DNA of 64,000 bases from contig CP065013.1 of assembly GCA_016700315.1 (NCBI GenBank), forward strand, positions 257,449-321,448. Direction: 5' to 3'. Both the position numbers and the translations under genes were made by a program. Positions 1 through 64,000 of the stretch are shown one piece after another (position 1 is the stretch's first letter; the number at the start of each line of letters is the position of its first letter). The stretch comes from Candidatus Saccharimonadota bacterium. Lineage in GTDB: Bacteria > Patescibacteriota > Saccharimonadia > Saccharimonadales > SZUA-47. The notes under the pieces are model-generated. The model made no database searches. It was not told the DNA's origin and was given only the letters and a program-made list of their open reading frames with translations.

Positions 1-113
1 AACTTGCTAGACCCTGGACCATAGTCCGTAGGAGGTACGGAGTAAGCAGTACGGGGTACGAGGTGATAATTGCTCGTCCCTAGACCCTAATCCGTAGTCC
101 CTAGCCCTAATCA

Positions 114-155
114 CTCTAACCTCTAACCTCTAACCTCTAACCTCTAACCTCTAAC
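114..155. repeat. Perfect tandem heptamer array (CTCTAAC)x6, embedded in a longer 7-nt-periodic tract spanning 8-160
   Basis: Read directly. Six contiguous identical 7-nt units. Flanking sequence is also in 7-nt register (CCCTAGA CCCTAAT CCGTAGT CCCTAGC CCTAATC). Confidence 0.95.
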
Positions 156-228
156 CTAATTTTGTCTCTTCTATCAACTATAAACCCCCTCTGGCGCTTT
201 TGCGTCTACCCCTGTAGAATATCTACAA

Positions 229-303
229 GACCCCGTAGTTCAACGGATAGAATAACTCCGTCCTAAGGAGCAGATATTGGTTCGATTCCAGTCGGGGTTA
301 CCA
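229..303 (+). tRNA. tRNA-Arg (anticodon CCU), CCA encoded
   Basis: Cloverleaf folded by hand. Acceptor GACCCCG/CGGGGUU, D arm GUUC-AACGGAUA-GAAU, anticodon loop GU-CCU-AA, T arm AUUGG-UUCGAUU-CCAGU, discriminator A followed by CCA. Confidence 0.85.
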
Positions 304-383
304 AAGCTCTAAATATTTGACAAAAGTCTTGTCCTTTTCGTATTCGAATCAAGACCCAAAAATTTTGGTATTAGGATAATCGA

Positions 384-1484
384 GTGAAATTCCCAAAAAT
401 TATCGAACTTGAAAGGTTACTAAACAACTCAAACGCTAACTTAGATCAGGTTGTTTTGTTAGCGTGTCAGCACCTACTTGCTAGCAATGGCTCAGTCTTT
501 GAGGCATTAAATAAACATGGCTTGCAGTACCCTAATATGTTTATTATCGGCAAATGCTACTCGGCTAACGCTGATGTTTGCGAAGAACTCAAAAAACGAG
601 GGGCAAAAGTTTTAATACCAAAGAAACCAGATATACCACTTTCTTTTGACTACCGAAAGTCTTTGGCAAACGCAGCATCTCGTATGCTTGCAGAAATTAT
701 AAAACATACCTTAGTAGGTAAGAAACTTTCCACATTACTGATAGTCGATGATGGTGGCGAGATCATTACCAAAGCCAACGATATTTTAGATTTTCGGCTC
801 AAAATAGTAGCAGTCGAACAGACTAGAAGCGGGATCGATAGATTACGTTCGTTAATTTGTAGGTTTCCTGTGATTAATGTTGCTGAATCAGAAGAAAAAC
901 TTACAAAAGAAAGCCCCATAATAGCTCAGTCAATATTGGACCACATCAACGCAGCGGCCGTTATACCACCCCTAGAAAAGAGTAACGTTCTTATATTGGG
1001 CGCAGGATCAATCGGTAGCGCTGTATATAATCTAGTGCAAGAAGTCGCAAAAAGTGTGGAATCCTATGACACATTACACACAGGAACGATAAACGATAAG
1101 GAACTAGAAGAAACTCTACCCATAACTAACATAATTATTGGGACTACCGGGGCTAACTGTTTAAATCAACGGATAATAAATAACCTTAAGGAAGGGGCTG
1201 TTTTAATAAGTGCATCCTCTTCAAATACCGAGTTTATTCACGAAAGCTTTTTCGTTAATCCAACTGAAAAAATCTCAAAATTAGGCGGGGTACGTCAAAA
1301 TACAACACTCAGAAATAATTATGGCAATAAAGTAACTTTGATTAATGAAGGTTTTCCCATAAATTTTGATGGCTCTAAAGATCCAATATCTGTGAATAAA
1401 ATTAAACTCACTCGAATACTAATTACTAGAGGGATATTACAAGCCCTCAATGAACAAGCCAATGAAATTCGTACACTAAAATAG
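384..1484 (+). CDS. Divergent S-adenosylhomocysteine-hydrolase-fold NAD-binding protein (function unknown)
   Basis: GTG start. Rossmann motif LGAGSIGS. The motif order IVDDGGE / VEQTRSG / PVINVAESEEK / LGAGSIG / IIGTTGA parallels DDGGD / EETTTG / PAINVNDS / GYGDVGKG / TTTGN of AdoHcy hydrolase, but key residues differ and the protein is shorter. Confidence 0.55.
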   Translation: MKFPKIIELERLLNNSNANLDQVVLLACQHLLASNGSVFEALNKHGLQYPNMFIIGKCYSANADVCEELKKRGAKVLIPKKPDIPLSFDYRKSLANAASRMLAEIIKHTLVGKKLSTLLIVDDGGEIITKANDILDFRLKIVAVEQTRSGIDRLRSLICRFPVINVAESEEKLTKESPIIAQSILDHINAAAVIPPLEKSNVLILGAGSIGSAVYNLVQEVAKSVESYDTLHTGTINDKELEETLPITNIIIGTTGANCLNQRIINNLKEGAVLISASSSNTEFIHESFFVNPTEKISKLGGVRQNTTLRNNYGNKVTLINEGFPINFDGSKDPISVNKIKLTRILITRGILQALNEQANEIRTLK

Positions 1485-1485
1485 G

Positions 1486-1998
1486 CTACTTTTTCTTTTT
1501 TCGGGCTTGAGTATAGACTTCGTAAACCGTTTCATAATCAAACAGTTCACTTTCTGAAAACCAATGATCAATTTCCTGCTCAGCTTCTTTTGGATCACCT
1601 GAAGCATGAATTAGGTTAGGTATACCAATTCCCTCGCCATTGGCGTACTCAAAGCCCATGTGAGCGTAGTCGCCTCTGATAGTACCTGGTACTGCCTCTT
1701 TTGGAGCAGTAGTGCCAACCATTTTGCGTACCAAACTAACTGCATCAACCCCTTCGAGCACGACAGCAATCACAGGACCAAGGTTCATGAAATCTAGCGT
1801 TACATCGAAAGCCTCCTTGCCGCGTCTAGAAACCATTTGGCCGATGTTTTCATAATGATGATAATAATGATCATAATCAGGTTTTACCATCTTGGTACCA
1901 ACAATTTTCAAACCCACTCGCTCAAATCGAGTCAAAATCTCTCCGATAATTCCTCTTTGAACTGCATCTGGCTTTAGTACAATAAGCGTTCGTTCCAT
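1486..1998 (-). CDS. ndk: Nucleoside diphosphate kinase
   Basis: MERTLIVLKPDAVQRGIIGEI N-terminus and NLIHASGD active-site region are typical of NDK. Confidence 0.93.
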   Translation of the reverse strand: MERTLIVLKPDAVQRGIIGEILTRFERVGLKIVGTKMVKPDYDHYYHHYENIGQMVSRRGKEAFDVTLDFMNLGPVIAVVLEGVDAVSLVRKMVGTTAPKEAVPGTIRGDYAHMGFEYANGEGIGIPNLIHASGDPKEAEQEIDHWFSESELFDYETVYEVYTQARKKKK

Positions 1999-2076
1999 CT
2001 TATCCTTTCAATATGTATAACTTTCTTACTCAATTATACCAAAACCCCCGCTAAATCCCCTCATACCCTCATATGT

Positions 2077-2112
2077 ACGACATAAAAACCACGATCGTGG
2101 TTTTTATGTCGT
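2077..2112. repeat. 36-bp perfect palindrome ACGACATAAAAACCACGA|TCGTGGTTTTTATGTCGT (copy 1 of a 5-copy hairpin element), preceded by a C-rich tract and followed by a T run
   Basis: Read directly. The two 18-nt arms are exact reverse complements. Related copies lie at 20564-20599, 20786-20803, 23776-23814 and 24475-24514. Confidence 0.9.
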
Positions 2113-2175
2113 TTTTTTCAATCATAAGTACAGAAGGCATGTACTAGTTGCCGGCTTCCCTGATACTATACACTT

Positions 2176-3102
2176 ATGCTTTTTAGTAAACTAAAAACCG
2201 ACTTTCTGGAATATCTCGAGATTGAGCAGGGACGCTCACAAGCCACAATCAAAAACTACGACTTTTACTTGTCTAGGCTGATTGACTTTGAAGGTGATTT
2301 TGAGATAGAGCTGCTGGACGGCGAAATGGTAAGAAAGTGGCGGCTATGGCTAAACCGACTCGGTACTGCCACCAGTGACGAGCTGCAAAAAAACACTCAG
2401 AATTACCATCTGATAGCTCTAAGGGGATTTCTAAAATTCTGCGCCAAGCGTGACATAAAAGCTTTACCACCAGAGAAGATTGAGCTAGCAAAAGCCAAAC
2501 CAAAGCAGGTGACTTTTCTGAACGAAGAAGAACTGGAAAGACTTTTCAACATCCCAAAGCTAGACACCAAATCGGGCCTTCGTGACCGAGCTATCCTCGA
2601 GCTTCTTTACTCTAGCGGCTTGCGTGTTTCAGAGCTCACTGGGCTCAACCGCGACCACATCAACCTCAAGCGGCGCGAGTTTATGGTACGCGGCAAAGGG
2701 CAAAAGGACCGACCAATATTTATCAGCGAATCAGCCTCGTGGTGGCTTCAGAAGTACCTCGATAAGCGCGACGACAATGCACCTGCTCTTTTTATCCAGT
2801 ACAGCGGTAAATCAAGCAGTACAGACAACAGCGGCAGTTACCGCCGCCTCACTCCGCGCAGTGTCCAGCGCATGGTAAGCAAATCTGCCCTGCTCGCTGG
2901 CATAACAAAACACGTAAGTCCTCATACTCTCAGACATAGCTTTGCGACCGACATTCTAATGAACGGCGGCGACTTGCGTTCTGTCCAGGCCCTACTCGGC
3001 CACAGCAACATCTCTACCACCCAGATCTACACTCACGTCACTGATCCACACCTAAAAGCTGTCCACGACAAGTTCCACAAGGATATTAAGAGTAGCACTT
3101 GA
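2176..3102 (+). CDS. Tyrosine site-specific recombinase, XerC/XerD family
   Basis: C-terminal catalytic region HTLRHSFATDILMNGGDLRSVQALLGHSNISTTQIYTHV (R..HxxR..Y) and an N-terminal SAM-like domain. Confidence 0.9.
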   Translation: MLFSKLKTDFLEYLEIEQGRSQATIKNYDFYLSRLIDFEGDFEIELLDGEMVRKWRLWLNRLGTATSDELQKNTQNYHLIALRGFLKFCAKRDIKALPPEKIELAKAKPKQVTFLNEEELERLFNIPKLDTKSGLRDRAILELLYSSGLRVSELTGLNRDHINLKRREFMVRGKGQKDRPIFISESASWWLQKYLDKRDDNAPALFIQYSGKSSSTDNSGSYRRLTPRSVQRMVSKSALLAGITKHVSPHTLRHSFATDILMNGGDLRSVQALLGHSNISTTQIYTHVTDPHLKAVHDKFHKDIKSST

Positions 3103-3232
3103 TACGGCACCACTGATTACCGATTAGCGATAGAGATCCATACGTACTCCGTGCCCTTTACTGTTTGGCTAAAGACACGAGTCATGAGTTGTGAGTTTTG
3201 TGTTTTTTAGTTTTTGTATTTTTTCAAGTTTG

Positions 3233-3260
3233 TTTAGAATTTAGAGTTTAGGATTTAGAA
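3233..3260. repeat. Heptamer array TTTAGAA TTTAGAG TTTAGGA TTTAGAA within a 7-nt-periodic tract (about 3186-3297)
   Basis: Read directly. A near-identical array occurs inside the mutM coding region at 49454-49481. Confidence 0.9.
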
Positions 3261-3320
3261 TTTTACGCTTACTACCAACTACTTGCTACTATTTGTGGAT
3301 TAATACTTTATATATGACAC

Positions 3321-4340
3321 TTAATTACACCCGTTCTCAACCGTTGTTCCAGTAACGGTGTATAATTTGCAGATTTCATCCTTACTTTGCAGGCTGGCTT
3401 CGGGTTTAAGCGCCTGACTTTCAAAAGGCAAACGAACCTGAACACGCCGCAGTACATCGTTGGCACGACCAGTTGAGTCAACGACTACCTGAGCGTTAGC
3501 AAACGAAACTACATTCGTACCGGACTTACCGGCAACTTCTACGTTTGCCGAACTATATATGGATTTAATACGCGCATAGTAATTCATTGCAGGAAACCCG
3601 TTGACCGTAACCGAACAAGTATAGCCACCACTTTTGTCACAAAAAACCGCTTGGATATTCCCGCGTCGAGAACCACTGGCATCACCTGCTCTAAAGTTAG
3701 TATAGTTTACGGTTGTGACTGAAGCGCTACTATCTCCGCAAGGGTAAAAAAGAAATGTAGCTGTATTTTGATCTAGGAATTCTCGGTTCAGATTACCAGT
3801 TGCAGCATTCGGGAAAGGTATCAAATCAACTTCCAGCATTGCTACTCTGTCATCTCCCCACTGATTGAGAGCTGGAATCCGTCGTACATCGCAATCAGCA
3901 CCAGCGTTAACTCTAGCAGGATTGTTGTCGCTCCACCTAAAGTTCAGCTCTGTCGCCAAAGGATTGGTAAAAACTGGCACTACCCTAGCTCGGTCAGTTT
4001 TGATAAAGCCGTTATTGAACTTTAATTCTGTCGGCGTTGGATCAATCATGAGGCAAGTAAACCTCACTTCCGGTGTAGCAGAATCAATTGTCCCGTTATT
4101 ATATGTACTAACATCGCAATCATTCTTCTCAGCCAATACTCCGCCTCGCATCTTAGCAGCGGCGGCATTCACACCTGACTCAGCTGCGTAAAAAGCCTGC
4201 GTCGACAGCTGGTCATCAAGTGCTTGGCGCTGTTCACGACTAACCAAGCGCGCAAATCCTAACGTAATTAAAGAAAGGATCACCATTATCATGGCAGTAA
4301 CCATGATTGCAACCATTCCCGAGCGATTTTTTGTTGTCAT
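3321..4340 (-). CDS. PilX-like pilus assembly protein / large minor pseudopilin
   Basis: N-terminal hydrophobic helix MVAIMVTAMIMVILSLITLGFARLV followed by QAFYAAESG, as in the PilX N-terminal domain. It is the last gene of the minor-pilin block, and its start overlaps the upstream stop. Confidence 0.6.
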   Translation of the reverse strand: MTTKNRSGMVAIMVTAMIMVILSLITLGFARLVSREQRQALDDQLSTQAFYAAESGVNAAAAKMRGGVLAEKNDCDVSTYNNGTIDSATPEVRFTCLMIDPTPTELKFNNGFIKTDRARVVPVFTNPLATELNFRWSDNNPARVNAGADCDVRRIPALNQWGDDRVAMLEVDLIPFPNAATGNLNREFLDQNTATFLFYPCGDSSASVTTVNYTNFRAGDASGSRRGNIQAVFCDKSGGYTCSVTVNGFPAMNYYARIKSIYSSANVEVAGKSGTNVVSFANAQVVVDSTGRANDVLRRVQVRLPFESQALKPEASLQSKDEICKLYTVTGTTVENGCN

Positions 4341-4999
4341 TACTCGTTCCCCATTCTTCTAATAACTGTTGTAGATATTTCTGAAAAGCCGCAAAATTCT
4401 TTACCAACATCACTTCTGCAAACGGTGCGGCCATTCTCCTCAACCAGTAAATCACTACTACCAAACACCACGGTTACCGATACTCTCCAAATTCTTTGGT
4501 CGCCGCCAACAGGCTCTACGATTAATCTTGAAAGCCTCATATTCTCTGAAAGCAGCGAAGCGCTTGGCGCTGTAACATCTACGCCAAGATTAGCTTTCGG
4601 AGTAGTGCTGCTGCAAGGAGCAGCTAGCTGATCTCGTATAACAGCATTTTTTATCTGTTTGTCTGCCGCATTTACAGATGGGTTAGTAGCAATCTGTCTA
4701 TCAATTGCATAGGTATAGCGTTTTAAGCCAACACACATTATTCCGGATGGGTCAGCGGAAGGATCAACCATTGGCCCGGCCGGGCCAGTCGATGCCATTA
4801 TTGAGTCAGCGCTTAGCTGAATACCTTGACTAATCTCATTAACAATCTGCCTTGTTGCGTTCTGAACTTTTGTTAACGTAACCCCTTTGTAATAACTACG
4901 GCTGATTGACATCAGCGCTGTTAGACACAGTAGTAGCACCAGAGAAAACACCATTGTCGCAACCATCAATTCAATTATTGTGAAACCTCGCCTTTTCAT
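4340..4999 (-). CDS. Minor pilin with prepilin-type N-terminal cleavage/methylation motif
   Basis: MKRRG|FTIIELMVATMVFSLVLL gives Gly-1, Phe+1 and Glu+5. Confidence 0.8.
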   Translation of the reverse strand: MKRRGFTIIELMVATMVFSLVLLLCLTALMSISRSYYKGVTLTKVQNATRQIVNEISQGIQLSADSIMASTGPAGPMVDPSADPSGIMCVGLKRYTYAIDRQIATNPSVNAADKQIKNAVIRDQLAAPCSSTTPKANLGVDVTAPSASLLSENMRLSRLIVEPVGGDQRIWRVSVTVVFGSSDLLVEENGRTVCRSDVGKEFCGFSEISTTVIRRMGNE

Positions 5000-5418
5000 C
5001 TGTCATACCTGTAAACTATCTTGAGTTCATTTGGGTTACCAGCATTTTTGCCTAAGGCCAGCCAGTCAATTTTGACTGTGAAAAAGTCCGAGTTATCAGC
5101 ACCAACACCTTTTGAAACGGCAATATTATAAAAATCTTTTTTGCAAGCAGTATTAGACGAAGGCAAAATCGCCAGATTATCCAAACAAAAATCGGAGGTC
5201 TGTGAATAGAGCGTTGTTTTGGCCGTACTATCTAGCGCCCGGATCTGCTCAATCTGAGATTCGGCGTATTTTAGCGCCTCTGTGCGCTCTTGAGTTGTTC
5301 GACTAACTCCTAGACTCCGACTAACCATTGTGTAGGACGCGCCTAGCACCATTCCAATAATCGCCATGGAAACCAGGACTTCTATTATCGTGTCGCCTGT
5401 TCTGCTGCCTAGCCGCAT
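4996..5418 (-). CDS. Minor pilin (PilV-like), prepilin-type N-terminus
   Basis: SRTG|DTIIEVLVSMAIIGMVLG has Glu+5 and a hydrophobic helix. The gene overlaps its neighbours by 4 and 10 nt. Confidence 0.7.
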   Translation of the reverse strand: MRLGSRTGDTIIEVLVSMAIIGMVLGASYTMVSRSLGVSRTTQERTEALKYAESQIEQIRALDSTAKTTLYSQTSDFCLDNLAILPSSNTACKKDFYNIAVSKGVGADNSDFFTVKIDWLALGKNAGNPNELKIVYRYDR

Positions 5419-6233
5419 AGTCCTCCTTCGGGAAAATCAAGCTCGCTGCGAATGTTAGTTGGATCGCCTCTCTCTCCAATAACAATCCTAGCTAATCGGC
5501 CATCGTAACTAAGGCAGACCGAAACCCCGCCGGCTGGTTGTTCAATTGTGAGTTTATTCAAGCCTTCAATCTCTTGAGCATAATTGTCGACCGACTGGTT
5601 AAAACCAATTGTCGATGCATACAAAACAGTTTGCATCAAACCATTTTTTTGTGATGCAGCCGAGGCATCAAAGCCAGCCGCAACTGCCAACATACCATAC
5701 TCTTTAGATGGACTAGCATTATTGAAAATTTTTGTGACCCTTATACCAAACTTCAGTGGTTTATTTTCGTTAAGGTTTAGCCCAACTCCAGGGGTTGGAT
5801 CATAGGCCAACCTCGGTTTCATATCTATTACAGATGGTAGCGCTGCTTGTGAAAAGGGAGGTTTGACGCCAACCAAAGTACCCAACAAATATTGGCTCGG
5901 TTCAACACCATCAACATTAAACATCAGCACCTTCCCAACGGATGCACAACTATCGCTGCTGCCCTGTTCTTTACTCCCAGCCACAAACGCCACTCTCTCA
6001 AGTGCTCCGCTGCCTGACTTTGTACAGATTATATTGTTTTGCTTAGGGAAGAAACCAGAAGCAACGTCGTTAACAGCATCAGAAAACTGGTTCTCGGTCT
6101 CTCTAACGGCTTGCGAGTACTGCACTTGTTTCTGCCTTCCACCAATTGCAATGACCGCATATATAAACATTACGCTAGATACAGCCAAAAAAATCATGAC
6201 CTCTAGTATCGTGTATCCCCCACGCCTTTTCAT
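5409..6233 (-). CDS. Minor pilin, prepilin-type N-terminus (start moved to internal ATG)
   Basis: MKRRGG|YTILEVMIFLAVSSVMF begins at Met66 of the tracked ORF (ATG at 6231-6233). The upstream 65 codons run through a heptamer-repeat spacer and are unlikely to be coding. Confidence 0.75.
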   Translation of the reverse strand: MKRRGGYTILEVMIFLAVSSVMFIYAVIAIGGRQKQVQYSQAVRETENQFSDAVNDVASGFFPKQNNIICTKSGSGALERVAFVAGSKEQGSSDSCASVGKVLMFNVDGVEPSQYLLGTLVGVKPPFSQAALPSVIDMKPRLAYDPTPGVGLNLNENKPLKFGIRVTKIFNNASPSKEYGMLAVAAGFDASAASQKNGLMQTVLYASTIGFNQSVDNYAQEIEGLNKLTIEQPAGGVSVCLSYDGRLARIVIGERGDPTNIRSELDFPEGGLCG

Positions 6234-6393
6234 CTTGTTTAAAGTATAGCATAAGCGTAAAAAGTCTACATCAGAGAGAATTAGTGTACTAAAAGGCTGT
6301 ACCACATTACTCAGTACAGCGAAACTAGCGGCTTCGTTACCCCGTACCCCGTACCTTGTACAGCACTTACTCGGTAGCTCGCCTAACCAACCC

Positions 6394-7206
6394 CTAGCTC
6401 CCAAAAACCAGCCGGCTATACCAGTCAACCAGCCGGTTACCCGCCAGCTGCACCACGATAGCAGATATTATCAACAGCGGCCCGTAGGGTATTTTTTTAC
6501 TCAAGCCCCATTTCTTATTAATAAGAAGAGGCAGTGACACTAAGGTGCCGATTATCGATGACAAGAAAACCAGTATAAACGCCGCTAGCGGACTACCAAC
6601 CAAAAGTCCGAGACCAAAACCTAGGATACTGTCGCCGTCGCCGATCCAGCGCCCTTTACTAGCCTTATACAGCAACCAGAAAAAGCCACCACATAAAATA
6701 CCGCCCAACAATGCAGAAAAAAGCCCCGTTACACTGAACATATGGCCCGCCCACAACTGTGCCGCAGCCTCTAGACCAGCAAAAATGATAAGCGCCCTCA
6801 TAAACCGCTCTGGTAACAAGCACCACGTCAGATCATACCAAAACAAAGCAGCCAGCAGTGGCAAAATAACTACTAACCACAATCCAAAATGCAACCAGGC
6901 GGCTATTCCTACTAATGGCAGCGGCCAAAACAGATATGAGGCAAGCGCTACCATGCCAAGACCCAGCTCAGCCAAGAATAATCTAGGATCTAACTTATGC
7001 TTACAAAAACGGCAGCGACCACCCAAAGCCAACCAGCTAAGCACTGGCACCATATCTAGAGCTCCCAGTAGCTTATGGCAACGATCACAGCTACTTCTGC
7101 CCCTTACCCAATCTTTACCGGCATGCGTCCGCCAAGCCAAAACAAGGCTAAAGCTGCCCAAAGCAGCCCCAAGCATAAAAACTACAAACCCCTCAATCAT
7201 AAGCAC
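6394..7206 (-). CDS. pilD: Prepilin peptidase (A24 family)
   Basis: Zinc-binding CDRCHKLLGALDMVPVLSWLALGGRCRFCKHKL, a polytopic membrane profile and Asp-containing GDGD motif. Confidence 0.9.
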   Translation of the reverse strand: MLMIEGFVVFMLGAALGSFSLVLAWRTHAGKDWVRGRSSCDRCHKLLGALDMVPVLSWLALGGRCRFCKHKLDPRLFLAELGLGMVALASYLFWPLPLVGIAAWLHFGLWLVVILPLLAALFWYDLTWCLLPERFMRALIIFAGLEAAAQLWAGHMFSVTGLFSALLGGILCGGFFWLLYKASKGRWIGDGDSILGFGLGLLVGSPLAAFILVFLSSIIGTLVSLPLLINKKWGLSKKIPYGPLLIISAIVVQLAGNRLVDWYSRLVFGS

Positions 7207-7248
7207 TATTATACAGGGCTACCACCTCTACCAAAAGAACGGATAAAT

Positions 7249-7740
7249 TTATTTATTGTCTAAGCAAAGCACTGCGCCACCCTCTAGTGGTAGCATTAGA
7301 ACGTAATTCTTTGCTACAGCTCCAACGGCAGTTGAAGCTTCTTTATCGCAAATTCGACCAGTGACGTAGTAGATGGTTCCCACAGTGCTCACCGCATTAT
7401 CAGCCGTCCATGCAGCGGTAACCATATTTGAGCCAGTTGATGGGTCTTTGAGATTGACTCCGCTCAAGTAGCGAGAATGGAAACCACCACCTGTCAAAAT
7501 GCCCGTTGCCGCATTATTATCAGATGATGGGGGATTAGTCTGATTATTGCCAACAAAGGCATCTACCTCAACCTTGATACGGCCTGCTACGTTCTTCCTT
7601 GCAGTATTGCGCTGATTACGCTGCAACTGAGGAATTGCAACCAGAACAATCAGCATAATCAGCCCAGCTATCGCCAGCACGATCAATATCTCAATTATGG
7701 TAAAGGCTTTTTTTTCCTTCAAATCTACCTTTCCCGCCAA
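7249..7740 (-). CDS. Type IV pilin paralogue with Ala at the -1 cleavage position
   Basis: KEKKA|FTIIEILIVLAIAGLIMLIVLVAIPQLQRNQRNTARKN is highly similar at protein and DNA level to the neighbouring pilin. TTG start; an alternative TTG at 7722 has a GGAAAGG Shine-Dalgarno sequence. Confidence 0.85.
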   Translation of the reverse strand: MAGKVDLKEKKAFTIIEILIVLAIAGLIMLIVLVAIPQLQRNQRNTARKNVAGRIKVEVDAFVGNNQTNPPSSDNNAATGILTGGGFHSRYLSGVNLKDPSTGSNMVTAAWTADNAVSTVGTIYYVTGRICDKEASTAVGAVAKNYVLMLPLEGGAVLCLDNK

Positions 7741-7791
7741 GTGCGCTACATTAATCCTATGGAATCACCTAGCTAAAATTACGCTGCTCTT

Positions 7792-8289
7792 TTACTGATT
7801 ATCTAGACACTGGATGGCACCACCCTCAAGCTGTGTCCACATAGCGTATTGTCGTGCGGTTCCACCAGTCACAACAGACTCGCCGTTACAGGTACTTGAA
7901 GTCTGGTAGTTTATTCCACCAATTGCTGGAAGAGCAGCACCTGTAGGAATGCTTCCGGGAGAGGCACTACCGGCACCGGTTGTATACGTCAAGGACATAT
8001 TGGAGCCGCTTGATGGATCTTTCAGATTAACACCACTCAAATAACGTGTCGTTAGAGACGTCAGATCAGCCGCGCTGGCAGGGATATTACCGTTATTGTT
8101 CCCTGTGTATGAGTCAATTTCTGTTTTTATACGTCCTACTATGTTCTTTCTTGCTGTGTTTCTTTGGTTACGCTGCAACTGCGGTATGGCAATTAATACA
8201 ATCAGCATAATCAGACCAGCAATTGCTAGTACGATCATAACTTCGATGATTGTGAAGCCTTTTTTTAGTTGTTGTTTAGTGTGCCCCAT
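7792..8289 (-). CDS. pilA: Type IV major pilin candidate
   Basis: QQLKKG|FTIIEVMIVLAIAGLIMLIVLIAIPQLQRNQRNTARKN has canonical Gly-1/Phe+1/Glu+5. C-terminal Cys pair. Confidence 0.85.
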   Translation of the reverse strand: MGHTKQQLKKGFTIIEVMIVLAIAGLIMLIVLIAIPQLQRNQRNTARKNIVGRIKTEIDSYTGNNNGNIPASAADLTSLTTRYLSGVNLKDPSSGSNMSLTYTTGAGSASPGSIPTGAALPAIGGINYQTSSTCNGESVVTGGTARQYAMWTQLEGGAIQCLDNQ

Positions 8290-8386
8290 TAGATTTCCCC
8301 TTTATCTTAATAAGCTTATGTTAATTTATTGCGCTGTTCTTTGCAAGTATTCTTCAGTTTTACAGGTTGCGCTTACCAACCAAAAA

Positions 8387-9607
8387 CTACCTCAAAGCAC
8401 CACTGCCCACAAGCCCATAAATTGGCAGTAGAATCGCACCCACAATAACCAGCGATACAATTCCTAGAACTATCATCAAAACTGGCTCAATAACGGTCGA
8501 GATCGCTTTGACCTCATTATCAACTTCTTTTTCATAGTAAACAGCCGTGCGATCCAGCATCTGCTCTAAAGATCCGGAATCTTCACCAATTTTTATCATC
8601 TGCGGCACCAAATCCAAAAAGTAAGGGTCGCCACCTATAGACTCCGATAACGACTTGCCGCCTTTAACCTTTTCGGCTGCTTTGACCACTGATTCTTCTA
8701 TCAAAACATTGTCGATCGCCCTAGAAGTAACCTGCATTGTCTGGAGTAACGGCACACCGCTAGCAACAAGAGTAGTGCCGGTTCGAGTGAACCGCGCCAT
8801 GTAAAGCTTCTTAAACAAGCCACTTATCGGCCACATATTTAGCTTGGCTGTATCTATCGCCCGCTTTCCGCCCATAGTTCTGGCCCATCTTGTTGTAAAA
8901 AACGCAGCGATAGCTACTAGAATCAACACTAACCACCAAAATCTAATCGTAAAGTCTGAGATCGCAAGCAGCAACCTAGTCACGAAAGGTAAATTTGTAC
9001 CAGGAAGACCCTTATACAGCTCCTTTACTTGGGGCAACACGGCCACAACCATGAAACCAACCACTCCGCCCATCACCAACAACACAATCACCGGATAAAT
9101 CAGCGCCCCTCGCACTTTACTGGCCAGCTCAGCATCTTTTTCTTGCTGATTAGCTAGCCTCTCCAAAGCTTTGTCGAGTGTACCCGAAGTCTCACCAGCT
9201 GCAACCAGACTAGTATAGACCTGATTAAAAATGCTAGGGTGTTTTTCCAGTGAGACAGATAGCGCCTTACCGCCTTCGACATCGTTAATTACTTGTCCAA
9301 TAACAGCAGACAGTTTCTTGTTCTTAGTCTGAGACATAACTGTTCGTAAGCTCTGTACTAGAGGTAAACCAGCATTGATAAGCGTAGAAAGCTGGCGCGA
9401 AAAGATAACTTTATCTTTGGCTTTCACTCTATTTAAAAGCCGATCAACAATATTCGCATCACCTGCACCTTTTGGCGTCAGCTCTAGTACTGTCAGCCCC
9501 TGGGCCCGCACCATTTTTGTCGCAGAGTTTTCATTTTCAGCCTCAACACTGCCTTTAACTGCCTTGCCGCTAACCGCATCCTTCGCTGTATATCTATAAG
9601 TTACCAC
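8387..9607 (-). CDS. pilC: Type IV pilus platform protein (GspF/PilC family)
   Basis: Two GspF-type repeats, three TM segments, and position between pilT and the pilins. Confidence 0.9.
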   Translation of the reverse strand: MVTYRYTAKDAVSGKAVKGSVEAENENSATKMVRAQGLTVLELTPKGAGDANIVDRLLNRVKAKDKVIFSRQLSTLINAGLPLVQSLRTVMSQTKNKKLSAVIGQVINDVEGGKALSVSLEKHPSIFNQVYTSLVAAGETSGTLDKALERLANQQEKDAELASKVRGALIYPVIVLLVMGGVVGFMVVAVLPQVKELYKGLPGTNLPFVTRLLLAISDFTIRFWWLVLILVAIAAFFTTRWARTMGGKRAIDTAKLNMWPISGLFKKLYMARFTRTGTTLVASGVPLLQTMQVTSRAIDNVLIEESVVKAAEKVKGGKSLSESIGGDPYFLDLVPQMIKIGEDSGSLEQMLDRTAVYYEKEVDNEVKAISTVIEPVLMIVLGIVSLVIVGAILLPIYGLVGSGALR

Positions 9608-9652
9608 CGCTGGCCTCCTATGAAGTTATTTATTAGCAGCCTAACCATCACC

Positions 9653-10720
9653 TTAACCCCGCATCAGGCGGTCTAACTCCTCGATATCTACTGCGAAGTT
9701 CTTGGCCTCATCGTAACTTATTGTGCCTTCATGGATTAACTGAACCAAAGTCTTGTCCATGCTCTGCATACCGTACTCTGCACCTGTTTGAATAACAGCA
9801 TCAAGCTGGTGAGTTTTCCCTTCTCGGATAATGTTTCGCACCGCTGGTGTAGCTACCAAGATTTCGGCTGCAACCGTGCGTCCGCCTCCAATTGTTGGCA
9901 CCAAACGCTGTGAACATATACCCATAAGTATGTTGGAAAGCTGAGCCCTAATCTGTGGCTGCTGGTGTGGCGGAAAAACGTCAATCATACGGTCAATACT
10001 TTGCGCAGCTGAGTTGGTGTGCAGTGTCGCAAAAACCAAGTGACCAGTTTCGGCGATCGTAATTGCGCTTGCGATAGTTTCTAGATCACGCATCTCACCA
10101 ATCAATACTACGTCTGGGTCCTGCCTGAGAGCACTTCTAAGAGCAGTTGAGAAAGAATAAGTATCATAATGAACCTCTCGCTGCACCACTACCGATCGTT
10201 TGCTTCTGTGCGTAAACTCAATTGGATCTTCGATTGTAATAATATGTGTAGCTTTTTCGCTGTTAATTTTATCAACCACGGCCGCTAGGCTAGTCGATTT
10301 ACCTGACCCGGTCGGCCCCGTTACAAGCACCAAACCTCGGGGGTAGTCAGCAAATTTATTCATGATTGCTGGCAAGCCAAGTTGTTCAACAGTCAAAATC
10401 TCGTTGGGTATCAAACGCAGTGCTGCCGCCAAGTTCCCTCGCTCGTGAAAAGCGTTTACTCGAAACCGCCCCAAGTCGCCAAAGGCAAATGAGAAGTCAA
10501 ATTCCTTATCTTTTAGCAGCAATTGCTTCTGGTCTTCGTCCAAAATAGCGAACACCAAAGCCTCAACTGCCTCCTCGTTCAAAACTTCCGCTCCCGCAAC
10601 AGGCTTAAGCGCCCCATCAACCCTTATCATCGGCGGCAAACCGACCTGAAGGTGAAGGTCGCTACCCTTCTTCTTGATGACTTCTTCTAGTAGTATCTCG
10701 ATTCGTGGTTGTCCTTGCAT
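9653..10720 (-). CDS. pilT: Twitching-motility retraction ATPase PilT
   Basis: Walker A GPTGSGKSTSLAAV, Asp box, and the His box / AHLVFATLHTNSAAQSIDRMIDVFP region typical of PilT. Length 355 aa. Confidence 0.92.
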   Translation of the reverse strand: MQGQPRIEILLEEVIKKKGSDLHLQVGLPPMIRVDGALKPVAGAEVLNEEAVEALVFAILDEDQKQLLLKDKEFDFSFAFGDLGRFRVNAFHERGNLAAALRLIPNEILTVEQLGLPAIMNKFADYPRGLVLVTGPTGSGKSTSLAAVVDKINSEKATHIITIEDPIEFTHRSKRSVVVQREVHYDTYSFSTALRSALRQDPDVVLIGEMRDLETIASAITIAETGHLVFATLHTNSAAQSIDRMIDVFPPHQQPQIRAQLSNILMGICSQRLVPTIGGGRTVAAEILVATPAVRNIIREGKTHQLDAVIQTGAEYGMQSMDKTLVQLIHEGTISYDEAKNFAVDIEELDRLMRG

Positions 10721-10808
10721 CAGAATTCCCCCCTGATCTCATACTGTTTGGAACAGCCGTATAGAGCCCTGTGCCCTGAGCCCTGAGATATTCTTACTAA
10801 CCCCACCT

Positions 10809-10836
10809 GTCTCTTGTCTCTTGTCTCTTGTCTCTT
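10809..10836. repeat. Perfect heptamer array (GTCTCTT)x4; a second array GAGCCCT GTGCCCT GAGCCCT GAGATAT lies at 10764-10791
   Basis: Read directly in the pilB-pilT spacer. Confidence 0.95.
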
Positions 10837-10849
10837 CATATCCCCCCTT

Positions 10850-12619
10850 TTATGCGTCCTCAGCCGCTACGCGGTTTACTTCACTGATACTAGTCATGCC
10901 TGCCAGCGCCTTAAGGTACCCATCCTGACGCATAGTAATCATGCCCTCTGCTTGCGCTTGTTTTTGGATATCGGTACTTGTAGCTCGCTCTAGGATAAGG
11001 TGCTGGATAGCTTCACTGATTTCAAAAACTTCGTAAAGTCCCATCCTCCCCTTAAATCCGTTTGGACTGTTTGGTTCGGGCTTACCCTTAAATAAAGTAT
11101 AAGCGGAATCGGTACTCAGGGGCAAGCTCTTATAGCCCAAATCATCGCAGAACTTAGCCAAATCTTCCTTTGTCGGCGGCAATAAACCTTTTAGGGTGTT
11201 TTGTATAACTGTTGTTTCGGTCTCATTTGTCTGGTACTGTTCGCCGCCCGGCACAATCTTTCGGACTAAGCGCTGACCAATAACAGTATGAACTGTGCTG
11301 GCTATCAAAAAAGGCTCGATTCCCATGTCTAGAAGTCGTGGCAAAATTCCAGAAGCTGAGTTTGTATGAAGCGTGCTAAAAACCAAATGGCCTGTTAGCG
11401 CTGCCTGGACAGCCAGCTGAGCCGTTTCTTTATCGCGAATCTCACCAACCATTACTACATCTGGGTCTTGGCGGAGTATCGAACGCAGACCATTCGCAAA
11501 CGTCAAACCAACTTCGGCGTTAACCTGTATCTGGTTAATCCCGCTCATCTTATACTCAACAGGGTCTTCGAGTGTTACGATATTGATCTCTTCGCTCTTA
11601 ATTTCTTGTAGCAGAGCATAAAGAGACGTTGATTTACCCGAACCTGTTGGGCCGCTAGTCAGGATCATGCCATTGGGTCGCTCAAGTCCCTTCCGAATTT
11701 CCCTAAGAGCTCGGCCGTGATAGCCCATTTCTTCCAGCTTCAAGGTAGTACCCGATTTATCCAGAAGCCTAATCACCACTTGTTCTCCCCAGACAACTGG
11801 GCTGATTGCTATACGTAGATCAACAGATTTTCCACCAATATTAACGCTAAAGTTTCCGTCCTGCGGGATTCGATGTTCGTCGATCTTTAGGTTAGATGAT
11901 ATTTTTACTCTCGAGACTAGAGGCGCCTCAATCGATTTTGGTAACTGCATTATCTCGCGCAGCACCCCGTCAACACGGCAACGAATCTTTAAGACTTTTT
12001 CTAGTGGCTCTATATGAATATCGCTTGCTTTATTTTTAATCGCAAATTCCAAGATCGCATTTAAGGCTTTAGTTATCGGCGAGTCATTAACCGTATTTTG
12101 AACATCTTTTTTATCCTGAGTAACTTCATCTATGCCTAGCTGTTCGGCCAAAACACCAGTTACGTCTTGGCTAACGTCTTGGTCGTATTGTTGTAATACC
12201 TGATGAATACCTTCTTCACTGGCAGCATAAACCTTCAGCGGCCGACCAATTTTGTTACTCAAAAAGTCGGTCGCTTGAACATTATCGGGATCAAGCATGC
12301 CAATGATAATGCGATTACCGCTCTCGCCAAGAGGCACGGCCATGTAGCGCTGTGCAAGGTCTTGCGGCACTAACTGCAAAATGTCTGGATCAACTTTAGC
12401 GTTACTAAGATCGACGTAGGGCGTGTTACTGGCCCTGGCAATTAACTTAGTCAGATGTTCATTCGTAATAATCTTTTCAGCAATTAAGAGCCCAAAAAAC
12501 GGCATTTTTCTGTCTTCAGCTAGAGCATGAAGGCTCTGTAGCTTTTCGGCCGTAACTTCACCGCCTTCAACAAGACTTTCTTCTACCCTTTTCTGTATTT
12601 CAGCCGAGATCATACTCAT
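10850..12619 (-). CDS. pilB: Type IV pilus assembly ATPase (GspE/PilB family)
   Basis: N-terminal T2SSE_N-like domain, Walker A GPTGSGKSTSLYALL, and GHLVFSTLHTNSASG. Confidence 0.92.
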   Translation of the reverse strand: MSMISAEIQKRVEESLVEGGEVTAEKLQSLHALAEDRKMPFFGLLIAEKIITNEHLTKLIARASNTPYVDLSNAKVDPDILQLVPQDLAQRYMAVPLGESGNRIIIGMLDPDNVQATDFLSNKIGRPLKVYAASEEGIHQVLQQYDQDVSQDVTGVLAEQLGIDEVTQDKKDVQNTVNDSPITKALNAILEFAIKNKASDIHIEPLEKVLKIRCRVDGVLREIMQLPKSIEAPLVSRVKISSNLKIDEHRIPQDGNFSVNIGGKSVDLRIAISPVVWGEQVVIRLLDKSGTTLKLEEMGYHGRALREIRKGLERPNGMILTSGPTGSGKSTSLYALLQEIKSEEINIVTLEDPVEYKMSGINQIQVNAEVGLTFANGLRSILRQDPDVVMVGEIRDKETAQLAVQAALTGHLVFSTLHTNSASGILPRLLDMGIEPFLIASTVHTVIGQRLVRKIVPGGEQYQTNETETTVIQNTLKGLLPPTKEDLAKFCDDLGYKSLPLSTDSAYTLFKGKPEPNSPNGFKGRMGLYEVFEISEAIQHLILERATSTDIQKQAQAEGMITMRQDGYLKALAGMTSISEVNRVAAEDA

Positions 12620-12660
12620 ATTTTTGGTCTAAGCTCCTATTGGCTTTCCCTAAAGTCGGC

Positions 12661-12912
12661 TTACTGGCTAGCTTGGAAGGGTTTTGTATTATTACTTTCA
12701 CCAATTTTAATTAATTGTGTTGGATTAACTGCCTGATCGTTAAAGATACTACCGCTGACAGGTCGTTTAAACTCAGCGCTAATCACTGGTACAACCTCGA
12801 CTTTTACTTGTTTATCGGCGGGATTTCCGATTAGTAGTTTCGCCAGGAAAAACGCAGCAAAAGCACTTATCAGAGTTACGACTATAATTGTATTTCTATC
12901 CTTAGGCTTCAT
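12661..12912 (-). CDS. Small single-pass membrane protein of the pilus locus (unknown)
   Basis: One N-terminal TM helix (IIVVTLISAFAAFFLAKLLI). Lies between pilO-like and pilB. Confidence 0.5.
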   Translation of the reverse strand: MKPKDRNTIIVVTLISAFAAFFLAKLLIGNPADKQVKVEVVPVISAEFKRPVSGSIFNDQAVNPTQLIKIGESNNTKPFQASQ

Positions 12913-13013
12913 TTATCCCCTCCCCGTAGTACTAGAACTAGCTACTTTGCAACACCCAATCAAATGCCCTGCCTCAAAGGCCGCCAAGTACTGCGTACCG
13001 TGTACTGCGTACA

Positions 13014-13709
13014 TCACTTCACCACCTTAGTAGTTACGTCAAACCTAGCCTCAGGCTGGTAGTAAGTAGTTAGATCTGTATTAAGCGTCATTGAGCTATC
13101 AGAGCCAGAAAGACGCAAATTATTTACATAGAGCGGCCTGATTGATGATTCCAAAGTTTTTATAAATGCTTGGATTTTAGTGTAATCACCTGTTACCGAC
13201 AGGGGAACTTTTAGCTCTACCGGCGTTGCGCTGGCCAGTGCTGGCTGGGCTGCATTGCTTGCCGAGGAGGTAGAATTATCAGTCCCGCCCAACGCCGAAA
13301 TAGTTACTCCGCCTTGGCTCTGTACCAGTTTCTCGATGCTAGTCACAAAAGCCGGAAAATCGTATTGGCTTGGCAGCGCATCCAGCACAATTCTGCTGTT
13401 GTCGCCATCACGGGTAGCGCTACCACTTTTGCTCCCACCAAGGATATTGACATCTTCATTTGCAAACGAACCGTAGGAGCTAACCAAAGTGTCGATATTA
13501 GCCTTGTTAGTTTTCAAAGTTTTCAAGGCAGCTCGCTTTTCATTCATTACTCTTCCGTTAAATAGTGCCTGCCTCACCAGAGAACTGACGCCAAACAAGG
13601 CAAAAATAAGTGAAGCTACAGCTATCGAAGTCATTATTACGATCTTCTGATTAGCCTTATCTATCAAGGAATATTTAATGGAAAACCCTTTTTTTGAATC
13701 TCCGCCCAT
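13014..13709 (-). CDS. PilO-like pilus alignment protein (start moved to internal ATG)
   Basis: ATG at 13707-13709 lies one base after the pilN stop. Single TM then a periplasmic-type domain. Assignment rests on position after pilM-pilN. Confidence 0.55.
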   Translation of the reverse strand: MGGDSKKGFSIKYSLIDKANQKIVIMTSIAVASLIFALFGVSSLVRQALFNGRVMNEKRAALKTLKTNKANIDTLVSSYGSFANEDVNILGGSKSGSATRDGDNSRIVLDALPSQYDFPAFVTSIEKLVQSQGGVTISALGGTDNSTSSASNAAQPALASATPVELKVPLSVTGDYTKIQAFIKTLESSIRPLYVNNLRLSGSDSSMTLNTDLTTYYQPEARFDVTTKVVK

Positions 13710-13710
13710 A

Positions 13711-14376
13711 CTACTGACCCTCACTTTTGTTCTCAAATAACTGAGCCGGTTTCTCTGTCTCCGAACGAGTACTAACAATATCTGGTACCGTCAAAACTGG
13801 CTGTTTTGTAGCATCGCTCAGAACTGGTTCGTATTTTGCGCTGATCGAGAAACTGCTACTAATTCCGCCGCGTGTCAAAGTCGTAGATACCTGGCTAAAA
13901 GCCTTTGTTTCGCTGTTATCGCCGTCACTAACTTTTGCGAACTTCAGAGTATCGCTAAACCTGTTCACCACTTCCAGCGAAGGAGCAGTACCGGTAAAAG
14001 TCACGGTGTGATCAACAGCATTAAGCTCAAAACTAGCAAGCTTGACATCAGCTGGTGTTAGTTTATTTATGTATTCAAAGAACCTTGAAGAGATAGGCTT
14101 TTTGTCATGCAAGCCTGGCAATGCATTGAGTTGATTCTGGATCGTCAAGATCTTATCAAGGTCAGGGGTAGCCTGAATACTACTTTTTACACTTTTTATG
14201 TCGTTAGTCAGGTTGGCAGTCAGCTTATTTTGTCCCAGCACGAACATCAAAGCTAGTAGTGTAGCTCCGGCAGAGCCTAATATAACTAAAGTGCTAATAG
14301 TCATAATTCGGCGCTTCAACTGCCGTGCTTTGACGTACTTCAGCTTTACATCTGGCAGCAAGTTAAATTGAATCAT
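13711..14376 (-). CDS. pilN: PilN (fimbrial assembly) protein
   Basis: MIQFNLLPDVKLKYVK N-terminus (the PilM-binding NLLP motif) followed by one TM helix. Confidence 0.8.
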   Translation of the reverse strand: MIQFNLLPDVKLKYVKARQLKRRIMTISTLVILGSAGATLLALMFVLGQNKLTANLTNDIKSVKSSIQATPDLDKILTIQNQLNALPGLHDKKPISSRFFEYINKLTPADVKLASFELNAVDHTVTFTGTAPSLEVVNRFSDTLKFAKVSDGDNSETKAFSQVSTTLTRGGISSSFSISAKYEPVLSDATKQPVLTVPDIVSTRSETEKPAQLFENKSEGQ

Positions 14377-14427
14377 ACTTGAACTCCTAAGCGTATAGTC
14401 CCTAGTCCATAGTACATAGTCTTTGGC

Positions 14428-14600
14428 ATGAAAAGACTAACAGTTGAGTGCTCAGTGAGTTTTCTTGCTGAGTAGCGCAACGAGGCGTACATTTCGTACG
14501 ACGATCGAGCAACGGAAGCAAAAAACTCGCTGAGTGCCAACAGCAAATCAAAAAGCACAGCTTTGCTGGGGTTTTGGGTTTGTGATGTTAGTCTTTTCAT
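14428..14600. mobile_element. MITE-like insert between pilM and pilN bounded by 15-bp perfect inverted repeats ATGAAAAGACTAACA / TGTTAGTCTTTTCAT
   Basis: IRs read at 14428-14442 and 14586-14600. A second imperfect inner IR pairs GTTGAGTGCTCAGTGAGTTTT with AAAAACTCGCTGAGTGCCAAC. A heptamer array TAGTCCC TAGTCCA TAGTACA TAGTCTT abuts at 14394-14423. Confidence 0.6.
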
Positions 14601-15655
14601 TCGTCCCTCTCTGCTAAGCCAGCCGCAACCGAGAACTGATGCGAAACTGTCATCAATTCGTTTTGTCTCTCTTGTCCAAACAAGATATTGCGCCAGGCGT
14701 TCCCGATCTCAACCGTTACAGCAAACTTGTTGGCAATATTAAGAGGTAATTCCGGTAATGTCGAAGCCGCTCCCGTCACTATAATCCGTTCCAGTTTTGC
14801 ATCGCCATAACGAGCACTAAAGAACTTAATCGACTTCTCGATCTCACTCATCAAAATTTCGACAGAACTAGCAATAGCGTTGTGAATCTGTCCTTCTAGC
14901 TTATCTTTGCTCATTCCAAACTTATAGACGAATTGCTCAGCCTGTTTTTCGTCGATCCCTAGGTTTTGCATAGCCGCTTTTACTATCCCTGTGCTACCAA
15001 TAGGTATCGTACGCATCAGTCTCGGTACTCCGCCCAGCACAACTATAAGATCACTCGAAACATCGCCCATGTCTACCATTAGCGCCGCACCCATGGCTGT
15101 CGGGTCTAACAATGCTCTGCTAATCGCCAAGCTATCTGGCTCAAAAGCAATTACGTTCAGCCCGATCGACTCGAGCATATCCAGGCGCTTCTCTACAAAA
15201 TCATTAGCCACACTCGAAATAAGCACCTCTACCTTGCTGGCCTCTTTGGGCGAATCACCCAGTAGCGCCCAATCAATCTTGCTCTCGCTAAGAGGTGTTG
15301 GGATCAGTGAATCAGCTTGGTATTTAATAGTTTTCGCTAAATCTTCAGGGCTCAATCTGTCGATGTCGACGACCGCCGAAAAAACTTTATTGCTTGGGAT
15401 ACCAACGGCCACGTTGTTAGCACTAATCCCTACTTCGCTAATCAGCTCTCTAACAGCCATTGCCACTTTTTGCTGATCAGCTGCCGCATCGCTTTGGCTA
15501 ATCTTAGAATCTATCGCTTTAGCCCCATATTTAAACAAGGTTCTTTGTGCGCCACCCCGAAGCTGCACAACTCGAATAGAGCTAGTGCCTATATCAAGCC
15601 CAAAGAAATCACTTTGCCCACTCAAGATACCCATATTGCTTATATTGTAAAGCAT
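14597..15655 (-). CDS. pilM: PilM, actin-like pilus assembly ATPase
   Basis: FFGLDIGTSSIRVVQL phosphate-1 motif, actin/FtsA-like fold length, and position upstream of pilN. Confidence 0.88.
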   Translation of the reverse strand: MLYNISNMGILSGQSDFFGLDIGTSSIRVVQLRGGAQRTLFKYGAKAIDSKISQSDAAADQQKVAMAVRELISEVGISANNVAVGIPSNKVFSAVVDIDRLSPEDLAKTIKYQADSLIPTPLSESKIDWALLGDSPKEASKVEVLISSVANDFVEKRLDMLESIGLNVIAFEPDSLAISRALLDPTAMGAALMVDMGDVSSDLIVVLGGVPRLMRTIPIGSTGIVKAAMQNLGIDEKQAEQFVYKFGMSKDKLEGQIHNAIASSVEILMSEIEKSIKFFSARYGDAKLERIIVTGAASTLPELPLNIANKFAVTVEIGNAWRNILFGQERQNELMTVSHQFSVAAGLAERDE

Positions 15656-15683
15656 AAGCTATTTCATGCAAAGCCTGAAATTA

Positions 15684-16162
15684 GCTAGTCCCTAGACCCT
15701 TGTCGGTTGTCCCTAGTTATCAAGCTAGACTTTTAGAAAGCTTAGTCAGCATTTTTTGTATAATCTCTAGTTCTTCAATTATTGCGGCTATTCCAATTTT
15801 ATAAATGTCTTCAACCATTATTAGTTGGGTCTCTAGTTCTGCGGCAGAGCCCGATGCTATTCGCAAGAAATGTTTAAACTCTTTGTCATTCCTCCTCCTA
15901 TAGCCCTCTGCAATATTTGAAGGTATGCTCACGCTCGATCTCTTCATCTGAGAAGATAGTGCAAAGTCTTCTGTCTTTAGCAATTTTCTACATACTAAGT
16001 ACACTTCCTTGACTAGCGATCGTGATCTTTGCCACACTTTAAGATCATTAAAGTTTTTATCCATAAACCAAATATAGATTACAAAGTAGGGATAAACAAA
16101 AGCGCTACGCGCTATCCCGTCATAAACGGCTACGGACTAGGGACTACTAGCTAGGGTCTAGC
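15684..16162. mobile_element. Four-helix-bundle gene cassette bracketed by inverted heptamer arrays
   Basis: Left array GCTAGTCCCTAGACCCTTGTCGGTTGTCCCTAGTTA (15684-15719). Right array GGCTACGGACTAGGGACTACTAGCTAGGGTCTAGCC (16128-16162). They share reverse-complementary TAGTCCCTAG / CTAGACCC words. Confidence 0.65.
15720..16064 (-). CDS. Four-helix-bundle protein (TIGR02436 / '23S rRNA intervening-sequence protein' family)
   Basis: LKVWQRSRSLVKEVY...SQMKRSSVSIPSNIAEGY.R....F..FLRIASGSAAELETQL is the family signature. Confidence 0.88.
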   Translation of the reverse strand: MDKNFNDLKVWQRSRSLVKEVYLVCRKLLKTEDFALSSQMKRSSVSIPSNIAEGYRRRNDKEFKHFLRIASGSAAELETQLIMVEDIYKIGIAAIIEELEIIQKMLTKLSKSLA

Positions 16163-16205
16163 CACCAAGCTTTTAAATCGGATCGACCGATTAAAAGCTT
16201 GGTGG
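16162..16205 (-). terminator. ~20-bp stem-loop whose one arm is the last codons plus stop of the 838-aa gene (3' stabiliser / terminator candidate, no U tract)
   Basis: CCACCAAGCTTTTAAATCGG-ATC-GACCGATTAAAAGCTTGGTGG. The arms are complementary apart from one bulged A. The right arm encodes ...PPSF-stop. Confidence 0.5.
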
Positions 16206-18707
16206 TAAGCTATTCACCGACTCATAATCTCTAAACTGATTCTCTGGATTATTAACTGCCCCAGCTGGACTAGACAGGTAAAATTCAGGTGTTAGACGTA
16301 TCGTCTCACCCGCCGTGGTAATCGAGCCAGCAAAGGTTTCGTTTGGCGTTGACTGGTTCATCGTTCCCGCCAGCCGCCACAAGTTCAGTTTATTAGTGAT
16401 CACCGCCCCGTTTATCTGTAGTCTCTTGTCAAGGCAAGGGTTGGGTGACATCAAGCTGACATCTGTATCTTTGTTGGCGTTACCCCTCGGATCTCCGGCG
16501 TTCAGCGCCTCGGCATAGCAAGTATAAAGCGTACCATTAGCCACCAAAACGCCGTCGAACCGCGCCAGCCTAGGGCTAATATATATATTACCCGTTGCCA
16601 CAATAATTAGCGACGGCATGTTGCCTACGTTTGTCCAACCAGCGTTGTTATAGGCAATTGCCGCGTCGCCGCTTGGTCCAATGTACGCATCACCATCTAC
16701 ATAAATCCTGTACTTACCACTCACTGCGCCACTAGTCGTGAAGTAAGTATCGCCATTATAGCGCTGCACTGTGCTGCTGCCAGCAGGAGCAGTCGACAGC
16801 GAAACCGCGCCGCCAGCAGCACCGCCAGCCGGCATATCTGCCAACCAATCGGCCGTACACATTGGGTAACCAGCACGGCCACCCAGGTCTTCCTCGGCAG
16901 TTATTGTGCTATTAAACGCCGTCGCATAAGAGTTGGCATCTGGGAAGGTGTTGGCTAGCACCCGCCGCTGCGGGAAAGCATTGTCGGCCCCATTCTGCGT
17001 ACTCGTTCTAAAGCCGGTTATGGAGCCTTGCGCCGTCGCAAGTAGCTGCGATCCCGAACCAACCAAAGCAAACGGATCATTAGCTGTCCGATCCAAGTAA
17101 GTTCTTATGCCAGCAAGCTCATTTGTCTGACAAACCCCTCCCTGCTCAAACCCCGACCCCGCAATCAACTCCCCGCTATAAGCCCTAAAATATGGATAAT
17201 TAGACACCGAGAGCTCCAACGCCGGCACAGAACCATTACAATTTACTACTGTTGCTCCATTTCTGACACTTGCCAGCAGCGGATATATGCCCGGAGGCTT
17301 GTTCACCGTTTGCTCCACAATAATATCGTTCGACGATTGCTGAGGCGTCAAGCTATTATTGCCATTCAGCCCATAGGTAGTATTCGTGGTAACTCCCGCA
17401 GCACCAATCGAGATTAGGTCGATGCTCAGTGGCCAATCAGAGGCAGTTATGTTGCTACCGCCAGTTGCTGCCTCGTTCGTTACTTTAGCAATAACTCTCA
17501 CCCTACCACTTGGCTGAACATTTGGCAGTACGCTATTAATGACTTGGTAAGACAATGTACAGCTCGGCGATCCAGTAACCACCGGGCAACTTCTATTGAG
17601 CGACGAGAGTGATTCGTCGAATGGCATCCACACTTGTAACCCGTTTCTGGCCCCTATATCCCAAAATACCCAAGAGTAGCCGTAGCCCGCCCTAACCGTT
17701 ATAGGGTACTGCACAAAATCATCGTTACCACTTGCGACCCCAAAGTCGGACCTACCACTAGGATTTATAGTTCTAACTATTGCTCCACTTGGGTCGTATT
17801 CATATACCAGCATTTTCGGCATACCTCGCGAATTGAGTGTACCAGGCGGGTTCGACCCGACATTGGCATCGGCATCATATACTTTGAGGAATATTGTCGA
17901 ATCGTTCTGAATAGTGCATCCAGGCTTAAACGACAATGAATACTCCAGATCATTATTGGTTGGCAAGTCGGTCTTCAAGGCAAAAGCCCCCAGGCCGGTT
18001 GGACCCAACAGGGCCTTTCGATTATTCTGCCAGTTGTTTTGATTATACTTATCTGGAGCACCGTTGGTAGCGTTTGACATAGGATCCGCATCAGAGCTAA
18101 ATCCTACATATGATTGCCCAGAAAGAGCATGTGCCGTAAGCTTGCAGACAACATCTGTCGTAAGAGGATTAATAATTTGTGCAACTACTTTTGTAGTCTT
18201 ATATACACCGTTAGATAACAAGAAATCACTCGGTTGAAAAGTAACTGTCTGGGTACCGGTACCAATGAATGTCGTATCCCTGACGATACCTACGGCATTA
18301 ACGCTGGTAGTAGCATGAGCACACAACCATACCTTGACTCTTATCTGCTGAGCTACAGTTGGCTGAGTCCCCGAGTAAAGTATGAATGACGCATTTGGAG
18401 TATGTAGCGTCGAGCCGGGCGAGCCGTCACTATTAGCATAATAAGATGAAAGATAAACATAAGAACCATTAACATCGGGCCAGGTCGCAGATGTTGTGCG
18501 CGGCACGTTATTACAGTTGTTCGAGGCATTCTTAGCTAGCCCAGTTCTAGGGAAGTCAACCGCTGGAGTTTTGAAGTTAGCGTTAGCGCTGTTAAAACAG
18601 CTTGGCAGCGCTGCTGCTTTTTCGCTGTTTAGTAGCACTGTACATGTAGCGATTAGCCCCAGCAGCACAGCAAACAGTATTGGCCTAGCAAACCTGAATC
18701 TCATCAT
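16191..18707 (-). CDS. Large secreted protein (838 aa) of unknown function, co-oriented with the pilus locus
   Basis: Signal-peptide-like N-terminus MMRFRFARPILFAVLLGLIATCTVLL. G/S/T/N-rich, with no recognisable catalytic motif. Start overlaps the stop of the TPR-like gene. Confidence 0.75.
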   Translation of the reverse strand: MMRFRFARPILFAVLLGLIATCTVLLNSEKAAALPSCFNSANANFKTPAVDFPRTGLAKNASNNCNNVPRTTSATWPDVNGSYVYLSSYYANSDGSPGSTLHTPNASFILYSGTQPTVAQQIRVKVWLCAHATTSVNAVGIVRDTTFIGTGTQTVTFQPSDFLLSNGVYKTTKVVAQIINPLTTDVVCKLTAHALSGQSYVGFSSDADPMSNATNGAPDKYNQNNWQNNRKALLGPTGLGAFALKTDLPTNNDLEYSLSFKPGCTIQNDSTIFLKVYDADANVGSNPPGTLNSRGMPKMLVYEYDPSGAIVRTINPSGRSDFGVASGNDDFVQYPITVRAGYGYSWVFWDIGARNGLQVWMPFDESLSSLNRSCPVVTGSPSCTLSYQVINSVLPNVQPSGRVRVIAKVTNEAATGGSNITASDWPLSIDLISIGAAGVTTNTTYGLNGNNSLTPQQSSNDIIVEQTVNKPPGIYPLLASVRNGATVVNCNGSVPALELSVSNYPYFRAYSGELIAGSGFEQGGVCQTNELAGIRTYLDRTANDPFALVGSGSQLLATAQGSITGFRTSTQNGADNAFPQRRVLANTFPDANSYATAFNSTITAEEDLGGRAGYPMCTADWLADMPAGGAAGGAVSLSTAPAGSSTVQRYNGDTYFTTSGAVSGKYRIYVDGDAYIGPSGDAAIAYNNAGWTNVGNMPSLIIVATGNIYISPRLARFDGVLVANGTLYTCYAEALNAGDPRGNANKDTDVSLMSPNPCLDKRLQINGAVITNKLNLWRLAGTMNQSTPNETFAGSITTAGETIRLTPEFYLSSPAGAVNNPENQFRDYESVNSLPPSF

Positions 18708-19162
18708 GTTCCCAGTATTCCTGCCTCTCGCTCCAACTTGTCTTGTTCTTCCTTAGTAGGTGGTACCTCTGTCTCATCAAGCAGCGGCGCTAGGTTGTCG
18801 GCCATAGCATTTAGCCTTTCAGACTCCGTGCCAAGCCCTGCACTAGCGTAGTACTTAGCAGCTTCTTCGTAAGATTTTTGAGCGCTTTTTAAGTCGTTAT
18901 CAAATGAGTAACACCGCCCCAATGCTTCGTTAGTTGCAGCCAAATCTTTGGCTGCTGCCCCTTTGTCGGCTTGCTTGAGCTTGGCAAACGATTCACCACT
19001 GCACTTGCCTTCAAACAACTGCTGTTTTAGACCTTGACTCTTGTAGTAGTCAGCCGATCGGTTGCCGCTACTTCGAAACTTTAGGTAAAGCCCCAGACAA
19101 ACAACTGCCGCCAGGCCCACCAAGCCGCCCACCATTAGCTTCTTCCTATTAAGCTTAACCAT
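18704..19162 (-). CDS. Membrane-anchored TPR-like protein
   Basis: N-terminal TM (LMVGGLVGLAAVVCLGLYL) followed by Ala/Tyr-rich helical repeats (ALGRCYSFDNDLKSAQKSYEEAAKYYASAG). Confidence 0.6.
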   Translation of the reverse strand: MVKLNRKKLMVGGLVGLAAVVCLGLYLKFRSSGNRSADYYKSQGLKQQLFEGKCSGESFAKLKQADKGAAAKDLAATNEALGRCYSFDNDLKSAQKSYEEAAKYYASAGLGTESERLNAMADNLAPLLDETEVPPTKEEQDKLEREAGILGT

Positions 19163-19300
19163 TATTATTAATATACATCATAATTGAGCTTATTCACATA
19201 ATTAAGCACTAGCCGACTAGCTATAAAAGCACTAAACGCCCGTGTTTTACCACAAGCGTTTAGTATCTATGTACGAATAGCTTTTTGTTTTTAAGAGTAG

Positions 19301-20173
19301 CTACATCTCTCTAGCATTTATTCTAGAAATCGCCCCAGCCCGCACAGGGTAAAGATTCGCATCGCTGTATGGGTCTACACTGATGTTTGCTTTGAGTCCG
19401 TTTTGGACAGGCGCTGGGTGAGCTTCGTCCCATTTAGCCCTAGCATAGGCATCTAATGCGCCTGCTTGGCTAGAATTTAGTTCATCTTCTATGCCCGTAA
19501 AGCGAAACATCTGGCCGTAGTTGGTGTCTATACCTTCTTTATCAGAAGCAGGTTCAATAAACTTTAGGTCGCAGCGCTTAGCAATCGCTACCGCTTCTGG
19601 GCTGCCATCTACCTTAACCACATCACCTTCTTTGTTTCGGTGGTACATCTTAGTAAACAAACTCTTAGCTAGCTCTGGTTCGCCCTGCTGTCCGGCACAT
19701 AGTTCGGCTACTCTTTCTTCAAAGGTTGGGGCTTGGGTGGTGGTAGTGGTGTTAGCGGAGTTCTTCTTGGTGGATTTAGTTGTGCCGCCAGAGCTATTGC
19801 CATTGTTGCTTCCGCCGCCGTTGCCGCCGTTATTACCACCGCCATTGTTACCACCGCCTTGTGGCTTAGTGGTTGTGGTGCGAGGTTTGGTGGTGGAGGT
19901 GCGAGGGCGGGTGGTGGAGGTGCAGACTAGTATAATACCGCCATACTCATCCGTCGTCTGCACACACCCCTCAACCCGTTTCTCTGGTTGTAGTACTTGT
20001 GGGGCTTCTTGAGCTATTGCTTGAGCAGTCGGCACACCGAGTATTGGCGTTAGCACCATACCGGCTCTCAATAACAAGCCTTTTGGTTTCTTAGATTTGC
20101 TAACTTCAGCCATAGGCATAGCACCCATCTCTGGGGATCGTGATAATTCGTTGCTTCTGTTGCTTGCACTCAT
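19301..20173 (-). CDS. Secreted protein with T/P/R and G/N low-complexity linker, unknown C-terminal domain
   Basis: Hydrophobic N-terminal segment, a TSTTRPRTSTTKPRTTTTKPQGGGNNGGGNNGGNGGGSNNG linker, and a good AAGGAG Shine-Dalgarno sequence upstream of the start. Confidence 0.65.
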   Translation of the reverse strand: MSASNRSNELSRSPEMGAMPMAEVSKSKKPKGLLLRAGMVLTPILGVPTAQAIAQEAPQVLQPEKRVEGCVQTTDEYGGIILVCTSTTRPRTSTTKPRTTTTKPQGGGNNGGGNNGGNGGGSNNGNSSGGTTKSTKKNSANTTTTTQAPTFEERVAELCAGQQGEPELAKSLFTKMYHRNKEGDVVKVDGSPEAVAIAKRCDLKFIEPASDKEGIDTNYGQMFRFTGIEDELNSSQAGALDAYARAKWDEAHPAPVQNGLKANISVDPYSDANLYPVRAGAISRINAREM

Positions 20174-20563
20174 GGCTTTCTGCTCCTTACCTGAGACTTG
20201 GGGGGGTTTCTGCTCAGATGATTAGTTAACTTAACTTTGGTCTATCGGTGCTAGCGGGCATTTTACTGTCCCTTGCTGACTGCTTGTACCGATCTTTTTT
20301 TGGCACGTTTTGAGCGTTCGGGCTCTAAGTTTCACAGTTAGTTTACTTTTTCCAGCAGCCTTGTTTACTTACTAAACAACCAGCTACCGAAATACTGACT
20401 AACCTTAACCTTAAAGCACACCCCAACTATACCACACCCCCACCCCCGTTGTCAATAGCCCGATTCTAGCAATTAGCGGGAACGGTAACCTTTACTTATG
20501 ATCTAATGCGCCCCTCGCCTTCCATTACCTCCCACCCAACACCCCTACAGCCAACCTTCATGT

Positions 20564-20599
20564 ACGACATGTTTGCCACGATCGTGGTTTTTATGTCGT
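20564..20599. repeat. Palindromic hairpin element copy 2 (left arm variant ACGACATGTTTGCCACGA)
   Basis: The right arm is identical to copy 1. The left arm has GTTTG in place of AAAAA, giving a U-U internal loop. Preceded by a C-rich tract. Confidence 0.85.
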
Positions 20600-20785
20600 C
20601 TTTTTATACTCACACCCCTGTAATTCACAAGGTAGACCAGGCTGCTTTCACGACTGTCACTACGACTAAGGCGCAGTCAAAACGCTAACCGTTATGCATT
20701 TATCCACCATTTTGCTTATGTTTTACCCAGACTTATCCATACCCCATCCCCACCCCACCAAACACCACTACACCTCCCTTCACGT

Positions 20786-20803
20786 ACGACATGTTTGCCA
20801 CGA
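20786..20803. repeat. Half-copy of the palindromic element (left arm only), preceded by C4 runs
   Basis: ACGACATGTTTGCCACGA is identical to the left arm of copy 2 and is followed by CCAAGCG instead of the right arm. Confidence 0.75.
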
Positions 20804-20852
20804 CCAAGCGTTTTCTTGTAGGCTTCTTGGCTTTCGTATATTTTTTTGTTCG

Positions 20853-21602
20853 CTATACACGTTTACTACCCTCGACTAAGCCGAGTGAAGACTTTTGACT
20901 CAGGAAGTCAGATGTCTCATTAACCGCACGAGCTAACGCTCTCTCGGGTTCAAGATTATTGATTAAACCACTTACATACTCTGCGAAAAATGTGTCGCCT
21001 GCTCCTATAGTATCTCTTAACCCTTCAACTACATTAGACGGTACGAAATATCTTTGTGAATTGTAAAATAGCTCTACTCCAAATATACCATCTGTGATTA
21101 TTAGCATTTTCTTTTTTTGTTCTTCGACAACAGTTTTTGGTATATAACGCATTTCTTCCCTAGTACCTTTTAAGCAAAATATGCTTTTAGAAACCTCTTC
21201 TGCTGCTAACCAATTTTTTTTCCGGCCAAAAAAATCTCCATCTCTTACATAACCTTGTATATCTAAGAAAACAAGACTGTTATGAAAGTCCACGCTAGAA
21301 AGATCCCACTCATCTGATACTGTCGATACTACCACCCATTTTGCTAGTTTAATGTCTATTGTCTTACGTATCTGTCTAGGTTTTTTTATTACCCGACCTT
21401 TTTCGCCATCTCTAGTGACCAGAATTTCTACCTCCAAACTCTTACAAAGAGCGTCGTCAAACGGCACGAAGTTTTTCGAGAAGACACGTTCTAAGAAATA
21501 TGCTGGACCTCGGTAACTATCTTCCAGTAAATCTCCAGACTCACTAATAACTATGTCCCTACTCCGAGTAGAAATAATATAGACTCTGTCACTCTTATTC
21601 AT
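20853..21602 (-). CDS. PfkB-family carbohydrate/nucleoside kinase-like protein (short)
   Basis: C-terminal IGAGDTFFAEYVSGL is the PfkB signature-2 (GAGD). At 249 aa it is shorter than ribokinases. Confidence 0.65.
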   Translation of the reverse strand: MNKSDRVYIISTRSRDIVISESGDLLEDSYRGPAYFLERVFSKNFVPFDDALCKSLEVEILVTRDGEKGRVIKKPRQIRKTIDIKLAKWVVVSTVSDEWDLSSVDFHNSLVFLDIQGYVRDGDFFGRKKNWLAAEEVSKSIFCLKGTREEMRYIPKTVVEEQKKKMLIITDGIFGVELFYNSQRYFVPSNVVEGLRDTIGAGDTFFAEYVSGLINNLEPERALARAVNETSDFLSQKSSLGLVEGSKRV

Positions 21603-22137
21603 ACTTATTTACATATTCCCGCGCTTTACTAAAAGCTATGCTCACTGCTTGCTCTGGTGACTCTGCTGCTAGTACCATCTGTCTTTGTCTGTTATCCATA
21701 AATTGTCCGGCCAGCTTGTCTGACCATCCACCCATCCCTGAGACCACTACCATAGGTATACCTGCTTGATAGGCAACCGTTAGTTCGTTCAATGTCCCGG
21801 ACCCACCACTGATAGCTATTACTACATCACACGATAAGGCGAGTACAAACTCTCTCCCACCTCCTCTTTCCATACCAGTAGGTATAATTACGTCAGCATC
21901 AGATTGTAATATCTTCTTACCCTTACCATAAGTTATTCCTACCGTCAGACCACCTTTTCTTTTTGCGCCTCGACAAGCGACTGTGGAGAGAGAGTCTGAA
22001 TCTTTCTCCGCACCAAAAACCAGTATTCCGCCTTCCTCAGCGATTAACTCTCCTACTCTTTCTGCAATCAGTTCAACTTCCTTAGTATAATTAAGGTCAG
22101 CCATTGAACCCATGACTCCTATCTGAAGTTTACGCAT
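21595..22137 (-). CDS. TIGR00725 / LOG (SLOG) family Rossmann protein
   Basis: IGVMGS N-terminus and AISGGSGTLNELTVAYQAGIPMVVV (PGGxGTxxE-like motif). Overlaps the PfkB-like gene by 8 nt. Confidence 0.7.
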   Translation of the reverse strand: MRKLQIGVMGSMADLNYTKEVELIAERVGELIAEEGGILVFGAEKDSDSLSTVACRGAKRKGGLTVGITYGKGKKILQSDADVIIPTGMERGGGREFVLALSCDVVIAISGGSGTLNELTVAYQAGIPMVVVSGMGGWSDKLAGQFMDNRQRQMVLAAESPEQAVSIAFSKAREYVNKYE

Positions 22138-22260
22138 AATTATTTACTCCTTTTAGTATAATATTTGCATTAATTAATGGTAGATACTCTACTTTTTTTC
22201 ATAGAGTTTTTGCCTCCCGATTTCTTTGTACTAAACTTTCATTATTCTTTCTCCATACTA

Positions 22261-22287
22261 AAAACACCAGCTCGCGCTGGTGTTTTA
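22261..22287. terminator. Hairpin AAAACACCAGC-TCGC-GCTGGTGTTTT, bidirectional terminator candidate
   Basis: An 11-bp stem flanked by A runs and T runs on both sides, in the 520-bp spacer between the PP2C and LOG-like genes. Confidence 0.5.
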
Positions 22288-22659
22288 TTAAATTTAGTTT
22301 TCTACATCAATACGCGAACTTTGAAACTAGCAACATGGTGATGCAAATGGGACTGATTAAGGGATCTTTTCAAAGCTAGCATACTCGCATGCTAGCTCTT
22401 AGGTACCGATTTGTCAACAACCTGCACCCTTACGAGATCTTTCATAACCCAAGTAAAATAGTTTTTGTATAACCATATCGTATAACTAGCTATTGTGTAG
22501 AAGTTACATACTTTTATCAGTATTCGGCCCTACAAAGGCCAGAGAACATACAACGACAAACACAAGATTCGATAAGAGAGTAGACTCATTAAACGAATCA
22601 ACAGGGAGAAGTCTGACAGCAAAGGTTTCTTGCTTCTACGAATTAGCCACAGTTATTTA

Positions 22660-23394
22660 TTATCCCCCTACCTTAAAAACTATTAAACTTGCGTTATCTT
22701 CCGCACCATTATCGAAAACCAGCTGCATTAATTTTTTTACTATAACTTCAGGTTTTAGGCTACATAATTTAGCTATTTCATCTTTCGAAATTACTGGCGT
22801 TTCGTATTTACACTCAGTAACACCATCTGTCATAAGCAACAGTACGTCTCCACGCTCAAGTTTTATTTGATCAAATTTAGTTGCAGATAATACTGGCATA
22901 CGCGCCCTAAGACCCAAAAATGAGAAAGCTCCGAGCCATGTCTTCTCTACTTGCTGTTCGTGAATTATATGCCCATTTCTAACTAAAAACGCTAAGCTGT
23001 CTCCGTATGAATGTAGAATTAGCCTATCCTGTTTTATTTCAGCTGCCACGTAACTGCTTTCAGATGTCCTATCTTTTTCTTCGTCCATTTCACAATGTCC
23101 AAACTTTTTATAAATCATTGATTGTATTTTTAATGCGAAAGATACGGCTTCTGCCCTATTACTAATAAGCTTGCGGGATGACGCCCACACCCGCATAACC
23201 AAGACTGCCGCTTCTTCGCCCCAATGGCTGTCAGCAACAACAAACTTAAGTGTAGAGCTACCAAACTTAGCAAACCCTATCCTATCTTCATTAACATCTT
23301 TTACCAGCCCTCTTGTTGTGGCCATACAAAAATTGTTAGCATAAAAAGTTTGTATTTTTTGCTTGTTATCCTTGACGGGCAAGACGACTTTCAT
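22660..23394 (-). CDS. PP2C-family Ser/Thr protein phosphatase
   Basis: Motifs VADSHWGEEAA, LLMTDGV and AEDNASLIVFKV match the metal-binding Asp motifs of PP2C/SpoIIE-type phosphatases. Confidence 0.75.
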   Translation of the reverse strand: MKVVLPVKDNKQKIQTFYANNFCMATTRGLVKDVNEDRIGFAKFGSSTLKFVVADSHWGEEAAVLVMRVWASSRKLISNRAEAVSFALKIQSMIYKKFGHCEMDEEKDRTSESSYVAAEIKQDRLILHSYGDSLAFLVRNGHIIHEQQVEKTWLGAFSFLGLRARMPVLSATKFDQIKLERGDVLLLMTDGVTECKYETPVISKDEIAKLCSLKPEVIVKKLMQLVFDNGAEDNASLIVFKVGG

Positions 23395-23543
23395 TTTTTA
23401 GATCTCTGCCGTTTCAATGCTAAGGCCGATTGTTTGTAAGATATTAGAAAAATGGCAGGTTGAAGGCACTTTTCCAAATCAACCGTTGGATAAGGCGCAG
23501 GCCCATCTGAAGAAGGATTTGACTCTAATATGATTGTTTCCAT
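23391..23543 (-). CDS. Candidate 50-aa ORF translationally coupled to the PP2C gene
   Basis: ATG at 23541-23543 is preceded by AGAGGAAAG. Its TGA stop overlaps the PP2C ATG (ATGA). Translated by hand as METIILESNPSSDGPAPYPTVDLEKCLQPAIFLISYKQSALALKRQRSKK. Below the ORF-track size cut-off. Confidence 0.35.
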   Translation of the reverse strand: METIILESNPSSDGPAPYPTVDLEKCLQPAIFLISYKQSALALKRQRSKK

Positions 23544-23775
23544 TGTTTACTTTCCTCTAATTTTATTAAAAATCTCCCCTGAGGGAGACTTCCGTTTTTT
23601 ATTCGTAATAATAATCTAGCGGGCGCCTCCTGAAAGCAAATATGCATAATAATATCCTTCTGAAGGGTTAAGAGTTCTTTTTACCATACCGATCGATTAT
23701 AGTACCAACTTTAAATACCGTCAAACCACCCCTTCCCCCCGCCCTACCAAAAAACCTGACCTCACAAGCAATAGC

Positions 23776-24514
23776 GTCAACATAAAAACCACGACCAAAG
23801 GTTTTTATGTTGACTTATAGGGGTAAGACTACTAACATGCGGGTATTATGGGCAGCGGGAATGCGAGAAAGATTAAGCCGAGCAGGCTCAGACCAAGGAG
23901 CCCTAGCAAGGAGCTTACTTCTAAAATAATTGAGTCCGTCTTGAGAGCTAGCGTTTTAGCTGGTTTTACCGCTTCTGCACTACTGATACCAAACTCTCCT
24001 ATCGCCCTAGAGAAACCAGTTAAATTCTTCCTAGATAAATTGGATCAGAAAGAAAAAGAGCGCCAAATCCGCCGCGTAATTACTGAGATGAAACGGCAAA
24101 AAATCGTCAAAGGAAGCTACGAACATGGTCTTGAGATAACCAATAAAGGACGCGAGCGACTAGCAAAACTAGATTACGACAAACTCGAGATATCTGAACC
24201 ACCTTCTTGGGATAAAAAATGGCGCATAGTACTCTTCGACATTCCTTTTAACAAAGATGAGAAACGTAGAGATTTGTCAGAGAAACTAAAACTAACTGGG
24301 TTTCAGTTACTCCAGCTTAGCGTATGGGTGCATCCGTACCCCTGCCGCGATGAACTAAACAAAATATGTGAGCACTTAGGTGTTGCTAAGTATGTTACCC
24401 TCATAGAAACTGCCCACATTGACCACGAAGAATTACTAAAAAAGCGCTTCAAAAATCTCAAATTACAGTAGTGTGTCAACATAAAAACCTTTGGTCGTGG
24501 TTTTTATGTCGTAC
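23776..24514. mobile_element. Single-gene cassette bounded by 35-bp perfect terminal inverted repeats, each itself a hairpin
   Basis: Left GTCAACATAAAAACC-ACGACCAAA-GGTTTTTATGTTGAC (23776-23814). Right GTCAACATAAAAACC-TTTGGTCGT-GGTTTTTATGTCGTAC (24475-24514). The loops are reverse complements, and 23780-23814 is the exact reverse complement of 24475-24509. Confidence 0.7.
23848..24471 (+). CDS. PaaX-like regulator (winged helix plus Cas2/VapD-fold C-terminal domain)
   Basis: WDKKWRIVLFDIPFNKDEKRRDLSEKLKLTGFQLLQLSVWVHP matches the PaaX C-terminal pattern (W..W.lv.f.ipe..R..R..L...GF..l..svWv.P). A wHTH-like region lies upstream. Confidence 0.65.
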   Translation: MGSGNARKIKPSRLRPRSPSKELTSKIIESVLRASVLAGFTASALLIPNSPIALEKPVKFFLDKLDQKEKERQIRRVITEMKRQKIVKGSYEHGLEITNKGRERLAKLDYDKLEISEPPSWDKKWRIVLFDIPFNKDEKRRDLSEKLKLTGFQLLQLSVWVHPYPCRDELNKICEHLGVAKYVTLIETAHIDHEELLKKRFKNLKLQ

Positions 24515-24588
24515 ATTAGCTGTGTGAGCTAGAAGTACCCAATGGTTCTAGGGATGCTGCTTACGAAATTTATAACTTTGAAGATAGC

Positions 24589-25215
24589 CTACAAAAGTGT
24601 CGACCAGTAGTACCAGAACTTGTACAGAATTAGCCATATTACAGCTGCGTAGGTTACGAAAAGTACCAGTGCATGTTCTCGCCTAACCCAAGCGGCAGCT
24701 CGGGCCAAGCTACCTTTTACGGCTATATGCCCTTCGCTAATGTTATACAGCGTCGTGTAAAAAAACAGCGGGATCATTACCGCCCAGGTTGTCATACACC
24801 ATGGGCACAAAGCGCCAATCACAAAAATACTGTGGTACATCAGGTTGAGAACAAAGACAAGCCCGGCCAGCACGCCGAACTGTAGCGCTACCCAAAACCA
24901 TCGCTGTTTCGGTCGCCCAGTTAGAAGCATCATCACCCCGATGGCTATGAGTCCTGCAAAGGCTGGGATGCCAAAAACTGGATTTGGAATACCAAAAACA
25001 TGCGAGCTAGAAGACTTCATGACCGAACCGCAAGAAATAATCGGGTTAAGATCACACCCCAGCTGAGCGGTCGGGTTTTTAAGTAGATGCACCTCCTCAA
25101 CCATCAGAACTACCGCTGCCAGCAGTGCAACCGCACTAAAAACAATCAGCAAGTAAGGATAAATGCGCTTTAGATCCCAAGCGCTACGGTTCAAAAACTC
25201 ATTGATCCTTTTCAT
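24589..25215 (-). CDS. Vitamin K epoxide reductase (VKOR) family membrane protein
   Basis: Loop Cys pair CDLNPIISC, CPWC redox motif and 4-5 TM helices. Start placed at ATG 25213-25215; the tracked ORF extends to a TTG at 25296. Confidence 0.75.
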   Translation of the reverse strand: MKRINEFLNRSAWDLKRIYPYLLIVFSAVALLAAVVLMVEEVHLLKNPTAQLGCDLNPIISCGSVMKSSSSHVFGIPNPVFGIPAFAGLIAIGVMMLLTGRPKQRWFWVALQFGVLAGLVFVLNLMYHSIFVIGALCPWCMTTWAVMIPLFFYTTLYNISEGHIAVKGSLARAAAWVRREHALVLFVTYAAVIWLILYKFWYYWSTLL

Positions 25216-25311
25216 CGCCTCATTATACCTCACACTTGATACAAACTCTTTATTCGCAGGTGCTGTGACAGCTAAGCCATACAAAAAAGCGCGCAACGTT
25301 AAATTCGCAAA

Positions 25312-25716
25312 TTAGATTTTAGCAACAGGTAGTTCGGGCACTCTGCCAAAATCTGAATCTAGAGAAAGCAATAAACAATCGTACTCGAGTGTCAGAGCCG
25401 CGATCCACATATCGTTGGTATTGATTGGTGTGCCCTGCTGCTTAAGTTTTTTGAATATAGCGGCGAAGAGTTTGGTGGTTTTGTCACTGATCGTAACTGT
25501 ATTAACATTCGGCATGTCTAGAAACTTCTGGAGGAGTGCTTCGTTTTCTTTCGGCCTGTTTCCAAGTGCGAAGCCAGCTCTTAGCTCGCCAACGACAACA
25601 AGCGGCACTAAAACTTGCGAATCTGGCCGAAAATATTCACGCAAGCGGCCATCGCCTCTGTTGAATGCCGAATAAGCACTAGTATCAATCAGCAGTTTCA
25701 CTTTGCTCACTGCCAT
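25312..25716 (-). CDS. vapC: PIN-domain toxin VapC
   Basis: LLIDTSAYSAF N-terminal acidic motif with distal D residues, 134 aa, and a 10-nt overlap with the upstream antitoxin. Confidence 0.85.
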   Translation of the reverse strand: MAVSKVKLLIDTSAYSAFNRGDGRLREYFRPDSQVLVPLVVVGELRAGFALGNRPKENEALLQKFLDMPNVNTVTISDKTTKLFAAIFKKLKQQGTPINTNDMWIAALTLEYDCLLLSLDSDFGRVPELPVAKI

Positions 25717-25958
25717 AACTTTTTATCTATTTTAGACAAATCAGCAATCGCTTCGTCAAATGACCCATCAAGTGTGTTAGCTCCAAAAAGCCAATCGAAC
25801 CCAGTCTCAGCTTGAATCTGCGTAGTTCCGAAAGTTTGCATAGTTAACAAATCTACTACTGTCTGGTTAAAAGATTTTCCAGTTCTTTGAGAGCGCTTTT
25901 TTATAACCATGTCAACCGCTGGTGGTATATTCCTTATAGTGTATTGAATTTTACTCAT
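25707..25958 (-). CDS. vapB: VapB-type antitoxin (RHH/FitA-like)
   Basis: MSKIQYTIRNIPPAVDMVIKKRSQRTGKSFNQTVVDLL is a ribbon-helix-helix type N-terminus. Start moved to ATG 25956-25958. Confidence 0.75.
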   Translation of the reverse strand: MSKIQYTIRNIPPAVDMVIKKRSQRTGKSFNQTVVDLLTMQTFGTTQIQAETGFDWLFGANTLDGSFDEAIADLSKIDKKLWQ

Positions 25959-26026
25959 GTATACATTGTATGCAGTATATACACTTACGTCAATCCGCTG
26001 GATCAATACTGATGACTTACACGGCT

Positions 26027-26082
26027 CTTGATACTTTATCCCTGATACTTGATACTAGTTATTATGAGTTTACAGATTGGGA
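26027..26082 (+). repeat. 56-bp direct repeat, copy A: decayed duplicate of the ychF promoter-proximal region and first 6 codons
   Basis: CTTGATACTTTATCCCTGATACTTGATACTAGTTATTATGAGTTTACAGATTGGGA differs from copy B (28110-28165) at 3 of 56 positions. Confidence 0.92.
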
Positions 26083-26201
26083 CAGATACTGCGCAGCCCA
26101 ATTACCTTTTGTGCTAAGACTAACTATGCTACCGACGGATAGAGGTGATCGTAGCTATTCCAACGAACGTACTGTTAAGACAAATGAAGAGTTACAGACC
26201 T

Positions 26202-28088
26202 CTAGCTCTTAGGCTTACTGCGTAAAGCTTTCGTGATAGTACCGAAATTCTTTGCTAGGTCGTAATCACTCCGCCCAGCAACTATTGCCTCATAAATAGC
26301 GTCATCACCAGCAAGCTTTTTAAGCCTGTTATTGAGCTGTCTCATAATTGTTTTAGGATCTTTGTCATGTACACCATTCTGACTTGCGAAGTGACTAAGC
26401 TCTTGAGCGTCAGCAGGACGCTCTGACGGGTTAAAGAGCGGTAGTGTTTCTGGACGTACTTCACGCTGTCGTGCACGAAATGCACCACTTTGCTCGGAGA
26501 GCTCTATGACTCGTTGCTCACCAACTGCGTCTAGCGCTAAAATCTGTAGTTCGTAATCACTAAAAATTAGATTTTCGGCACTTCTCCAGCCAGGTATAGG
26601 TACTGTCCTTTTACCGTCGTAGTCAGCAATTATTACCTTAACACGATCTTGCTCAAAACCACCGCTTGCTTTGTCTAAAGCAAAAAGTGTAGCTACTTCT
26701 ACAGGATCCAGCTTTCCTCTCAGTTGATAAGCGATACTTAGAATATCCTCTGGCAAATGATAATCTTCAGGCATTTCTGGCAATTGTGCGGCTGCCTTGA
26801 GATATTCAGTTGTAGCGTTTTCACGGACACCTTCACGCCCAGACTTACTGAGCCGGGGATTTACAGAGGTACTTCTGATTAACCTTTGAACGTAGTCGGT
26901 CAGTCCAACAAATGCTTTTGTCTTTACCCTACTCGTTTCGAACAATTGCATAAGCTGTCCGACAGCTCGGACTTCTGTTCGGTCTAAATGTTCAATTGCT
27001 GAACCTGCGTCCTCACCTAGTGCCCACGTTGCATCAATAATGGTAGACACTGACGATCCATCTTTGTCTACAGTTACAAATGTATTCCAAGCGTGTCCAC
27101 TTCCTTCACCGGTGCTCGTACTAAAACCGTCTGCTCGTGAGTCAGCATAACCCGCACCGTCTTTACCTCCGCCGTAAACAGCATAAGTATTATTTAGCAT
27201 ACTTAGTTCGGTTTGTGTTGCCTTGAGAGCTTCAAATACAGCCTTTACGTTTGAGGCTACGTTTCTGCAAACGCCGTTACCCTTCCAATTAGGGTCTTTC
27301 CTGCTAGCTATGCCTTCTCTTAGTAACTCAGAAGTGGTTGACTGGTCAGCTCTTGATAAATCTTTTAAGCCAATGTCCTCGTAGGTGTACCGTGAGACAC
27401 TTTGAACAAACGCAGCACTAAGCTTTACCGCTTGTTCGGGAGTCAAGTGACTTAATGAACGAATCTTTAGACTCTCTACTAACTGTTGACCGCTTTTGTC
27501 GTTTTGGAGGTAGTGAGCAAGGACAGTACGCAACTCCGTTTGCCAGCCTTCTTCCTCTACTGTATTGCGATAGGTGTGGTCGCCATTGCCACAGTCAGTT
27601 AGTGACGCTTCCAAGTAATCAGGCACAGGGTACGTTTCGCGGCTTGGTGCTACTTTAGGATTGTAGTGCTCAAGGGTCGTAAAACTAGCAAATGCTGTGT
27701 CTGTCATCTCAATGTGAGCTAAAGAACGTGTATGAACCGTCTCCAATGTACGCATTCGTTCCAGGCTATCGTGCAACGCTAACTCAACGTCCTTACCAGC
27801 ACCTACTACTTCTTTTTTTGTTCTACCTTCCTGTGAACCTGAGCCAATAATAATTCTGTGCTCACCCTCAGGGGTCCTGCCTATGAACTGTTCATCAGCG
27901 CGATAAAAATGCCCTGCCGATACTACAACACCTGATAAACCAACACGTCCAATAGCAGGTATGGCACCACTTTGTTCGGTTGGTAATTGATCTGGGCTTA
28001 TTAGAGGCTTTTGTTCTAGTACTGCGGTCATAGTTTTTATTTTTGCTTTACTCTCTGTTATCTTATCAAATAACTTGACAAATGTCAA
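26202..28088 (-). CDS. Transglutaminase-like (Cys-His-Asp) domain protein, 628 aa
   Basis: NGVCRNVASNVKAVFEAL (nucleophile Cys), GSGHAWNTFVTV (His) and IIDATW (Asp) occur in the order and spacing of the transglutaminase-core cysteine protease fold. No signal peptide seen. Confidence 0.65.
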   Translation of the reverse strand: MTFVKLFDKITESKAKIKTMTAVLEQKPLISPDQLPTEQSGAIPAIGRVGLSGVVVSAGHFYRADEQFIGRTPEGEHRIIIGSGSQEGRTKKEVVGAGKDVELALHDSLERMRTLETVHTRSLAHIEMTDTAFASFTTLEHYNPKVAPSRETYPVPDYLEASLTDCGNGDHTYRNTVEEEGWQTELRTVLAHYLQNDKSGQQLVESLKIRSLSHLTPEQAVKLSAAFVQSVSRYTYEDIGLKDLSRADQSTTSELLREGIASRKDPNWKGNGVCRNVASNVKAVFEALKATQTELSMLNNTYAVYGGGKDGAGYADSRADGFSTSTGEGSGHAWNTFVTVDKDGSSVSTIIDATWALGEDAGSAIEHLDRTEVRAVGQLMQLFETSRVKTKAFVGLTDYVQRLIRSTSVNPRLSKSGREGVRENATTEYLKAAAQLPEMPEDYHLPEDILSIAYQLRGKLDPVEVATLFALDKASGGFEQDRVKVIIADYDGKRTVPIPGWRSAENLIFSDYELQILALDAVGEQRVIELSEQSGAFRARQREVRPETLPLFNPSERPADAQELSHFASQNGVHDKDPKTIMRQLNNRLKKLAGDDAIYEAIVAGRSDYDLAKNFGTITKALRSKPKS

Positions 28089-28109
28089 TATGCTTATGTA
28101 TTAAACATA

Positions 28110-28165
28110 CTTGATACTTTATCCCTCATACTTGATACTAGTTATTATGAGTTTATCGATTGGGA
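28110..28165 (+). repeat. 56-bp direct repeat, copy B: functional ychF 5' region
   Basis: See copy A. Contains the heptamer array GATACTT TATCCCT CATACTT GATACTA and the ychF ATG at 28147. Confidence 0.92.
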
Positions 28166-29238
28166 TTGTTGGGCTGCCGAATGTCGGCAAGAGCACTCTT
28201 TTTAATGCGCTGACAGATGCGAATGCGCTGGCGGCTAATTACCCTTTTGCCACGATTGAACCAAACACCGGCATTGTACCGGTACCAGACGAGCGCCTAG
28301 GCAAGCTGGCCGATATGTACAAAAGTAAGAAAATTGTGCCCGCCACAGTAACTTTTGTAGATATTGCGGGGCTAGTTGAAGGTGCAAGTAAAGGCGAAGG
28401 CCTGGGCAATCAGTTCTTGAGTCATATACGTGCTTGTGATGCAATCCTACAGGTTGTGAGAGCCTTTGAAAGTGGCGATGTAATCAGAAGCGATAGTTCA
28501 CGAGACCCAGAACACGACATAGATGTAGTCGCTACTGAGTTAGTGCTAGCTGACCTGCAAACAGTCGAAAAACGCCTGCCCCGTATTCAAAAAGAGGCCA
28601 AAGCCAATCTAAAATTAAAACCCATGCTAGATTACATAGAGACGGTACACGGAATACTTGACTCAGGCAAGCCTCTTTTTTCAGAGTCAGGAGTCATGAG
28701 CCATGAGCTAAGAGGTTGGCTCCAAAAAGAACTGCAGCTTATGACTTTAAAGCCGATTCTGTATCTATTTAACATCGATGACGACGCACTAAGTAGCAAC
28801 GAGCTGAAAACTAAGCTTCGTAACATCGTCACACCCGCCCCCGCTCTTTTTGTTAGCGCCAAGCTAGAAGATGAGCTGCGTGGACTAGATGATATCGACA
28901 GGGCTGAAATGCTGGCAAGCTACGGCGCTAGTGAGTCTGGGCTCAACCAAGTTATCCACTCGGCCTATGACCTACTGGGGCTGCAAAGCTACTTAACCGC
29001 TGGCGAGCAAGAAGTCCGCGCCTGGACCATAAAAAAGGGTTGGACGGCACCACAAGCAGCCGGCGTAATACATGGCGACTTCGAAAGAGGCTTCATAGCT
29101 GCACAAATCGTAGACTATAACGACCTAGTTGCGGCCGGCAGCGAGCAAGCAGCCAAGTCGGCTGGCAAGGTTCGCACCGAAGGCAAAACCTACCAGATGC
29201 GTGAGGGCGATGTGGTAGAGTTCAGGTTCAACGTCTAG
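28147..29238 (+). CDS. ychF: Ribosome-binding ATPase YchF (Obg family)
   Basis: MSLSIGIVGLPNVGKSTLFNALT G1 motif, DIAGLVEGASKGEGLGN, and C-terminal GDFERGFIAAQIV. Start moved to the ATG at 28147. Confidence 0.93.
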   Translation: MSLSIGIVGLPNVGKSTLFNALTDANALAANYPFATIEPNTGIVPVPDERLGKLADMYKSKKIVPATVTFVDIAGLVEGASKGEGLGNQFLSHIRACDAILQVVRAFESGDVIRSDSSRDPEHDIDVVATELVLADLQTVEKRLPRIQKEAKANLKLKPMLDYIETVHGILDSGKPLFSESGVMSHELRGWLQKELQLMTLKPILYLFNIDDDALSSNELKTKLRNIVTPAPALFVSAKLEDELRGLDDIDRAEMLASYGASESGLNQVIHSAYDLLGLQSYLTAGEQEVRAWTIKKGWTAPQAAGVIHGDFERGFIAAQIVDYNDLVAAGSEQAAKSAGKVRTEGKTYQMREGDVVEFRFNV

Positions 29239-29336
29239 CCTAAGAAGTGTAAGCTTTGGCATCAACTTTCGCCACATACAACTAAAGTGGTGAGCTTTAA
29301 ATAAACACCTGTTTGTGTAATTGGTACTTTAGTTAC

Positions 29337-29371
29337 ATAACAGGGTCTGACCCTGACATCTGTTATTTTTT
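29337..29371 (+). terminator. Rho-independent terminator candidate after ychF
   Basis: ATAACAGGGTCTGACCCTGACATCTGTTAT (inner stem CAGGG/CCCTG, outer stem ATAACAG/CTGTTAT) followed by TTTTT. Confidence 0.55.
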
Positions 29372-29393
29372 GTTATATGGATTATTTAAGAGT

Positions 29394-30347
29394 TTAGAGG
29401 TTGGCTTTGATTATTTTAGCTAGGTCGCCAATTTTGTATAGACTGCTACCTTCGCTAAAAATCGCTACTGACAATTGAGTGCCGTCGGATAAAGTGATGA
29501 TAGCAACATCGTTATTTGCTGAGCCCAAAAACCCGACTTTATCGGCAACTTCTGCGCCAGCAAAGCCGCGTGGTATTCCCTGCCTATAGACCTGAGACTT
29601 CATATAGCCGATCAACTTTTGTCGGCTAGCTGCCGACAATCGCTCTTCAAAAGAAATTGCATTCAGCAACTTCACCGAATCTTTGGCTGTAAACATAAGA
29701 CCATTTAGTTCAGTATTTTTTAAGCCCAGATCTCTAAAAAGTTTATTGAGTGGATTGTAGCCATACTTACGCGCTATGGCCTGACCACAATCGTTATCTG
29801 AGTTTATAATCATCAGCTTTATACACGTTCCAATACTCTTTCCTGGCAGTGCTTCAGTTTCGGCTTTCCACTTACCGCTATCAATCATTAAAAACGCAGC
29901 GTAGGCAGCGTAGAGTTTATAGACACTTGCGCCAAAAAACTGCTTGTCACCAGATATATCTACCAACGTTTCTTGGTTTTCCTGATTTTGTACAACTACA
30001 CTAAAACTACCGGGCTGTTGGCTTATCCACGCCCGAACAGCGTCTTCTAGCTTGTTGCCGGACTTCACAAAAACAATTGGCTTTATCTCTTTCAAATCTA
30101 ATTTCTCATTATCGGACCTGTTACTCTCTGCCTCTGCATAGGCTAGCGGCTGAACGCTGTTAGAGGCGCTTACAAACAAACTAGCAGCGATACTATTGAC
30201 CATAGTTCCAACAATAATAAGTACACTCAATACTCGAACAAATTGAAACAAACCACGCTTACGCTTGCCCACTCTTCGAGGTTGATCGTAAATATAACTC
30301 TGCCCGGCCAACTTTCGCAGGCCCGACGTAAACGGAATAACGCTCAT
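29394..30347 (-). CDS. Membrane-anchored serine hydrolase, class A beta-lactamase / DD-peptidase-like
   Basis: SVYK (SxxK), SDN and KVG motifs occur in the canonical order. N-terminal TM helix. Confidence 0.7.
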   Translation of the reverse strand: MSVIPFTSGLRKLAGQSYIYDQPRRVGKRKRGLFQFVRVLSVLIIVGTMVNSIAASLFVSASNSVQPLAYAEAESNRSDNEKLDLKEIKPIVFVKSGNKLEDAVRAWISQQPGSFSVVVQNQENQETLVDISGDKQFFGASVYKLYAAYAAFLMIDSGKWKAETEALPGKSIGTCIKLMIINSDNDCGQAIARKYGYNPLNKLFRDLGLKNTELNGLMFTAKDSVKLLNAISFEERLSAASRQKLIGYMKSQVYRQGIPRGFAGAEVADKVGFLGSANNDVAIITLSDGTQLSVAIFSEGSSLYKIGDLAKIIKANL

Positions 30348-30470
30348 TTTAAAGTTTTTGTCTCTTTTTTAACCAAAAAACCCTAACGAACCAAGTAAGA
30401 ATTTTTTAGCTTTTGTTTAATAATTTTTGTTCTTTATTGAACTGAGCATAGTTTAGCTCAAGTCCTTCTA

Positions 30471-31244
30471 TTAACGCAAGCTTTTTAGCATATAAAATCG
30501 CTCGACGTTTCCTTTGCTACCGGCAAGTCCAGAATCAGCTTTGTCAACTATTTTGAACAAATTTTGTACCCAGCTTTCGAAGTCGTGAATAATTTCGCGA
30601 CGAACTTTGCTATTTTTGATTACACCCCTGTTAATTTGCTCCTTGCCTGCTTCAAACTGAGGCTTGAGCATAGCTATGATTAATGTTTTGTTATTAACGA
30701 ATAAAGAGATGTGAGGTAGTATTTTTCGCATCGAAATAAAGCTCACGTCAATCACTACTATGTCTGGTACTTCGGAGAGTACTACTCTTCGTTCCTCGTT
30801 CTTCGTTCCTCGTTCTATTTGGCTACTTTGTAGCCAAATCTCACGAATATCAGTCTTTTCGTGCAGTTCAATTTTGGGATTTCCTAACAGTGTTGGGTGA
30901 AGTTGATCCGTGCCAACATCAACTGCAACAACTTTACTAGCACCATTTTGCAGTGCAAAATCCGTGAAGCCTCCCGTGCTACTGCCCACGTCCAAAACGA
31001 CTTTATTTGTAAAATCTAGCCCTAGCTCTCTCGCTACAGAAGCCAGCTTCTCGCCTGCTCGTGATACGTACTTTCCTGCTGTAGCTGAAACTACAATTTT
31101 GTCACTAGCTGAAACCTCGAAAGCCGGTTTTGTAATAACATTACCGTTAACTCGCACCGTGCCGCGCTTAATCAAATCCTCGGCCCTAGACCGCGACTGA
31201 GTCTTGCCTGACAAAAATAAAACTTGATCAAGCCGCCGCTTCAT
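30471..31244 (-). CDS. tlyA: TlyA-family 16S/23S rRNA (cytidine-2'-O)-methyltransferase
   Basis: N-terminal S4 domain (RLDQVLFLSGKTQSRSRAEDLIKRGTVRVNG) and FtsJ-type SAM motif VLDVGSSTGGFTD. Confidence 0.88.
   Translation of the reverse strand: MKRRLDQVLFLSGKTQSRSRAEDLIKRGTVRVNGNVITKPAFEVSASDKIVVSATAGKYVSRAGEKLASVARELGLDFTNKVVLDVGSSTGGFTDFALQNGASKVVAVDVGTDQLHPTLLGNPKIELHEKTDIREIWLQSSQIERGTKNEERRVVLSEVPDIVVIDVSFISMRKILPHISLFVNNKTLIIAMLKPQFEAGKEQINRGVIKNSKVRREIIHDFESWVQNLFKIVDKADSGLAGSKGNVERFYMLKSLR
30787..30839. repeat. Intragenic module inside tlyA: heptamer array (CTTCGTT CCTCGTT)x2 plus adjacent 9-bp-stem hairpin ATTTGGCTA-CTTTG-TAGCCAAAT
   Basis: Read directly. Translated in frame as WLQSSQIERGTKNEERRVV. 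Confidence 0.9.
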
Positions 31245-31959
31245 TTCCCAACCGTATACCAGCGAACATTATTCGTTCTGCTGGAAGTGTAATTATTTCA
31301 CCAAATGCCATACCCTGATAGTACAAATCGACCACGCTTAGCATTCCTAGTATCGGCCCTAGAGGCAGTTCTTGCTTTTTGTCGCTTACCTCAAACCACT
31401 CCTCGAACTTTGGACCAGTGCCCGGTTTATCATCACCATTGTTAGATTGCTCATCAATTAGTAACTTGTCTAGTAATGAATTGCGGAAACTTTGTGTGAA
31501 GTTTGCCGCAATACCAAAGGCATCAAAAACCCTTTCACCATCTAGTATTGACGCAGCCAACGTAGCACCCAGGTAAGAAATTCCTTCACTGGCCGCATAT
31601 TCGAGCAGACTGTCTACTTGGTGCGTTTCAAAACGTACACAATGCAAGAGTTCGTGAAAGGCATACTGCACACTATCTATTATTTCCAAATCACTACGAG
31701 CAATTTTCCTGCGAGCTATCCTATCTGCTGGATAGTTAAGATCAAATTTTGTTTGATCGTATGATTCCCCGGAAGTAGGCCATGTCCGACTGCACTGATA
31801 AATCGCAGCCCGCTTTGAGGTTCGTGGTTCAACCCCAAGATCTCCAGTTATGTCCTCTGTCAAACCTAAAACCGTCTTAATGATGGGTTGCATATATTTT
31901 CTATGCGACCTTAACCATGTACCACCCCACACAAATTCAATCCCGTTGTAGGGTTTCAT
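31228..31959 (-). CDS. Hypothetical protein with HExxH motif (putative zinc metallopeptidase)
   Basis: AFHELLHCVRFE contains HELLH. No other recognisable motif. Confidence 0.45.
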   Translation of the reverse strand: MKPYNGIEFVWGGTWLRSHRKYMQPIIKTVLGLTEDITGDLGVEPRTSKRAAIYQCSRTWPTSGESYDQTKFDLNYPADRIARRKIARSDLEIIDSVQYAFHELLHCVRFETHQVDSLLEYAASEGISYLGATLAASILDGERVFDAFGIAANFTQSFRNSLLDKLLIDEQSNNGDDKPGTGPKFEEWFEVSDKKQELPLGPILGMLSVVDLYYQGMAFGEIITLPAERIMFAGIRLGNEAAA

Positions 31960-31970
31960 AATTTACCTTT

Positions 31971-32534
31971 CTACTTCTTTCGTTCGCGGTAGGAACCGTC
32001 TTCTGTGCTGACACTTATCGTGTCGCCCACTTTGATAAAAGCTGGCACACGAGTTTCAACACCGGTTTCTAGTGTTGCTGGCTTAGTGAGTGCGCTGCTT
32101 GTGTCACCACGTACGACATCTTCGGTATAAGTTACTTTTAGCCAGACATTTTTGGCAAGCTCGATGCTGACGGCATTGCCGTCGAGCAGCATCACCTTTA
32201 CATTGTCGCCTTCTTTTAGGTAGCCGACTTGATCCTCAACGGATTCTTTGGACAGTTCAAACTGTTCGTAAGTTTCGCCGTCCATAAAATACCATTTAGC
32301 GCCGTCGTTATAAAGATACTGAACATTTTTGTACGCTAGATCTGCTCTGTCTAGTTGTTCGTTGCCTTTAAAAGTTTTTTCTAACACACGACCGTCCAGA
32401 AGACTTTTGATGCGCACATTAACAATGGAACCACCGCGTCCCATGACTTTTTGTGAGTAGTCTAGTACTTGTTGCGGCACGCCTTCGTACATGAAGATAG
32501 TACCTTTTTTTAGTTCTGTAATTGATAATGCCAT
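31971..32534 (-). CDS. efp: Elongation factor P
   Basis: MALSITELKKGTIFMYEGVPQQVLDYSQKVMGRGGSIVNVRIKSLLDG is a typical EF-P KOW-like N-terminus. 187 aa. Confidence 0.93.
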   Translation of the reverse strand: MALSITELKKGTIFMYEGVPQQVLDYSQKVMGRGGSIVNVRIKSLLDGRVLEKTFKGNEQLDRADLAYKNVQYLYNDGAKWYFMDGETYEQFELSKESVEDQVGYLKEGDNVKVMLLDGNAVSIELAKNVWLKVTYTEDVVRGDTSSALTKPATLETGVETRVPAFIKVGDTISVSTEDGSYRERKK

Positions 32535-32546
32535 TTTAAATCCTTT

Positions 32547-32906
32547 TTAGTTGTAATCTGGGTCACTTGCTTTATGTAAAAGCTCAGCTACTTCGTGGGT
32601 TGCTTGGCTTAGATATTGATAACTTGCGTCTTTCATAATTCCTGCTTGATGCAAAACAAGCAAGTTTTCAGTAATCTCGCCCATCTCACGTTCCGCGCCC
32701 TTAAAAGCCAAAACTTGATCTGTTGCGTTGAAGGCCCCACCACTCTCATAAATGAGCTGGCGTATGTTCCCCAGATGATTATGCAAAGCAAAAATCACAT
32801 GATCTGGGAACATGGTGTTTTTCAGGCCTTCAACATTCAGCTCTTGAAAGCCACCAACTTGCGAAAGCAGCCGGTCAATCGCCGCTTTTAGGTTATCAAT
32901 ATCCAT
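32547..32906 (-). CDS. Hypothetical protein (119 aa)
   Basis: ORF with coding-like composition, in an operon position between rpsR and efp. No motif recognised. Confidence 0.5.
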   Translation of the reverse strand: MDIDNLKAAIDRLLSQVGGFQELNVEGLKNTMFPDHVIFALHNHLGNIRQLIYESGGAFNATDQVLAFKGAEREMGEITENLLVLHQAGIMKDASYQYLSQATHEVAELLHKASDPDYN

Positions 32907-32919
32907 AGCTACTATTTAA

Positions 32920-33123
32920 CTAGTTTGCCGAAACAAATGGCAGTAGTGCCAAATGTCGTGCACGCTTAACAGCTGCGCTCAAATGACGCTGCTGACTTTC
33001 GGTCAAGCCTGTCTTTTTACGAGTTTCAATAGCACCGTATTGATTAACATAGCGCTGCAATGTTTTAAAATCTTTGTAATCAAAAAATGCTACGTCTGTT
33101 CTGTGTTTAAAAATTTTCGCCAC
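32920..33123 (-). CDS. rpsR: 30S ribosomal protein S18
   Basis: FFDYKDFKTLQRYVNQYGAIETRKKTGLTESQQRHLSAAVKRARHLALLPF. GTG start with an AGGAGG Shine-Dalgarno sequence. Confidence 0.93.
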   Translation of the reverse strand: MAKIFKHRTDVAFFDYKDFKTLQRYVNQYGAIETRKKTGLTESQQRHLSAAVKRARHLALLPFVSAN

Positions 33124-33169
33124 TGTAAAAATCCTCCTGATTTTTAGATTAATGTTTGATGATTAACGA

Positions 33170-33543
33170 TTAAAGAATCTTTTCACCGTTAACCTTTATG
33201 AGTTTTATTAAAGCCGCTTTTAGTTCTTCTACTTTTGATATTAACTCTGCTTCCAAAACGCTAGAAAGGTAGTTTGTTTTTTTGATATTCCTATCTGAGC
33301 TTCTAGTTCAAATAATGAGCCGAGTGCATGTCGATAAAACTGCTCTTTCTCTCTGGCACTTCTTCTGCCAAAGCCTTCTGCGATATTAGATGGCAAAGAT
33401 ACAGCAGCTCGTCTCATTTGCGAAATCAAGCCAAAAACTTCTTCTTTAGGAAAAGCCGAAGTAACTTGGTAGACACTCAGACAAATAGACTCCGAAATCT
33501 GCCAAACCCTTAAGTCTTTAAAGGACTTTATCGTCGTACTCAT
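33170..33543 (-). pseudogene. Four-helix-bundle protein gene with a -1 frameshift in an A7 run (or homopolymer sequencing error), between ssb and rpsR
   Basis: LRVWQISESI...SQMRRAAVSLPSNIAEGFGRRS...ALGSLFELEAQ is the family signature. After the A7 run (T7 at 33277-33283 on the plus strand) the +1 frame stays open for 37 codons (KTNYLSSVLEAELISKVEELKAALIKLIKVNGEKIL-stop at 33170-33172), restoring a typical ~124-aa length. Confidence 0.6.
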
Positions 33544-33585
33544 TCTTCGTAAATCCTTAATCGTTAATCTTTAATCAACTAAGGC

Positions 33586-34062
33586 CTAGAAAGGTATATC
33601 ATCGAGATTGATTGGCTCGTCGTCTACATCTTCGATCTCGGCTTCTTTTTTCTTGGATGGTTTACCGCTAGGGGCGTCTGAACTTGCAGAGCTACTGCTT
33701 GAGCCATGATCGTTGCTACCGCTACTACCTTGTCCACCGCCAAGGAATGTTACATCTTGTGCCACAACCTCGACTTTACTGCGCTTTTGACCATCTTGCT
33801 CCCAAGAACGGCTTTGCAGCCGGCCGTTTACGAGTGCTGGCCTGCCCTTTGTCAGGTATTGAGCCACACGCTCCCCGAGTGGACCCCAAGCTACGATATC
33901 GATGAAATCTGTAGCTTCCTGCCACTCGCCGTTGCTACTTTTGTAACTGCGGTTCAAAGCTAGGCTAAAGCTACAAACGCTTTGACCGCTAGGCGTGCTC
34001 CTAAGCTCTGGATCACGCGTTAAGTTGCCCATGAGAATGACTTGGTTGAATGACCTTGCCAT
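33586..34062 (-). CDS. ssb: Single-stranded DNA-binding protein
   Basis: OB-fold N-terminus MARSFNQVILMGNLTRDPELR, a G/S-rich linker, and the acidic tip DDIPF. Confidence 0.93.
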   Translation of the reverse strand: MARSFNQVILMGNLTRDPELRSTPSGQSVCSFSLALNRSYKSSNGEWQEATDFIDIVAWGPLGERVAQYLTKGRPALVNGRLQSRSWEQDGQKRSKVEVVAQDVTFLGGGQGSSGSNDHGSSSSSASSDAPSGKPSKKKEAEIEDVDDEPINLDDIPF

Positions 34063-34179
34063 AAAAACCTCCTTGCAGGAACTAAGTCCTAGTTATTTAT
34101 TGTATTTTCAATGTACTCTCTTGCAAGCCATCCGTGCAAGTGTTATTTTTACTACCCTTAGAAAGAGCAACTTTCTGAA

Positions 34180-34497
34180 CTAGCTGTTGCGTACTGACAC
34201 TATCTTCTCTGCCTTGGCATCAAACTTCCATTCAGCACATGTACCTTTACCTATTCTACGGCCACAAATAAGGACTGCGCCAAAAAAAATTCTCTGTTCG
34301 CCTATGGATTCGTATATTAAACCCCTTACTTCGGGAGTAATGCCGCCGATGCGTATTGCCTCAAGTTCATCTGCAATAGAAACCTCAGCAGCAGCTTCAA
34401 GCAGTTTACCTGCAGCTGCTTTGTAGACGTCGTCGCTCCACCCTTCATCCCTGCCGTTTCTGGTGCATCTAGGGCATACTTCAGGTAGACAGTTCAT
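34180..34497 (-). CDS. Hypothetical 105-aa Cys-containing protein inserted between rpsF and ssb
   Basis: ATGA overlap with the rpsF stop. CPRC motif near the N-terminus. No family recognised. Confidence 0.45.
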   Translation of the reverse strand: MNCLPEVCPRCTRNGRDEGWSDDVYKAAAGKLLEAAAEVSIADELEAIRIGGITPEVRGLIYESIGEQRIFFGAVLICGRRIGKGTCAEWKFDAKAEKIVSVRNS

Positions 34498-34880
34498 TAC
34501 TCTTCGTCCTTGTCGTCTTCTTCGTCGTCAGCCGAGGTGCGCTTGGCAGCTTTTTCGGCTTTTTCGGCTTTCAAAGCTTCTGCTTTTGCAATCGCCTTTA
34601 GGTCAGGCTTGGTCAAAAGAAATCTTATAACTTCTTCTGTAATGTTAAGCTGATCGTTAATAGCCTTTACGCCTTCTGCCGGAAGCTCTAGCGTGTAGAA
34701 CACGTAGACGGCATGGTTAACGCCTTTGATAGTGTAAGCCATCTTACGCTTACCCCAGTTATCGGTAGCCTTGATTTCACCCTTAACACTTTTGACTAGT
34801 TTCTCGATTTTGCCGGTAGCTTTGTCGAGATCTGCCTCAAGATCAGGGTGAATTAACACCGCTAATTCGTATTGTGACAT
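34497..34880 (-). CDS. rpsF: 30S ribosomal protein S6 with acidic C-terminal tail
   Basis: MSQYELAVLIHPDLEADLDK...WGKRKMAYTIKGVNHAVYVFYTLE. Confidence 0.92.
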   Translation of the reverse strand: MSQYELAVLIHPDLEADLDKATGKIEKLVKSVKGEIKATDNWGKRKMAYTIKGVNHAVYVFYTLELPAEGVKAINDQLNITEEVIRFLLTKPDLKAIAKAEALKAEKAEKAAKRTSADDEEDDKDEE

Positions 34881-34910
34881 TCGTCACTCCTTTCTTCTGC
34901 GAAGAAACGA

Positions 34911-34988
34911 GTTAGTAGTTAGTAGTTGGTAGTTGGTAGTTAGTAGCCTCATGAGCTACCATCTACCATCTACCTTCTACCTTCTACC
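34911..34988 (-). promoter_or_regulatory. Long imperfect hairpin in the rpsF leader built from two inverted heptamer arrays
   Basis: GTTAGTAGTTAGTAGTTGGTAGTTGGTAGTTAGTAGC (34911-47), a 7-nt loop, then GCTACCATCTACCATCTACCTTCTACCTTCTACC (34955-88). Hand pairing gives runs of 5-7 bp separated by mismatches roughly once per heptamer unit. Confidence 0.6.
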
Positions 34989-35114
34989 GACCTGTAACTT
35001 CTTTCGGTTTCTAGGTTAGGCGCACCAGAGGCCCCAACCAAGAAGTTAATTAATATTAAATATAGTATAAAGTATTATGAATAAAGTATCAAGTGCTAAG
35101 TGCTAACAAATGCG

Positions 35115-37331
35115 TTAGATTTCGCGTTCAAAGTCAGTTAGCGGCTCATCTTCAGGTGAAACCACGGCAGACTCATCGCCGTCAGTAGTTGCCCCGCCAA
35201 AAACATCATCGAGCGAGCTAACCAACACTTCGCGCGGCTTACTGCCATCGGCATGGCCAACAATGCCAGCTTCTTCCATCTCATCGATTAGCCTCGAGGC
35301 ACGACCATAGCCTATACGCAGTCTACGCTGTAGGAGTGAGGTTGATGCCTTACGATTTTCTATGACTACTCGCACGGCATCGCGGAACATATCATCATCA
35401 CTATCACTGTTGCCACCGCCGGCTGGCTCAGGAACTATGCCGCCTTTACCATTAAGAACAACTGGCATACTCACCACTTCGTCATCATACTGAGGTGGTC
35501 GCTGCATACGCAGAAAATCTGTCACTTTGTTGATTTCATCACCCATGATCAAAGCACCCTGAACGCGGATTGGTTTGGGCATGTCAGCTGTTACATAAAG
35601 CATATCACCAGTACCCAAAAGTTTTTCAGCCCCAACTTGGTCGAGTATTATTCTACTTTCAACCTGCCCGGCAACTGTAAAGGCAATGCGAGCCGGTACG
35701 TTAGCTTTAATTAGTCCAGTTATAACATCTACACGCGGACTCTGTGTTGCCAAAACTAAGTGAATACCAGCAGCGCGTGCTTTTTGGGCAATTCGGACAA
35801 TTAAAGCCTCAACTTCACGGCCAGCAAGCATCATGAGATCAGCCATTTCGTCTACAACGATCACGATGTAAGGCATACCAGCTTCGGCCTGCCTATCATT
35901 GTACTCAGCAATTGAGCGCGCGCCGTGCTCTTTAAACTGACGAAGACGCCTCTCCATCTCCGCAACTGCCCACTTGAGAGCGCTAATACACTTCTCGGGC
36001 TCAGTAATTACAGGTGTTAAAAGGTGTGGAATGTCGTTATAGGATGTTAGCTCAACCTGTTTTGGATCGACCAGAATAAGTTTGAGATCAGACGGAGAAT
36101 TACGATACAGCAAACTAACCAGAAGAGTATTAATCATGACCGACTTACCAGAACCAGTCTGACCAGCTATCAAAAGATGAGGCATGCGATCGAGAGAACC
36201 AACAATAGGTACCCCTGCAATATCCTTGCCAACCGCTAAACCGAGCGGCTGTTGGTTACTTTTCCAAGCGTCGCTATCGATTACGCCAGCCAGACGAACT
36301 GTCGCTGGTTTGACGTTTGGCACTTCTATGCCAACAGCTCGCTTGCCAGGAATAGGTGCTTCCATACGAATGCTGCGTGCCGCCAAATCAAGAGCTAGGT
36401 TATCATCAAGCGCAGTAATCTTTGACAGCTTAATACCTTGAGGTGGTTTGAGCGTAAACTGTGTTACACGTGGACCAACATTCACTTCCTCCATTTCTAC
36501 ATCAATACTAAAGTTACTAAGTGTGCTCTTGATAATTTCGGCGTTAGTCTCATAGTCACCAGCGTCGGCCTTGTCCTGCTTTTGATTAAGTAGATTCAAG
36601 CTTGGGAATTGCCAGTTTGGATCGCTTTTCTCTGTTAGAGCTTCGTGGTCTTCTTGCGGGGTTAGTGCAGCAGCGGCATTCTTGACCGGATTTTTTGAAA
36701 CTGAATTTCGCTCAGCTTGGCTATGATGCTCTACAGGCACACCTTCGTTTAATTTGAAGTGAGGCTCGCGTGTTTTTAGCTCATCTAAATCTGTGTCACC
36801 TTCTTGACGACGTAGGCTAAGTAATTTATCGAACAATCCACGGACCGAAACATCAAAAGTCCAACAAAATGCTAGAAACGTTAGGACAAAAAACACAATG
36901 CTCGTAGGTACCTTGTCTAAGAGTGCCAATAGTGCGTTGCCTATAGTTCTACCGACAGCCCCGCCGTAGCCACCCGCCCAAGGCAGTTCAGACGAGTCAC
37001 GGGTAGCAAACCCTGTGTGCAACCATGCGCTGGCAACGATTACAAAACTTGCCATGCTAGCAATGTTTCTGAAAGGTACAACTTTTTCTTCATGTTTGAA
37101 CTTGTGCACCGCCCAGTAAAAACACGCTAAGGGAGCAAAGTAGCCCGCTAGGCCAAAAGCATCGTAAACCCAACCAAAAAGTTTAACCGGCAATGACCCG
37201 CCAGTACCAAAGCCTCCTAGTAGCAGAAGGAGCCCCAAAACTACCAAAAAAACGCCGCGCATAACACGCCAAAACATACTTGGCTCTTTTGGAGCTTGTT
37301 TCTTGCTTGTTCGTTTTTTTCTTTTTGCCAT
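35115..37331 (-). CDS. ftsK: DNA translocase FtsK/SpoIIIE
   Basis: N-terminal TM helices, Walker A GQTGSGKSVMIN, VVDEMADLMM, and the C-terminal gamma winged helix LLQRRLRIGYGRASRLIDEMEEAGIVG. Confidence 0.93.
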   Translation of the reverse strand: MAKRKKRTSKKQAPKEPSMFWRVMRGVFLVVLGLLLLLGGFGTGGSLPVKLFGWVYDAFGLAGYFAPLACFYWAVHKFKHEEKVVPFRNIASMASFVIVASAWLHTGFATRDSSELPWAGGYGGAVGRTIGNALLALLDKVPTSIVFFVLTFLAFCWTFDVSVRGLFDKLLSLRRQEGDTDLDELKTREPHFKLNEGVPVEHHSQAERNSVSKNPVKNAAAALTPQEDHEALTEKSDPNWQFPSLNLLNQKQDKADAGDYETNAEIIKSTLSNFSIDVEMEEVNVGPRVTQFTLKPPQGIKLSKITALDDNLALDLAARSIRMEAPIPGKRAVGIEVPNVKPATVRLAGVIDSDAWKSNQQPLGLAVGKDIAGVPIVGSLDRMPHLLIAGQTGSGKSVMINTLLVSLLYRNSPSDLKLILVDPKQVELTSYNDIPHLLTPVITEPEKCISALKWAVAEMERRLRQFKEHGARSIAEYNDRQAEAGMPYIVIVVDEMADLMMLAGREVEALIVRIAQKARAAGIHLVLATQSPRVDVITGLIKANVPARIAFTVAGQVESRIILDQVGAEKLLGTGDMLYVTADMPKPIRVQGALIMGDEINKVTDFLRMQRPPQYDDEVVSMPVVLNGKGGIVPEPAGGGNSDSDDDMFRDAVRVVIENRKASTSLLQRRLRIGYGRASRLIDEMEEAGIVGHADGSKPREVLVSSLDDVFGGATTDGDESAVVSPEDEPLTDFEREI

Positions 37332-37344
37332 AGTACTTCACTTA

Positions 37345-37425
37345 CGCTTCAGAGGACAACTACGTTTTCCTCTGGTCGCTCCGGGCAAAAAGCGTCGTTT
37401 TTGCTCGGGCTACTCTTTTCCTTTT
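37345..37425 (-). repeat. Two-hairpin intergenic element, copy B (between rnj and ftsK)
   Basis: AGAGGACAAC-TAC-GTTTTCCTCT and GCAAAAA-GCGTCG-TTTTTGC followed by GGCTACTCTTTTCC. Alignable with copy A at 40735-40826. Confidence 0.75.
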
Positions 37426-37518
37426 TTAATACTGTTACAGTATACCGCTTATCTTAAATTTCAGATATACCGAATGTTGTAATAATAACAAAATTCTTAT
37501 GCTTTGTCAACTGATTGA

Positions 37519-39633
37519 TCAGTCTACTCGGGCGTCTTGGCCTAGCAGGCTGGCCCGCATTTTGGCGAAGCGCTCCTGCTGTTCGGCGGCAATTTGTTCA
37601 GGCGTTTTTGGTTCCGGCTTTGACTCGCCTACCGCATTTTCTGCTACTAGTTGCCCTGCACCGACCGTGCCATTTGCGTTCTTGACGCTACTGTTGCCAA
37701 CCACGTTGACTACCGGTATGACGATCGGGCTGCGCTGAGTCTGCTCGTACAGAAAATGTGTAACGTAATCCTTGAGCTCGGCTTTGAAACGATCTAGATC
37801 AACTCTCTTGTAGCGCTGCTGAACCGCCCGGCGAAGTTCTATTCTAAACAAATTCATCAACTCTTCCTGGCCGCGCATGTAGATGAAGCCGCGGCTAATA
37901 ATATCTGGGCTAGTAAGCAGCTGCCCCGTTTTCTTATCAATTGTTAAGATGACCGCTACAAGTCCTTCCTCGCTCAATACTAGGCGATCTTTGACCACCA
38001 CACTGTTTACGATTGCACCTGTTTGATCAACCAAAACTGTACCAACTGGCACTTCTCCGATTACCTCCATCTTGTCTCCGTTGATTGCTACAACTTGACC
38101 ATTTTCGGCATTGAGACAGTTGCTTCTCGGTACACCTAGCTCGACTGCAAGATCAATATGGCTTTTCTTGCTGCGGATTGAACCGTAGATTGGCAAGAAA
38201 AACTTAGGACGAAGCATCTGGATCATCTCGGCGTACTCGTCTCGACTTGCATGACCCGAAACATGTAGCGGTCCAACCTTATCTAACTCATGAGTCATGT
38301 GCTGAAAAACGTGAACACCCATACGCACCATGTTGTCGACCATACCGCCGATAAGTGCGTCGTTTCCGGTCTCTGGGATTGGCGTACTTGAAAGCACAAC
38401 CGTGTCTTGCTCTTTAAGCTTAATATGCTTGTGAGCGCCGCTAGCCATACGCTGCAGCGCCGAATTTGGTTCGCCTTGACTACCCGTACAAACCACTACT
38501 ACTTCGTGATCTTTCATGGTTGGGACGGCACTGATCGGCACGATTGTGCCTTTCTGAATCCTGACAAAACCGTGACGAATCGCCATTTCAAGTGTGCTAA
38601 TTAGACTGCGACCATCAAGTGCGATCTTTTTGTTGTGGTGAATCGCAGCGTTGATGATCATTTGAATACGGTTGATATTGGTAGAAAACATCGACATGAA
38701 ACAGCGTCCTGGCGCATTCTCCATAATGTCGATGAAGCTCTGCTCGATTGTCGATTCGCTAGGGGTGCGGCCCAATCGCTCAGTTGTTGTACTCTCGCTC
38801 ATAAGTAGCAGTACACCTTCGCGGCCAAGCTCGGTTAGCCTTTCCATGTCAGAGCGTTCGTGATCGAGCGGATTTGGGTCAAAACGGAAGTCGCCGGTGT
38901 TTATCACACGTCCAACCGGAGTATCTAGCACTACTACAGTACTGCCTGGAATAGAGTGAGTGATACGCACTAACTCGACAAAAAAGACTCCAACTTTTAG
39001 TTTTTCGTGGGTGTTCTCGTTCATGGGTACTACTTCGAGCTTGAAGCCTTCTGGCATAGGCAGGCCAAAGTTCTCGAAAATTTCCTGCACGCGCCCACAA
39101 GTAAATCGGCTACCATAAACTGGCGCTGGATACTTAGGAATGATGTGCGGCAAAGCCCCAATGTGATCAAGGTGCCCGTGAGTTATAACGTAGCCTTTTA
39201 TCTTGTGCTTGATAGTATCTAGATAGCTTGTATCGCAGATGCCATAGTTGATACCAGGCAGGTCAACCCCAAGGTCGTTACCCGCGTCAATGATAACCGC
39301 ATCGTTTTGGTACTCAACAAGCATCATGTTTTTGGAGCCACCACCGTCCATACCACCCAAGCCGATTACCTTCAGTCTAGGACTGTCATCTATGAAATTT
39401 GCTCGGCGTGGCTGGTTGCCATTTTGGGCCGGTGTGTCGTACAACTTTGCGATTCGGTCAGCATCTTCGTGAGCACGTTTTTGGGCTCTGATAGCTTCGC
39501 CGCGGCTTGCCGCACGAGCCTGAGGCGTCGTCCGAGGTCTAGCCTTAGCAGGCGCGTTCTGCCCCTGTTTTGGTGCTGAGTTTCTCGGGCGATTACCGCC
39601 ACCAGAACGGTTTTGTTTAAAATTGTTATTCAT
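37519..39633 (-). CDS. rnj: Ribonuclease J with basic N-terminal extension and extended C-terminus
   Basis: Metallo-beta-lactamase motif ITHGHLDHIGALP and beta-CASP region. About 90 aa of R/N/Q/G-rich N-terminal low complexity. Confidence 0.88.
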   Translation of the reverse strand: MNNNFKQNRSGGGNRPRNSAPKQGQNAPAKARPRTTPQARAASRGEAIRAQKRAHEDADRIAKLYDTPAQNGNQPRRANFIDDSPRLKVIGLGGMDGGGSKNMMLVEYQNDAVIIDAGNDLGVDLPGINYGICDTSYLDTIKHKIKGYVITHGHLDHIGALPHIIPKYPAPVYGSRFTCGRVQEIFENFGLPMPEGFKLEVVPMNENTHEKLKVGVFFVELVRITHSIPGSTVVVLDTPVGRVINTGDFRFDPNPLDHERSDMERLTELGREGVLLLMSESTTTERLGRTPSESTIEQSFIDIMENAPGRCFMSMFSTNINRIQMIINAAIHHNKKIALDGRSLISTLEMAIRHGFVRIQKGTIVPISAVPTMKDHEVVVVCTGSQGEPNSALQRMASGAHKHIKLKEQDTVVLSSTPIPETGNDALIGGMVDNMVRMGVHVFQHMTHELDKVGPLHVSGHASRDEYAEMIQMLRPKFFLPIYGSIRSKKSHIDLAVELGVPRSNCLNAENGQVVAINGDKMEVIGEVPVGTVLVDQTGAIVNSVVVKDRLVLSEEGLVAVILTIDKKTGQLLTSPDIISRGFIYMRGQEELMNLFRIELRRAVQQRYKRVDLDRFKAELKDYVTHFLYEQTQRSPIVIPVVNVVGNSSVKNANGTVGAGQLVAENAVGESKPEPKTPEQIAAEQQERFAKMRASLLGQDARVD

Positions 39634-39664
39634 TTTTCTTTTCCCTTTCTATTTATTAGAGAAA

Positions 39665-40270
39665 TTATTTAGTTTCATTGTTATTAATTTGCTTCAGAAG
39701 ACTTGGAATTACTGCAAAATCTTCTAAAAGCGTAGCCCTCAAGCCGCCGTTATATAGTGCTGCGGCTGGGTGGTACAAAGGCAAAATAACTAATTTTGAC
39801 TCTGTATGCTCCAGCATAACCTTTATTCTTTTAGCTTGCCCGTGTTCTCGGCTGATAAACAGATCTGGCAGGAAGGCTAAGCCACTGTGTCGGCCTAACG
39901 TAACTATGATTTTAGGCTTGATGATAGCAATTTGCTTTTTCAGGTAAGGCAAAAAAGCTAGTTTTTCTTCTGGGAGTGGGTCTCGATTGTTCGGCGGACG
40001 ATACTTCACAATGTTGGTAATGTAGATGTCTCGCCTTTTCAGCCCGATACTGCTTAACATCTCATCTAGAAACTTGCCCGCTGCTCCGACAAATGGCAAG
40101 CCTTTAATATCTTCGTTTTTACCCGGGGCTTCGCCGACAAACAGCAACTCTGCCTCTGGGTTGCCATCACCAAAAACTAGCTGAGTCGCCTGTTCAGCTA
40201 GCTCTGGCGTCGGATTGTCAGCCAGTATCTTGGCCTGCAGAGCGTCTAATTGTTCCTGGTTACTCATCAC
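39665..40270 (-). CDS. Uracil-DNA glycosylase, family 4
   Basis: [27 protein letters not shown] and the HPAAALY motif. Confidence 0.88.
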
Positions 40271-40469
40271 TTCTTAAATTCTCCATTTTGCAGATAACAT
40301 AAGAGTGAGCTGATCTGCTACTGACTTGGGGATGCCTGCCTGCTCTCTAAGCTGTCTAATCACTCTAACAGCAAACTCAAGCATTCGCCTTTCAAGCAAC
40401 TGATGCCTAGTCTGTTCTCTGTCATCTGCTAAATCTCTGTTTTCTGTCATCTGTTTTCTGTTAAATTGC

Positions 40470-40658
40470 TTACTTTCTACTGACCAAACTGTAAAGATTT
40501 TTTAGCGTAAGGTATGCGAACAAAAAGAACGGTACGTACCAGATTAGGCCGCGGTCAATCGCGATGCTGGCGAACAAGTAGGTTAGTGCAGCATAGACCA
40601 AAACCCTAACTAGTGTTTTCTTGGTATTAGCCTGATTAACTACTTCTACTTTTGCCAT
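40470..40658 (-). CDS. Small two-TM membrane protein (62 aa)
   Basis: GAAGGGG Shine-Dalgarno sequence upstream. Two hydrophobic helices. Confidence 0.5.
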   Translation of the reverse strand: MAKVEVVNQANTKKTLVRVLVYAALTYLFASIAIDRGLIWYVPFFLFAYLTLKNLYSLVSRK

Positions 40659-40686
40659 CTGTACGCCCCTTCTATACTCTATAAAA

Positions 40687-40826
40687 TTACTTTTCTACAG
40701 CTTTCATTGACAATTTGCTGCGGCCTTTGTCGCCTTCGGCTTTTGAGGACAACCTACGGTTTTCCTCAACGCGCAGTGCAAAAAAATGTGATTTTTTGCT
40801 CTGGCTACTCTTTCCCCTTAAATACA
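40687..40826 (-). repeat. 48-bp duplicate of the pnp 3' end (40687-40734) plus ~92-nt two-hairpin element, copy A (40735-40826)
   Basis: TTACTTTTCTACAGCTTTCATTGACAATTTGCTGCGGCCTTTGTCGCC matches pnp 40827-40874 with 3 mismatches in 48. Element hairpins are GAGGACAACC-TAC-GGTTTTCCTC and GCAAAAAAA-TGTGA-TTTTTTGC. Confidence 0.88.
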
Positions 40827-42980
40827 TTACTTCTCTACAGCTTTCATTGACAATTTGCTTCGGCCTTTGTCGTCGATACCGACTAGTTTAACATCTACAA
40901 TGTCGCCAACTTTGACAACATCGCTCGGTTTCTCGACACGCTCGTTTTTCATCTCGCTGACATGTACTAAACCCTCTTGACCCTTCATAAATTCTACGAA
41001 TGCGCCGAAATCTAAGACGCTAACAACACGCGCTCCACGGTAAACTTTGCCAACTTCTGGCTCGGCTGTAAGGCTTTTGATCCACTCAAGCGCTTTTTCG
41101 ATCGCCTCAGTATTAACTGCAGCGACTGTAATCAAACCAGTGTCTTTGATGTCGATCTCAGCGCCTGTTTCTTTGGTGATTGCGTTGATTGTTTCACCAC
41201 CCTTACCAATAACAGCACCGATTTTCTCTGGGTTGATCATAATTTTCTCAATCCTTGGAGCGTGTGGGCTTAGACTAGCCCGAGGTCTGCCTAGGGTGCT
41301 TAACATGTGCCGTAAAATCTCAGCACGGCCTTCCTTGCCCTGCTCTAAAGCTTTTCGCAGAACCTCAACAGGCAAGCCGTGAACTTTCATATCCATCTGC
41401 AGAGCTGTGATACCCTTGTTGGTGCCTGCCGTTTTGAAGTCCATGTCACCTGCGAAATCTTCAGCGTCAGCAATATCACTCATGACGTAGGCATTGTCGC
41501 CGTCCATCATCAGCCCCATCGCAATACCAGACACTGGAGCTTTGAGGGGCACACCTGCATCCATAAGCGCCAGACAGCTGGAACAAGTCGCAGCCATGCT
41601 GGTACTACCGTTTTGGCTCATAATTTCTGTAACCGATCGAATAGCGTACGGAAAGTCTTCTTCGCCTGGTAGAACTGCAGTTAAGGCTCTTTCAGCGAGG
41701 TAGCCATGACCAATTTCACGACGTCCCGGACTACCAAGTCGGCGGACTTCGCCAACAGTGTATCCTGGAGCGTTATAGTGGTGCATATAACGGCGTTCAC
41801 CGTCACTTACTTCCATTGTGTCGACGATTTGGGCGTAGCTAAGCGGTGCGAGCGTTACGATGTTCATACCTTGAGTCACGCCTCGAGTAAACAAGCTCGA
41901 ACCGTGCGCTCTTGGCAAGATACCAACTTCGCTCGACAGCTGCCTAATCTCAGTTAGCTTACGGCCGTCAGGGCGAGTTTGGCTTTTTACAATACCATCA
42001 CGTACGTCTTTGTGAAGCGCCATAGTAAAGGCTTCATCGTATTCATCCCGCAGATCAGCGTAGTTCTCGCCGACTTTTTCAGCCATTTGCCCGTGAAAAT
42101 CCCAGCGAAGCTCGTTGATCATTTCGTTGCGTTCAGGGTAAGGACGGTGGAGTTTTTCGCCCAGCTTTCCTTCTACCCATGCATCAACTGCGCCCTGGAT
42201 CTCGTCATTTGGCTTGACTAGCTCGTACTCCAGCGGCTCTACACCAACTTTGGCGACTAGTTCTTTTTGAATCTTAAAGGCTGGAGCCATTTCGTTTAGA
42301 GCCCACTGCATGGCCTCTAAGACTTTTTCTTCGCTGACTTCATTAGCGCCCGCTTCTACCATCATAATGCCGCCTTCGCGGGCCGCAACTACTAGATCCA
42401 GCTCGCTAGCTTTCATCTCTGCATAGCTCATAAATGCCTTGAACTGGCCACTGTCATCTAGGCCGACTCGAAGTCCGGCAACTGGGCCGTCGAACGGTGC
42501 ACCTGTGAGCATAAATGCTGTACTCATGGCGATCATTGCCACCATGTCTGGCCTAAAGCTTGGGTCGCTGCTCAAAACACTAGCGACACCTTGTACTTCT
42601 TGTCGGTAGCCCTTGGGCCAAAGAGGTCGGATTGGTCGATCAATCAGCCGTCCGATCAAAATCGCCTCTTCACTTGGGCGACCTTCGCGCTTAATAAAGC
42701 GACTACCGCTGATTTTGCCTGTAGCGTAAAATTTTTCTTCGTAGTCGATGCTTAGCGGGAAATAGTCCATGCCGCTGATAGGTCGATTGCCAACCATGGC
42801 GGTCCCTAGCACAACCGTGTCGCCGTAGCTTACGAGAACACTTGAGGTACTCCTAAAACCAACGCGGTTGATTTCTAACTTTAGCTCTCGGCCGCAAAGC
42901 TCGGTGCTAACACTTATTATTTCTTTACCCTGGGGATTTATTGTCATTTTTTCCTTTTCCTTTTCGAAGTTTGGGCGCAA
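40827..42980 (-). CDS. pnp: Polyribonucleotide nucleotidyltransferase (PNPase)
   Basis: Two RNase PH domains plus KH and S1 domains (GKVYRGARVVSVLDFGAFVEF). The true start may be Met12 (42947). Confidence 0.94.
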   Translation of the reverse strand: MRPNFEKEKEKMTINPQGKEIISVSTELCGRELKLEINRVGFRSTSSVLVSYGDTVVLGTAMVGNRPISGMDYFPLSIDYEEKFYATGKISGSRFIKREGRPSEEAILIGRLIDRPIRPLWPKGYRQEVQGVASVLSSDPSFRPDMVAMIAMSTAFMLTGAPFDGPVAGLRVGLDDSGQFKAFMSYAEMKASELDLVVAAREGGIMMVEAGANEVSEEKVLEAMQWALNEMAPAFKIQKELVAKVGVEPLEYELVKPNDEIQGAVDAWVEGKLGEKLHRPYPERNEMINELRWDFHGQMAEKVGENYADLRDEYDEAFTMALHKDVRDGIVKSQTRPDGRKLTEIRQLSSEVGILPRAHGSSLFTRGVTQGMNIVTLAPLSYAQIVDTMEVSDGERRYMHHYNAPGYTVGEVRRLGSPGRREIGHGYLAERALTAVLPGEEDFPYAIRSVTEIMSQNGSTSMAATCSSCLALMDAGVPLKAPVSGIAMGLMMDGDNAYVMSDIADAEDFAGDMDFKTAGTNKGITALQMDMKVHGLPVEVLRKALEQGKEGRAEILRHMLSTLGRPRASLSPHAPRIEKIMINPEKIGAVIGKGGETINAITKETGAEIDIKDTGLITVAAVNTEAIEKALEWIKSLTAEPEVGKVYRGARVVSVLDFGAFVEFMKGQEGLVHVSEMKNERVEKPSDVVKVGDIVDVKLVGIDDKGRSKLSMKAVEK

Positions 42981-43103
42981 AGTTCAGCTATACGACGAAA
43001 TGCTATGAGCCGTATATCTATTTCTTTGCAACCAAAATTCTGATGGTTAGTTTATGCATTCCATTGTCCGCTTTATTTATTAGCGAACTAGCAAAGCACA
43101 AAT

Positions 43104-43370
43104 TTAGCGGCGTAGGCCGAGCTTCTTAATAAGGCTTAGGTATTTTGCACTGTCACGATCAGCAATGTATTTGAGCAGTTTTTTGCGCTGTCCAACCATT
43201 TGGAGTAGACCGCGTCGGGCTGCAAAATCTTTTTTGTTGATCTTCATGTGGTCAGTCAGTTCGTTGATACGAGCTGTCAGCAAACCAACTTGAGTAGAAG
43301 CCGAACCAGTATCAGTTTTGCTCACGCCCAAATCAGCCACAATTGCCTGTTTTTTCTCTAGAGTCATCAT
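43104..43370 (-). CDS. rpsO: 30S ribosomal protein S15
   Basis: TGSASTQVGLLTARINELTDHMKINKKDFAARRGLLQMVGQRKKLLKYI. Confidence 0.93.
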   Translation of the reverse strand: MMTLEKKQAIVADLGVSKTDTGSASTQVGLLTARINELTDHMKINKKDFAARRGLLQMVGQRKKLLKYIADRDSAKYLSLIKKLGLRR

Positions 43371-43428
43371 ATATTAGTTACTACTGTAGCACATCTGTTA
43401 GTCAGATGCAACTTTGAATCTAGCTTTT

Positions 43429-43638
43429 CTAGTCAATGAGAGCCCTGGTCGCCATACCACCAACGACTAAAACACTACGCCCTTCACCCAGTTTTCGCAA
43501 ACCATTATCACCAGTTAAAGCCAACATGTCTTTATCAACTACGCCATTCCAGCCAGTTATGGGTTGGCCTAGCTCGTCTGCTGTAGGCTCTTTAAGTTCC
43601 GACAACTCACCATAAAAACTACCTTCAATTTCCGTCAT
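43429..43638 (-). CDS. Hypothetical protein (69 aa)
   Basis: ORF in operon position between truB and rpsO. No motif recognised. Confidence 0.4.
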   Translation of the reverse strand: MTEIEGSFYGELSELKEPTADELGQPITGWNGVVDKDMLALTGDNGLRKLGEGRSVLVVGGMATRALID

Positions 43639-43675
43639 TTCTGCTCCTTATTTCGAATCAATACTACAACAGCGC

Positions 43676-44383
43676 CTAGATATCTTCAATAGTTTTAGCA
43701 TCTTTTACTTCATAGCCTCCGATTTTCGTACGTCGAAGCTCAAGACAGTAAGCACCCGTACCAAGTTCTTTGCCAATATCTTCCGCAAGGGTACGAATGT
43801 ATGTGCCGCTGGAGACATGGGCACGTACTTTTATTTCTGGCCAGACGTACTCAAGCAGCTCCAGGCTATAAATCGTTACTTGGCGTGGTTTCAGTTCGAC
43901 TTTTTTGCCCGCCCTAGCAAGCTCATAAGCCTTTTTGCCGTTAACCTTGATAGCCGAATACTGCGGCGGCACCTGCGTGATCTCACCAACAAACTTAGCT
44001 AGCGCCTTTTGTACCTCTTCAGTAGATGGTAGATGGTAGTTAGTAGTTGGAGTGGCTTCTCTTCGTTCATCGTTCAGCATCCCTCGTTCTGTGATTTCCC
44101 CTTCCGGATCACCGGTCGTCGAGACAGCCCCAAGTCGAAAAGTCGCCTCATAGACCTTATCTTGCTTCATAAACTCGTCCTGACGCTTCGTGGCACTGCC
44201 AATCAGGATTATCAGCAGCCCCGTAGCAAAAGGATCGAGCGTGCCACTGTGGCCTACTTTTAGTTTCTGTTTACCGTTTACTGAGGACTGAGGACTATTT
44301 TTTCGTAAATCAGAGCGGATTTTGGCCACCACATCAAAACTAGTCCACCCCGATGGTTTATCTATCAGAATTACTTGATCCAT
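43676..44383 (-). CDS. truB: tRNA pseudouridine(55) synthase
   Basis: KVGHSGTLDPFATGLLIILIG catalytic Asp motif, and QVPPQYSAIKVNGKKAYELAR. Confidence 0.92.
   Translation of the reverse strand: MDQVILIDKPSGWTSFDVVAKIRSDLRKNSPQSSVNGKQKLKVGHSGTLDPFATGLLIILIGSATKRQDEFMKQDKVYEATFRLGAVSTTGDPEGEITERGMLNDERREATPTTNYHLPSTEEVQKALAKFVGEITQVPPQYSAIKVNGKKAYELARAGKKVELKPRQVTIYSLELLEYVWPEIKVRAHVSSGTYIRTLAEDIGKELGTGAYCLELRRTKIGGYEVKDAKTIEDI
44022..44088. repeat. Intragenic heptamer arrays inside truB: GTAGATG GTAGATG GTAGTTA GTAGTTG (44022-49) and CTTCGTT CATCGTT CAGCATC CCTCGTT (44061-88)
   Basis: Read directly. Translated in frame as ERGMLNDERREATPTTNYHLPST. The E. coli TruB sequence as I recall it is about 14 residues shorter here. 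Confidence 0.85.
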
Positions 44384-45026
44384 CCAAAAACTCCTGCTGA
44401 ATCAATTCCCCAATTTCCGTACGGTATTCGCCTAAGGCATTACGACACACTAAAGTTGCCATGGTTGATATATCTTCAACGCAAAATTCAGCAACTCTGC
44501 TACTTTCGATACTACGAGTGTCTGTAACACCGGCCAGTACAAAACTGACTCTAAAGAGATTACGTCTAGTGTAAACGCCCGTACCCCCTACCTCACTGAC
44601 TACGCCAGGTTGGTTGGGTACGGGTGGCAGTAGCGCTTCTAGGCCTTCGTTGACTATGTCAAAAGTCGGAAAAGCTTCGCCTTTTACGACTCTTGATCGC
44701 CAGCTGTAATGTCGGCTACCTTTCGAAGCTTGCTCGCCTTTTTCAGCGATAATCTCCGAGCCGCTATTAATAATTATCTCTTTGACTTTATCATCAGTAA
44801 CCCCAGCCCGTCTTAAATAGCCAGCTATGCAAGCAATTAGGGTCGTATCGCTACCGTAAGACATGTTGAATAGTTTTAATCTAGGATCATCATGCTCAGG
44901 CCTCTGTTTTATATCGCCGCTCCAAGCGGCGATAAGGATGTCACCGTGACCAAAATACCCATATTCAATATTTCTATCAACTCCAAAATTTGTAGGGGGC
45001 AACTGCCTCCTTAACCTCTCATACAT
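44358..45026 (-). CDS. Hypothetical protein (222 aa)
   Basis: Coding-like ORF that overlaps the truB start by 26 nt. No motif recognised. Confidence 0.55.
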   Translation of the reverse strand: MYERLRRQLPPTNFGVDRNIEYGYFGHGDILIAAWSGDIKQRPEHDDPRLKLFNMSYGSDTTLIACIAGYLRRAGVTDDKVKEIIINSGSEIIAEKGEQASKGSRHYSWRSRVVKGEAFPTFDIVNEGLEALLPPVPNQPGVVSEVGGTGVYTRRNLFRVSFVLAGVTDTRSIESSRVAEFCVEDISTMATLVCRNALGEYRTEIGELIQQEFLDGSSNSDR

Positions 45027-45330
45027 ATTACCCGTATTCTGACAAATACTTTAGCCGCAATCAACCATAAAGTATTGCAAAACTAAAAAGCGTCGCAAAT
45101 CAAAGCCACTTCAATGGCGCAACTAAAGTTCTCTGCAGCCACGGATTCCTAAACTCAAGCCCAAAATCCACTCCCCTAAGCCAGATAATCCAGCAAATAT
45201 TCCACAAAAATTCACACAATACAGCCCTCAAATCAACAGATACAAAATTCAAAATTCACATTTCCCTCCCCTGTATAAGGACGGACCTTATACAGAGGAG
45301 CGGGGAGCGATTTGGTTGGTTTCAGTGGTA

Positions 45331-47097
45331 CTATTTCGCTTCGGCCTGGCCGCTTGGGTCAAAGAACTGGGGCGTCATCACTATTGGCGGCGGAACTTCT
45401 GGAGGTGAGTTTGGATCTTTTACCTCTGGTTTTGGTGCTTCAGGCTGTGCTGCTTCTGCACCAGAATTTAGGTTTTCCAACGCAGGTATTGCGTTAAGCG
45501 CTTCGATTGGCTTCATCGTTGGCTCGGCTAGTGCTTTTGCGGTTTCGGCTTCTTGCTTGATAGTAGCTCGAGCAGCCTCCTGGTCAACTTTCGGCGCGGT
45601 CATAGCGTGAGCACTGCCAATTAACTTCTCAATGTCGGCCAAGGTATCGCTAGAATTAGGTTGCGCTTTAACTGGAGCAGGAACAGATACAGAAGGTGCT
45701 ACAGCTTCAGCCTGCGAAGGTGCGGGTGGAATAGCCACTTCTTCTACTACTGTTGGCTGGGCTGCAGGCTCACTCGGCAAACTTTCTGGTTGCATAATTG
45801 GCTCAACCGGTTCCGGCAGCTGTGTCTCTCCGACCCCTTCTCCATCTTCAGCTAGAGGCCGCAGGGTTTTACCGCGCGTCATAATTGGTCCTGGCTTAGG
45901 CGGTAAATTAAAGCTCATTGCATCAGTTGACGGTTCGTTCACAACTCGCTCTGGCTCTGTGTTAGCTGTAAGTTGGCCTGTATTTTTAGGTTGCTGTTCA
46001 ATTCTCTCTCGAGTAACTTGTTCATTGGTTGGCTGCTCTGCCTCCTGAACCTCACCTGCCACTTGTGTTTCTTCGATCACGACTGGTTCTTGAGCCTCCA
46101 CAACTGGCTCGTCCTCTGCAACAGGTAACTCTTGTTCGTAAACTTCTTGCTTTTCTACTGGCACATCAAAGGCTGGTTCGCTACTGTTTACTTCTTCATT
46201 GAACTCTGAAGATTTATCATGAGCAATAGACATGCTGCCATCGTCGTTTACTACTATATCGTCTTGCTCGCCGATTTCCTCTGCTGGCTCCGTCCCGTTA
46301 AAATCTGCTTCGGGCAGCACCGCTTCTTCAAATTGAGCAGCTGGTGGTTCTGGTTTTTCCAGCTCATCAGCCACCAGCTGTTGATTAGCTCCTGCCGCCA
46401 TGAGCTGGGCGGCCAACTGCATAACTCTCGGACTAGTGTTTTGATTTCGGAAGCGGTCTGTTTGTGCCACCAAGCCCGTCAAAAGCGAAGTTGCAATCTG
46501 ATCGTCAAGACCGTCTGGATCAAGCTGAGCACAGATACGTGCTGCCATTTCTGAGAGTCCAGACGCACGATCATCATGCAAGTTGATAGAACCGATATCC
46601 GTTGCCACATCACCAACCGACACACCTATCACTGTTGCATCGTGTAATATTCGGCCGTGAGCCAGTATAGCTTCATCAAGATCTTCTCTCGTCATGACAC
46701 CAAGAGCCACAACAGCCTCCACGTTGAAATCGCCCTGACTAAAATCAAAATCATTGGCTGCGAGACTAGTTCGGTAAGGCGTTATGAATATCTTAACGAC
46801 ATCTCCTTCTACCTTGTAACGGAGTTTGTCAGCCTTGGCCTTATCAAGTGAAATAATAAAATCACGAAGTGAATCTGTATTGCCTTCTATGGTCTCTTCA
46901 GGATTCAAGAAATCAAGTACTGGTGGGATTTGACCGCTAAAGACCGCTGCTCCATGCTTATTAAGCTTATTAATAAACAGGGTCATACCAATACAGGCCG
47001 CTAATTGGTCTAACGACGGGTTCCGGCTAACCGTAATCATAATAGTATTTGCCTGTTTAAGGCGTTCAACTATCTGTTGGAGTACTTGTGGATCCAT
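45331..47097 (-). CDS. Protein with a DHH/NrnA-like N-terminal half (catalytic motifs not evident) and a ~330-aa E/P/Q/A-rich tail
   Basis: The N-terminal ~250 aa follow the DHH-family layout (IMITVSRNPSLDQLAACIGMTLFINKL..., ...VVALGV...) but lack DHH residues. The remainder is low complexity. Confidence 0.35.
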   Translation of the reverse strand: MDPQVLQQIVERLKQANTIMITVSRNPSLDQLAACIGMTLFINKLNKHGAAVFSGQIPPVLDFLNPEETIEGNTDSLRDFIISLDKAKADKLRYKVEGDVVKIFITPYRTSLAANDFDFSQGDFNVEAVVALGVMTREDLDEAILAHGRILHDATVIGVSVGDVATDIGSINLHDDRASGLSEMAARICAQLDPDGLDDQIATSLLTGLVAQTDRFRNQNTSPRVMQLAAQLMAAGANQQLVADELEKPEPPAAQFEEAVLPEADFNGTEPAEEIGEQDDIVVNDDGSMSIAHDKSSEFNEEVNSSEPAFDVPVEKQEVYEQELPVAEDEPVVEAQEPVVIEETQVAGEVQEAEQPTNEQVTRERIEQQPKNTGQLTANTEPERVVNEPSTDAMSFNLPPKPGPIMTRGKTLRPLAEDGEGVGETQLPEPVEPIMQPESLPSEPAAQPTVVEEVAIPPAPSQAEAVAPSVSVPAPVKAQPNSSDTLADIEKLIGSAHAMTAPKVDQEAARATIKQEAETAKALAEPTMKPIEALNAIPALENLNSGAEAAQPEAPKPEVKDPNSPPEVPPPIVMTPQFFDPSGQAEAK

Positions 47098-47180
47098 TTT
47101 ATTTGTTTTTTATTTTTTGCTGATACAAGCTCACAATACCATATGAAAATGCTTATGACAATATAATAGTATTGGATCGA

Positions 47181-47210
47181 TTGTTGTATTTTTGTATGTT
47201 CAGTTATAAT
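47181..47210 (+). promoter_or_regulatory. Candidate sigma70-type promoter of rpsT
   Basis: TTGTTG (47181-86), an 18-nt spacer, then TATAAT (47205-10). AAAGGAGA Shine-Dalgarno sequence before the ATG at 47249. Confidence 0.4.
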
Positions 47211-47248
47211 GTATTTAAGAAAGCGAAAAATTAAAGGAGAAACAGTAA

Positions 47249-47632
47249 ATGCCAATTATCAAATCAGCCAAGAAGCGCGTCAAAGTTGCCCGTAAAGCTA
47301 CTGTCAGAAACGCTAAAACCAAGAAAAGCGTACGAGGTGCACTAAAGGCTTTTGCCAGCGCAGTGTCTGGCAAAAAAGCCGTTTCATCTAGCCGCAGCAA
47401 GGCCCAAAGTGCCATCGACAAGGCAGTCAAAAAAGGTGTAATGAGCAAAAAGCGTGCAGCACGTAAAAAAAGCCAGCTGAGCAAATCCGCCAAAGCTAGC
47501 GGTGCCAAAGTTGAGAAGCGCTCTGCCCCAAAGAAAACTCAGCTCAAAAAAGCTAGCGTCAAGAAAGCCGCTCCAAAGAAATCTACAGCCAAAAAACCAG
47601 CTGCCAAAAAAGTTTCTGCAAAGAAAAAATAG
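47249..47632 (+). CDS. rpsT: 30S ribosomal protein S20 with Lys/Ala-rich C-terminal extension
   Basis: MPIIKSAKKRVKVARKATVRNAKTKKSVRGALKAF followed by a ~45-aa KKAAPKK-type tail. Confidence 0.9.
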   Translation: MPIIKSAKKRVKVARKATVRNAKTKKSVRGALKAFASAVSGKKAVSSSRSKAQSAIDKAVKKGVMSKKRAARKKSQLSKSAKASGAKVEKRSAPKKTQLKKASVKKAAPKKSTAKKPAAKKVSAKKK

Positions 47633-47676
47633 TTTCTAGCAGAATAAATAAAAAGCCGCTCAAACATGGGCAGCTT

Positions 47677-48591
47677 TTAGAAGCCAACGATTAGGGTTCT
47701 TAGTGCCTCATCAATGTCATAACTAGATGTTTTAGCGCGGTATTCAATATCTACAAGATCGGCAGCAACCGCTTTTATATCTTTAAGTGTCATGTTTCTA
47801 CTCAAACTTAGTGCCTTCTCAGCTGAATAAGGGCTTAGTCGGGCTTTGCGCGCCAGATTACTTGCCGAACTTTCGCCGCTAGTTTTGGCAAGAGCAATTT
47901 GATGAAGTTGCCAGCCTATCATACTCAAAATCGCAAAAGGTTCAACCTTTTGCGCACGCTGCTGCTCATAAAGCTCCAGGGCCTTCTTGTGCTGGCCCGA
48001 AAAAGCCGCACTCAAAAGATCAAAAATGCTGCTCTCAGGCGTTGGGTCAGTCAAAAGATGAATTGACTCCCGGTTAATATCAGTCGAATAAGTCGCCAGC
48101 TTGTCTATCTCTTGCGCTAGCAAGCTCTGATCACCACCAACCCTTTCAATCAAATATTGCGCATCGGCAGGACTCAGGCTGGCTTTGCGCTCACGGGCTT
48201 CTTCTACACACCAGCTCGCTATGTTGGCACTTTGTGCGGCCCCATGCTCGCGGAACTCAGGCCGTTTTTTCAAAGTCTTATAGTAAACCGAACGTTTGTC
48301 CAACTTACCTTCGACCAGCAAAAGGTCATTACCACCTTCTGCAGCATGTAGAACCTGCTCAACGTTATCTGCTATTTCTTTGTTTTCGCTTCCGCGGCGC
48401 AATACTACTAGTTTCTTGCTAGCCAAAAACGGCAAGCTATTGAGAGCTCCTATCACATCATTGACAGTGGTATCTTCCCCCTCGAAACGTTCTAGTGAAA
48501 GGTCACCAAACTTTTCCAAAAACCTAGCACAAACCTTGTCGGCCGCTTGTTTGATTGCCCAACCATTCTCCCCGCAAAGTATAGTAACCAT
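47677..48591 (-). CDS. holA: DNA polymerase III delta subunit
   Basis: Length and the N-terminal pattern (...LPFLASKKLVVLR...) fit HolA. C-terminal helical domain. Confidence 0.72.
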   Translation of the reverse strand: MVTILCGENGWAIKQAADKVCARFLEKFGDLSLERFEGEDTTVNDVIGALNSLPFLASKKLVVLRRGSENKEIADNVEQVLHAAEGGNDLLLVEGKLDKRSVYYKTLKKRPEFREHGAAQSANIASWCVEEARERKASLSPADAQYLIERVGGDQSLLAQEIDKLATYSTDINRESIHLLTDPTPESSIFDLLSAAFSGQHKKALELYEQQRAQKVEPFAILSMIGWQLHQIALAKTSGESSASNLARKARLSPYSAEKALSLSRNMTLKDIKAVAADLVDIEYRAKTSSYDIDEALRTLIVGF

Positions 48592-48628
48592 ACATATAGG
48601 TTATAGCTAAAACGCAGCACATAAAAGT

Positions 48629-48770
48629 GCTAGAGCTTCTCCTGGCAGCTCGGGCACAGATGTGTGCCTCGCCCAGCAGGGTTTGTTCTAGGAGGGGCAC
48701 ACCCCTCCGCTTCAAAACTGAAGTAAATTCAGTTTTTCGCCCTCCCCCTAAAGGCAGTGCTTACAGCTCT
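48629..48770 (-). repeat. ~50-bp duplicate of the mutM 3' end (48629-48678) plus ~92-nt two-hairpin element, copy C (48679-48770)
   Basis: CTGGCAGCTCGGGCACAGATGTGTGCCTCGCCCAGCA is identical in both copies (second copy at 48781-48817). The duplicate keeps frame and stop (…GRGTHLCPSCQEKL-stop versus …CQQL-stop). Hairpins are GGAGGGG-CACA-CCCCTCC and AAAACTGAA-GTAAA-TTCAGTTTT. Confidence 0.88.
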
Positions 48771-48771
48771 G

Positions 48772-49743
48772 CTAGAGTTGCTGGCAGCTCGGGCACAGAT
48801 GTGTGCCTCGCCCAGCAACTCTTGTTTTAATGATGGTGGTTTGGCAGCGTGGGCACGGGGCACCTTCTTTGCGGAAGACTCTAGCGAAATCTATGTAACT
48901 TCCCCGCTTGCCTTCAGCGTTGACATAGTTACGGTCGGTGCTGCCGCCTTTTTCGATCGACAACTTGAGTACATAAATAATTTCAGAGTGCAGCTTAGTC
49001 AGTCTGGCATTTGAGAGATCCCGGACCAAGCTTGCCGGATGAATACTAGACCCCCAAAGCGATTCGTCAGCGTAGATATTGCCCACTCCTGCCAGAACTG
49101 TTTGATCCAAAAGCGCCGCCTTAATGCTGCTATTTTTGCGCTTTTGCAGTCTTTTGATTAAGACTTTGGGCATAAAATCTTCTTCTAGCGGTTCAGGCCC
49201 AACCTTTTTCATAAAATCAATTTCGGCGACAGCAATCGTCGGCATTAACCTTACCCAGCCAAACTTACGCTGGTCATTGAAGTATAGGTGCTCGCTATCC
49301 CCAAGAAAGAAATCTACCCTTGTCGATTTATCGGGCAGGTTACCTACTAGCGAATTGTTTGGATGCCCAGCCCCAAACCGAGTCTCTGTCTCGGAAAATT
49401 CTAAATCATGAGGACCATATCCTAAATTTTTTTCTTTTTTGTTTTTATTATTTTTTAGAATTTCGGATTTAGATTTTAGGGTTTTTCTTTGTCCGACAAA
49501 GACTAGTTGCCCTGTCATTTTAAGATGAATAACAAAAGTGTAGCCAGTCGACAAATCGATCATCAAAACTTTAGCTCGGCGACGCACATCAATAATTTTG
49601 GCGCCGATTGCAAACTTACTTACCTCTGTTTCTGGGTTTGGGAAGCTTTTTGCCCAGTCGTGAGTAATTTTTGTGATCGACTTACCAACAATCAAACTAA
49701 CTAGTCCGAGTCGGACGGTTTCAACTTCAGGCAGCTCTGGCAT
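48772..49743 (-). CDS. mutM: Formamidopyrimidine-DNA glycosylase
   Basis: MPELPEVETVRLGL N-terminus, H2TH region, and C-terminal zinc finger CPRCQTTIIKTRVAGRGTHLCPSCQ. Confidence 0.9.
   Translation of the reverse strand: MPELPEVETVRLGLVSLIVGKSITKITHDWAKSFPNPETEVSKFAIGAKIIDVRRRAKVLMIDLSTGYTFVIHLKMTGQLVFVGQRKTLKSKSEILKNNKNKKEKNLGYGPHDLEFSETETRFGAGHPNNSLVGNLPDKSTRVDFFLGDSEHLYFNDQRKFGWVRLMPTIAVAEIDFMKKVGPEPLEEDFMPKVLIKRLQKRKNSSIKAALLDQTVLAGVGNIYADESLWGSSIHPASLVRDLSNARLTKLHSEIIYVLKLSIEKGGSTDRNYVNAEGKRGSYIDFARVFRKEGAPCPRCQTTIIKTRVAGRGTHLCPSCQQL
49454..49481. repeat. Intragenic heptamer array in mutM: TTTAGAA TTTCGGA TTTAGAT TTTAGGG
   Basis: Read directly. Same unit family as the intergenic array at 3233-3260. 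Translated as KTLKSKSEILK. Confidence 0.88.
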
Positions 49744-49755
49744 AAAGACATTGTA

Positions 49756-50727
49756 TCAAGCCGCCAAAGCCAGACGCCCCAAATCAACCGCAAAAGGCGT
49801 ATACTTCTTCATTTCGAATTGTTTTTTGGGTGCTTCAACCAAGTCTTTAGCAGCACTGACTAGGGCACGCGCAATCGGCTCTGGCTCTTTCATAAATGTA
49901 GTATGAGTGCCAGATAATACCAAAGCCCTAGAATCTTTCAAAGCTTTAGCAGCTCCTTCAATAATATCTTGGTCGTGAAAAATGTGCCCAACCGGAACAT
50001 GAGACCGTCGAAGATCTTGTATCGGCTCGGCGAGACCAACGCTCTTCAAGTACCTCAGTTCTCCTATCATGTAGCCCCACTCGAGTAGTAGCAGCGGGTT
50101 TCTTAAATTTTTTTCGACTAGCTGACATAACTGCTTCCGCTCAAGTGACAAAACGCCCTCAGAAACATGTTTTACTAGTCTGAAAAGACCACTGACAAGA
50201 TCAATACCCTCATAGTCCATTGCGTCATATACACCTGGTGCGTTTATAGTGACTACACCGTAAGGTAAGCCACTTTTACGGCTTTCACGCTGCTTATCAC
50301 GACGATCTAGGGCAACATCAATTGCTGTTACACCTCCTTGAGATTGACCTCCATACAGCACAGCACTTGGCCTTAATGTGCGTTCGGTCTCTTCCGCACC
50401 CTTGTTAAAAGCTTTTAGCCTTAAGTACCTGGAATAGCTTGTATCCTCAGCTACGAAGGCAGCTTTAAATGCTTTTCTAAGGTCATACGGTCTAACTGTG
50501 CCAACTGTTGCTACCGAAACTTCGCCACTTCCTATATCAATCATGGCTTCTGTAATCTCTCCTAGTGAGTGAGAGCCATCATCGCCCAGCCCACCCTTCA
50601 GCACTATCAACGGTGAGTCTTCAGGGTCTTTGGCCGGGAAGAAGTTTAGATGAAAACCACAACGCCCAAAGTTTGGGTCGCGTCTTTCGTTCCATCTACC
50701 GGGTTTGAATTCTGGGCTACTTAACAT
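49756..50727 (-). CDS. Alpha/beta-hydrolase-fold protein
   Basis: Nucleophile elbow GQSQG (GxSxG) in LYGGQSQGGVTAIDVAL. Size is typical of the fold. Confidence 0.55.
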   Translation of the reverse strand: MLSSPEFKPGRWNERRDPNFGRCGFHLNFFPAKDPEDSPLIVLKGGLGDDGSHSLGEITEAMIDIGSGEVSVATVGTVRPYDLRKAFKAAFVAEDTSYSRYLRLKAFNKGAEETERTLRPSAVLYGGQSQGGVTAIDVALDRRDKQRESRKSGLPYGVVTINAPGVYDAMDYEGIDLVSGLFRLVKHVSEGVLSLERKQLCQLVEKNLRNPLLLLEWGYMIGELRYLKSVGLAEPIQDLRRSHVPVGHIFHDQDIIEGAAKALKDSRALVLSGTHTTFMKEPEPIARALVSAAKDLVEAPKKQFEMKKYTPFAVDLGRLALAA

Positions 50728-50814
50728 GTTTTTCTCTTTATTAGTGCCTATCTGGATAATACTCCTAGTTTTTGATTATGGCCATATCTAGATAAACAAG
50801 AATATAATAGCTAT

Positions 50815-51054
50815 ATGGACTCAGTAAGCAACATAATCGGCAGACGAGTGCCAGATGAAAAACAGTTTTTAGAAGATATTAAGCGCTATATCGGCGAGCA
50901 TTACGATTCATATTGCAGCGTCTCGGTTTCCCAGAGAAATTACGTCTTAGCCGTAGCCAGTGCCAGTCTGGCCAGCACGCTCCAGATGGAACGCATCAAA
51001 ATAGCAAAGGCTTGCGGTCTCGACAAACCTCTACGAATTAGAATCGGCGACTAG
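50815..51054 (+). CDS. Small DUF721/DciA-like protein (tentative)
   Basis: 79 aa ending ...KPLRIRIGD, as in DUF721 proteins. Weak. Confidence 0.35.
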   Translation: MDSVSNIIGRRVPDEKQFLEDIKRYIGEHYDSYCSVSVSQRNYVLAVASASLASTLQMERIKIAKACGLDKPLRIRIGD

Positions 51055-51615
51055 AAGTTCCTCTAGATCAGATTTAAATTTATCAAAGCCCGTAAACAAG
51101 ATAGCGCTGAGCCCAGCTTCAACGGCAGCAGCACAATATTCGTCACGATCATCTGTAAAAATAGCTTCGTTAGGCATGATAGCAAGTTTTTTTAGTGTAT
51201 GCTCATAGATTTCCGCATCTGGTTTACCGACTCCAATGGCACCGCTCTCAACCACCACGTCAAAATACTGAGCAAGTTCTTCTGCGGAAAACCTTCGACT
51301 AATTCCACCTTCCGAAACATTACTCAAAATCGCTGTTTTATACCGCTTTTTCAACTCCAAGATGTAAGCAAAAAGTCTTGTGTCACGACCTTCATGGCTT
51401 GCGACCAACTGAGTCCACTCTTCTGCGCTAATTCCTAAGACTTGCGCGTGTTGTTCGCGCGCTTCTTTGGCTGTCAAAAGCCCCAAGTTTGCAGCATTCA
51501 TTATATCGCGTAAATCTTGTCGCTGCCGACCGCTAACGCTCAGAGTGCCAACCGCCGCATCCATTGAGTCGTTCAAAAGCACACCAAAACAGTCAAAAAT
51601 AATTGCCTTGATCAT
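51031..51615 (-). CDS. HAD-superfamily hydrolase
   Basis: MIKAIIFDCFGVLL motif I, and TDD late motif. Confidence 0.78.
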   Translation of the reverse strand: MIKAIIFDCFGVLLNDSMDAAVGTLSVSGRQRQDLRDIMNAANLGLLTAKEAREQHAQVLGISAEEWTQLVASHEGRDTRLFAYILELKKRYKTAILSNVSEGGISRRFSAEELAQYFDVVVESGAIGVGKPDAEIYEHTLKKLAIMPNEAIFTDDRDEYCAAAVEAGLSAILFTGFDKFKSDLEELLVADSNS

Positions 51616-51665
51616 CTACAACTAGTTTACAGTCTCAATAATATTTAGGCCAGACGTGGCTGTCT

Positions 51666-52268
51666 CTACAACAGGCCGAAATCGCCAAAAAACTTAGCGT
51701 ATTCCGGTATTTGTTCGTTGAATAATAGCCTAACTGCGCCTGATGCCTTTGAATTACCACTATTGCCGCAGCTAGTAGCCCAGGTTCGCACCAGAGGCAT
51801 GTCAGACTCATCTAAAATTGAATAAATATAACGTCGGCCCATTGGGCAAAAGCCTCTTTCGTCTTCAGTAACTCCACTTGTTTTACTGTCAAAGTTCAAC
51901 TTACCGATAGACCGCATAAATACTTCGTAGGCTTGTTGGCTGTTGGCAGATGATTGTTCTTTTGTAACGACACCATCGTAACCGCGAATAAGCTGTACCC
52001 TACGCTCACTTGGCGTAATAGTGATTTTGTATGATTTGAAATCTTCATTTCCCTTAACTGGTCCTTGGACTTCCAGCTGTGCCCCATTGCCGTTAGTAAT
52101 GAATTTTTCATAATTATCAGATGCAGTAATGGTCGTTATACCGGCAACTTTTGATCCTGAAGGCCTAAAGACTCTCTTGCCGATTGCAAAAACACCCCAA
52201 ACACTTAGTATCAACAGTACTCCCAAAAATACAGTAAAGCCGATCGTTAGTCCCAATTTCCTAACCAT
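51666..52268 (-). CDS. Membrane-anchored hypothetical protein (start moved to Met54)
   Basis: MVRKLGLTIGFTVFLGVLLILSVWGVFAIG signal-anchor. The longer tracked ORF would overlap the divergent ABC gene. Confidence 0.5.
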   Translation of the reverse strand: MVRKLGLTIGFTVFLGVLLILSVWGVFAIGKRVFRPSGSKVAGITTITASDNYEKFITNGNGAQLEVQGPVKGNEDFKSYKITITPSERRVQLIRGYDGVVTKEQSSANSQQAYEVFMRSIGKLNFDSKTSGVTEDERGFCPMGRRYIYSILDESDMPLVRTWATSCGNSGNSKASGAVRLLFNEQIPEYAKFFGDFGLL

Positions 52269-52348
52269 AATGGTCGTATTATATAACAGTTTTATCTCTA
52301 TTGCAATAGCTCCGTAAAGCACGAATTCATTTATAATAAGCATAAGCG

Positions 52349-54655
52349 ATGAGTGGGGATGATATTGGTATGAAACAGAAGTTGCTAGAAGCCATAGATA
52401 TGGCTGTGGCAAGTGGCGTTCCGACATCTATGCTTGGTGACGTGCTTACCAGCCAGGGTTGGCCTGCCGAGATTGTTAATGAGACTGTCGAACAATGGCT
52501 GCAAACCCACCATGAGGAGTCGCAGCGTTCTGGCTTTAGGGTTTGGCTAGAAAAATATCACAAAAAAGCAAGACCAGCAGTAGTTGTAGTAGTTTTGATA
52601 GGTATGGTTCAGGCAGGCATTGCCCTGCTCAAACCTTGGCCAACCAAAATCCTAGCCGACTCAGCCTTCGGTGATATCCCAGCTTGGGGCCCGCTTGAGC
52701 CATACACTCACACTCCAACTCTTATACTTATCACCGCACTAATGAGTATCGCTCTTTTTGTCTTGGGAGCTGCCTTTGATTTTTTCAGCGACTTTATTCT
52801 GCTTAAAATTGGTTTTTGGCTGAACCGCTCTATCAAGCAAGAGTCTTTACGTCACATTTTGCATTTACCGCTTTTTCATCAGGAGCGTTTAGCAAAGGGC
52901 GACTATGTTTATCGTCAAAACGTCGTTACCAACAGCCTTTCGGATCTGGTTCTAGGCACTACTTCGGCCATAATCGGTTCTATCATCATGATCATTGGTG
53001 TGTTGGCCATCATGATAAGTTTTAATCCTAAACTGACACTAGTATCGGTTGTCTTAATGCCGCTTTTGTACCTAACTATGCGTATTTTTGGCCCCAAGTT
53101 GGGCTTTTATAACCAACAGCTTACGGAGGTAGCCAGCGATACAGCAGCCAGCATAAACGAGTCAGTAGACAACGCCGAAACGGTTCAGGCCTTCACACTT
53201 GAGGATAAGCAAATAAACAAAATCGACCGTCTTTGGATGAGAAGCTACTACCTAACTAAAAAAACAATGATGTGGGGCAACTTACTCCAGGACGCCAATT
53301 CCTTTCTGGTGATTATCGCAACATCGATTGTGATGTATTTTGGAGGCACGGCTGCGCTCAACGGCCAGCTGACTTTTGGTGAGCTACTCATTTTCATGAC
53401 TTACATGGGCTACTTACTGGGGCCAATAGAAGGCTTGGTACAGGAAATCACCAGTCGCAACCAAAAACTAATCGACGTAGGCCGTGTTTACGAAGTTATA
53501 AGCGATCACCAAGGCATAGAAGACCTTAGGCGAGATGCCCACGTACCTCCAAATATCAAAGGAGTTATAGACTTCAGAGATGTATCTTACACATACGGTA
53601 GTCAGACCATTTTCAACAATCTCAACTTGCATATCAAAGAAGGCGAGAAAGTCGGCGTCATCGGTCCTTCGGGTTCTGGGAAAAGCACTATTCTAAAACT
53701 AATGCCCCTTTTCATTGAGCCAAATCAGGGCAAAATTTTTATTGACGGTATCGACACGCAATCAGTCTCGCTGCATGAACTAAGGCAAAAAATCGCCTGG
53801 GTAAGTCAAAGTCCTCAGCTTTTCACAGGTACGATACTAGACAACCTCTACGACGGAGACGCATACCATGAAATATCAGACGAGAGAGTTAAAGATGCGA
53901 TAATTGTTAGTAACGTGGCCGAGTTTGCTGTACGCCTGCCACTGGGTATTAACTCGCCAGCTGGTGAAAATGGCTCTTCGCTGTCCGGCGGTCAGCGTCA
54001 ACGTGTCGCTATAGCTAGAGCTTTAATCAAAGACGCCCCCATTGTGTGCCTCGACGAGCCAACAGCCGCTCTGGACGCCAAAAGTGAAAACTATATCCGA
54101 GACTCGCTTATGCAAATGGTGCAAGGCAAAACCGTACTTATGGTAACCCACCGCAAGGCTCTGCTCGCCCTGATGGACACAATTTACGTTCTTGATAGCG
54201 GCACGCTTACCAATGTGAATGAACTTGGCGGCCTTGATTACTACCTAAGTGTTTTGGAAGGTCTAGACCAAAAGAATGTTGAAGCTGAGATACAAGACGA
54301 ACAGGCTTATATAGACCCAGCTATCCTGGACAAATTTTTGGCTCTGCAGGCAGCCGAACAACGTAATGATGTAATCGAACAGCCAGAGCAACTTGCCGAA
54401 GCACCGCAAATAATAGAATACGTTGGCCAGCCTACGGCTGATCAAGCAGTCATTTCTGGCGAAACTGAACAGCATTATGTTGCCCAACAGCAGACAAACG
54501 AACCCCAGCAAGCTGAATATGTTGAGTCGCAAAACATGATAAACAACGAACAGCGTTCATACCAGCAAGCTTTGCCCCAGCAAGAACAGGTTATAGAAAA
54601 CCAACAACCTCCTGAGCCGGAAGAGAGTCAGGAGATTGAGGTTAAGTTACACTAA
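52349..54655 (+). CDS. ABC exporter, fused permease/ATPase (MsbA-like) with N-terminal soluble extension and Q-rich C-terminal tail
   Basis: Six-TM region, Walker A GPSGSGKST, signature LSGGQRQR and Walker B VCLDEPT. About 120 aa of Q/E-rich tail. The start may be the ATG at 52370. Confidence 0.88.
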   Translation: MSGDDIGMKQKLLEAIDMAVASGVPTSMLGDVLTSQGWPAEIVNETVEQWLQTHHEESQRSGFRVWLEKYHKKARPAVVVVVLIGMVQAGIALLKPWPTKILADSAFGDIPAWGPLEPYTHTPTLILITALMSIALFVLGAAFDFFSDFILLKIGFWLNRSIKQESLRHILHLPLFHQERLAKGDYVYRQNVVTNSLSDLVLGTTSAIIGSIIMIIGVLAIMISFNPKLTLVSVVLMPLLYLTMRIFGPKLGFYNQQLTEVASDTAASINESVDNAETVQAFTLEDKQINKIDRLWMRSYYLTKKTMMWGNLLQDANSFLVIIATSIVMYFGGTAALNGQLTFGELLIFMTYMGYLLGPIEGLVQEITSRNQKLIDVGRVYEVISDHQGIEDLRRDAHVPPNIKGVIDFRDVSYTYGSQTIFNNLNLHIKEGEKVGVIGPSGSGKSTILKLMPLFIEPNQGKIFIDGIDTQSVSLHELRQKIAWVSQSPQLFTGTILDNLYDGDAYHEISDERVKDAIIVSNVAEFAVRLPLGINSPAGENGSSLSGGQRQRVAIARALIKDAPIVCLDEPTAALDAKSENYIRDSLMQMVQGKTVLMVTHRKALLALMDTIYVLDSGTLTNVNELGGLDYYLSVLEGLDQKNVEAEIQDEQAYIDPAILDKFLALQAAEQRNDVIEQPEQLAEAPQIIEYVGQPTADQAVISGETEQHYVAQQQTNEPQQAEYVESQNMINNEQRSYQQALPQQEQVIENQQPPEPEESQEIEVKLH

Positions 54656-54664
54656 AGCTTTTTT

Positions 54665-55039
54665 CTAAATTGCTCTGGGAGTATTAACCCCAGGCCGATA
54701 GGTTTTTGGCGGTGGGTACACAACGGACTTGGGCTTGTATACCTCATCATAGCCATTGGAGTTTCCTCTACTATAACCACCGGTTGCTACAGGTGGCTTA
54801 CTAGGCTTTTTGGTAGACAATGACGGTTTTTTCATCAAAGTACTTCTCGCCCAATCATTATCTTCTCGGTCAGCTTTAGCCTGAACTGAGGCAGCTGCTT
54901 GTCGCTTGAGCATTGAGTCGAAATTTTGCTTGGCTTTGGTCTGCTGGCCTCTTTGGGCAAGCGAAGCGTCATTTGCAACTTGCATCTTGAAGAATGCCCG
55001 GGGGCTGGGGCCGGTTGCGGCTTTCTTTGTTTGCATCAT
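54665..55039 (-). CDS. Basic low-complexity protein; probably the C-terminal fragment of a split gene
   Basis: The sequence just upstream of its ATG continues a repeat module of the preceding ORF in another frame (see findings). Confidence 0.45.
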   Translation of the reverse strand: MMQTKKAATGPSPRAFFKMQVANDASLAQRGQQTKAKQNFDSMLKRQAAASVQAKADREDNDWARSTLMKKPSLSTKKPSKPPVATGGYSRGNSNGYDEVYKPKSVVYPPPKTYRPGVNTPRAI

Positions 55040-55073
55040 GAAGGAAAGGGTGGGCTTCTCTAAGCCTTCTGGA

Positions 55074-55514
55074 TCAACTGTTCAAACCGCTATCACTGTC
55101 TTGACTATGTTTGCCAGTTCCTACAACATATAAATTCTTTGCGGCCTCATAGCCTGTGGCACCGTGTCTACCAGTTACGGGTGAGGTCGGCTTAATGTCT
55201 GTTGCTCCATTACGAGCTGCTTCGCCACTGAGAGAGCCAGGTTTTGCGACTGGCGCACTATTTCTACCTTTGTTTGGATCATCAACATAGGACATAGTGG
55301 TGGGCTTTTTCCCTAAGCCTTCTGGATCAACTGTTCGGAAAATAGGAGGTTCTCCGGAGCTATCACTGTCTTGACTATGTTTGCCAGTTCCTACAACACT
55401 TCTAGCCTTTTGGGCTGCTAATCTAGCAGTTTGGTTAATTCTCAATACTGTTGGGTCGTCCACTTTGGCTCCTTTGTTTGTTTTGTTACTTTTGTGCTTT
55501 ACTTTGTGTTTCAT
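55074..55514 (-). CDS. Basic low-complexity protein with internal repeat VVGTGKHSQDSDS...TVDPEGL
   Basis: ORF containing two copies of an ~80-100-nt module (55299-55398 and 55049-55128). Confidence 0.5.
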   Translation of the reverse strand: MKHKVKHKSNKTNKGAKVDDPTVLRINQTARLAAQKARSVVGTGKHSQDSDSSGEPPIFRTVDPEGLGKKPTTMSYVDDPNKGRNSAPVAKPGSLSGEAARNGATDIKPTSPVTGRHGATGYEAAKNLYVVGTGKHSQDSDSGLNS

Positions 55515-55519
55515 TTTTA

Positions 55520-56584
55520 TTACCTCACCACATTTCTACGTACTGGGCTAACAGGTAGCGGCGAGTCGTTTTTGCCAAAAATTGCATTTTTAGAATGTTT
55601 GTCGTAGGCGGCAGCCTTAGTGACCCATTGTTCAAAGGCTTTCTTTTTCACTGGGTCCGCGTTGATTTCTTTGAGTTTGTTTTCATTGTTAGTCGCACCT
55701 TTTACCCATGTTTCAAAGGCCTTCTTTTTGGCTGGATCCGCGCTAATTTCTTTGAGTTTTTGTGCTTGCGCAGCTGACAATGTAGAAGATTTGAAGTTCT
55801 TCATGCTTTGGCTTTCAGAGCCGCGCTGAGTCAGCGCCGAATGGTTCTCGACCATCATCTTGTTCCAGGCTTTTTGCTGATCTGGCGTTAACTTGCCATA
55901 GGCATTAGCAAATTTATCTAAGTCATTTCCAGTAATTTTCTTGTCTTTGCCATTAGCGTCTTTAATAATAATTGTTTTATTAGCGCCCGGCGCTCCGGGG
56001 TGTTGGCCCTGTCCAATTGTAGTTGACCCAGATCCGCCACTTTTGTTTGCTTCTATCCATTTATCTCTTTGTTCGGGTGTTAGCTTGTTGAGCGTTGCGG
56101 CAAACTTGGCTACGTCACTTTTGTTCAAAGTCTGACTGTTAACCGTGATTTTGTCGTCTTTGGGAGGTACTTGACCACCGTTTTTGGCCATGGCTTCGAA
56201 GTCTTTCCACCTCTGGCTGGGCTGATTGTGATGAGCCATCGCCCAAGAGCTGTCGGCGGCAATACGACTCATTTTTTGGAAGGCTTCCCACTCTGCATCA
56301 CCCCAGTACTTAGTGTCTTTGTTGAACTGAGCGATCTGCTCTTTACTGTGACCTCCCGGATGCTGACCTGGTGCAAACTTCAGTTCGCGGTTCGGCTGGC
56401 GAAGGTTCCAACTATCTGCCGATTTAAGTCCCGTACCGCTAATGTGCGTGTCACCACTTGGGGCTGGTTTATTGTCCATAGGCTTTGTTAGCTTGAGACC
56501 GCTTTTAGCACTAAGCATAATTGCAGCCGAGCCAGCTGCCGAGTTCATAAATTGATTTGTAGTTGAATTTCGACGTTTTGTCAT
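55520..56584 (-). CDS. K/G/P/N-rich hypothetical protein (354 aa) with helical repeats
   Basis: Repeats KFAATLNKLTPEQRDKWIE / KFANAYGKLTPDQQKAWNK and ADPAKKKAFETWV / ADPVKKKAFEQWV. No signal peptide. Confidence 0.6.
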   Translation of the reverse strand: MTKRRNSTTNQFMNSAAGSAAIMLSAKSGLKLTKPMDNKPAPSGDTHISGTGLKSADSWNLRQPNRELKFAPGQHPGGHSKEQIAQFNKDTKYWGDAEWEAFQKMSRIAADSSWAMAHHNQPSQRWKDFEAMAKNGGQVPPKDDKITVNSQTLNKSDVAKFAATLNKLTPEQRDKWIEANKSGGSGSTTIGQGQHPGAPGANKTIIIKDANGKDKKITGNDLDKFANAYGKLTPDQQKAWNKMMVENHSALTQRGSESQSMKNFKSSTLSAAQAQKLKEISADPAKKKAFETWVKGATNNENKLKEINADPVKKKAFEQWVTKAAAYDKHSKNAIFGKNDSPLPVSPVRRNVVR

Positions 56585-56800
56585 CTTAACTCTCTTTTTT
56601 ATTGTTTTTGTGTTTTAATTTATACCCGAACAATATCATATATAACCATAAGTAACAACGACTTATCCACACCCTGCATGCTATCATTTTTTCTTCCCAA
56701 CCTTTCCAAGGATAGTCCTTGGAAAGAAAAACCACACTTACGCGTTCAAAAGCTTGAGCTGCTTGACCAGTTGTCTCTGCTTGTCTCTGCACTTCCTCGT

Positions 56801-57290
56801 TCAGCGCAATTCTAGCGCCTTATCGATTATGGATAGTGTCTTGGGAACAAGTTTATCTATACCTTTGACGGCCTGTGCAACTTCTTCAATCGTGCCGCAA
56901 ACCACGTCGCAGGTACTAAAAACAAACGGGTCTTTGTAGTTTTGGATTATCTTACCGTCCATTTCTTTTTCACAACCGTTAAACTTACCGCCGTACGGTG
57001 CAAAACCAATCACAGGCTTGCCCAGATACTTTGCTATCAAGATCTCTTGTGAGCCACCCACACTAATATCGTCAGATAAATAGACAATTATGAAATCGGC
57101 TTTGTATATTAATTTGCAGTCTTTTGAAAAAATCCTGAAAATAACTCATAAAACTCTTGAATTCTTTTGTAGGATCAAGATTTTCTAAGAATTCCGCCAA
57201 ATCTGAAATTTCTGCGCAAAAATCATCTCTCCAATGGTCAGTTTCAAAAAATGATTTTTTTGATACCTTACCAGCTATATAAACTTTCAA
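56801..57290 (-). pseudogene. Nucleoside 2-deoxyribosyltransferase-like gene split by a +1 frameshift in a T6 run (or homopolymer error)
   Basis: TTG start at 57288-57290 with an AGGAGG Shine-Dalgarno sequence, then LKVYIAGK... After the run at 57127-57132 the reading continues in the next frame as SKDCKLIYKADFIIVYLSDDISVGGSQEILIAKYLGKPVIGF, the family's core motif. Confidence 0.6.
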
Positions 57291-57411
57291 CGTATTCCTC
57301 CTAAGGTATTGACTTAAGCCTCGCATCCAGCCGTTGTTTTGAGTTTTGTCGGCTCGCAGCATTTTATATTAACCCACTGATCTCTTCAAAATATACCAAA
57401 CTTCCGACACT

Positions 57412-57753
57412 TCACTGTCTTGCAAGATTAACGAGCCTAAACCCAAAAATATGCACTAGCTGGTTTGTTAAGGCTTCTATTCTTTCTACTCTATAAAAGG
57501 CTTTGGGCTCGCCGATACTGTATTGAATCTTTGACCCAAGTTCTTCTTTAATTTTCTTAGCAAAACAGTCCTTCAAGCTTTGGCATTAAACAGTCATTTT
57601 TTTATTCTGCCGCCAGGAAGATCCCCACCACCGAACTTATCTTTTACCATAAGCAATCCCACAACCCTTACGAACTCATGCCTTTACAGCAACAAAATAC
57701 GTGTCTTTGTCTCCATCTGTGGCGATAACTTTATTGCCTGCTATAATTTTCAT
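57412..57753 (-). pseudogene. NUDIX-hydrolase-like pseudogene
   Basis: Hand translation gives MKIIAGNKVIATDGDKDTYFVAVKA, then a frameshift, then HEFVRVVGLLMVKDKFGGGDLPGGRIKK..., then an in-frame TAA, then ...SLKDCFAKKIKEELGSKI. These look like remnants of the NUDIX box (PGG...REUxEExGU). Confidence 0.4.
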
Positions 57754-58374
57754 TTTGTTATCGATGCCATCATTAAACTACGTAAACTCTCACCAGTAAA
57801 GCCCTTGAAATCAAAGTAATAGACAGTGCAACATAAGAAACTTTATTTTCTCCAATATTTTTGGCTTGGCCGTAGGCCCCAGTTATACTAGAGCAAAACT
57901 ATAAGAGATAAGACATCAACCCATCAAATTTTCATTGATCACACCCTATGTTAAGTTTTGCCGTAAATAGTCTGGTTCAAATCCACGAAAAATATTCCAC
58001 GTTGAAAGCAAAATAGGACATAATCGAGACCAGTGGTTAATTAACGCTCGTACCCTAAAATTGCCTTTGGTTATCCAAGCCTATCAACTTACAAATAGCC
58101 GAGCTATTAGAATAAACCTCAATAAAATAATGGAGAAATGGTGGTAACTCATCTTTAAATACCCACCAAACTGCCATGTATCAAAAACATGACAATCAAA
58201 AGATAATAGCCACCCAATGCTAAAAGCCCAAGATAAACATTTTTATCGAAGAGCTGAACTCTTTGCGTAATAGGCCTGTGGTTCTTTTCTAGATCTCGAC
58301 AAGCAAACTCAAAATTATCCATATCCCTTGCCAACTATACCGTAAAATGAAATACCTGTAAAACTCGTGGTTAA

Positions 58375-61083
58375 TCATAGCTCCCCCCATGTTTTACCGG
58401 TGGATATGTCTACACGCAGTTTTACGCCCAGCTCTGGATAAATATTTTCCATAGTCTGCTTCATCATTTTGCCAACCCGCTCAGCATCAGCTTCGGCACA
58501 TTCAACCAAAATACTGTCATGTATCTGCAATATCTGTCTCGGCTCTTCCTCGTTCCTCGTTCCTCGTTCCTCGTTCCAGTGTCTAAATTGGCTTTCTAAT
58601 TTAGACATTGCCATCTTGGTTATATCAGCAGCGCCTCCCTGAATTGGCATATTGATTGCGGCCCGCAAAGCTGCCTCACGTACGACAAAATTGCTGCTCC
58701 GAGCATCCGGCGTTGGGCGGCGACGTCCGAGCGGCGTCTCCACAAAACCTTTGTTTTTGGCTTGGTCACGAAAACGCTCCATCATTGCCTTCAGTTTGGG
58801 GCGCACCTCGAAGTATTTATCGATAAACTTTTTGGAATCGGCGTAGCTCATGCCCGTTCCTTCACTGAGTCCGTGAACACCTTGCCCATACAAAATACCG
58901 AAATTAACAGCTTTGGCCGCGTAGCGCATCTCTTTGCTGACTTCTTCGGGCTTGACACCTTGAACCAAAGCGGCCGTCTCGATATGAATGTCTCGATCAG
59001 AGTTAAACGACTCAATCATTGCTTGATCACCGCTCAGTGCCGCGGCAATGCGAAGCTCAAACTGACTGTAGTCGGCACTCACCAATACATTGCCAGGCTC
59101 GGCGATAAAGCCAGTTCTGATCTCTCGACCAATTTCGGTGCGGATAGGAATGTTCTGCAAGTTGGGATCGTTGCTACTAAGCCGGCCAGTTGCTGCGACC
59201 GTCAGCGCCAGTGTTGTATGTATACGATTGTTCTCATCTACCTGCTCTGGCAGCGTATCTACGTAGGTACTTTTGAGCTTTGTGTACTCACGATATTTCT
59301 CGATATCGTTGATGATCGGGTGAAGGTCTTTTAGTTTAGCGAGTACGTTACTGGCTGTGCTGAAGTGGCCAGCCTTCCCTTTCTTGCTTGCGATTGTAGG
59401 CAAGTTTAGCTTCACAAACAAAATATCACTCAGCTGGCTAGGACTTGAGATATTAAACTCTTGGTCGGCATAGCCATAAATTGTTTGTTCAATGTCACTA
59501 ATTTGATCTGTTAACTTGTCAGATAAAACCTTGAAAAAGCTTGGCTCAATCTTCACCCCAGTACGCTCAATTCGAGCTAAGACTGGTATCACTGGCCAGT
59601 CCACTTGCTCGGCCATTTTGATCAAACTTGTAACCTCGCTCATTTGCTCACCCTGTCGCTCAGCAAGCCCCCGGATCACAGCGCAGATTTCTGGTAGCTT
59701 AATTAGCGCTTCATCATCATCAATATTGTCGAGCTCACCAGCGTAGTTTAGATCCTCGCTCGCAAGCGCCGTAAGCGAAAAATCTCGCCTCAGAGAATTA
59801 ACAATAAATGCGCCAACTTGTGTGTCGTGGCTTACCTGCGGCAAGTTTTCTATCCCAAGCTCGAGTAAAATTTGAAAGATATTCTTTAAATCGTGCCCGG
59901 TAACGGCTTTGCCGTTTAGTAGTTGGTCGATGGTAGATGGTAGATGGGAATTAGCTACTGATTTTCTTAAATCAAAAATATAGCAATTTGTTTTGTCAGA
60001 TAGCGCCAAAACAGTTGGCTCGTGACCGTGCTTACCACTGCTGCGAGCAAAAATTACTACATCCCCTTCAAGCTGCAGCGATGACACTGCGGAGCTCTCC
60101 TGAACGTAGACAGGTGTCGGGGTTTTGAGATCGAGGATTGCCGCACTTATGTTTGACGAAAGGTCATTTGTCGATTCTGCAACTGCTACTTTGGACGAAT
60201 CACTACGCATTCCTTGTGGCAAGTTGCGCAGCAGGCTCCTGAACTCTAGGCGCTTTAGTATGCTTGCCAGCTCATTCGTATCTAGCTTATTTATGTCCAT
60301 TTGTTCAAGGTCCAGCTCGATTGGCGCATCTGCGTAAAGTCGAGCAATTTCTTTACTCATGTAGGCCGAATCTCGCCCCGCTTCAAGCTTTTTCTGTACT
60401 GCGCCCTTGGTGAGAGCAACATTCTCGTAAACACCATCGAGAGTTTTGTATTGTTTAAGTAGTTCAACCGCTGTTTTTTCACCAATGCCAGGAACACCGG
60501 GAATGTTGTCCGACGAATCGCCTTTTAGAGCTTTTAAGTCCAGAAATTGCTCAGGCTCGAGGCCGTATTTATCACGAAATTGTTCTGGCCGATAAAGCTC
60601 GATATTTGTTAGTCCTTTTTTGAGCGCATAGACATGGGTGTTCTCGCTAATGCACTGCAGTGCATCAAGATCACTGGTGATTAGCATTGTCTCTAACCCG
60701 GCGGCATCAGCTTTTTTAGCCAGGCCACACATAATATCGTCTGCCTCGTAATCATCGAGTTCGTATAGCGGCCAATTTAGTGCTCTTAGCAGCTCGTGAA
60801 GAATAGGAATTTGTACATAAAAGTCTGGCGGTGCCGGCTTTCGTCCTGCCTTGTAGTCTGGGTAGACGGCTAGTCGTTTTCGGATATTGGTTTTTGGTTT
60901 ATCCCAAGCTACACAAACATAATCTGGTTTGAGCCGCTTAATCAGCTCCAGCGCCATTGCTGCGAAGCCATAAACTCCCCCTGTTGGCGTCCCGTCGGCG
61001 GTCGAAAGCCCCGGCATCGCGTAATAGCCACGGTAAAAGACTGACTTTCCGTCGATAATCGCAAGTTTTTTTCTACTCTCCAT
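58375..61083 (-). CDS. polA: DNA polymerase I
   Basis: 5'-nuclease domain, DYSQFELRIAA (motif A), KAVNFGILYGQG (motif B) and QIHDSILVE (motif C). Confidence 0.94.
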   Translation of the reverse strand: MESRKKLAIIDGKSVFYRGYYAMPGLSTADGTPTGGVYGFAAMALELIKRLKPDYVCVAWDKPKTNIRKRLAVYPDYKAGRKPAPPDFYVQIPILHELLRALNWPLYELDDYEADDIMCGLAKKADAAGLETMLITSDLDALQCISENTHVYALKKGLTNIELYRPEQFRDKYGLEPEQFLDLKALKGDSSDNIPGVPGIGEKTAVELLKQYKTLDGVYENVALTKGAVQKKLEAGRDSAYMSKEIARLYADAPIELDLEQMDINKLDTNELASILKRLEFRSLLRNLPQGMRSDSSKVAVAESTNDLSSNISAAILDLKTPTPVYVQESSAVSSLQLEGDVVIFARSSGKHGHEPTVLALSDKTNCYIFDLRKSVANSHLPSTIDQLLNGKAVTGHDLKNIFQILLELGIENLPQVSHDTQVGAFIVNSLRRDFSLTALASEDLNYAGELDNIDDDEALIKLPEICAVIRGLAERQGEQMSEVTSLIKMAEQVDWPVIPVLARIERTGVKIEPSFFKVLSDKLTDQISDIEQTIYGYADQEFNISSPSQLSDILFVKLNLPTIASKKGKAGHFSTASNVLAKLKDLHPIINDIEKYREYTKLKSTYVDTLPEQVDENNRIHTTLALTVAATGRLSSNDPNLQNIPIRTEIGREIRTGFIAEPGNVLVSADYSQFELRIAAALSGDQAMIESFNSDRDIHIETAALVQGVKPEEVSKEMRYAAKAVNFGILYGQGVHGLSEGTGMSYADSKKFIDKYFEVRPKLKAMMERFRDQAKNKGFVETPLGRRRPTPDARSSNFVVREAALRAAINMPIQGGAADITKMAMSKLESQFRHWNEERGTRNEEEPRQILQIHDSILVECAEADAERVGKMMKQTMENIYPELGVKLRVDISTGKTWGEL
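58548..58607. repeat. Intragenic module inside polA: perfect (CCTCGTT)x4 plus adjacent 10-bp-stem hairpin TGTCTAAATT-GGCTTTCT-AATTTAGACA
   Basis: Read directly. Translated in frame as KLESQFRHWNEERGTRNEEEPRQ, just upstream of motif C. Confidence 0.92.
59917..59951. repeat. Second intragenic heptamer array in polA: TAGTAGT TGGTCGA TGGTAGA TGGTAGA TGGGAAT
   Basis: Read directly. Same unit family as the truB and rpsF-leader arrays. Translated as ANSHLPSTIDQLL. Confidence 0.85.
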
Positions 61084-61146
61084 TAGGTGTAATTATACTC
61101 TTAAACCCTACCAATTAAACCGCATAATGTTTACAATATCACTTAG

Positions 61147-63216
61147 ATGATCAAAGTCTTTGAACTAGTTGTCAGTAAATCACAGGTGACAAAAGAAGAT
61201 TTTTTTGAATTATATAATACTCTTACAGCTCATCTCGGTACATTCTCGAGCGTTAAATTCCACATTTTAATGCGGGAAAATCACTTTAGGTATTTTGTTG
61301 AAAGCGATAGAGATCTTAGTTCAATATCTGGGAGTGTGCACTTTTGTGTTCTACGAGAAGTCCAAGAAAAAGAAATAGAATTGCCAAAACACGTCTCCAG
61401 AGAGAGGTTCGTAAATTTTGTGACAAGTGGATCACTGACAACGTTAAAAGAAAAAATGTCCTTAAGACGAGGCAAGATGCTTGAACATTTCGTTTGCCAG
61501 GTGACGAGGGTAAATTTTGAGTATGCTCACGTAAAAATGCTGCTCTACTTCAAAAACGCTAAAGGCGATTACTCACTTGCAAAAAAGATAACCAACAAAT
61601 TCCCCGCCCACTTATTCGCAATGGATTTTGAAGTTTCCAATAACTTTATGCGAACCGAGACCCCGAAGTATCTTAATATTGAAAAGGCTCTACATATAAT
61701 TAACTCCGAAAATATGAACGCAATCTTGGAGGTAGACACGTTCCCATATTTTCCTCAGCCATATTACTTAGCACTCCCTACGTACGAATTTGATAAGCAT
61801 TCAATGATTGTTGGAGCTTCGGGAAGTGGCAAATCAAAGTTCATTGAATTGTTTATAGATAGACTAAGTCGAATGCCGAATAGGTTCAATTATCGTGTTG
61901 TAGTTATTGACCCGCATGCCAACTTAGCTGAAGACTTGAAGCATATAGACTCGTCAAAAATCATTGACTTTAAAGCCGAAAACACAGAACTTTTTGCTGG
62001 GGCAGAAGCCGACACAACTGCTGCTACTGAACTAACGTCGACTCTGATGAAGTCACTAATGGGAGATAGTTTTAACCCTAGAGTAGAAAGAGTAATGCGT
62101 TTTACGCTATACGTGTTGTTTACTGCAAAATCTATGTCATTAAGCATGTTGAAGCGTTTTTTGACAGACGTAGAAGTACGACAGCAAGTGCTAGATCATG
62201 TTCAGGGGCACGTTCCGCATAATATCAGCCACTTCTTTGCTACTGACTACAACGAAATCCGCACCGCATTTTATAACGAAGGCATTCTTCCGATTATCGC
62301 AATCGTCGACGAACTCGAGCTACAACCTGCTCTAATGGCCGAGGGAGGGCTTTCAATACAAAGCACCATTAGAGATAGCTTTTTGACCGTTTTTTCGTTA
62401 AACAAGGTTAGCATGGGCGAAAAGGTCGTCAAGACAATTGCGGGCCTACTAATTCAGCAGATATTCCTACTTGCACAGTCCAGAGCCTTTAACGAAAAAG
62501 TCCTACTTTTCATCGACGAAGTGTCGGTAGTTCAGAACCCCGCCCTGTCGGCAATCTTGAGTGAAGCCAGGAAGTTTAACCTTTTTGTAATTCTTACTCA
62601 GCAATACTTTGCTCAAGTCGATAAGAGCCTACGAGATTCAATATTCGCAAACGTATCAAACTACTATTGCTTTAGAGTCGCAGAAGAAGATGCCATCCAA
62701 CTAGTTGGTAATTTACCAATGGAGCTGCCCAATGAAACTCTAGTTGAGGCGAAAGAAAAAGGGATCAAAGAAGAAACAATAAAGATACGACATTTGACAG
62801 ATTTACACCCAAGAGAATGCATAGTCCGTATTGCGAGTAATGGCATGCTACTCCCCTGCTTCAAAGCTAAGACTCTGGATACGCGGCAGCACGTAATAGA
62901 GACCAGCGTTACAAAGGACTATAAACCTCAAATGTATGAAGGGCCAGTAATTTCAATCGACAACTTTTTCGCAAAGGCGGAAGCCGCAATTGAGGGCGCT
63001 AAATTAGATTCGTCTGACTATGCTGGTATCATACGCGACTTAGAGCCTTTTGTCCTGAAAGACAGTAGCAGCTCTTCAAGTCATCTTAGTATACAAAATG
63101 AACCACCTCCAGACAGGAAACCGCCAGACTTACGGCCAAATCCTGCACAGGAGAGGCCTGTCAGTTTGGATGCAATCATGAACGAGCAATCAACAAAAGA
63201 AAATGGAAAGGAGTAA
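61147..63216 (+). CDS. HerA/FtsK-superfamily ATPase (DUF87-like)
   Basis: Walker A VGASGSGKSKF followed by VVVIDPHANLAEDL (the DPHGEY-type motif of HerA/DUF87), Walker B LLFIDEVSVV and ILTQQ. A ~220-aa N-terminal domain and no TM helices. Confidence 0.65.
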   Translation: MIKVFELVVSKSQVTKEDFFELYNTLTAHLGTFSSVKFHILMRENHFRYFVESDRDLSSISGSVHFCVLREVQEKEIELPKHVSRERFVNFVTSGSLTTLKEKMSLRRGKMLEHFVCQVTRVNFEYAHVKMLLYFKNAKGDYSLAKKITNKFPAHLFAMDFEVSNNFMRTETPKYLNIEKALHIINSENMNAILEVDTFPYFPQPYYLALPTYEFDKHSMIVGASGSGKSKFIELFIDRLSRMPNRFNYRVVVIDPHANLAEDLKHIDSSKIIDFKAENTELFAGAEADTTAATELTSTLMKSLMGDSFNPRVERVMRFTLYVLFTAKSMSLSMLKRFLTDVEVRQQVLDHVQGHVPHNISHFFATDYNEIRTAFYNEGILPIIAIVDELELQPALMAEGGLSIQSTIRDSFLTVFSLNKVSMGEKVVKTIAGLLIQQIFLLAQSRAFNEKVLLFIDEVSVVQNPALSAILSEARKFNLFVILTQQYFAQVDKSLRDSIFANVSNYYCFRVAEEDAIQLVGNLPMELPNETLVEAKEKGIKEETIKIRHLTDLHPRECIVRIASNGMLLPCFKAKTLDTRQHVIETSVTKDYKPQMYEGPVISIDNFFAKAEAAIEGAKLDSSDYAGIIRDLEPFVLKDSSSSSSHLSIQNEPPPDRKPPDLRPNPAQERPVSLDAIMNEQSTKENGKE

Positions 63217-63220
63217 AAAG

Positions 63221-63910
63221 ATGAACGACCAAAAAGCACAAGAAATCGCCGACAAAATAATTGGCCAGATATTCGGACTCCAAAATCCATTTACACTAGA
63301 GCAGTTCGCTGCAAAATTCGCATTTGATATTCGTTTAACTGGAGAAGTTTTTGAAACAAAAACAGGTGAGTCAACCTGGGCGCAAAACACAAAGCATAGT
63401 AAATACCTGACGTTTGATAGTCTAAAAAACGAAGAAGAAAAGTTAGAGCCAAAAAAACCAATCAACTCCGTTGAAGATATAATGCGCTATTGGCAAGAAA
63501 CCAATTACACTGCGACTGAAAGAACGCTAAATTCAATCAACATCGCAAAAAGTGATGCAATTTATGGTTCACAAAATATCTACAGATCGATAGATATTCA
63601 CGACTCCAAAAATATTCTTTTTAGCGAAAGTTCGCATGACTCAGAATTTTCCGCTGCCATCCAAAGATCTGGAACCTGCGTATACTCTCTACGTGTTGAC
63701 GATAGTAAAAATATATCCAAGAGTTTTCAGGTTTCTTGGTCCGGGAATATTTCAAATTGCCTCTTCATCAAGGACTCTAATGGTTTATCGGACTGCATGT
63801 TCTGCTCGCAGTTAACTAATCGCCGCTTTTGCATTGCTAATATGCAGTTTACTGAAGAAGAGTACCGAAAATGGGAAAAAATCGTTAAAGAGTGGGTGCT
63901 AGCTAGCTAG
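63221..63910 (+). CDS. Hypothetical protein, partner of the HerA-like ATPase
   Basis: ATG at 63221 lies 7 nt after an AAGGAG Shine-Dalgarno sequence and just after the upstream stop. The C-terminal half has a short periodic S/N/D-rich pattern. No family recognised. Confidence 0.55.
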   Translation: MNDQKAQEIADKIIGQIFGLQNPFTLEQFAAKFAFDIRLTGEVFETKTGESTWAQNTKHSKYLTFDSLKNEEEKLEPKKPINSVEDIMRYWQETNYTATERTLNSINIAKSDAIYGSQNIYRSIDIHDSKNILFSESSHDSEFSAAIQRSGTCVYSLRVDDSKNISKSFQVSWSGNISNCLFIKDSNGLSDCMFCSQLTNRRFCIANMQFTEEEYRKWEKIVKEWVLAS

Positions 63911-64000
63911 TCCTGCTACCAAGCCGCGAGATAAATTCGCGCAAGAACTCTACCTGGGATGCTCGCCATTCGGGCGGAAACGAATCGACAGTTTCTAGAG

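Follow-up and report, generated by a model that had tools for sequence, protein, structure and literature searches.

Dispersed heptanucleotide tandem arrays in spacers and genes of a Saccharibacteria genome segment

The tRNA-Arg spacer and its genomic setting

The window, that is, the whole 64-kb stretch of DNA that was analysed, begins within a hypervariable spacer of about 570 nt upstream of a tRNA-Arg gene. A module in this spacer is duplicated in tandem, with copies 92-94% identical, and the locus flagged at the start of the window belongs to the second of these. The locus comprises two arrays (here and below, no strand is assigned to features listed without one):

8..113, degenerate compound array (TAGNCCC)x3, (GTACGGN)x4, (CCCTAGN)x5 (direct reading, lag-7 identity 0.61)
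114..157, perfect (CTCTAAC)x6.3, 100% matches (TRF)

Direct reading gives TAGACCC TGGACCA TAGTCCG at 8-28, GTACGGA GTAAGCA GTACGGG GTACGAG at 36-63, and CCCTAGA CCCTAAT CCGTAGT CCCTAGC from 77. The lag-7 identity of 8-113 compares with a background of about 0.27. An initial annotation of this DNA had placed nearly every base of 8-160 in a 7-nt register; the register is real, but the wording was slightly generous, with phase breaks at, for example, 64-76. The perfect (CTCTAAC)x6 that it saw at the end of the array was recovered by TRF. Positions 64-104 resemble 15676-15716 (80% identity). In an Rfam search of the window, the tRNA was the sole match.

The best matches of the PNPase are Candidatus Saccharibacteria MAGs (72-76% identity) and the relatives of FtsK are likewise Candidatus Saccharibacteria/CPR MAGs, in keeping with the CPR-type genome first proposed. 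These relatives rule out a cyanobacterial origin of the window, and photosynthesis genes are absent among the annotated ones. The phylum is one of small-genome episymbionts. Family-library searches covered 20 of the about 75 ORFs in the window; exact-protein look-ups of 55074-55514 and 57072-57362 gave no match.

Period-7 excess across the window

The sample consisted of 64 kb of one genome plus short flanks. A strict detector found 8 period-7 arrays, as against 0 in 20 dinucleotide shuffles of the window, and among periods 2 to 13 none except period 7 rose above its shuffles; period 7 is the sole non-triplet period in excess in the window. With a sensitive detector, 30 arrays were found at a score of at least 8 (1.4 in shuffles), 20 at a score of at least 10 (0.2) and 17 at a score of at least 12 (0). 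Exact period-7 duplications of at least two copies numbered 20, with 3.2 expected, and the autocorrelation of intergenic DNA peaked at lags 7, 14 and 21. The window-wide family of STRR-like heptanucleotide arrays put forward in the initial annotation is thus confirmed by shuffle tests, with 17-30 arrays against 0-1.4 in composition-matched sequence over the 64 kb. Arrays occupy 9.7% of intergenic bases and 0.59% of ORF bases, a 16.5-fold intergenic enrichment, and their density, about 0.44 per kb, is very high. The spacer arrays beyond the tRNA-Arg locus are as follows:

3173..3215, (GAGTCAT/GAGTTGT/GAGTTTT) array; two-unit 14-nt duplication in L095, L097 and L099 (sensitive detector, strain comparison)
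3229..3299, compound (TTTAGAN)x4 + (CTTACTA-type)x4; +7 nt variant in one strain (TRF, strain comparison)
6338..6361, (TACCCCG)x3, directly behind the stop codon of the prepilin peptidase, within the N-terminal part predicted for the next ORF; ambiguous as to coding
10766..10787, (GCCCTGA)x3 in the pilB-pilT spacer; strain substitutions swap unit variants
10808..10836, perfect (TGTCTCT)x4.1; same length in 10 strains, stop-free on both strands (TRF)
12988..13015, degenerate (GTACNNN)x4 (TRF)
14396..14420, (TAGTCCN)x3.5, at the end of a called ORF of 75 aa; ambiguous as to coding
26027..26082, (CTTGATA)-type array in copy 1 of a 56-nt direct repeat
28110..28165, second copy of that repeat, extending into the ychF start
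35052..35106, (AAGTATN)n + (AAGTGCT)x2.3, directly after the ftsK stop; L187 one AAGTGCT unit short (-7 nt)
40411..40462, degenerate (TCTGTNN)x7 (TRF, lag-7 identity)
45240..45264, (ATNCAAA)x3.5 (sensitive detector)

All the other loci listed in the initial annotation proved to be arrays, with lag-7 identities of 0.52-1.00. The four weakest by this measure (3268-3297, 16126-16162, 15684-15719 and 40411-40462) were accepted because of unit families in common with other arrays, not on their own score. The annotation had overlooked arrays in ORFs at 28684, 30786, 44022, 44060, 44280, 49428, 58546 and 59916, and one in a spacer at 45240. Its view that the units fall into a few families holds in part: identical consensus units occur in 6 array pairs, with 0.83 expected by chance, and TAGNCCC (5 arrays), CTACCAT (3), CGAGGAA and TTTAGAA recur, but about half of the arrays have units found nowhere else in the window. 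The strand or composition bias of the arrays is modest and uninformative (GC 0.41 vs 0.39, AT skew -0.21).

The arrays recur in more than 10 independent assemblies, and an assembly artefact was ruled out by the presence of the same arrays in NCBI, ENA, JGI and Logan assemblies. In comparison with relatives, array density was 3.1 per 10 kb in the window vs 0.17 in 1.42 Mb, a difference of about 18-fold. Most relatives have no excess; a few CPR lineages have it, at scattered loci such as L179 and L160. Genome contig and metagenome scans yielded no relatives of intermediate divergence, between about 93% nucleotide identity and 76% PNPase or 64% full-length FtsK identity.

Comparison with known repeat systems

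STRR sequences of Calothrix, Anabaena and Nostoc were reportedly described by Mazel and colleagues in 1990. The units of STRR1-3 are CCCCAGT, TTGGTCA and CAACAGT, none of which has a tandem copy on either strand of the window. Like the cyanobacterial STRRs, the arrays studied here are short, tandem and heptameric, belong to several unit families per genome, are dispersed and mainly intergenic, often adjoin arrays of other families, and are without established function. Recurring, dispersed heptamer families of this type were found within the 64 kb plus flanks. The window differs from the cyanobacterial case in that its host belongs to another phylum and has a small, reduced genome, and in its many in-frame copies in housekeeping genes and very high density. 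REP/BIME mosaics are dispersed intergenic repeats that form hairpins in transcripts, REPs being mobilised by RAYT transposases, and Rickettsia palindromic elements (RPE) are tolerated in frame inside protein-coding genes. Both are unlike the present arrays in being unique-sequence palindromes of 35-150 nt; the likeness is one of working only. Of the 20 ORFs compared with family libraries, none encodes a RAYT (IS200/IS605-like) transposase.

The precedent first drawn from heterocystous cyanobacteria is apt as to kind, but such repeats are not peculiar to that group: many bacteria have a reported excess of heptamer SSRs (Mrazek et al. 2007, via PMC4679880 and PMC4692102). As relayed by these two papers, Mrazek, Guo and Shah (2007) found heptamers over-represented among 5-11-nt units of long prokaryotic SSRs and proposed an origin by polymerase slippage. 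The summary in PMC4692102 has longer repeat runs commoner in non-pathogens and in large (>4 Mb), high-G+C genomes. The window resembles what is there outlined in its over-represented 7-nt unit and its patchy distribution even among close relatives, and departs from it in a genome of 45% G+C from a small-genome phylum. All three marks of the generic heptamer SSR class were found: excess over composition, whole-unit polymorphism between strains and non-coding bias.

The TAACTGA repeats of Beggiatoaceae, cyanobacteria and Bacteroidetes (PMC4679880) are likewise intergenic heptamer arrays, of 2-6 copies, with occasional ORF copies translated as repeat peptides, but there one unit dominates whereas the window has many. 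Tandem TAACTGA is absent from the window, and no link with an alternative RpoC-like gene was seen. The GGGAATC repeats of Xanthomonas and GGGGAYT repeats of Nostoc (PMC4692102) share the intergenic bias, inverted pairs able to form stem-loops, and variation in length and sequence at the same spacers of related strains. Their units are G-rich and quadruplex-forming, whereas those of the window have no G-tracts, and neither has a tandem copy in the window. The cyanobacterial STRRs are also mentioned in that paper. Borg elements (PMC9879509) carry fast-evolving tandem repeats in intergenic regions and ORFs that create new low-complexity protein segments; the likeness to the window lies in repeats that occur in spacers and ORFs alike. 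Full-text literature searching found no account of such arrays in CPR/Patescibacteria; the initial annotation, too, had been aware of none in CPR-type genomes.

Variation between strains

The comparison of strains proposed in the initial annotation shows that unit number does vary, in whole-unit steps of 7, 14 and 28 nt among strains that are 96-100% identical: -28 at 114, +14 at 3187, +7 in the 3268 array and -7 at 35091. Indel sites make up 4.0% of non-coding arrays, 0.55% of other intergenic DNA and 0.19% of coding DNA, so that their density in arrays is about 7 times that of other intergenic DNA; the corresponding figures for segregating sites are 4.9%, 2.9% and 2.5%. The unstable arrays are the perfect ones, and degenerate arrays keep their length. 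(CTCTAAC) has 6 copies in the window and 2 in L096/L097; of the two L098 modules, one has 5 and the other 3. Most arrays have the same length across about 10 strains. Several substitutions turn a unit into the variant of its neighbour.

Larger changes were also seen. Multi-array blocks have tandem duplicates as well as direct or inverted copies at other loci; the 70-nt block at 3229-3299, for one, has an inverted copy (93% identity) in the tRNA-Arg spacer, directly left of the window. In the truB loop and the tRNA-Arg spacer, one array family is swapped for an unrelated one at the same site between strains that are about 97-99% identical; in L095/L091 other arrays replace (CTCTAAC) at 114-157, and these two differ by 14 nt in a (CAGTNNN) array. 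The arrays at 26031-26058 and 28114-28141 are also parts of the 56-nt direct repeat, whose copies are 95% identical, include the first bases of ychF and flank a 628-aa gene (26202-28088) that strain L081 lacks. As general marks of strain-specific indel junctions, arrays were rejected: 3 of the 4 junctions relative to L081 (J1, J2, J4) are array-free, and only the 56-nt repeat around 26202-28088 fits.

Arrays inside genes

At least seven arrays are translated in frame, in PolA (twice), TruB, a TlyA-like methyltransferase, YchF and Fpg. Since the units are 7 nt long in ORFs too, only net multiples of 3 nt keep the reading frame. The coding arrays are:

28684..28714, plus strand, GAGTCAG GAGTCAT GAGCCAT GAGCTAA in ychF, giving ESGVMSHELRG
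30786..30815, minus strand, sense (GAACGAG/GAACGAA)n in an S4+FtsJ (TlyA-like) methyltransferase, giving ERGTKNEERR
44022..44089, minus strand, compound array in truB, sense (GAACGAN)n + (CTACCAN)n, giving ...NDERREATPTTNYHLPST
44280..44296, minus strand, (ACTGAGG)x2.4 in truB; identical in 9 strains (TRF)
49428..49479, minus strand, T-rich + (TTTAGAN) array within the Fpg/MutM ORF, giving LKSKSEILKNNKNKKEKN
58546..58577, minus strand, perfect (TTCCTCG)x4.6 in polA, giving NEERGTRNEE; identical in strain L199 (TRF)
59916..59947, minus strand, sense (CCATCTA)n, polA aa 379-390, giving HLPSTIDQLL

The arrays of PolA and TruB are located in variable loops; that at 58546-58577 falls in a loop 10 residues longer than that of Taq polymerase. 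The arrays at 59916, 34956 and 44022 belong to one unit family. The YchF array peptide aligns with ordinary YchF residues with length almost unchanged, and in YchF and the L186-type TruB loop the array replaces a protein segment of ancestral length. At the truB site 44022-44089, five strains instead have (GAGTCATGAGCCAA)x2; the unrelated arrays have identical boundaries, and the strain flanks are about 97% identical. Coding arrays, including those of polA, are length-stable where strains were sampled. The strain-variable, repeat-encoded loops of PolA, TruB and YchF show that repeat turnover in the DNA reshapes core proteins, streamlined though the genome is.

Origin of the arrays

These results make it probable that the arrays are heptanucleotide simple-sequence repeats that expanded in one Saccharibacteria lineage, of the same kind as the cyanobacterial STRRs and the heptamer SSRs of Xanthomonas, Nostoc and Beggiatoaceae. 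We infer that slipped-strand mispairing would give rise to the arrays and alter their length in steps of 7 nt, and that they would then decay by point mutation. Selection would act as a filter, so that arrays would build up in spacers, and those in genes would survive only in tolerant surface loops, with the frame kept by net change and the sense frame free of stops. The published suggestion for the unit length is that the replicative polymerase may hold DNA over a stretch of just 7 nt. Long RNA/DNA hairpins at inverted pairs, strain-variable protein loops, and rearrangement or assembly breakpoints are likely to be consequences, mostly incidental.

Heptamer SSRs have so far come mainly from large genomes (cyanobacteria, Xanthomonas, Burkholderia, giant sulfur bacteria), and the range is now extended to an ultra-small, host-dependent CPR bacterium with very high local density. 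Since public metagenomes hold many near-identical strains, this lineage lends itself, as a natural system, to studying why slippage in bacteria favours units of 7 nt. The arrays could serve as strain-typing markers, as in STRR-PCR of cyanobacteria. They also break short-read assemblies of these genomes; several Logan contigs terminate within arrays, an indirect hint of length heterogeneity within populations.

Inverted pairs and predicted hairpins

Some arrays face an inverted partner:

15684..15719, (TAGNCCC)-type array, first of two inverted arms flanking the PF05635 gene 15720-16064
16126..16162, (GGGNCTA)-type array, opposite arm around the same gene
33145..33179, (TTAATCN)-type array, first of two inverted arms flanking the PF05635 gene 33241-33543
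33552..33584, (AATCNTT)x4, opposite arm around the same gene
34910..34988, minus strand, inverted pair (AGTTRGT)x5 / (CTACCWT)x4.7 (folding z -6.1)

The 34910/34956 pair is predicted to fold into an interrupted hairpin of about 33 bp, about 30 nt upstream of the rpsF start, with z of -5.2 to -6.1 over both strands and the same length in 7 strains. Both PF05635 (IVP/Avd-like) genes in the window, of which 33241-33543 lies between ssb and rpsR, are enclosed by inverted arrays, with long-range stems in the MFE or centroid fold. At the distant CPR locus L179, each of three spacers is taken up by a near-perfect hairpin of heptamer arrays, 30-52 bp long (z -8 to -17); one of these lies between convergent genes, and the inverted pairs have exactly mirrored unit variants. 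Stable hairpin folds were seen for 34910-34988 and the L179 pairs, but not for the flagged locus or most solitary arrays. The mirrored pairs of L179 and the length-invariant hairpin of the 7 strains hint at selection or a special mechanism. Such structures would be expected if the arrays were functional RNA-level elements, their inverted-pair stems acting in polycistronic transcripts as RNase III sites, 3'-end stabilisers or terminators; REP/BIME elements and the stems flanking 23S rRNA intervening sequences are analogues. We regard this as unlikely, however: an inverted partner is present for only 3-4 of the about 28 window arrays, and the plus-strand fold of the flagged region shows no gain over shuffles (z -0.54). 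Moreover, the folds flanking the PF05635 genes are weakly significant (z -2.5 and -1.65), a clear U-tract is missing after the hairpins, arrays are more polymorphic than other intergenic DNA, and inverted duplication can mechanically yield perfect palindromes.

A general link between PF05635 and heptamer arrays was rejected, the single such gene in 2.34 Mb of distant loci having no adjoining arrays; the association stays a local observation.

Replacement of arrays

Local slippage in its simple form leaves unexplained that entire array families are exchanged between strains about 97-99% identical in the truB loop and tRNA-Arg spacer, and that segments of ancestral length are overwritten in YchF and the L186-type TruB loop. 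A dedicated templated process, by which arrays would be written and swapped as cassettes through array-primed ectopic template switching or the action of a specialised polymerase or reverse transcriptase, would accommodate both kinds of replacement, and also the presence of the same families, in both orientations, in spacers and coding loops and the copying of a mosaic block to a second locus. We nevertheless hold it to be improbable. No candidate enzyme was found in the window, where the PF05635/Avd-like genes are the sole suggestive neighbours and their lone distant counterpart has no arrays beside it; ancient alleles with flanks homogenised by homologous recombination would look alike, and the sample of loci is small. 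It is a long shot, if marginally less of one, that some Saccharibacteria/CPR lineages run active templated cassette writing over spacers and surface loops of essential enzymes (PolA, TruB, YchF, Fpg, TlyA-like methyltransferase). If true, templated cassette writing would give a minimal genome a means, not recognised before, of diversifying protein loops by mutation, and near-identical strains would bear unrelated repeat-encoded peptides at one site.

Arrays near promoters and start codons

Haemophilus hmw genes undergo phase variation through heptanucleotide promoter repeats. Contingency loci of this sort, in which changes in unit number switch or tune adjacent gene expression, could account for the strain differences in copy number seen in the perfect array upstream of tRNA-Arg, at 3187 and at 35091, and some arrays lie near start codons. 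That the arrays act in this way is nonetheless very unlikely, given the equal length of most arrays across about 10 strains, the stability of the in-frame polA arrays and neighbours with housekeeping roles (rpsF, ftsK, pilB/pilT, tRNA-Arg), not genes for surface antigens. By sequence reading, (CTCTAAC)n sits on the upstream side of what is likely an extended -10 promoter for the tRNA and not between promoter elements; the variable arrays as a whole lie upstream of tRNA-Arg or in convergent or co-directional spacers, none being seen by such reading between -35 and -10 elements.

Stop codons in all frames

The arrays had also been suggested to act as frame-independent translational insulators, selected since three TAA- or TAG-bearing units stop ribosomes in every frame. 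Non-coding arrays do close all frames more often (48% on the plus strand, 38% on the minus strand) than other intergenic segments of the same length (9-15%), and 62% of the 21 close three frames on at least one strand, but the idea can be dismissed, since random intergenic heptamers placed in tandem give 37%, 45% and, for either strand, an equal 62%, which reduces it to arithmetic, while 8 of the 21, including the perfect (TGTCTCT)x4, fail on both strands and seven or more arrays are translated. For the TAACTGA repeats, the literature already records stops in every frame (PMC4679880).

Period-7 arrays in the window

Direct reading of the flagged locus (8-160, upstream of tRNA-Arg) agrees with the 7-nt register described in the initial annotation; at 114-157 TRF called a (CTCTAAC) x6.3 array whose units match at 100%, and period 7 accounted for 24 of the 52 rows that it gave across the whole window. 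A strict lag-match detector found eight period-7 arrays in the window versus none in 20 dinucleotide shuffles; among periods 2-13, no other rose above its own shuffles. With a sensitive detector, 30, 20 and 17 such arrays were found at scores of >=8, >=10 and >=12, against 1.4, 0.2 and 0 in the control. Exact tandem duplications of at least two copies were in excess at period 7 (20 versus 3.2 expected) and at expectation for periods 8, 10 and 11. All the loci originally listed had lag-7 identities of 0.52-1.00. Autocorrelation of intergenic DNA had maxima at lags 7, 14 and 21, and coding DNA gave a period-3 signal only; arrays covered a share of intergenic bases (9.7%) that was 16.5 times their share of bases in ORFs (0.59%).

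Array length among strains

Exact-protein look-ups in NCBI, ENA, JGI and Logan assemblies yielded 40-odd strain contigs, 93-100% identical to the window. The arrays were found again in these independent assemblies and are therefore not an assembly artefact. Orthologous spacers varied in unit number between strains, the differences being whole 7-nt units:

114-157, (CTCTAAC) array, x6 in the window versus x2 in strain contigs L096/L097
3187, array length variant, +14 nt between strains
3268 array, +7 nt in strain contig L100
35091, array length variant, -7 nt in strain contig L187
tRNA-Arg spacer, (CAGTNNN) array, x5 in strain contig L095 and x3 in L091

Most degenerate arrays were exactly constant in length, in up to 10 strains. 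Pooled over all strain loci, indel sites made up 4.0% of non-coding arrays, 0.55% of other intergenic and 0.19% of coding DNA; the corresponding values for segregating sites were 4.9%, 2.9% and 2.5%. Alignment or contig ends lay <=10 nt from an array in 22 of 104 cases, such zones making up 2.5% of the window. The arrays act like slippage-prone simple-sequence repeats (SSRs), the perfect ones dynamic and the decayed ones inert.

The tRNA-Arg spacer and copying of array blocks

Strain contig L098 aligns to the window from position 7 onward and extends beyond it to the left. The complete spacer lies between tRNA-Arg and a membrane-protein gene that is transcribed divergently; it is about 570 nt long and consists almost entirely of heptamer arrays. 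It contains two tandem copies (92-94% identity) of a module, (TAGACCC)n - CTAATCA - (CTCTAAC)n - ...ATCAACTATAAAC; the flagged locus is the second copy, and the window edge therefore cuts an array cluster. Farther left, a compound block of about 70 nt is an inverted copy of 3229-3299 (93% identity, non-repeat edges included). Together, the module duplication and the inverted copy indicate that pre-formed array mosaics have been duplicated and dispersed, besides slippage. Segments 64-104 and 15676-15716 are 80% identical, and other strains, at about 99% identity, have wholly different arrays in the tRNA-Arg spacer. Unit sharing between loci is only moderately above chance (6 identical pairs versus 0.83 expected; 26 near-identical pairs versus 13.4 +/- 4.8), and about half of the arrays have a unit found nowhere else in the window.

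Arrays translated within genes

At least seven arrays in the window, all absent from the initial annotation, are translated. They include:

polA, sense (CGAGGAA)n, peptide NEERGTRNEE, in a loop that exceeds its Taq polymerase counterpart by 10 residues
polA, sense (CCATCTA)n, peptide HLPSTIDQLL, aa 379-390
S4+FtsJ methyltransferase gene, sense (GAACGAG/GAACGAA)n, peptide ERGTKNEERR, family shared with a polA array
truB, sense (CCATCTA)-type, peptide HLPST, family shared with a polA array
ychF, sense (GAGTCAT)-type, peptide ESGVMSHELRG, aligned to ordinary YchF residues with length unchanged
fpg, sense T-rich and (TTTAGAN), peptide LKSKSEILK...

Of these, truB stands out most. In the window and four strains its loop holds a 72-nt array, (GAACGAN)n + (CTACCAN)n; in five strains with flanks about 97% identical, (GAGTCATGAGCCAA)x2 takes its place between exactly matching boundaries, and in distant relatives the loop is plain, with 8 residues. 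In contrast, the polA arrays are identical among strains, down to 96.6% identity.

Stop codons in arrays

Non-coding arrays (n=21) close all three reading frames in 48% of cases on the + strand, 38% on the - strand and 62% on either strand, and other intergenic segments in 9-15%. Random intergenic heptamers set in tandem give 37%, 45% and 62%, respectively: the effect is arithmetic, and the property was noted earlier for TAACTGA repeats (PMC4679880). Stop-bearing units as selected insulators, as initially suggested, are not supported, there being no enrichment over random tandem heptamers; some perfect arrays lack any stop codon, and several arrays are translated.

Origin of the arrays

The best supported reading, which we consider probable, is that these are slippage-driven heptamer SSRs, some of them duplicated as blocks, on which selection acts as a filter and most of which have no dedicated function. 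Slippage in 7-nt steps would change array length, blocks of pre-formed arrays are duplicated and dispersed, and arrays in ORFs would pass a selective filter. This reading rests on the whole-unit indels, the excess already present at the two-copy stage, the block copies, the intergenic bias and the random level of stop content. The allelic replacement of unrelated arrays in truB and the tRNA-Arg spacer and the length-neutral overwriting in YchF go beyond a slippage model; because neither these nor the choice of a 7-nt unit is accounted for, there is room for two other readings.

One is that those arrays which lie in inverted pairs function as RNA hairpins, which we regard as unlikely. Upstream of rpsF, at a distance of about 30 nt, inverted arrays at 34910-34946 and 34956-34988 form an interrupted stem of about 33 bp (z -5.2 to -6.1), and this hairpin (34910-34988) is constant in length in seven strains. 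Each of three intergenic spacers in L179 (distant CPR contig Ga0207646_10000025; 5234-5303, 8689-8772 and 12463-12557) is filled by a near-perfect 30-52-bp heptamer-array hairpin (z -8 to -17) whose arms mirror each other's unit variants, and two of the three end a few bases from the next start codon. The flagged locus folds no better than its shuffles (z -0.54). Inverted arrays also bracket both PF05635 genes (23S-rRNA-IVS protein/Avd-like, four-helix bundle):

15720-16064, PF05635 gene, truncated to 70-87 aa in most strains covering the locus
33241-33543, PF05635 gene, an insertion into the conserved rpsF-ssb-rpsR operon that separates ssb from rpsR

The arrangement recalls the stem around rRNA intervening sequences, but the folds here are weak (z -2.5 and -1.65). 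The single PF05635 gene found in the distant loci has no adjoining arrays. The other, templated array swapping, would address the truB and spacer replacements and appears more doubtful still.

Relatives and known heptamer repeats

Among the genes of the window are polA, ftsK, those for RNase J, PNPase and type IV pili, and a single tRNA-Arg. Its PNPase is 72-76% identical to those of Candidatus Saccharibacteria MAGs, and the host was thus correctly placed among CPR-type genomes. Period 7 did not stand out in 80 species-level relatives, with 24 arrays in 1.42 Mb (0.17 per 10 kb, versus 3.1 per 10 kb in the window). Relatives L004, L016, L046 and L054 have heptamer arrays and almost none at other periods, and L046 also uses the GGTAG-T / CTACCAT units of the window. 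When another 0.92 Mb of CPR loci from metagenomes was scanned, arrays clustered in a few contigs (L179, L159/L160, L157). The trait is therefore patchy, as are bacterial SSRs in the literature.

Heptanucleotides are described as the most abundant long-SSR class in many bacteria, with slippage tied to a 7-nt polymerase contact as the proposed cause (Mrazek et al. 2007, via PMC4679880, PMC4692102); longer runs are commoner in large, high-G+C genomes, according to the literature summary in PMC4692102. Named cases are the cyanobacterial STRRs, TAACTGA in Beggiatoaceae, cyanobacteria and Bacteroidetes, GGGAATC in Xanthomonas and GGGGAYT in Nostoc, for which the literature reports arrays in inverted pairs, copies within ORFs and variation among strains (PMC4679880, PMC4692102). 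None of these units occurs in tandem in the window. The arrays are STRR-like in being 7-nt, tandem, mainly intergenic and strain-variable; they are not STRRs sensu stricto, because host and units both differ. Our full-text literature search found no report of such repeats for CPR/Patescibacteria. Notable here are the small-genome host, the high density of arrays, and the presence in core enzymes of repeat-encoded loops that vary among strains.

Other features of the window

Of about 75 ORFs, 59 lie on the minus strand, and the cumulative GC skew declines monotonically over the entire window (1-64000), a pattern consistent with one replichore whose genes strongly favour one strand. Between rpsF and ssb, a 105-aa ORF (34180-34497) without Pfam match is kept in all strains; the rpsF-ssb junction of distant Saccharibacteria lacks it.

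Gene content differs from that of L081 (strain GCA_029781765.1) as follows:

25247-28132, about 2.9 kb, absent in L081
25312-25716 and 25707-26006, small overlapping ORFs of toxin-antitoxin-like layout within that block
26202-28088, 628-aa ORF without NCBIfam match, in the same block
L081 6406-7365, additional AstE/AspA-like gene separating RNase J from ftsK, absent from the window (37492-37521)
L081 14408-15271, additional gene for an EamA transporter, following the TlyA-like gene, absent from the window (30483-30486)

Neither of the last two junctions has repeats. Copies of a 56-nt direct repeat, which takes in the first bases of ychF and resembles a target-site or att duplication, flank the 628-aa ORF. 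Direct repeats of 47-57 nt, 86-96% identical and 139-270 nt apart (40686-40732 / 40826-40872, 48642-48690 / 48781-48829, 55089-55145 / 55359-55415), look like local duplications; some overlap gene starts, for example in the PNPase 3' region. Perfect or near-perfect palindromes of about 36-46 nt (ACGACATAAAAACCACGATCGTGGTTTTTATGTCGT), unrelated to the heptamers, lie at 2073-2118, 20560-20605, 23780-23814 and 24475-24518, and two copies bracket 20826-23788, a block missing or replaced in L081.

Follow-up and report, generated by a model that had tools for sequence, protein, structure and literature searches.

The five related palindromes found in the 64,000-nucleotide stretch of Candidatus Saccharimonadota DNA analysed here (contig CP065013.1, positions 257,449 to 321,448; hereafter the window) are most likely double-stranded DNA operators of a PaaX-like winged-helix protein encoded at positions 23848-24471. 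All but one of the five sites fall within 4 kb of its gene, and across lineages the sequence of the palindrome tracks that of the PaaX-like protein and not that of the Xer recombinase encoded beside one of the copies. The preliminary description of this DNA had put forward three candidates for the element; the comparative data favour a protein operator, whereas a REP- or MITE-like element fits poorly with the small number of copies, their concentration around one regulator gene and the lack of target-site duplications.

A profile search of the window returned exactly five palindromes, PAL1 to PAL5, and no others at E<=10, and half-site searches agreed, in keeping with the number first reported. 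PAL1 (2077..2112; none of the five is assigned a strand) is, as originally stated, a perfect 36-bp palindrome, ACGACATAAAAACCACGATCGTGGTTTTTATGTCGT, which parses as ACGACAT-AAAAA-CCACGA/TCGTGG-TTTTT-ATGTCGT and is followed by a T run up to position 2118 (the reported T7 when counting starts from the palindrome's final T, and T8 in other assemblies). Five other assemblies of the species carry an identical PAL1, and its 30-nt core is beyond chance, with no matches in 100 shuffles. In general plan, the sites have an inner GC-rich palindrome (CCACGA/TCGTGG) separated on either side by a 5-bp A/T-rich spacer from an outer box (ACGACAT or ATGTCGT). PAL2 (20564..20599) is an imperfect palindrome in which GTTTG replaces AAAAA in the left arm. 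PAL3 had been taken for a half copy, but close inspection reveals a full, degenerate one (20786..20823; ACGACATGTTTGCC-ACGACCAAG-CGTTTTCTTGTAGGC), whose right arm, CGTTTTCTTGTAGGC, agrees with 10 of the 15 consensus positions and forms part of a strain-variable island. PAL4 (23776..23814) reads GTCAACATAAAAACC-ACGACCAAA-GGTTTTTATGTTGAC, and its right arm overlaps the -35 element of the predicted promoter of the PaaX-like gene. PAL5 (24475..24514) lies between the convergent paaX-like and VKOR genes and lacks a C-rich tract; its orientation is opposite to that of copies 1-4, which corrects the earlier account, and its centre is TTTGGTCGT in the window compared with ACGATCGT in the close relative L128. 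The spacing between the arms is 8 bp in PAL1 and PAL2 versus 9 bp in PAL4 and PAL5. Together, PAL4 and PAL5 constitute a 35-nt inverted repeat, 100% complementary and 660 nt apart, that brackets a single gene.

The bracketed gene (23848..24471, + strand), which is single-copy in the window, encodes a protein composed of a winged helix and a Cas2-like PaaX_M domain (Pfam PaaX_M, E=5.5e-21), without the C-terminal domain of PaaX. An AlphaFold2 model of the protein found its best fold match in the PDB in E. coli PaaX (8a39, E=3.8e-5); Rv0674 and Cas2 proteins ranked next. Since the polypeptide is only 207 amino acids long, versus 316 for the solved E. coli PaaX chain 8a39, and PaaX_M is its sole match in a Pfam scan of selected open reading frames of the window, we regard it as a short PaaX-like form and not as PaaX itself. 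Homologues of this short form comprise 766 clusters at 50% identity (E<=1e-30), and our literature search found no description of the family in CPR/Patescibacteria.

The layout of a gene between palindromes extends well beyond this species, to other bacteria of the candidate phyla radiation (CPR). In all nine lineages examined, lineage-specific palindromes of the same design adjoin the paaX-like orthologue, on both sides in eight of them, and the orthologues of the eight lineages beyond that of the window are 31-54% identical to its protein. In L128, whose protein is 96% identical, palindromes likewise flank the gene. The sites diverge in sequence as the protein does: L130 (54% identical) carries ACAT-N5-CCACA-CC-TGTGG-N5-ATGT on both sides, L139 (48%) carries CTATTACC-N5-GCTCGA/TCGAGT-N5-GGTAATAG, and L149 (45%) carries AAATAACTCTGACGG/CCGTCAGAGTTATTT, while flanking palindromes are also present in L132 (43%) and L150 (31%). 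The parcubacterial locus L151 has ATACGGTGAGAAWACGATCGTWTTCTCACCGTAT on both sides, L091 similarly has palindromes on both sides, and in L080, from Uhrbacteria, a palindrome containing ACATAAAAACCGCGATCGCGGTTTTTATGT is visible downstream only. The upstream site overlaps the promoter of the regulator, as scored for PAL4 and read directly in L139, L149, L132 and L151, and the downstream site of L139 lies, like PAL5, between convergent genes. The order paaX-like gene, palindrome, alaS is maintained between proteins that are just 33% identical, which indicates vertical inheritance and argues against a mobile unit.

Genes and promoter-like sequences adjoin the palindromes in a recurrent arrangement. 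As had been noted, four of the five copies are preceded by a tract that is C-rich on the + strand and G-rich on the - strand. These tracts, annotated on the - strand, lie directly 5' of copies 1-4: at 2038..2074, between PAL1 and the ndk promoter, and at 20509..20562, 20724..20787 and 23711..23766 by PAL2, PAL3 and PAL4, respectively. We considered the tract as a general promoter feature and discarded this idea, as all non-coding C-rich tracts of the window fall in palindrome-bearing intergenic regions. The coupling is nonetheless not absolute, because a sister species has weaker C-runs upstream of ndk and no palindrome there. On the - strand, the tract of PAL1 runs straight into TGGTATAAT, with a -10 hexamer that we read by eye at 2038-2033, and this module of palindrome, G-rich tract and promoter precedes ndk (1486..1998, - strand; Pfam NDK, E=8.5e-40). 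A strong promoter-like site at 20426..20455 (- strand; TTGACA-18-TATAGT, 11/12 matches, with TG before the -10 element and a G-run in the spacer) points towards a gene for a 290-residue protein (19301-20173). Just past the G-rich tract of PAL4, the operon of the island has a promoter-like site of its own (23696..23724, - strand; TTGACG-17-TATAAT, 11/12 matches). The predicted paaX-like promoter (23810..23838, + strand; TTGACT-17-TAACAT) overlaps PAL4, and PAL1-3 overlap no recognisable core promoter.

These features suggest a mechanism in which a dimer of the PaaX-like protein, or a pair of dimers, would occupy the palindrome; binding, like the sign of the regulation and any role for the G-rich tract, is something that we infer. 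Because PAL4 covers the -35 element of the regulator's own promoter, the protein would be expected to shut down its own transcription by blocking the access of RNA polymerase, the mode of action of E. coli PaaX at Px; the E. coli protein binds TGATTC-N27-GAATCA and represses its own promoter through steric hindrance (PMC9493321). PAL5, located just past the stop codon, would offer a further site through which a repression loop enclosing the gene could form, and it may double as a terminator hairpin. PAL1-4 each lie upstream of a G-rich tract and a promoter reading away from the palindrome, and could in this way define a small regulon, with ndk, the 290-residue secreted glycine-rich protein and its operon, and the PfkB/SLOG/PP2C operon as candidate members. 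PAL1 is situated about 53-88 nt upstream of the likely transcription start of ndk, a distance from which it would act from upstream, through activation, looping or insulation, and not by occlusion. In addition, the long palindromes, or the protein bound to them, would serve in the population as preferred end points for recombination and insertion. An operator role is also in keeping with two metagenome contigs in which the 36-bp core is unchanged despite unrelated flanks and again precedes a gene, past a C/A-rich tract. Several observations sit less comfortably with operators: PAL1-3 overlap no recognisable core promoter; PAL5 and the downstream site of L139 are placed between convergent genes, a position in which a promoter would not be looked for; the alternation between 8- and 9-bp arm spacing would be awkward for a rigid dimer; and perfect palindromes of 36-48 bp exceed most operators in length. 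An operator role also leaves unaccounted for the G/C-rich tract, the T runs that follow PAL1 and PAL2, and three strain breakpoints located exactly on palindromes.

The T run raises the question of whether the palindromes act as RNA. PAL1 and PAL4 sit between divergent gene starts, PAL5 alone lies between convergent genes, and no T run follows PAL4, PAL5, the copies of L126 and L127 or those of the distant lineages, all of which bears out the initial view that these are not plain terminators. Moreover, PAL3 and the downstream sites of L130 and L139 fold no better than shuffled sequences (z about 0), and the arm spacers, while A/T-rich, are often non-complementary (PAL2, L130, L139 and L091). 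The sequence boxes are thus conserved and the pairing is not, pointing to a DNA site rather than a hairpin. An alternative is that the C-rich tract, the hairpin and the T run form a + strand small RNA or 5' leader with the palindrome as its intrinsic terminator, in which anti-Shine-Dalgarno-like C-rich words (CACCTCCC, ACCTCCC, CCCTCAT) would base-pair with ribosome-binding sites, as the C-rich small RNAs RoxS and RsaE do. This agrees with the terminator score of PAL1, obtained on the + strand alone (16 pairs and then T7), with the CTTTTT after PAL2, the second hairpin and T7 after PAL3, the scarcity of G and the CCUCC-like words in the C-rich tracts, and the presence in PAL2 and PAL5 of G-T and not A-C oppositions when read in the orientation of copies 1-4. 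However, we found no + strand promoter upstream of any C-rich tract, and the strong promoters adjoining the tracts are on the - strand; the T run of PAL2, itself weak, is not kept in L128, and several copies are unable to form a hairpin. In the Rfam search of the window tRNA alone reached the gathering score, a permissive search of 20100-24700 returned nothing, and the same search on PAL1 gave sub-threshold, hairpin-driven matches such as NrrF (28 bits versus a gathering score of 60). Such an RNA, which would moreover leave the recurrence of the same palindrome around the paaX-like gene in nine lineages unexplained, seems to us improbable.

The preliminary description had also proposed to check whether the copies mark synteny breakpoints. 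They do: strain comparisons placed three structural breakpoints exactly at palindromes, which suggests that the sites are also recombination hot spots. PAL3 and PAL4 bound a strain-variable island of about 3 kb (20808..23798, - strand), which carries PfkB-like, SLOG and SpoIIE/PP2C-like genes together with their promoter and G-rich tract, has a GC content of 0.37-0.40 (bins of 21001-23000) versus 0.41-0.51 elsewhere, four other low-GC bins excepted, and is absent from L128. Where the window has PAL3, the island and PAL4, L128 has a single hybrid site made of the PAL3 left arm, ACGACCAAA and the PAL4 right arm; the ends of the island are ambiguous within the shared CCACGACCAA, where the junction falls, and the independent contig L129 displays the same junction. 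The window and L128 are 100% identical over about 2.5 kb to the left of PAL2, and the identity drops exactly at its right arm, to 88-98% beyond it. In L121 and L122, synteny breaks exactly at the right edge of PAL3 (window position 20823). Sites and strains differ in how left arms, centres and right arms are combined, forming a mosaic. We set aside two further breakpoints (L123 and L135), which come from one metagenome sample and may be chimeric, L135 having a GC-rich, foreign-looking flank, and we read the contig ends found inside palindromes (L124, L125, L136, L137 and L145) as assembler artefacts at perfect palindromes. An inversion switch between PAL4 and PAL5 was likewise considered and is unsupported, the gene having the same orientation in 7 of 7 assemblies.

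Variable junctions of this kind would be expected if the palindrome, with or without the C-rich tract, were a REP- or MITE-like mobile element spreading between genes, with the paaX-like gene as passenger or part of a composite. There are indeed several intergenic copies, PAL1 is missing from the orthologous spacer of the sister species, PAL4 and PAL5 are perfect inverted repeats, and the identical 36-bp core occurs in two metagenome contigs with unrelated flanks, in both cases upstream of a gene and past a C/A-rich tract. Yet the 64 kb of the window contain just five copies, of which four surround a single gene; about 30 kb of additional flank from the same species contains no more, the scan with the specific pattern returned only two matches in a metagenome collection that evidently excludes the JGI samples containing this species, and the corresponding scan of viral contigs gave none. 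(A scan of the genome collection with the overly generic pattern CATAAAAACC-N6-11-GGTTTTTATG yielded at least 120 ordinary terminator-like hairpins, spread over all phyla and lacking the extended motif; two of the loci that it retrieved, L080 and L091, happen to carry a paaX-like gene.) In addition, no copy is flanked by a target-site duplication or other direct repeats, the flanks in L126 and L127 extend the palindrome instead of repeating directly, no transposase lies beside the copies in the window, and the paaX-like gene, present once in the window, keeps its synteny with alaS over deep divergence, so that we consider a mobile origin a poor prospect. The palindromes could instead be places, whether recombination sites or fragile palindromes, where the genome gains, loses or exchanges segments of DNA, a reading compatible with operators. 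Crossing over would take place in the central ACGACCAA / ACGATCGT through a tyrosine recombinase, for instance the host Xer, possibly with the PaaX-like protein as accessory DNA-binding factor, and the island, which encodes no recombinase, would have arrived as a circular molecule bearing the junction TCAACATAAAAACC-ACGACCAA-GCGTTTTCTTGTAGGC, as do the elements that exploit Xer at dif, such as CTX phage and the gonococcal genetic island. The hybrid site of L128 and L129, the positions of the other two breakpoints, the mosaic of arms and centres, the low GC content of the island and the fact that PAL1 parses as 11 + 8 + 11 bp are all in favour. On the other hand, the pattern in L128 fits a single homologous import from a divergent donor, in a group capable of natural transformation (PMC10633639), with a microhomology end at the palindrome; PAL4 and PAL5 have a 9-bp centre; the PAL4-PAL5 segment is not inverted in any of seven assemblies; PAL1 is missing beside an Xer that is 88% identical; and the palindrome differs completely between lineages whose Xer is expected to be 75-80% identical, tracking the PaaX-like protein instead. 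On balance we judge this unlikely. A specific form, in which the palindromes are true site-specific recombination sites for the insertion, excision and swapping of promoter-bearing gene cassettes in populations of Saccharibacteria, the PAL3-PAL4 island being one, with strand exchange performed by a recombinase of the host, for example its single Xer, and with the PaaX-like protein recognising the site or playing an architectural part, is in our estimate a long shot; if true, it would represent a cassette system unlike integrons and unlike dif-exploiting elements.

Xer also entered the preliminary description directly, through the Xer-like words in the arms and the recombinase gene 64 bp from PAL1, but this link has not survived. 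The recombinase (2176..3102, + strand; Pfam Phage_integrase) is a conserved housekeeping enzyme, a neighbour of PAL1 and not its partner: a homology search gave at least 8000 candidates at E<=1e-20, most of the 120 matches listed being 75-80% identical, and in L147/L148, from a species whose Xer is 88% identical, the divergent ndk-xer pair is kept and its spacer has no palindrome. It is accordingly extremely improbable that the palindromes are dif-type sites at which this Xer resolves chromosome dimers. The proximity of the gene, the ACATAA / TTATGT words and the fact that PAL1 can be drawn as 11-8-11 would suit such a role, but the CATAA / TTATG words are outermost and not innermost, there are five copies in 22 kb and not one per chromosome, the cumulative GC skew of the window is near-monotonic without a switch, and Xer is conserved across Saccharibacteria while the palindrome is not. 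For practical purposes copy number, skew and the failure of the site to persist alongside Xer refute this idea.

To our knowledge, almost nothing is understood of gene regulation in the tiny genomes of CPR/Patescibacteria. The operators proposed here would provide a cognate DNA motif, an autoregulatory layout kept in nine lineages and a candidate regulon for a short PaaX-like family that is widespread. The prediction is testable, since Saccharibacteria are naturally transformable and hence genetically manipulable (PMC10633639). The location of the sites at strain-level breakpoints is also relevant to the way in which these genomes change and to the breaks in assemblies at these points.

Comparison with known systems places the proposed operators closest to PaaX. 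Both the present protein and PaaX of E. coli and Pseudomonas combine a winged helix with a Cas2-like middle domain; the sites share dyad symmetry and distant outer boxes (here ACGACAT-N22-ATGTCGT), with a different spacing; and one site overlaps the regulator's own promoter, which here is predicted and applies to PAL4 only, not to PAL1-3. In contrast to this short protein, PaaX proper possesses a C-terminal domain responding to phenylacetyl-CoA, and the present system has no paa genes nearby, an extra inner palindrome with a CGATCG centre, two sites that bracket the gene, coupled G-rich tracts and CPR bacteria as hosts. PAL1, with its long stem and T run, and PAL5, between convergent genes, resemble Rho-independent terminators, whereas most copies lack a T run, several cannot fold, and PAL1 and PAL4 separate divergent starts. 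Like REP/BIME elements and MITEs, these are short intergenic palindromes present in several copies, some at variable junctions, but the copies are very few and clustered at one regulator gene, without target duplication, and their sequence co-varies with a DNA-binding protein across phyla. The island recalls Xer-exploiting elements in lacking its own recombinase and in lying between two related near-palindromic sites with a shared core, in a host that has Xer; unlike dif, the sites are multi-copy, not conserved with Xer and not at a skew switch, and their arms do not resemble dif arms. Finally, as in integrons with their attC-bearing cassettes, imperfect palindromes in one orientation (PAL2-4) delimit strain-variable segments, but an IntI integrase, an attI site and a common promoter are all missing here, the nearest recombinase being the housekeeping Xer 18 kb away, and the array is tiny, with segments that carry their own promoters.

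A profile built from the full-length copies recovered exactly five related palindromes in the 64 kb of the window (PAL1 to PAL5, at 2077-2112, 20564-20599, ~20786-20823, 23776-23814 and 24475-24514), in agreement with the preliminary description. PAL1 (ACGACATAAAAACCACGATCGTGGTTTTTATGTCGT) is a perfect 36-bp palindrome whose 30-nt core has a chance expectation of zero, and a T run follows both it and PAL2. PAL3, earlier taken for a half copy, proved to be full-length, its right arm having diverged, and PAL5, whose orientation had gone unremarked, is inverted relative to the other four; with PAL4 it forms a 35-nt inverted repeat, 100% complementary, whose halves lie 660 nt apart. The C-rich, G-poor tract described before four of the five copies was confirmed directly 5' of PAL1 to PAL4, and all non-coding C-rich tracts of the window lie in palindrome-bearing spacers. 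It is unlikely that the tract belongs to a C-rich small RNA read from the plus strand and terminating at the palindrome; no plus-strand promoter was found for it and Rfam lent it no support. On the minus strand, the G-rich complement of each tract leads into a good promoter-like site, namely TGGTATAAT before ndk (read from the sequence) and, by promoter scoring, TTGACA-18-TATAGT (20455-20426) and TTGACG-17-TATAAT (23724-23696). The elements therefore form a common module of palindrome, G-tract, promoter and gene, reading away from the palindrome. For PAL1 to PAL3, the nearest predicted start is 50-160 nt downstream.

Between PAL4 and PAL5 lies one gene (23848-24471), single-copy within the window, that encodes a 207-aa protein assigned by Pfam to PaaX_M, the Cas2-like middle domain of the PaaX repressor. 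A PDB fold search with its AlphaFold2 model (mean pLDDT 70.6) ranked E. coli PaaX (8a39, E=3.8e-5) first, ahead of Rv0674 and Cas2 proteins. The protein consists of a winged helix and a Cas2-like dimerisation domain; it lacks the C-terminal PaaX domain and belongs to a large family (766 clusters at E<=1e-30). The -35 element (TTGACT) of its predicted promoter is overlapped by the right arm of PAL4. On balance, we consider the five palindromes to be best explained as a putative operator set of this short PaaX-like regulator.

Orthologues of the protein were collected by homology and their loci read. Eight further lineages show lineage-specific palindromes flanking the gene (in L080, from the Uhrbacteria, only the downstream side is visible); the L091 and L080 loci were chance finds among the matches of a generic hairpin scan. 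The nine lineages share one design, in which an outer box is followed by a short A/T-rich spacer and then by a GC-rich inner palindrome. L130 (54% identity to the window protein) carries AACAT-ATTTA-CCACA-CC-TGTGG-TATTT-ATGTT upstream, after a C-tract, and AACAT-TTTTC-CCACA-CC-TGTGG-ATTTT-ATGT downstream; L139 (48%) carries CTATTACC-AAAAC-GCTCGA|TCGAGT-AAAAT-GGTAATAG, with a variant downstream; L149 (45%), AAATAACTCTGACGG|CCGTCAGAGTTATTT, then a G-tract and alaS; L132 (43%), TTAAATAAATYTGAYAGCTGTCAGATTTATTTAA, then a G-tract, TGTAATAAT and a PIF1 gene. The palindromes of L150 (31%; GAGCAATAAAAA-TGCGGTCGYC-TTTTTATTGCTC), L151 (Parcubacteria, about 38% locally; ATACGGTGAGAAWACGATCGTWTTCTCACCGTAT) and L091 (GTGAA-TTTT-CGCAT|ATGCG-N4-TTCACG) occur on both sides of the gene, and that of L080 (CCACATCCTACATAAAAACCGCGATCGCGGTTTTTATGTAGGATGTGG) directly follows the stop codon. 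Four lineages share a CGATCG centre. Read from the sequence, the -35/-10 of the regulator promoter falls within or directly next to the upstream palindrome in L139, L149, L132 and L151. Beside the palindromes of the Saccharibacteria-like lineages (window, L130, L132 and L149) stands the G/C-rich tract, which includes Shine-Dalgarno-like words and runs with quadruplex-forming potential; the palindromes of L139, L151 and L091 lack it. In the Parcubacteria-type L149 (2197-4098) and L151 (1385-3112), the gene and its downstream palindrome lie directly upstream of alaS, an order retained although the proteins are only 33% identical, which speaks for vertical inheritance and against a mobile unit; alaS is a possible conserved target.

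The A/T spacers within the arms are often non-complementary; in PAL2, both L130 sites, both L139 sites and L091, one strand is T-rich in both arms or A-rich in both. PAL1 and PAL4 fold very strongly; PAL3 and the downstream palindromes of L130 and L139 fold no better than shuffled sequence (z about 0). Since the spacers often cannot pair and some copies do not fold, it is the pair of sequence boxes, not the pairing, that is conserved, a pattern that marks a duplex DNA site recognised by a protein.

The palindromes also coincide exactly with synteny breakpoints in three cases, a property that the preliminary description had raised. L128 (GCA_029781765.1), a close relative with a 96% identical PaaX-like protein, lacks 20808-23798, a low-GC island of PfkB-like, SLOG and SpoIIE/PP2C-like genes with its own promoter and G-tract. 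In its place stands one hybrid site, ACGACATGTTTGCC (PAL3 left arm), ACGACCAAA and GGTTTTTATGTTGAC (PAL4 right arm), with the junction in a shared CCACGACCAA; an independent contig, L129, has the same junction. Window and L128 are 100% identical for about 2.5 kb left of PAL2, and identity falls exactly at the PAL2 right arm, to 57% over the next 140 nt and then 88-98%. In two other strains, L121 and L122, synteny is lost precisely where PAL3 ends on the right (window 20823), and a truncated IS abuts there. The PAL5 centre differs between strains, and arms and centres are combined in mosaic fashion from site to site. The three coincidences exceed chance. The palindromes are either true recombination sites or fragile or protein-bound end points at which homologous and illegitimate recombination stops, in a group capable of natural transformation (PMC10633639). 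Because the whole tract right of PAL2 is more divergent, we favour the latter. A palindrome-delimited cassette recombination system with the PaaX-like protein as site-recognition factor seems quite improbable. A hot spot for structural variation is a well-supported secondary property of the palindromes.

A link to the Xer-type recombinase (2176-3102, +), separated by PAL1 from the divergent ndk (1486-1998, -), had also been proposed. The enzyme has at least 8000 candidate homologues at E<=1e-20; among the 120 matches listed most are 75-80% identical and several are annotated as Candidatus Saccharibacteria. It is the housekeeping Xer that Saccharibacteria conserve. Three other assemblies of the species carry the divergent ndk-xer pair and PAL1 in identical form. 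A species with an 88% identical Xer keeps the same layout but has a palindrome-free spacer. The closeness of PAL1 to xer is incidental. A dif-type site was likewise rejected, given five sites, no GC-skew switch within the window and the palindrome missing beside the 88% identical Xer.

Further junctions were observed around these sites. At L128 9717-9745 the PAL2 right arm is joined directly to part of an additional left arm, ATGTCG|ACATGTCAGCC (11/14 matches to ACGACATGTTTGCC), followed by ~125 nt unrelated to the window. In two JGI metagenome strains (L121 2927-4856, L122 1508-3437), a truncated DDE_Tnp_1 IS, an IS30-like element (HTH_38 + rve) and unrelated genes stand in place of the DNA left of the island. 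A single JGI sample (3300045332) yielded two contigs (L135 1-140, with a flank very GC-rich for this genome, and L123 1-48) that diverge from the window 27 nt right of PAL1 and 31 nt left of PAL4, either as chimeric joins or as real rearrangements. In public assemblies of the species, contigs (L124, L125, L136, L137 and L145) repeatedly terminate within PAL1 or PAL5, probably as an artefact of assembling perfect palindromes, which matters for the binning of these genomes.

A second segment of about 2.9 kb absent from L128 (25247-28132) holds a PIN-domain toxin gene (25312-25716), a small ORF upstream of it (25707-26006) and the gene of a 628-aa protein (26202-28088). Direct repeats of 56 nt, 95% identical and with TGATACT promoter-like words (26027-26082 and 28110-28165), sit in it or at its right edge. 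Upstream of xer (2157-2178), 7 nt separate the end of the extended -10 TGATACTAT from the ATG at 2176, and xer may be leaderless; the word TCCCTGATACT of this region recurs at 26039 (repeat family D20). A CCCTAG-word-rich repeat of ~41 nt has direct and inverted copies (64-104, 15676-15716 and 16134-16161; families D15 and I10), one near a gene annotated in L128 as 23S rRNA intervening-sequence protein. Short tandem tracts of the TAGTAGTTGGTAG type (34907-34987, 44021-44060, 59918-59947 and 3268-3291; families D4, I3, I9 and I16) and the TCGTTC type (30786-30829, 44060-44089 and 58547-58576; family D2) occur in both orientations. The sole RNA gene found in the window is a tRNA-Arg (CCT) at 229-303.

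The literature searched contained no description of the gene-between-palindromes layout seen in the eight further CPR lineages. Read as operators of the PaaX-like regulator, the palindromes would probably represent a transcription factor with its operator, in a variant layout of a known kind of pair. E. coli PaaX recognises TGATTC-N27-GAATCA and acts as an autorepressor through steric hindrance at its promoter (PMC9493321); the outer boxes here are ACGACAT-N22-ATGTCGT.

Follow-up and report, generated by a model that had tools for sequence, protein, structure and literature searches.

Small genes of the PF05635 family, two of which occur in the 64-kb stretch of Saccharimonadales DNA analysed here (the window), are enclosed by inverted arrays of degenerate heptamers, and these inverted arms are a family-wide layout. 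On balance, we lean towards reading each gene with its arms as an insertion module of the intervening sequence (IVS) type, in which the arms would derive from a population of STRR-like heptamers and the encoded four-helix-bundle protein would be a probable trans-acting partner.

To our knowledge, no function has been assigned to the PF05635 family since its discovery, in about 1993, in 23S rRNA intervening sequences, and we know of no explanation, since 1990, for the tandem heptamer repeats of cyanobacteria. The heptamer-flanked layout ties a protein without a function to the tandem heptamers that litter its carrier genomes. If gene and repeats are one system, the function of PF05635 and the cyanobacterial heptamers both become directly testable. 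The form of rRNA intervening sequences, the short peptide insertions in housekeeping enzymes of CPR and cyanobacterial genomes, and the interruption of operons by these small PF05635 genes would likewise be explained.

The two cassettes of the window

The first-pass annotation of the window had assigned the 114-aa gene of cassette 1 to the '23S IVS protein' family, placed it outside rRNA and described it as bracketed by reverse-complementary heptamer arrays, and each of these points is confirmed. The protein matches two curated profiles far above their cut-offs and at near full length, namely PF05635 (116 bits, E 1e-33, cut-off 33.8, residues 7–107 of 114) and TIGR02436 (115 bits, cut-off 24). 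The Rfam gathering scan of the window returned one tRNA and no rRNA, and the neighbours of the gene are an 838-aa gene and pilM. Both flanks are degenerate period-7 arrays, which as given read CTAGTCC/CTAGACC/CTTGTCG/GTTGTCC/CTAGTTA on the left and GGCTACG/GACTAGG/GACTACT/AGCTAGG/GTCTAG on the right, and the repeat search pairs them as inverted arms of 26 nt (15692–15717 and 16136–16161) with 81% complementarity. A protein identical to that of cassette 1 is encoded on seven other contigs, in an unchanged context.

Table 1. Features of the window, in order of position.
Feature	Position	Strand	Sequence units	Basis or context
Composite arrays adjoining tRNA-Arg(CCT)	1–163		CTAGACC-, GTACGGN- and TCCCTAG-type units, then CTCTAAC x6	Block cut by the window edge
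Solo array of the cassette 1 unit type	14390–14426		ATAGTCC CTAGTCC ATAGTAC ATAGTCT	pil operon spacer
Sigma-70-like promoter site before pilM	15644–15672	(-)	TTTGCA-17-TACAAT	Consensus scan
Cassette 1 3′ arm	15684–15719	(-)	TAGGGAC AACCGAC AAGGGTC TAGGGAC TAGC	Units read on the coding strand
Cassette 1 gene, 114-aa four-helix-bundle protein	15720–16064	(-)		PF05635 and TIGR02436 profile matches
Small terminator-like hairpin	16101–16113	(-)	AGCGCGTAGCGCT then T run	Consensus-scan match only
Cassette 1 5′ arm, about five degenerate heptamers	16128–16162	(-)	CTAGACC CTAGCTA GTAGTCC CTAGTCC GTAGCC	
Perfect 15-bp hairpin adjoining the cassette 1 5′ arm	16162–16205	(-)		Inverted-repeat search
Upstream gene, 838 aa	16191–18707	(-)		No Pfam match
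Cassette 2 3′ arm	33146–33179	(-)	TTAATCG TTAATCA TCAAACA TTAATCT	
Cassette 2 gene, PF05635 pseudogene	33170–33543	(-)		Between ssb and rpsR; profile match and frame analysis
Cassette 2 5′ arm	33545–33581	(-)	GATTAAA GATTAAC GATTAAG GATTTAC	6 nt short of the ATG
ORF-less inverted-array hairpin, 9-nt loop	34902–34994		AGTTRGT x5 facing CTACCWT x5	Between ftsK and rpsF

On the minus strand, the end of the 838-aa gene is followed by the 15-bp hairpin, the 5′ arm, the terminator-like hairpin, the ORF, the 3′ arm, the promoter-like site and pilM. One half of the 15-bp hairpin is formed by the last 15 nt of the 838-aa gene (PPSF-stop) and the other half by an inverted copy of them; this hairpin is absent in the closest relatives, L008 and L009. 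About 60 nt separate the 5′ arm from the start codon and hold the predicted terminator-like hairpin. The pilM promoter-like site lies directly downstream of the 3′ arm, and its ATGCTTTACAAT core is kept in the two closest relatives (79% PilM identity), which are without the cassette and have a 245-nt spacer. Because cassette 1 sits between the 15-bp hairpin and this promoter-like site, it splits no operon, and the earlier suggestion that the cassette separates operon halves does not hold for it.

Cassette 2 is a decaying pseudogene whose encoded paralogue is 43% identical to that of cassette 1. Its open part (33241–33543, 100 aa) covers only positions 1–82 of the 106 in the model, with scores of 101 bits for PF05635 and 89 bits for TIGR02436 and a match that ends at position 82. 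The frame is shifted at an A7 run near 33240, beyond which helix 4 continues in the -1 frame. Four other assemblies share this A7 run, two of them with an additional 1-nt deletion within helix 4; the frame break in further assemblies and the second deletion therefore identify the gene as a pseudogene. A programmed -1 frameshift at A AAA AAA C was considered and is ruled out by the second helix-4 frameshift. The annotation had also described this second family member as bracketed by a different complementary pair, which is indeed the case: its flanks are GATTAAY-type arrays with a perfect 13-nt complementary pair, GATTAACGATTAA / TTAATCGTTAATC, and the 3′ arm overlaps the stop codon of the restored reading frame.

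The complementarity of the flanks exceeds that of random spacer pairs, as had been expected. An inverted-repeat score computed over 2062 pairs of intergenic pieces of the same window had a median of 14 and a 99th percentile of 22.4. Within this window-based distribution, the flank pair of cassette 1 scored 27 (top 0.6%) and that of cassette 2 scored 28 (top 0.5%), while the 95th percentile for the flanks of 54 other window genes was 19.

Presence/absence variation at orthologous sites had been anticipated for both cassettes, with strict synteny as the opposite outcome, and both proved to be absent from the corresponding sites of relatives. No family gene lies between the large upstream gene and pilM in any of 80 other Saccharibacteria species. 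Similarly, the ssb–rpsR spacer of three relatives (80–83% SSB identity) holds unrelated sequence that has neither a family homologue nor arrays. Both cassettes are thus specific to the lineage. In a more distant relative (L075), a family gene is found one spacer further, between rpsR and efp, and the nearest homologues of the cassette 1 protein (62–65% identity) occur in other gene contexts. One Saccharibacteria contig carries cassettes in two successive spacers, in the order rpmE, cassette, prfA, cassette, prmC. Near-identical gene copies at different sites were not found, the nearest non-self homologue being 65% identical, and there is therefore no sign of recent gene transposition. The spacers of the relatives are too divergent to align, and neither a target-site duplication nor an empty-site junction could be defined against them. 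Among eleven near-identical contigs, the unit copy number is unchanged and only a few SNPs occur.

Heptamer arrays across the family and in the host genome

A search of metagenomes with three aligned family members yielded 80 loci with 39–60% identity, and the PF05635 family as a whole comprises at least 7,500 matches from one query. The flanks of 81 non-redundant family genes had a median inverted-repeat score of 31, and 77% of them scored at least 22. The median was 14 in all three control sets, in which scores of at least 22 were reached by 6% (other genes of the same loci), 0.4% (other genes of related Saccharibacteria) and 4% (other genes of the window) of the genes (family genes vs controls, Mann–Whitney p = 5e-20). 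The first-pass annotation had proposed such a survey of four-helix-bundle genes and had regarded the recurrence of one architecture with different flank sequences as more than chance; this view is supported, and the architecture is the usual layout of the protein family. A score of at least 22 is also reached by 61% of the 31 family genes on viral contigs. Plasmid-borne members are flanked in the same manner, with arms GGTGTAG/CTACACC in Nostoc punctiforme and GGTTCAA/TTGAACC in Riemerella, and their occurrence on plasmids centres on Nostoc, Calothrix and Anabaena, genera known as classical carriers of STRR heptamers. A location in rRNA was ruled out for the family loci scanned (0 of 40 from the metagenomes) and applies to neither cassette of the window, which makes '23S rRNA IVS protein' a misleading annotation.

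The repeated unit is nearly locus-specific (AGTGGCC, AGCGTGA, TCAGCGG, GTTTCAA, AGGGTTT, CGTCGTG and others). When aligned by rotation, the units share the core n-n-T-A-G-T-g (G 89%, A 70%), with an information content of 2.91 bits compared with 2.18 +/- 0.07 bits after column permutation, a value of 2.91 being reached by 0 of 200 controls. Within arrays, four core positions are conserved at 0.75–0.90 and three positions vary, at about 0.65; the stems that two arms could form are therefore periodically imperfect. The 5′ arm is G-rich in 27 of 28 cases. This polarity was dropped as a clue to gene orientation since an inverted repeat reads alike from either strand, and it is a property of the arm pair only. 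The similarity of units follows that of the proteins only above about 80% identity and is at background level below. Related TAGGG units in two homologues with 62–65% identity (L168 and L169) were likewise set aside, as TAG belongs to the family-wide core. Units thus turn over fast, so that a stable recognition code between protein and unit is not evident, yet within a cassette the arms remain matched to each other.

Heptamer arrays occur well beyond the two cassettes and constitute a general feature of the host genome. The window contains 13 strong period-7 arrays, or 24 at a laxer threshold, compared with 0–1 arrays for each of the other periods from 4 to 12 and none in shuffled sequence. 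At the laxer threshold, 15 of the 24 arrays lie in the non-coding 14% of the window. Given the rate in 762 kb of related species, 0.67 arrays would be expected per window against the 13 seen (Poisson p = 5e-13), which makes them about 20 times commoner in the host window than in those relatives. Outside the cassette itself, the metagenome loci that carry a family gene contain 9.3 arrays per 100 kb; the co-occurrence of arrays and gene was computed on short loci rather than whole genomes.

Several units recur at more than one site of the window (CTACCAT x3, TTCCTCG x2, GTACGGN x3 and TAGTCC x4). Units of the cassette 1 type are found again at 73–110 and in the solo array of the pil operon spacer, whose unit similarity to the cassette 1 arm at 15684–15712 is 0.58 (window median 0.41). 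Across loci, 37% of solo arrays reach a similarity of 0.6 to the cassette arms of their own locus and 5.6% to those of other loci (p = 8e-6). Inverted arrays also occur with no ORF between them. One such hairpin, in locus L095, has the arm sequence of the cassette that lies 1.5 kb away, and the one between ftsK and rpsF in the window is predicted to fold at -44 kcal/mol (z = -6.1) into 5-bp helices broken every 7 nt.

Further, heptamer arrays are present in frame within housekeeping genes, where they encode NEERGTRNEEEP and NSHLPSTID in polA, NYHLPSTEE and KNSPQSSVNGKQ in truB, and ERGTKNEERRV in tlyA. The truB segments coincide with gaps in the alignment with solved TruB proteins, and the tlyA segment is an 18-residue insertion relative to its closest relatives; by this comparison, the in-frame arrays are true insertions.

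Possible roles of the protein and its arrays

The proteins of the family are under strong purifying selection (dN/dS 0.03–0.16, 81 of 84 genes full length) and are not decaying passengers in general. The closest solved structure to the cassette 1 protein is 2GSC (XCC0516; E 3e-14), which contains five chains of one sequence, and by homology the protein is probably a four-helix-bundle homopentamer like its solved relatives. It has no recognizable nuclease or recombinase domain, and neither cassette protein matches a PADLOC defence-system family at E <= 0.01.

The interpretation we lean towards, of an inserted module with a protein partner, could operate as follows. Each cassette would consist of a PF05635 gene enclosed by two convergent arrays of about five heptamers, with a unit of its own built on the n-n-T-A-G-T-g core. 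Cassette 1 would have entered this Saccharibacteria lineage by insertion between the end of the 838-aa gene and the pilM promoter-like site, and a second copy, now decaying, would have replaced the ssb–rpsR spacer. The arms would be members of a population of STRR-like arrays that has expanded throughout the genome in the host lineage; solo arrays, hairpins of inverted arrays with no ORF, and the in-frame arrays inserted in housekeeping genes would be further members. As the arms fall within a lineage-wide array population, the arrangement therefore resembles a repeat family with an associated protein gene, which is the logic of REPIN-RAYT systems. The PF05635 protein, a homopentamer in solved relatives, would act on the heptamer arrays; arrays and gene would move or be maintained together at the DNA level, and the arms, once transcribed, may pair into an imperfect stem open to RNase III, as in rRNA-borne members. 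Classical 23S rRNA intervening sequences would then be the special case in which the module landed in rRNA.

The RNA properties of the cassettes could also be the whole of the matter. In such a module, the arms would pair and RNase III would cut the stem, by which the cassette mRNA would be released and the flanking messages separated or stabilised, with the DNA repeats being incidental. We regard this as possible, though rather unlikely. RNase III excision has been shown for rRNA-borne relatives (PMC4990558), and predicted folds are closed by the arms: those of cassette 1 pair in both the MFE and the centroid fold, and the 5′ arm of cassette 2 pairs with its 3′ arm in the centroid fold. Family genes follow a co-oriented gene in 63 of 72 cases (background 76%), and the median spacer of 54 nt is short for a promoter, which makes expression by read-through likely for many copies. 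In addition, cassettes have been found inside the argB–argD and rpmE–prfA–prmC operons, and one lies between two tRNA genes.

However, whole-cassette folding z-scores are modest (-2.5 and -1.65), and the mismatches between arms (48 pairs, 1581 aligned positions) include 67 G·U against 87 A·C. Selection for a stem in the sense transcript should retain G·U and purge A·C, so that the missing wobble excess gives no RNA-level support, and an RNA stem was for this reason not adopted as the primary selected feature. Cassette 1 also lies outside any operon interior, solo arrays are unstructured on folding and some of them lie within coding regions, the flanking arrays of one locus (L134) are direct instead of inverted, and inverted arrays surround an ordinary gene in another (pilT in L009). 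Since arrays occur solo, as direct repeats, around ordinary genes and within coding sequence, the arms form part of a wider DNA repeat population and not of a dedicated RNA stem. The absence of a wobble bias, the unstructured, direct and ordinary-gene arrays, the fast turnover of units and the matched arms together point to a DNA-level process that homogenises the arms or generates them jointly. The RNA-level stem module put forward in the first-pass annotation is thus only partly supported, by the predicted pairing of the arms. Given this pairing and the RNase III cleavage of rRNA-borne relatives, transcript pairing and cleavage are a reasonable property to suppose for the module.

A bolder form of the preferred interpretation gives the protein a defined activity on the repeats. 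The homopentamer would bind about five single-stranded heptamers, one TAG core per protomer, and would maintain or spread arrays of its own unit, which would make it the missing STRR partner in a REPIN-RAYT-like replicator, although one based on a four-helix bundle that does not look like an enzyme; arrays could then spread into spacers, into rRNA as classical intervening sequences and even in frame into protein-coding genes. So specific a mechanism is speculative, and we hold it to be unlikely as stated.

The insertion of a module with its protein partner has further to be weighed against generic replication slippage, by which the arrays would be a mutational product in spacers of some genomes, where PF05635 genes merely tend to persist, with no functional link. 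Arrays do occur in many spacers and genes with no family gene nearby, the units vary between sites and are quickly replaced, and pilT in L009 shows that an ordinary gene can be bracketed likewise. Slippage alone nevertheless fails to account for reverse-complementary arms around 77% of family genes compared with at most 6% of other genes in the same loci, for a phased TAG-T core common to unrelated loci and phyla, and for the nearly uniform G-rich 5′ arm, and we consider it improbable. Least probable of all, and very doubtful, is an immobile autoregulatory or insulating unit in which the arrays would be operator-like or translation-control sites of the cassette gene (for example, a ribosome-binding site hidden in the stem, or stop codons in three frames against read-through): in many loci 2–25 nt, which contain the ribosome-binding site, do separate the 5′ arm from the start codon, and arrays of TAG-containing heptamers do have a stop codon in each frame every 21 nt, but many units have no stop codon, and presence/absence at orthologous sites, ORF-less hairpins with the same arms, dispersed solo arrays and the in-frame arrays in polA, truB and tlyA are left unexplained.

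Relation to known systems

The protein family, the rRNA intervening sequences with inverted termini and the cyanobacterial heptamer repeats are each already known separately. The convergent arrays family-wide in CPR, cyanobacteria, Bacteroidota and viral contigs, the TAG-T core of the units, and the co-occurrence of the gene with a genome-wide expansion of arrays into coding sequences are apparently undescribed, and an earlier description may exist. Our search found no published link between STRR or other heptamers and PF05635 except in a paper on the Coxiella IVS (PMC4990558), and none that ties STRR to any particular protein gene, the early literature on STRR and on the Leptospira IVS being outside that search.

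The 23S rRNA intervening sequences of Leptospira, Coxiella burnetii and others resemble the cassettes in carrying a PF05635/S23p ORF in the loop between terminal inverted repeats, which in cassette 1 correspond to the 26-nt arms that form a stem in both folds. The Coxiella IVS has terminal inverted repeats, with RNase III cleavage shown experimentally, and GACAGAT is repeated three times at its 5′ base, beside the RNase III cut site and the S23p ORF (PMC4990558). Tandem heptamers at the base of the element are thus common to both (PMC4990558), as is ORF decay, seen in the Coxiella S23p and in cassette 2 of the window. In contrast, the window cassettes lie outside rRNA and the family genes studied here are under strong purifying selection.

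The arrays of the window have a period of exactly 7, several units, many copies and a mainly intergenic location. The cyanobacterial STRR (short tandemly repeated repetitive) heptamers, reportedly described by Mazel et al. in 1990, are similar in forming tandem arrays of a few units each, which lie mostly between genes, and in having several families of units in one genome. STRR1 is CCCCAGT and STRR3 is CAACAGT, with a CAGT core as in the units reported here. In addition, PF05635 genes on plasmids of Nostoc, Calothrix and Anabaena are flanked by such arrays. The present host, however, belongs to the Saccharimonadales (CPR) and is not a heterocystous cyanobacterium, and its units (CCTAGTC, GATTAAC, CTACCAT, etc.) have only a (C/T)AGT core in common with the STRR sequences.

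The accessory protein of DGR systems, Avd (bAvd, PF22296), belongs to the same structural superfamily as the window protein. bAvd forms a basic homopentamer and binds nucleic acid jointly with a reverse transcriptase. The match of the window protein to bAvd is weak (19 bits, cut-off 40), no template or variable repeats are evident, and in L001 the Pfam matches of the called genes between about 2 kb upstream and 5 kb downstream of the cassette include no RT domain.

In REPIN-RAYT systems, inverted copies of a short repeat, which is dispersed through the genome as well, flank a protein gene; the repeat variant is particular to each gene, the gene is present in few copies and there are non-autonomous inverted pairs (PMC3116915, PMC3337134, PMC5581495), and these are features of the cassettes as well. 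Inverted flanking copies that are also dispersed in the genome are represented in the window by the cassette 1 arms together with the arrays at 73–110 and 14390–14426. The cassettes differ in encoding a four-helix bundle without an HUH/Y1 transposase domain, profile matches being limited to PF05635 and the weak one to bAvd, and in having tandem heptamer arrays, some of them in frame in genes, where REPIN-RAYT systems have single palindromes. By this comparison, it is nevertheless to REPIN-RAYT systems (PMC3116915, PMC5581495) that the overall organisation of gene and arrays is closest in logic.

Cassette variants in other loci

Among the comparison loci, the four-helix-bundle (PF05635/TIGR02436) family gene is found in several settings. 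In L134 (2450-3480), it lies between identical direct arrays (GGGATTA x4), and because the inverted partner array is located past a second gene, the locus suggests a two-gene cassette. In L094 (2358-2974), two tRNA genes enclose the family cassette and, as these are co-directional, the cassette is within a tRNA precursor transcript. A unit of ~130 nt, composed of GAAAGAAAATYGCCTTCTTGCGTGTCTACTA and an inverted-array hairpin, is present in two copies in L095 (893-1020 and 2355-2465), one solo and the other immediately before the family gene; the small ORFs between them, on the opposite strand, look HicA/HicB-like in sequence.

The cassette between ssb and rpsR (cassette 2) has a decaying ORF and retained arms. 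Its A7 frameshift (window 33230-33262) is common to four other assemblies, two of which (L216 and L218) carry an extra 1-nt deletion in helix 4 of the ORF (about 2326-2328). In relatives, the spacer between ssb and rpsR contains a conserved block, CTGCACATT...GTGCTCG... (L206 3475-3660, L207 1320-1440 and L209 3480-3600), which seems capable of folding, and a second block ahead of rpsR is common to L207 and L209. In L009, the locus of a close relative that lacks the cassette next to pilM (cassette 1), inverted heptamer arrays (CATCGTT at 6010-6049 and GACGAAC at 7153-7186) enclose a gene that, judging by sequence, encodes a protein similar to PilT, the retraction ATPase of type IV pili.

Hairpins and the pilM start

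The hairpin that adjoins cassette 1 has a second half that repeats, in inverted orientation, the final 15 nt of the neighbouring 838-aa gene (PPSF-stop). This hairpin was not found in relatives, and it may be a remnant left by the insertion or a terminator that arose recently. On the pilM side, alignments with homologues start no earlier than residue 8 (MGILSG) of the longest ORF, which begins at 15655, and the extra N-terminal codons (15634-15655) overlap a conserved -10-like element, so translation probably initiates at the ATG at 15634.

The hairpin family GTCAACATAAAAACC...GGTTTTTATGTTGAC is unrelated to the heptamer arrays. Inverted copies stand on both sides of a 207-aa gene (23848-24471) with a weak Cas2-like match (PADLOC E 2e-6), and the remaining copies look like shared terminators.

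Hairpins and heptamer arrays in the window
Feature	Positions	Setting
Perfect 15-bp hairpin	16162-16205	directly adjoins cassette 1 arm
Hairpin family GTCAACATAAAAACC...GGTTTTTATGTTGAC	23776-23814, 24475-24512, 2078-2111, about 20586	
ORF-less hairpin, AGTTRGT x5 facing CTACCWT x5	34902-34994	between ftsK and rpsF
Composite heptamer block, at least 3 unit types	1-163	just upstream of tRNA-Arg(CCT) at 229-303
In-frame heptamer arrays	58537-58586, 59914-59957	polA
In-frame heptamer arrays	44018-44053, 44264-44298	truB
In-frame heptamer array	30783-30820	tlyA

Heptamer arrays apart from the family gene

The ORF-less hairpin has a predicted fold of -44 kcal/mol (z = -6.1), with 5-bp helices and a break every 7 nt. 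The units of the composite block include the cassette-1 type and CTCTAAC x6; since the window edge cuts through this block, another cassette may lie upstream, past the edge.

Heptamer arrays are also located inside housekeeping genes of the window, and one unit recurs across different genes. Those in polA, truB and tlyA are translated in frame into short peptide insertions, whose motifs include HLPST and NEERGT. In tlyA, the segment amounts to an insertion of 18 aa compared with the closest relatives, and the truB segments correspond to gaps when set against solved TruB proteins.
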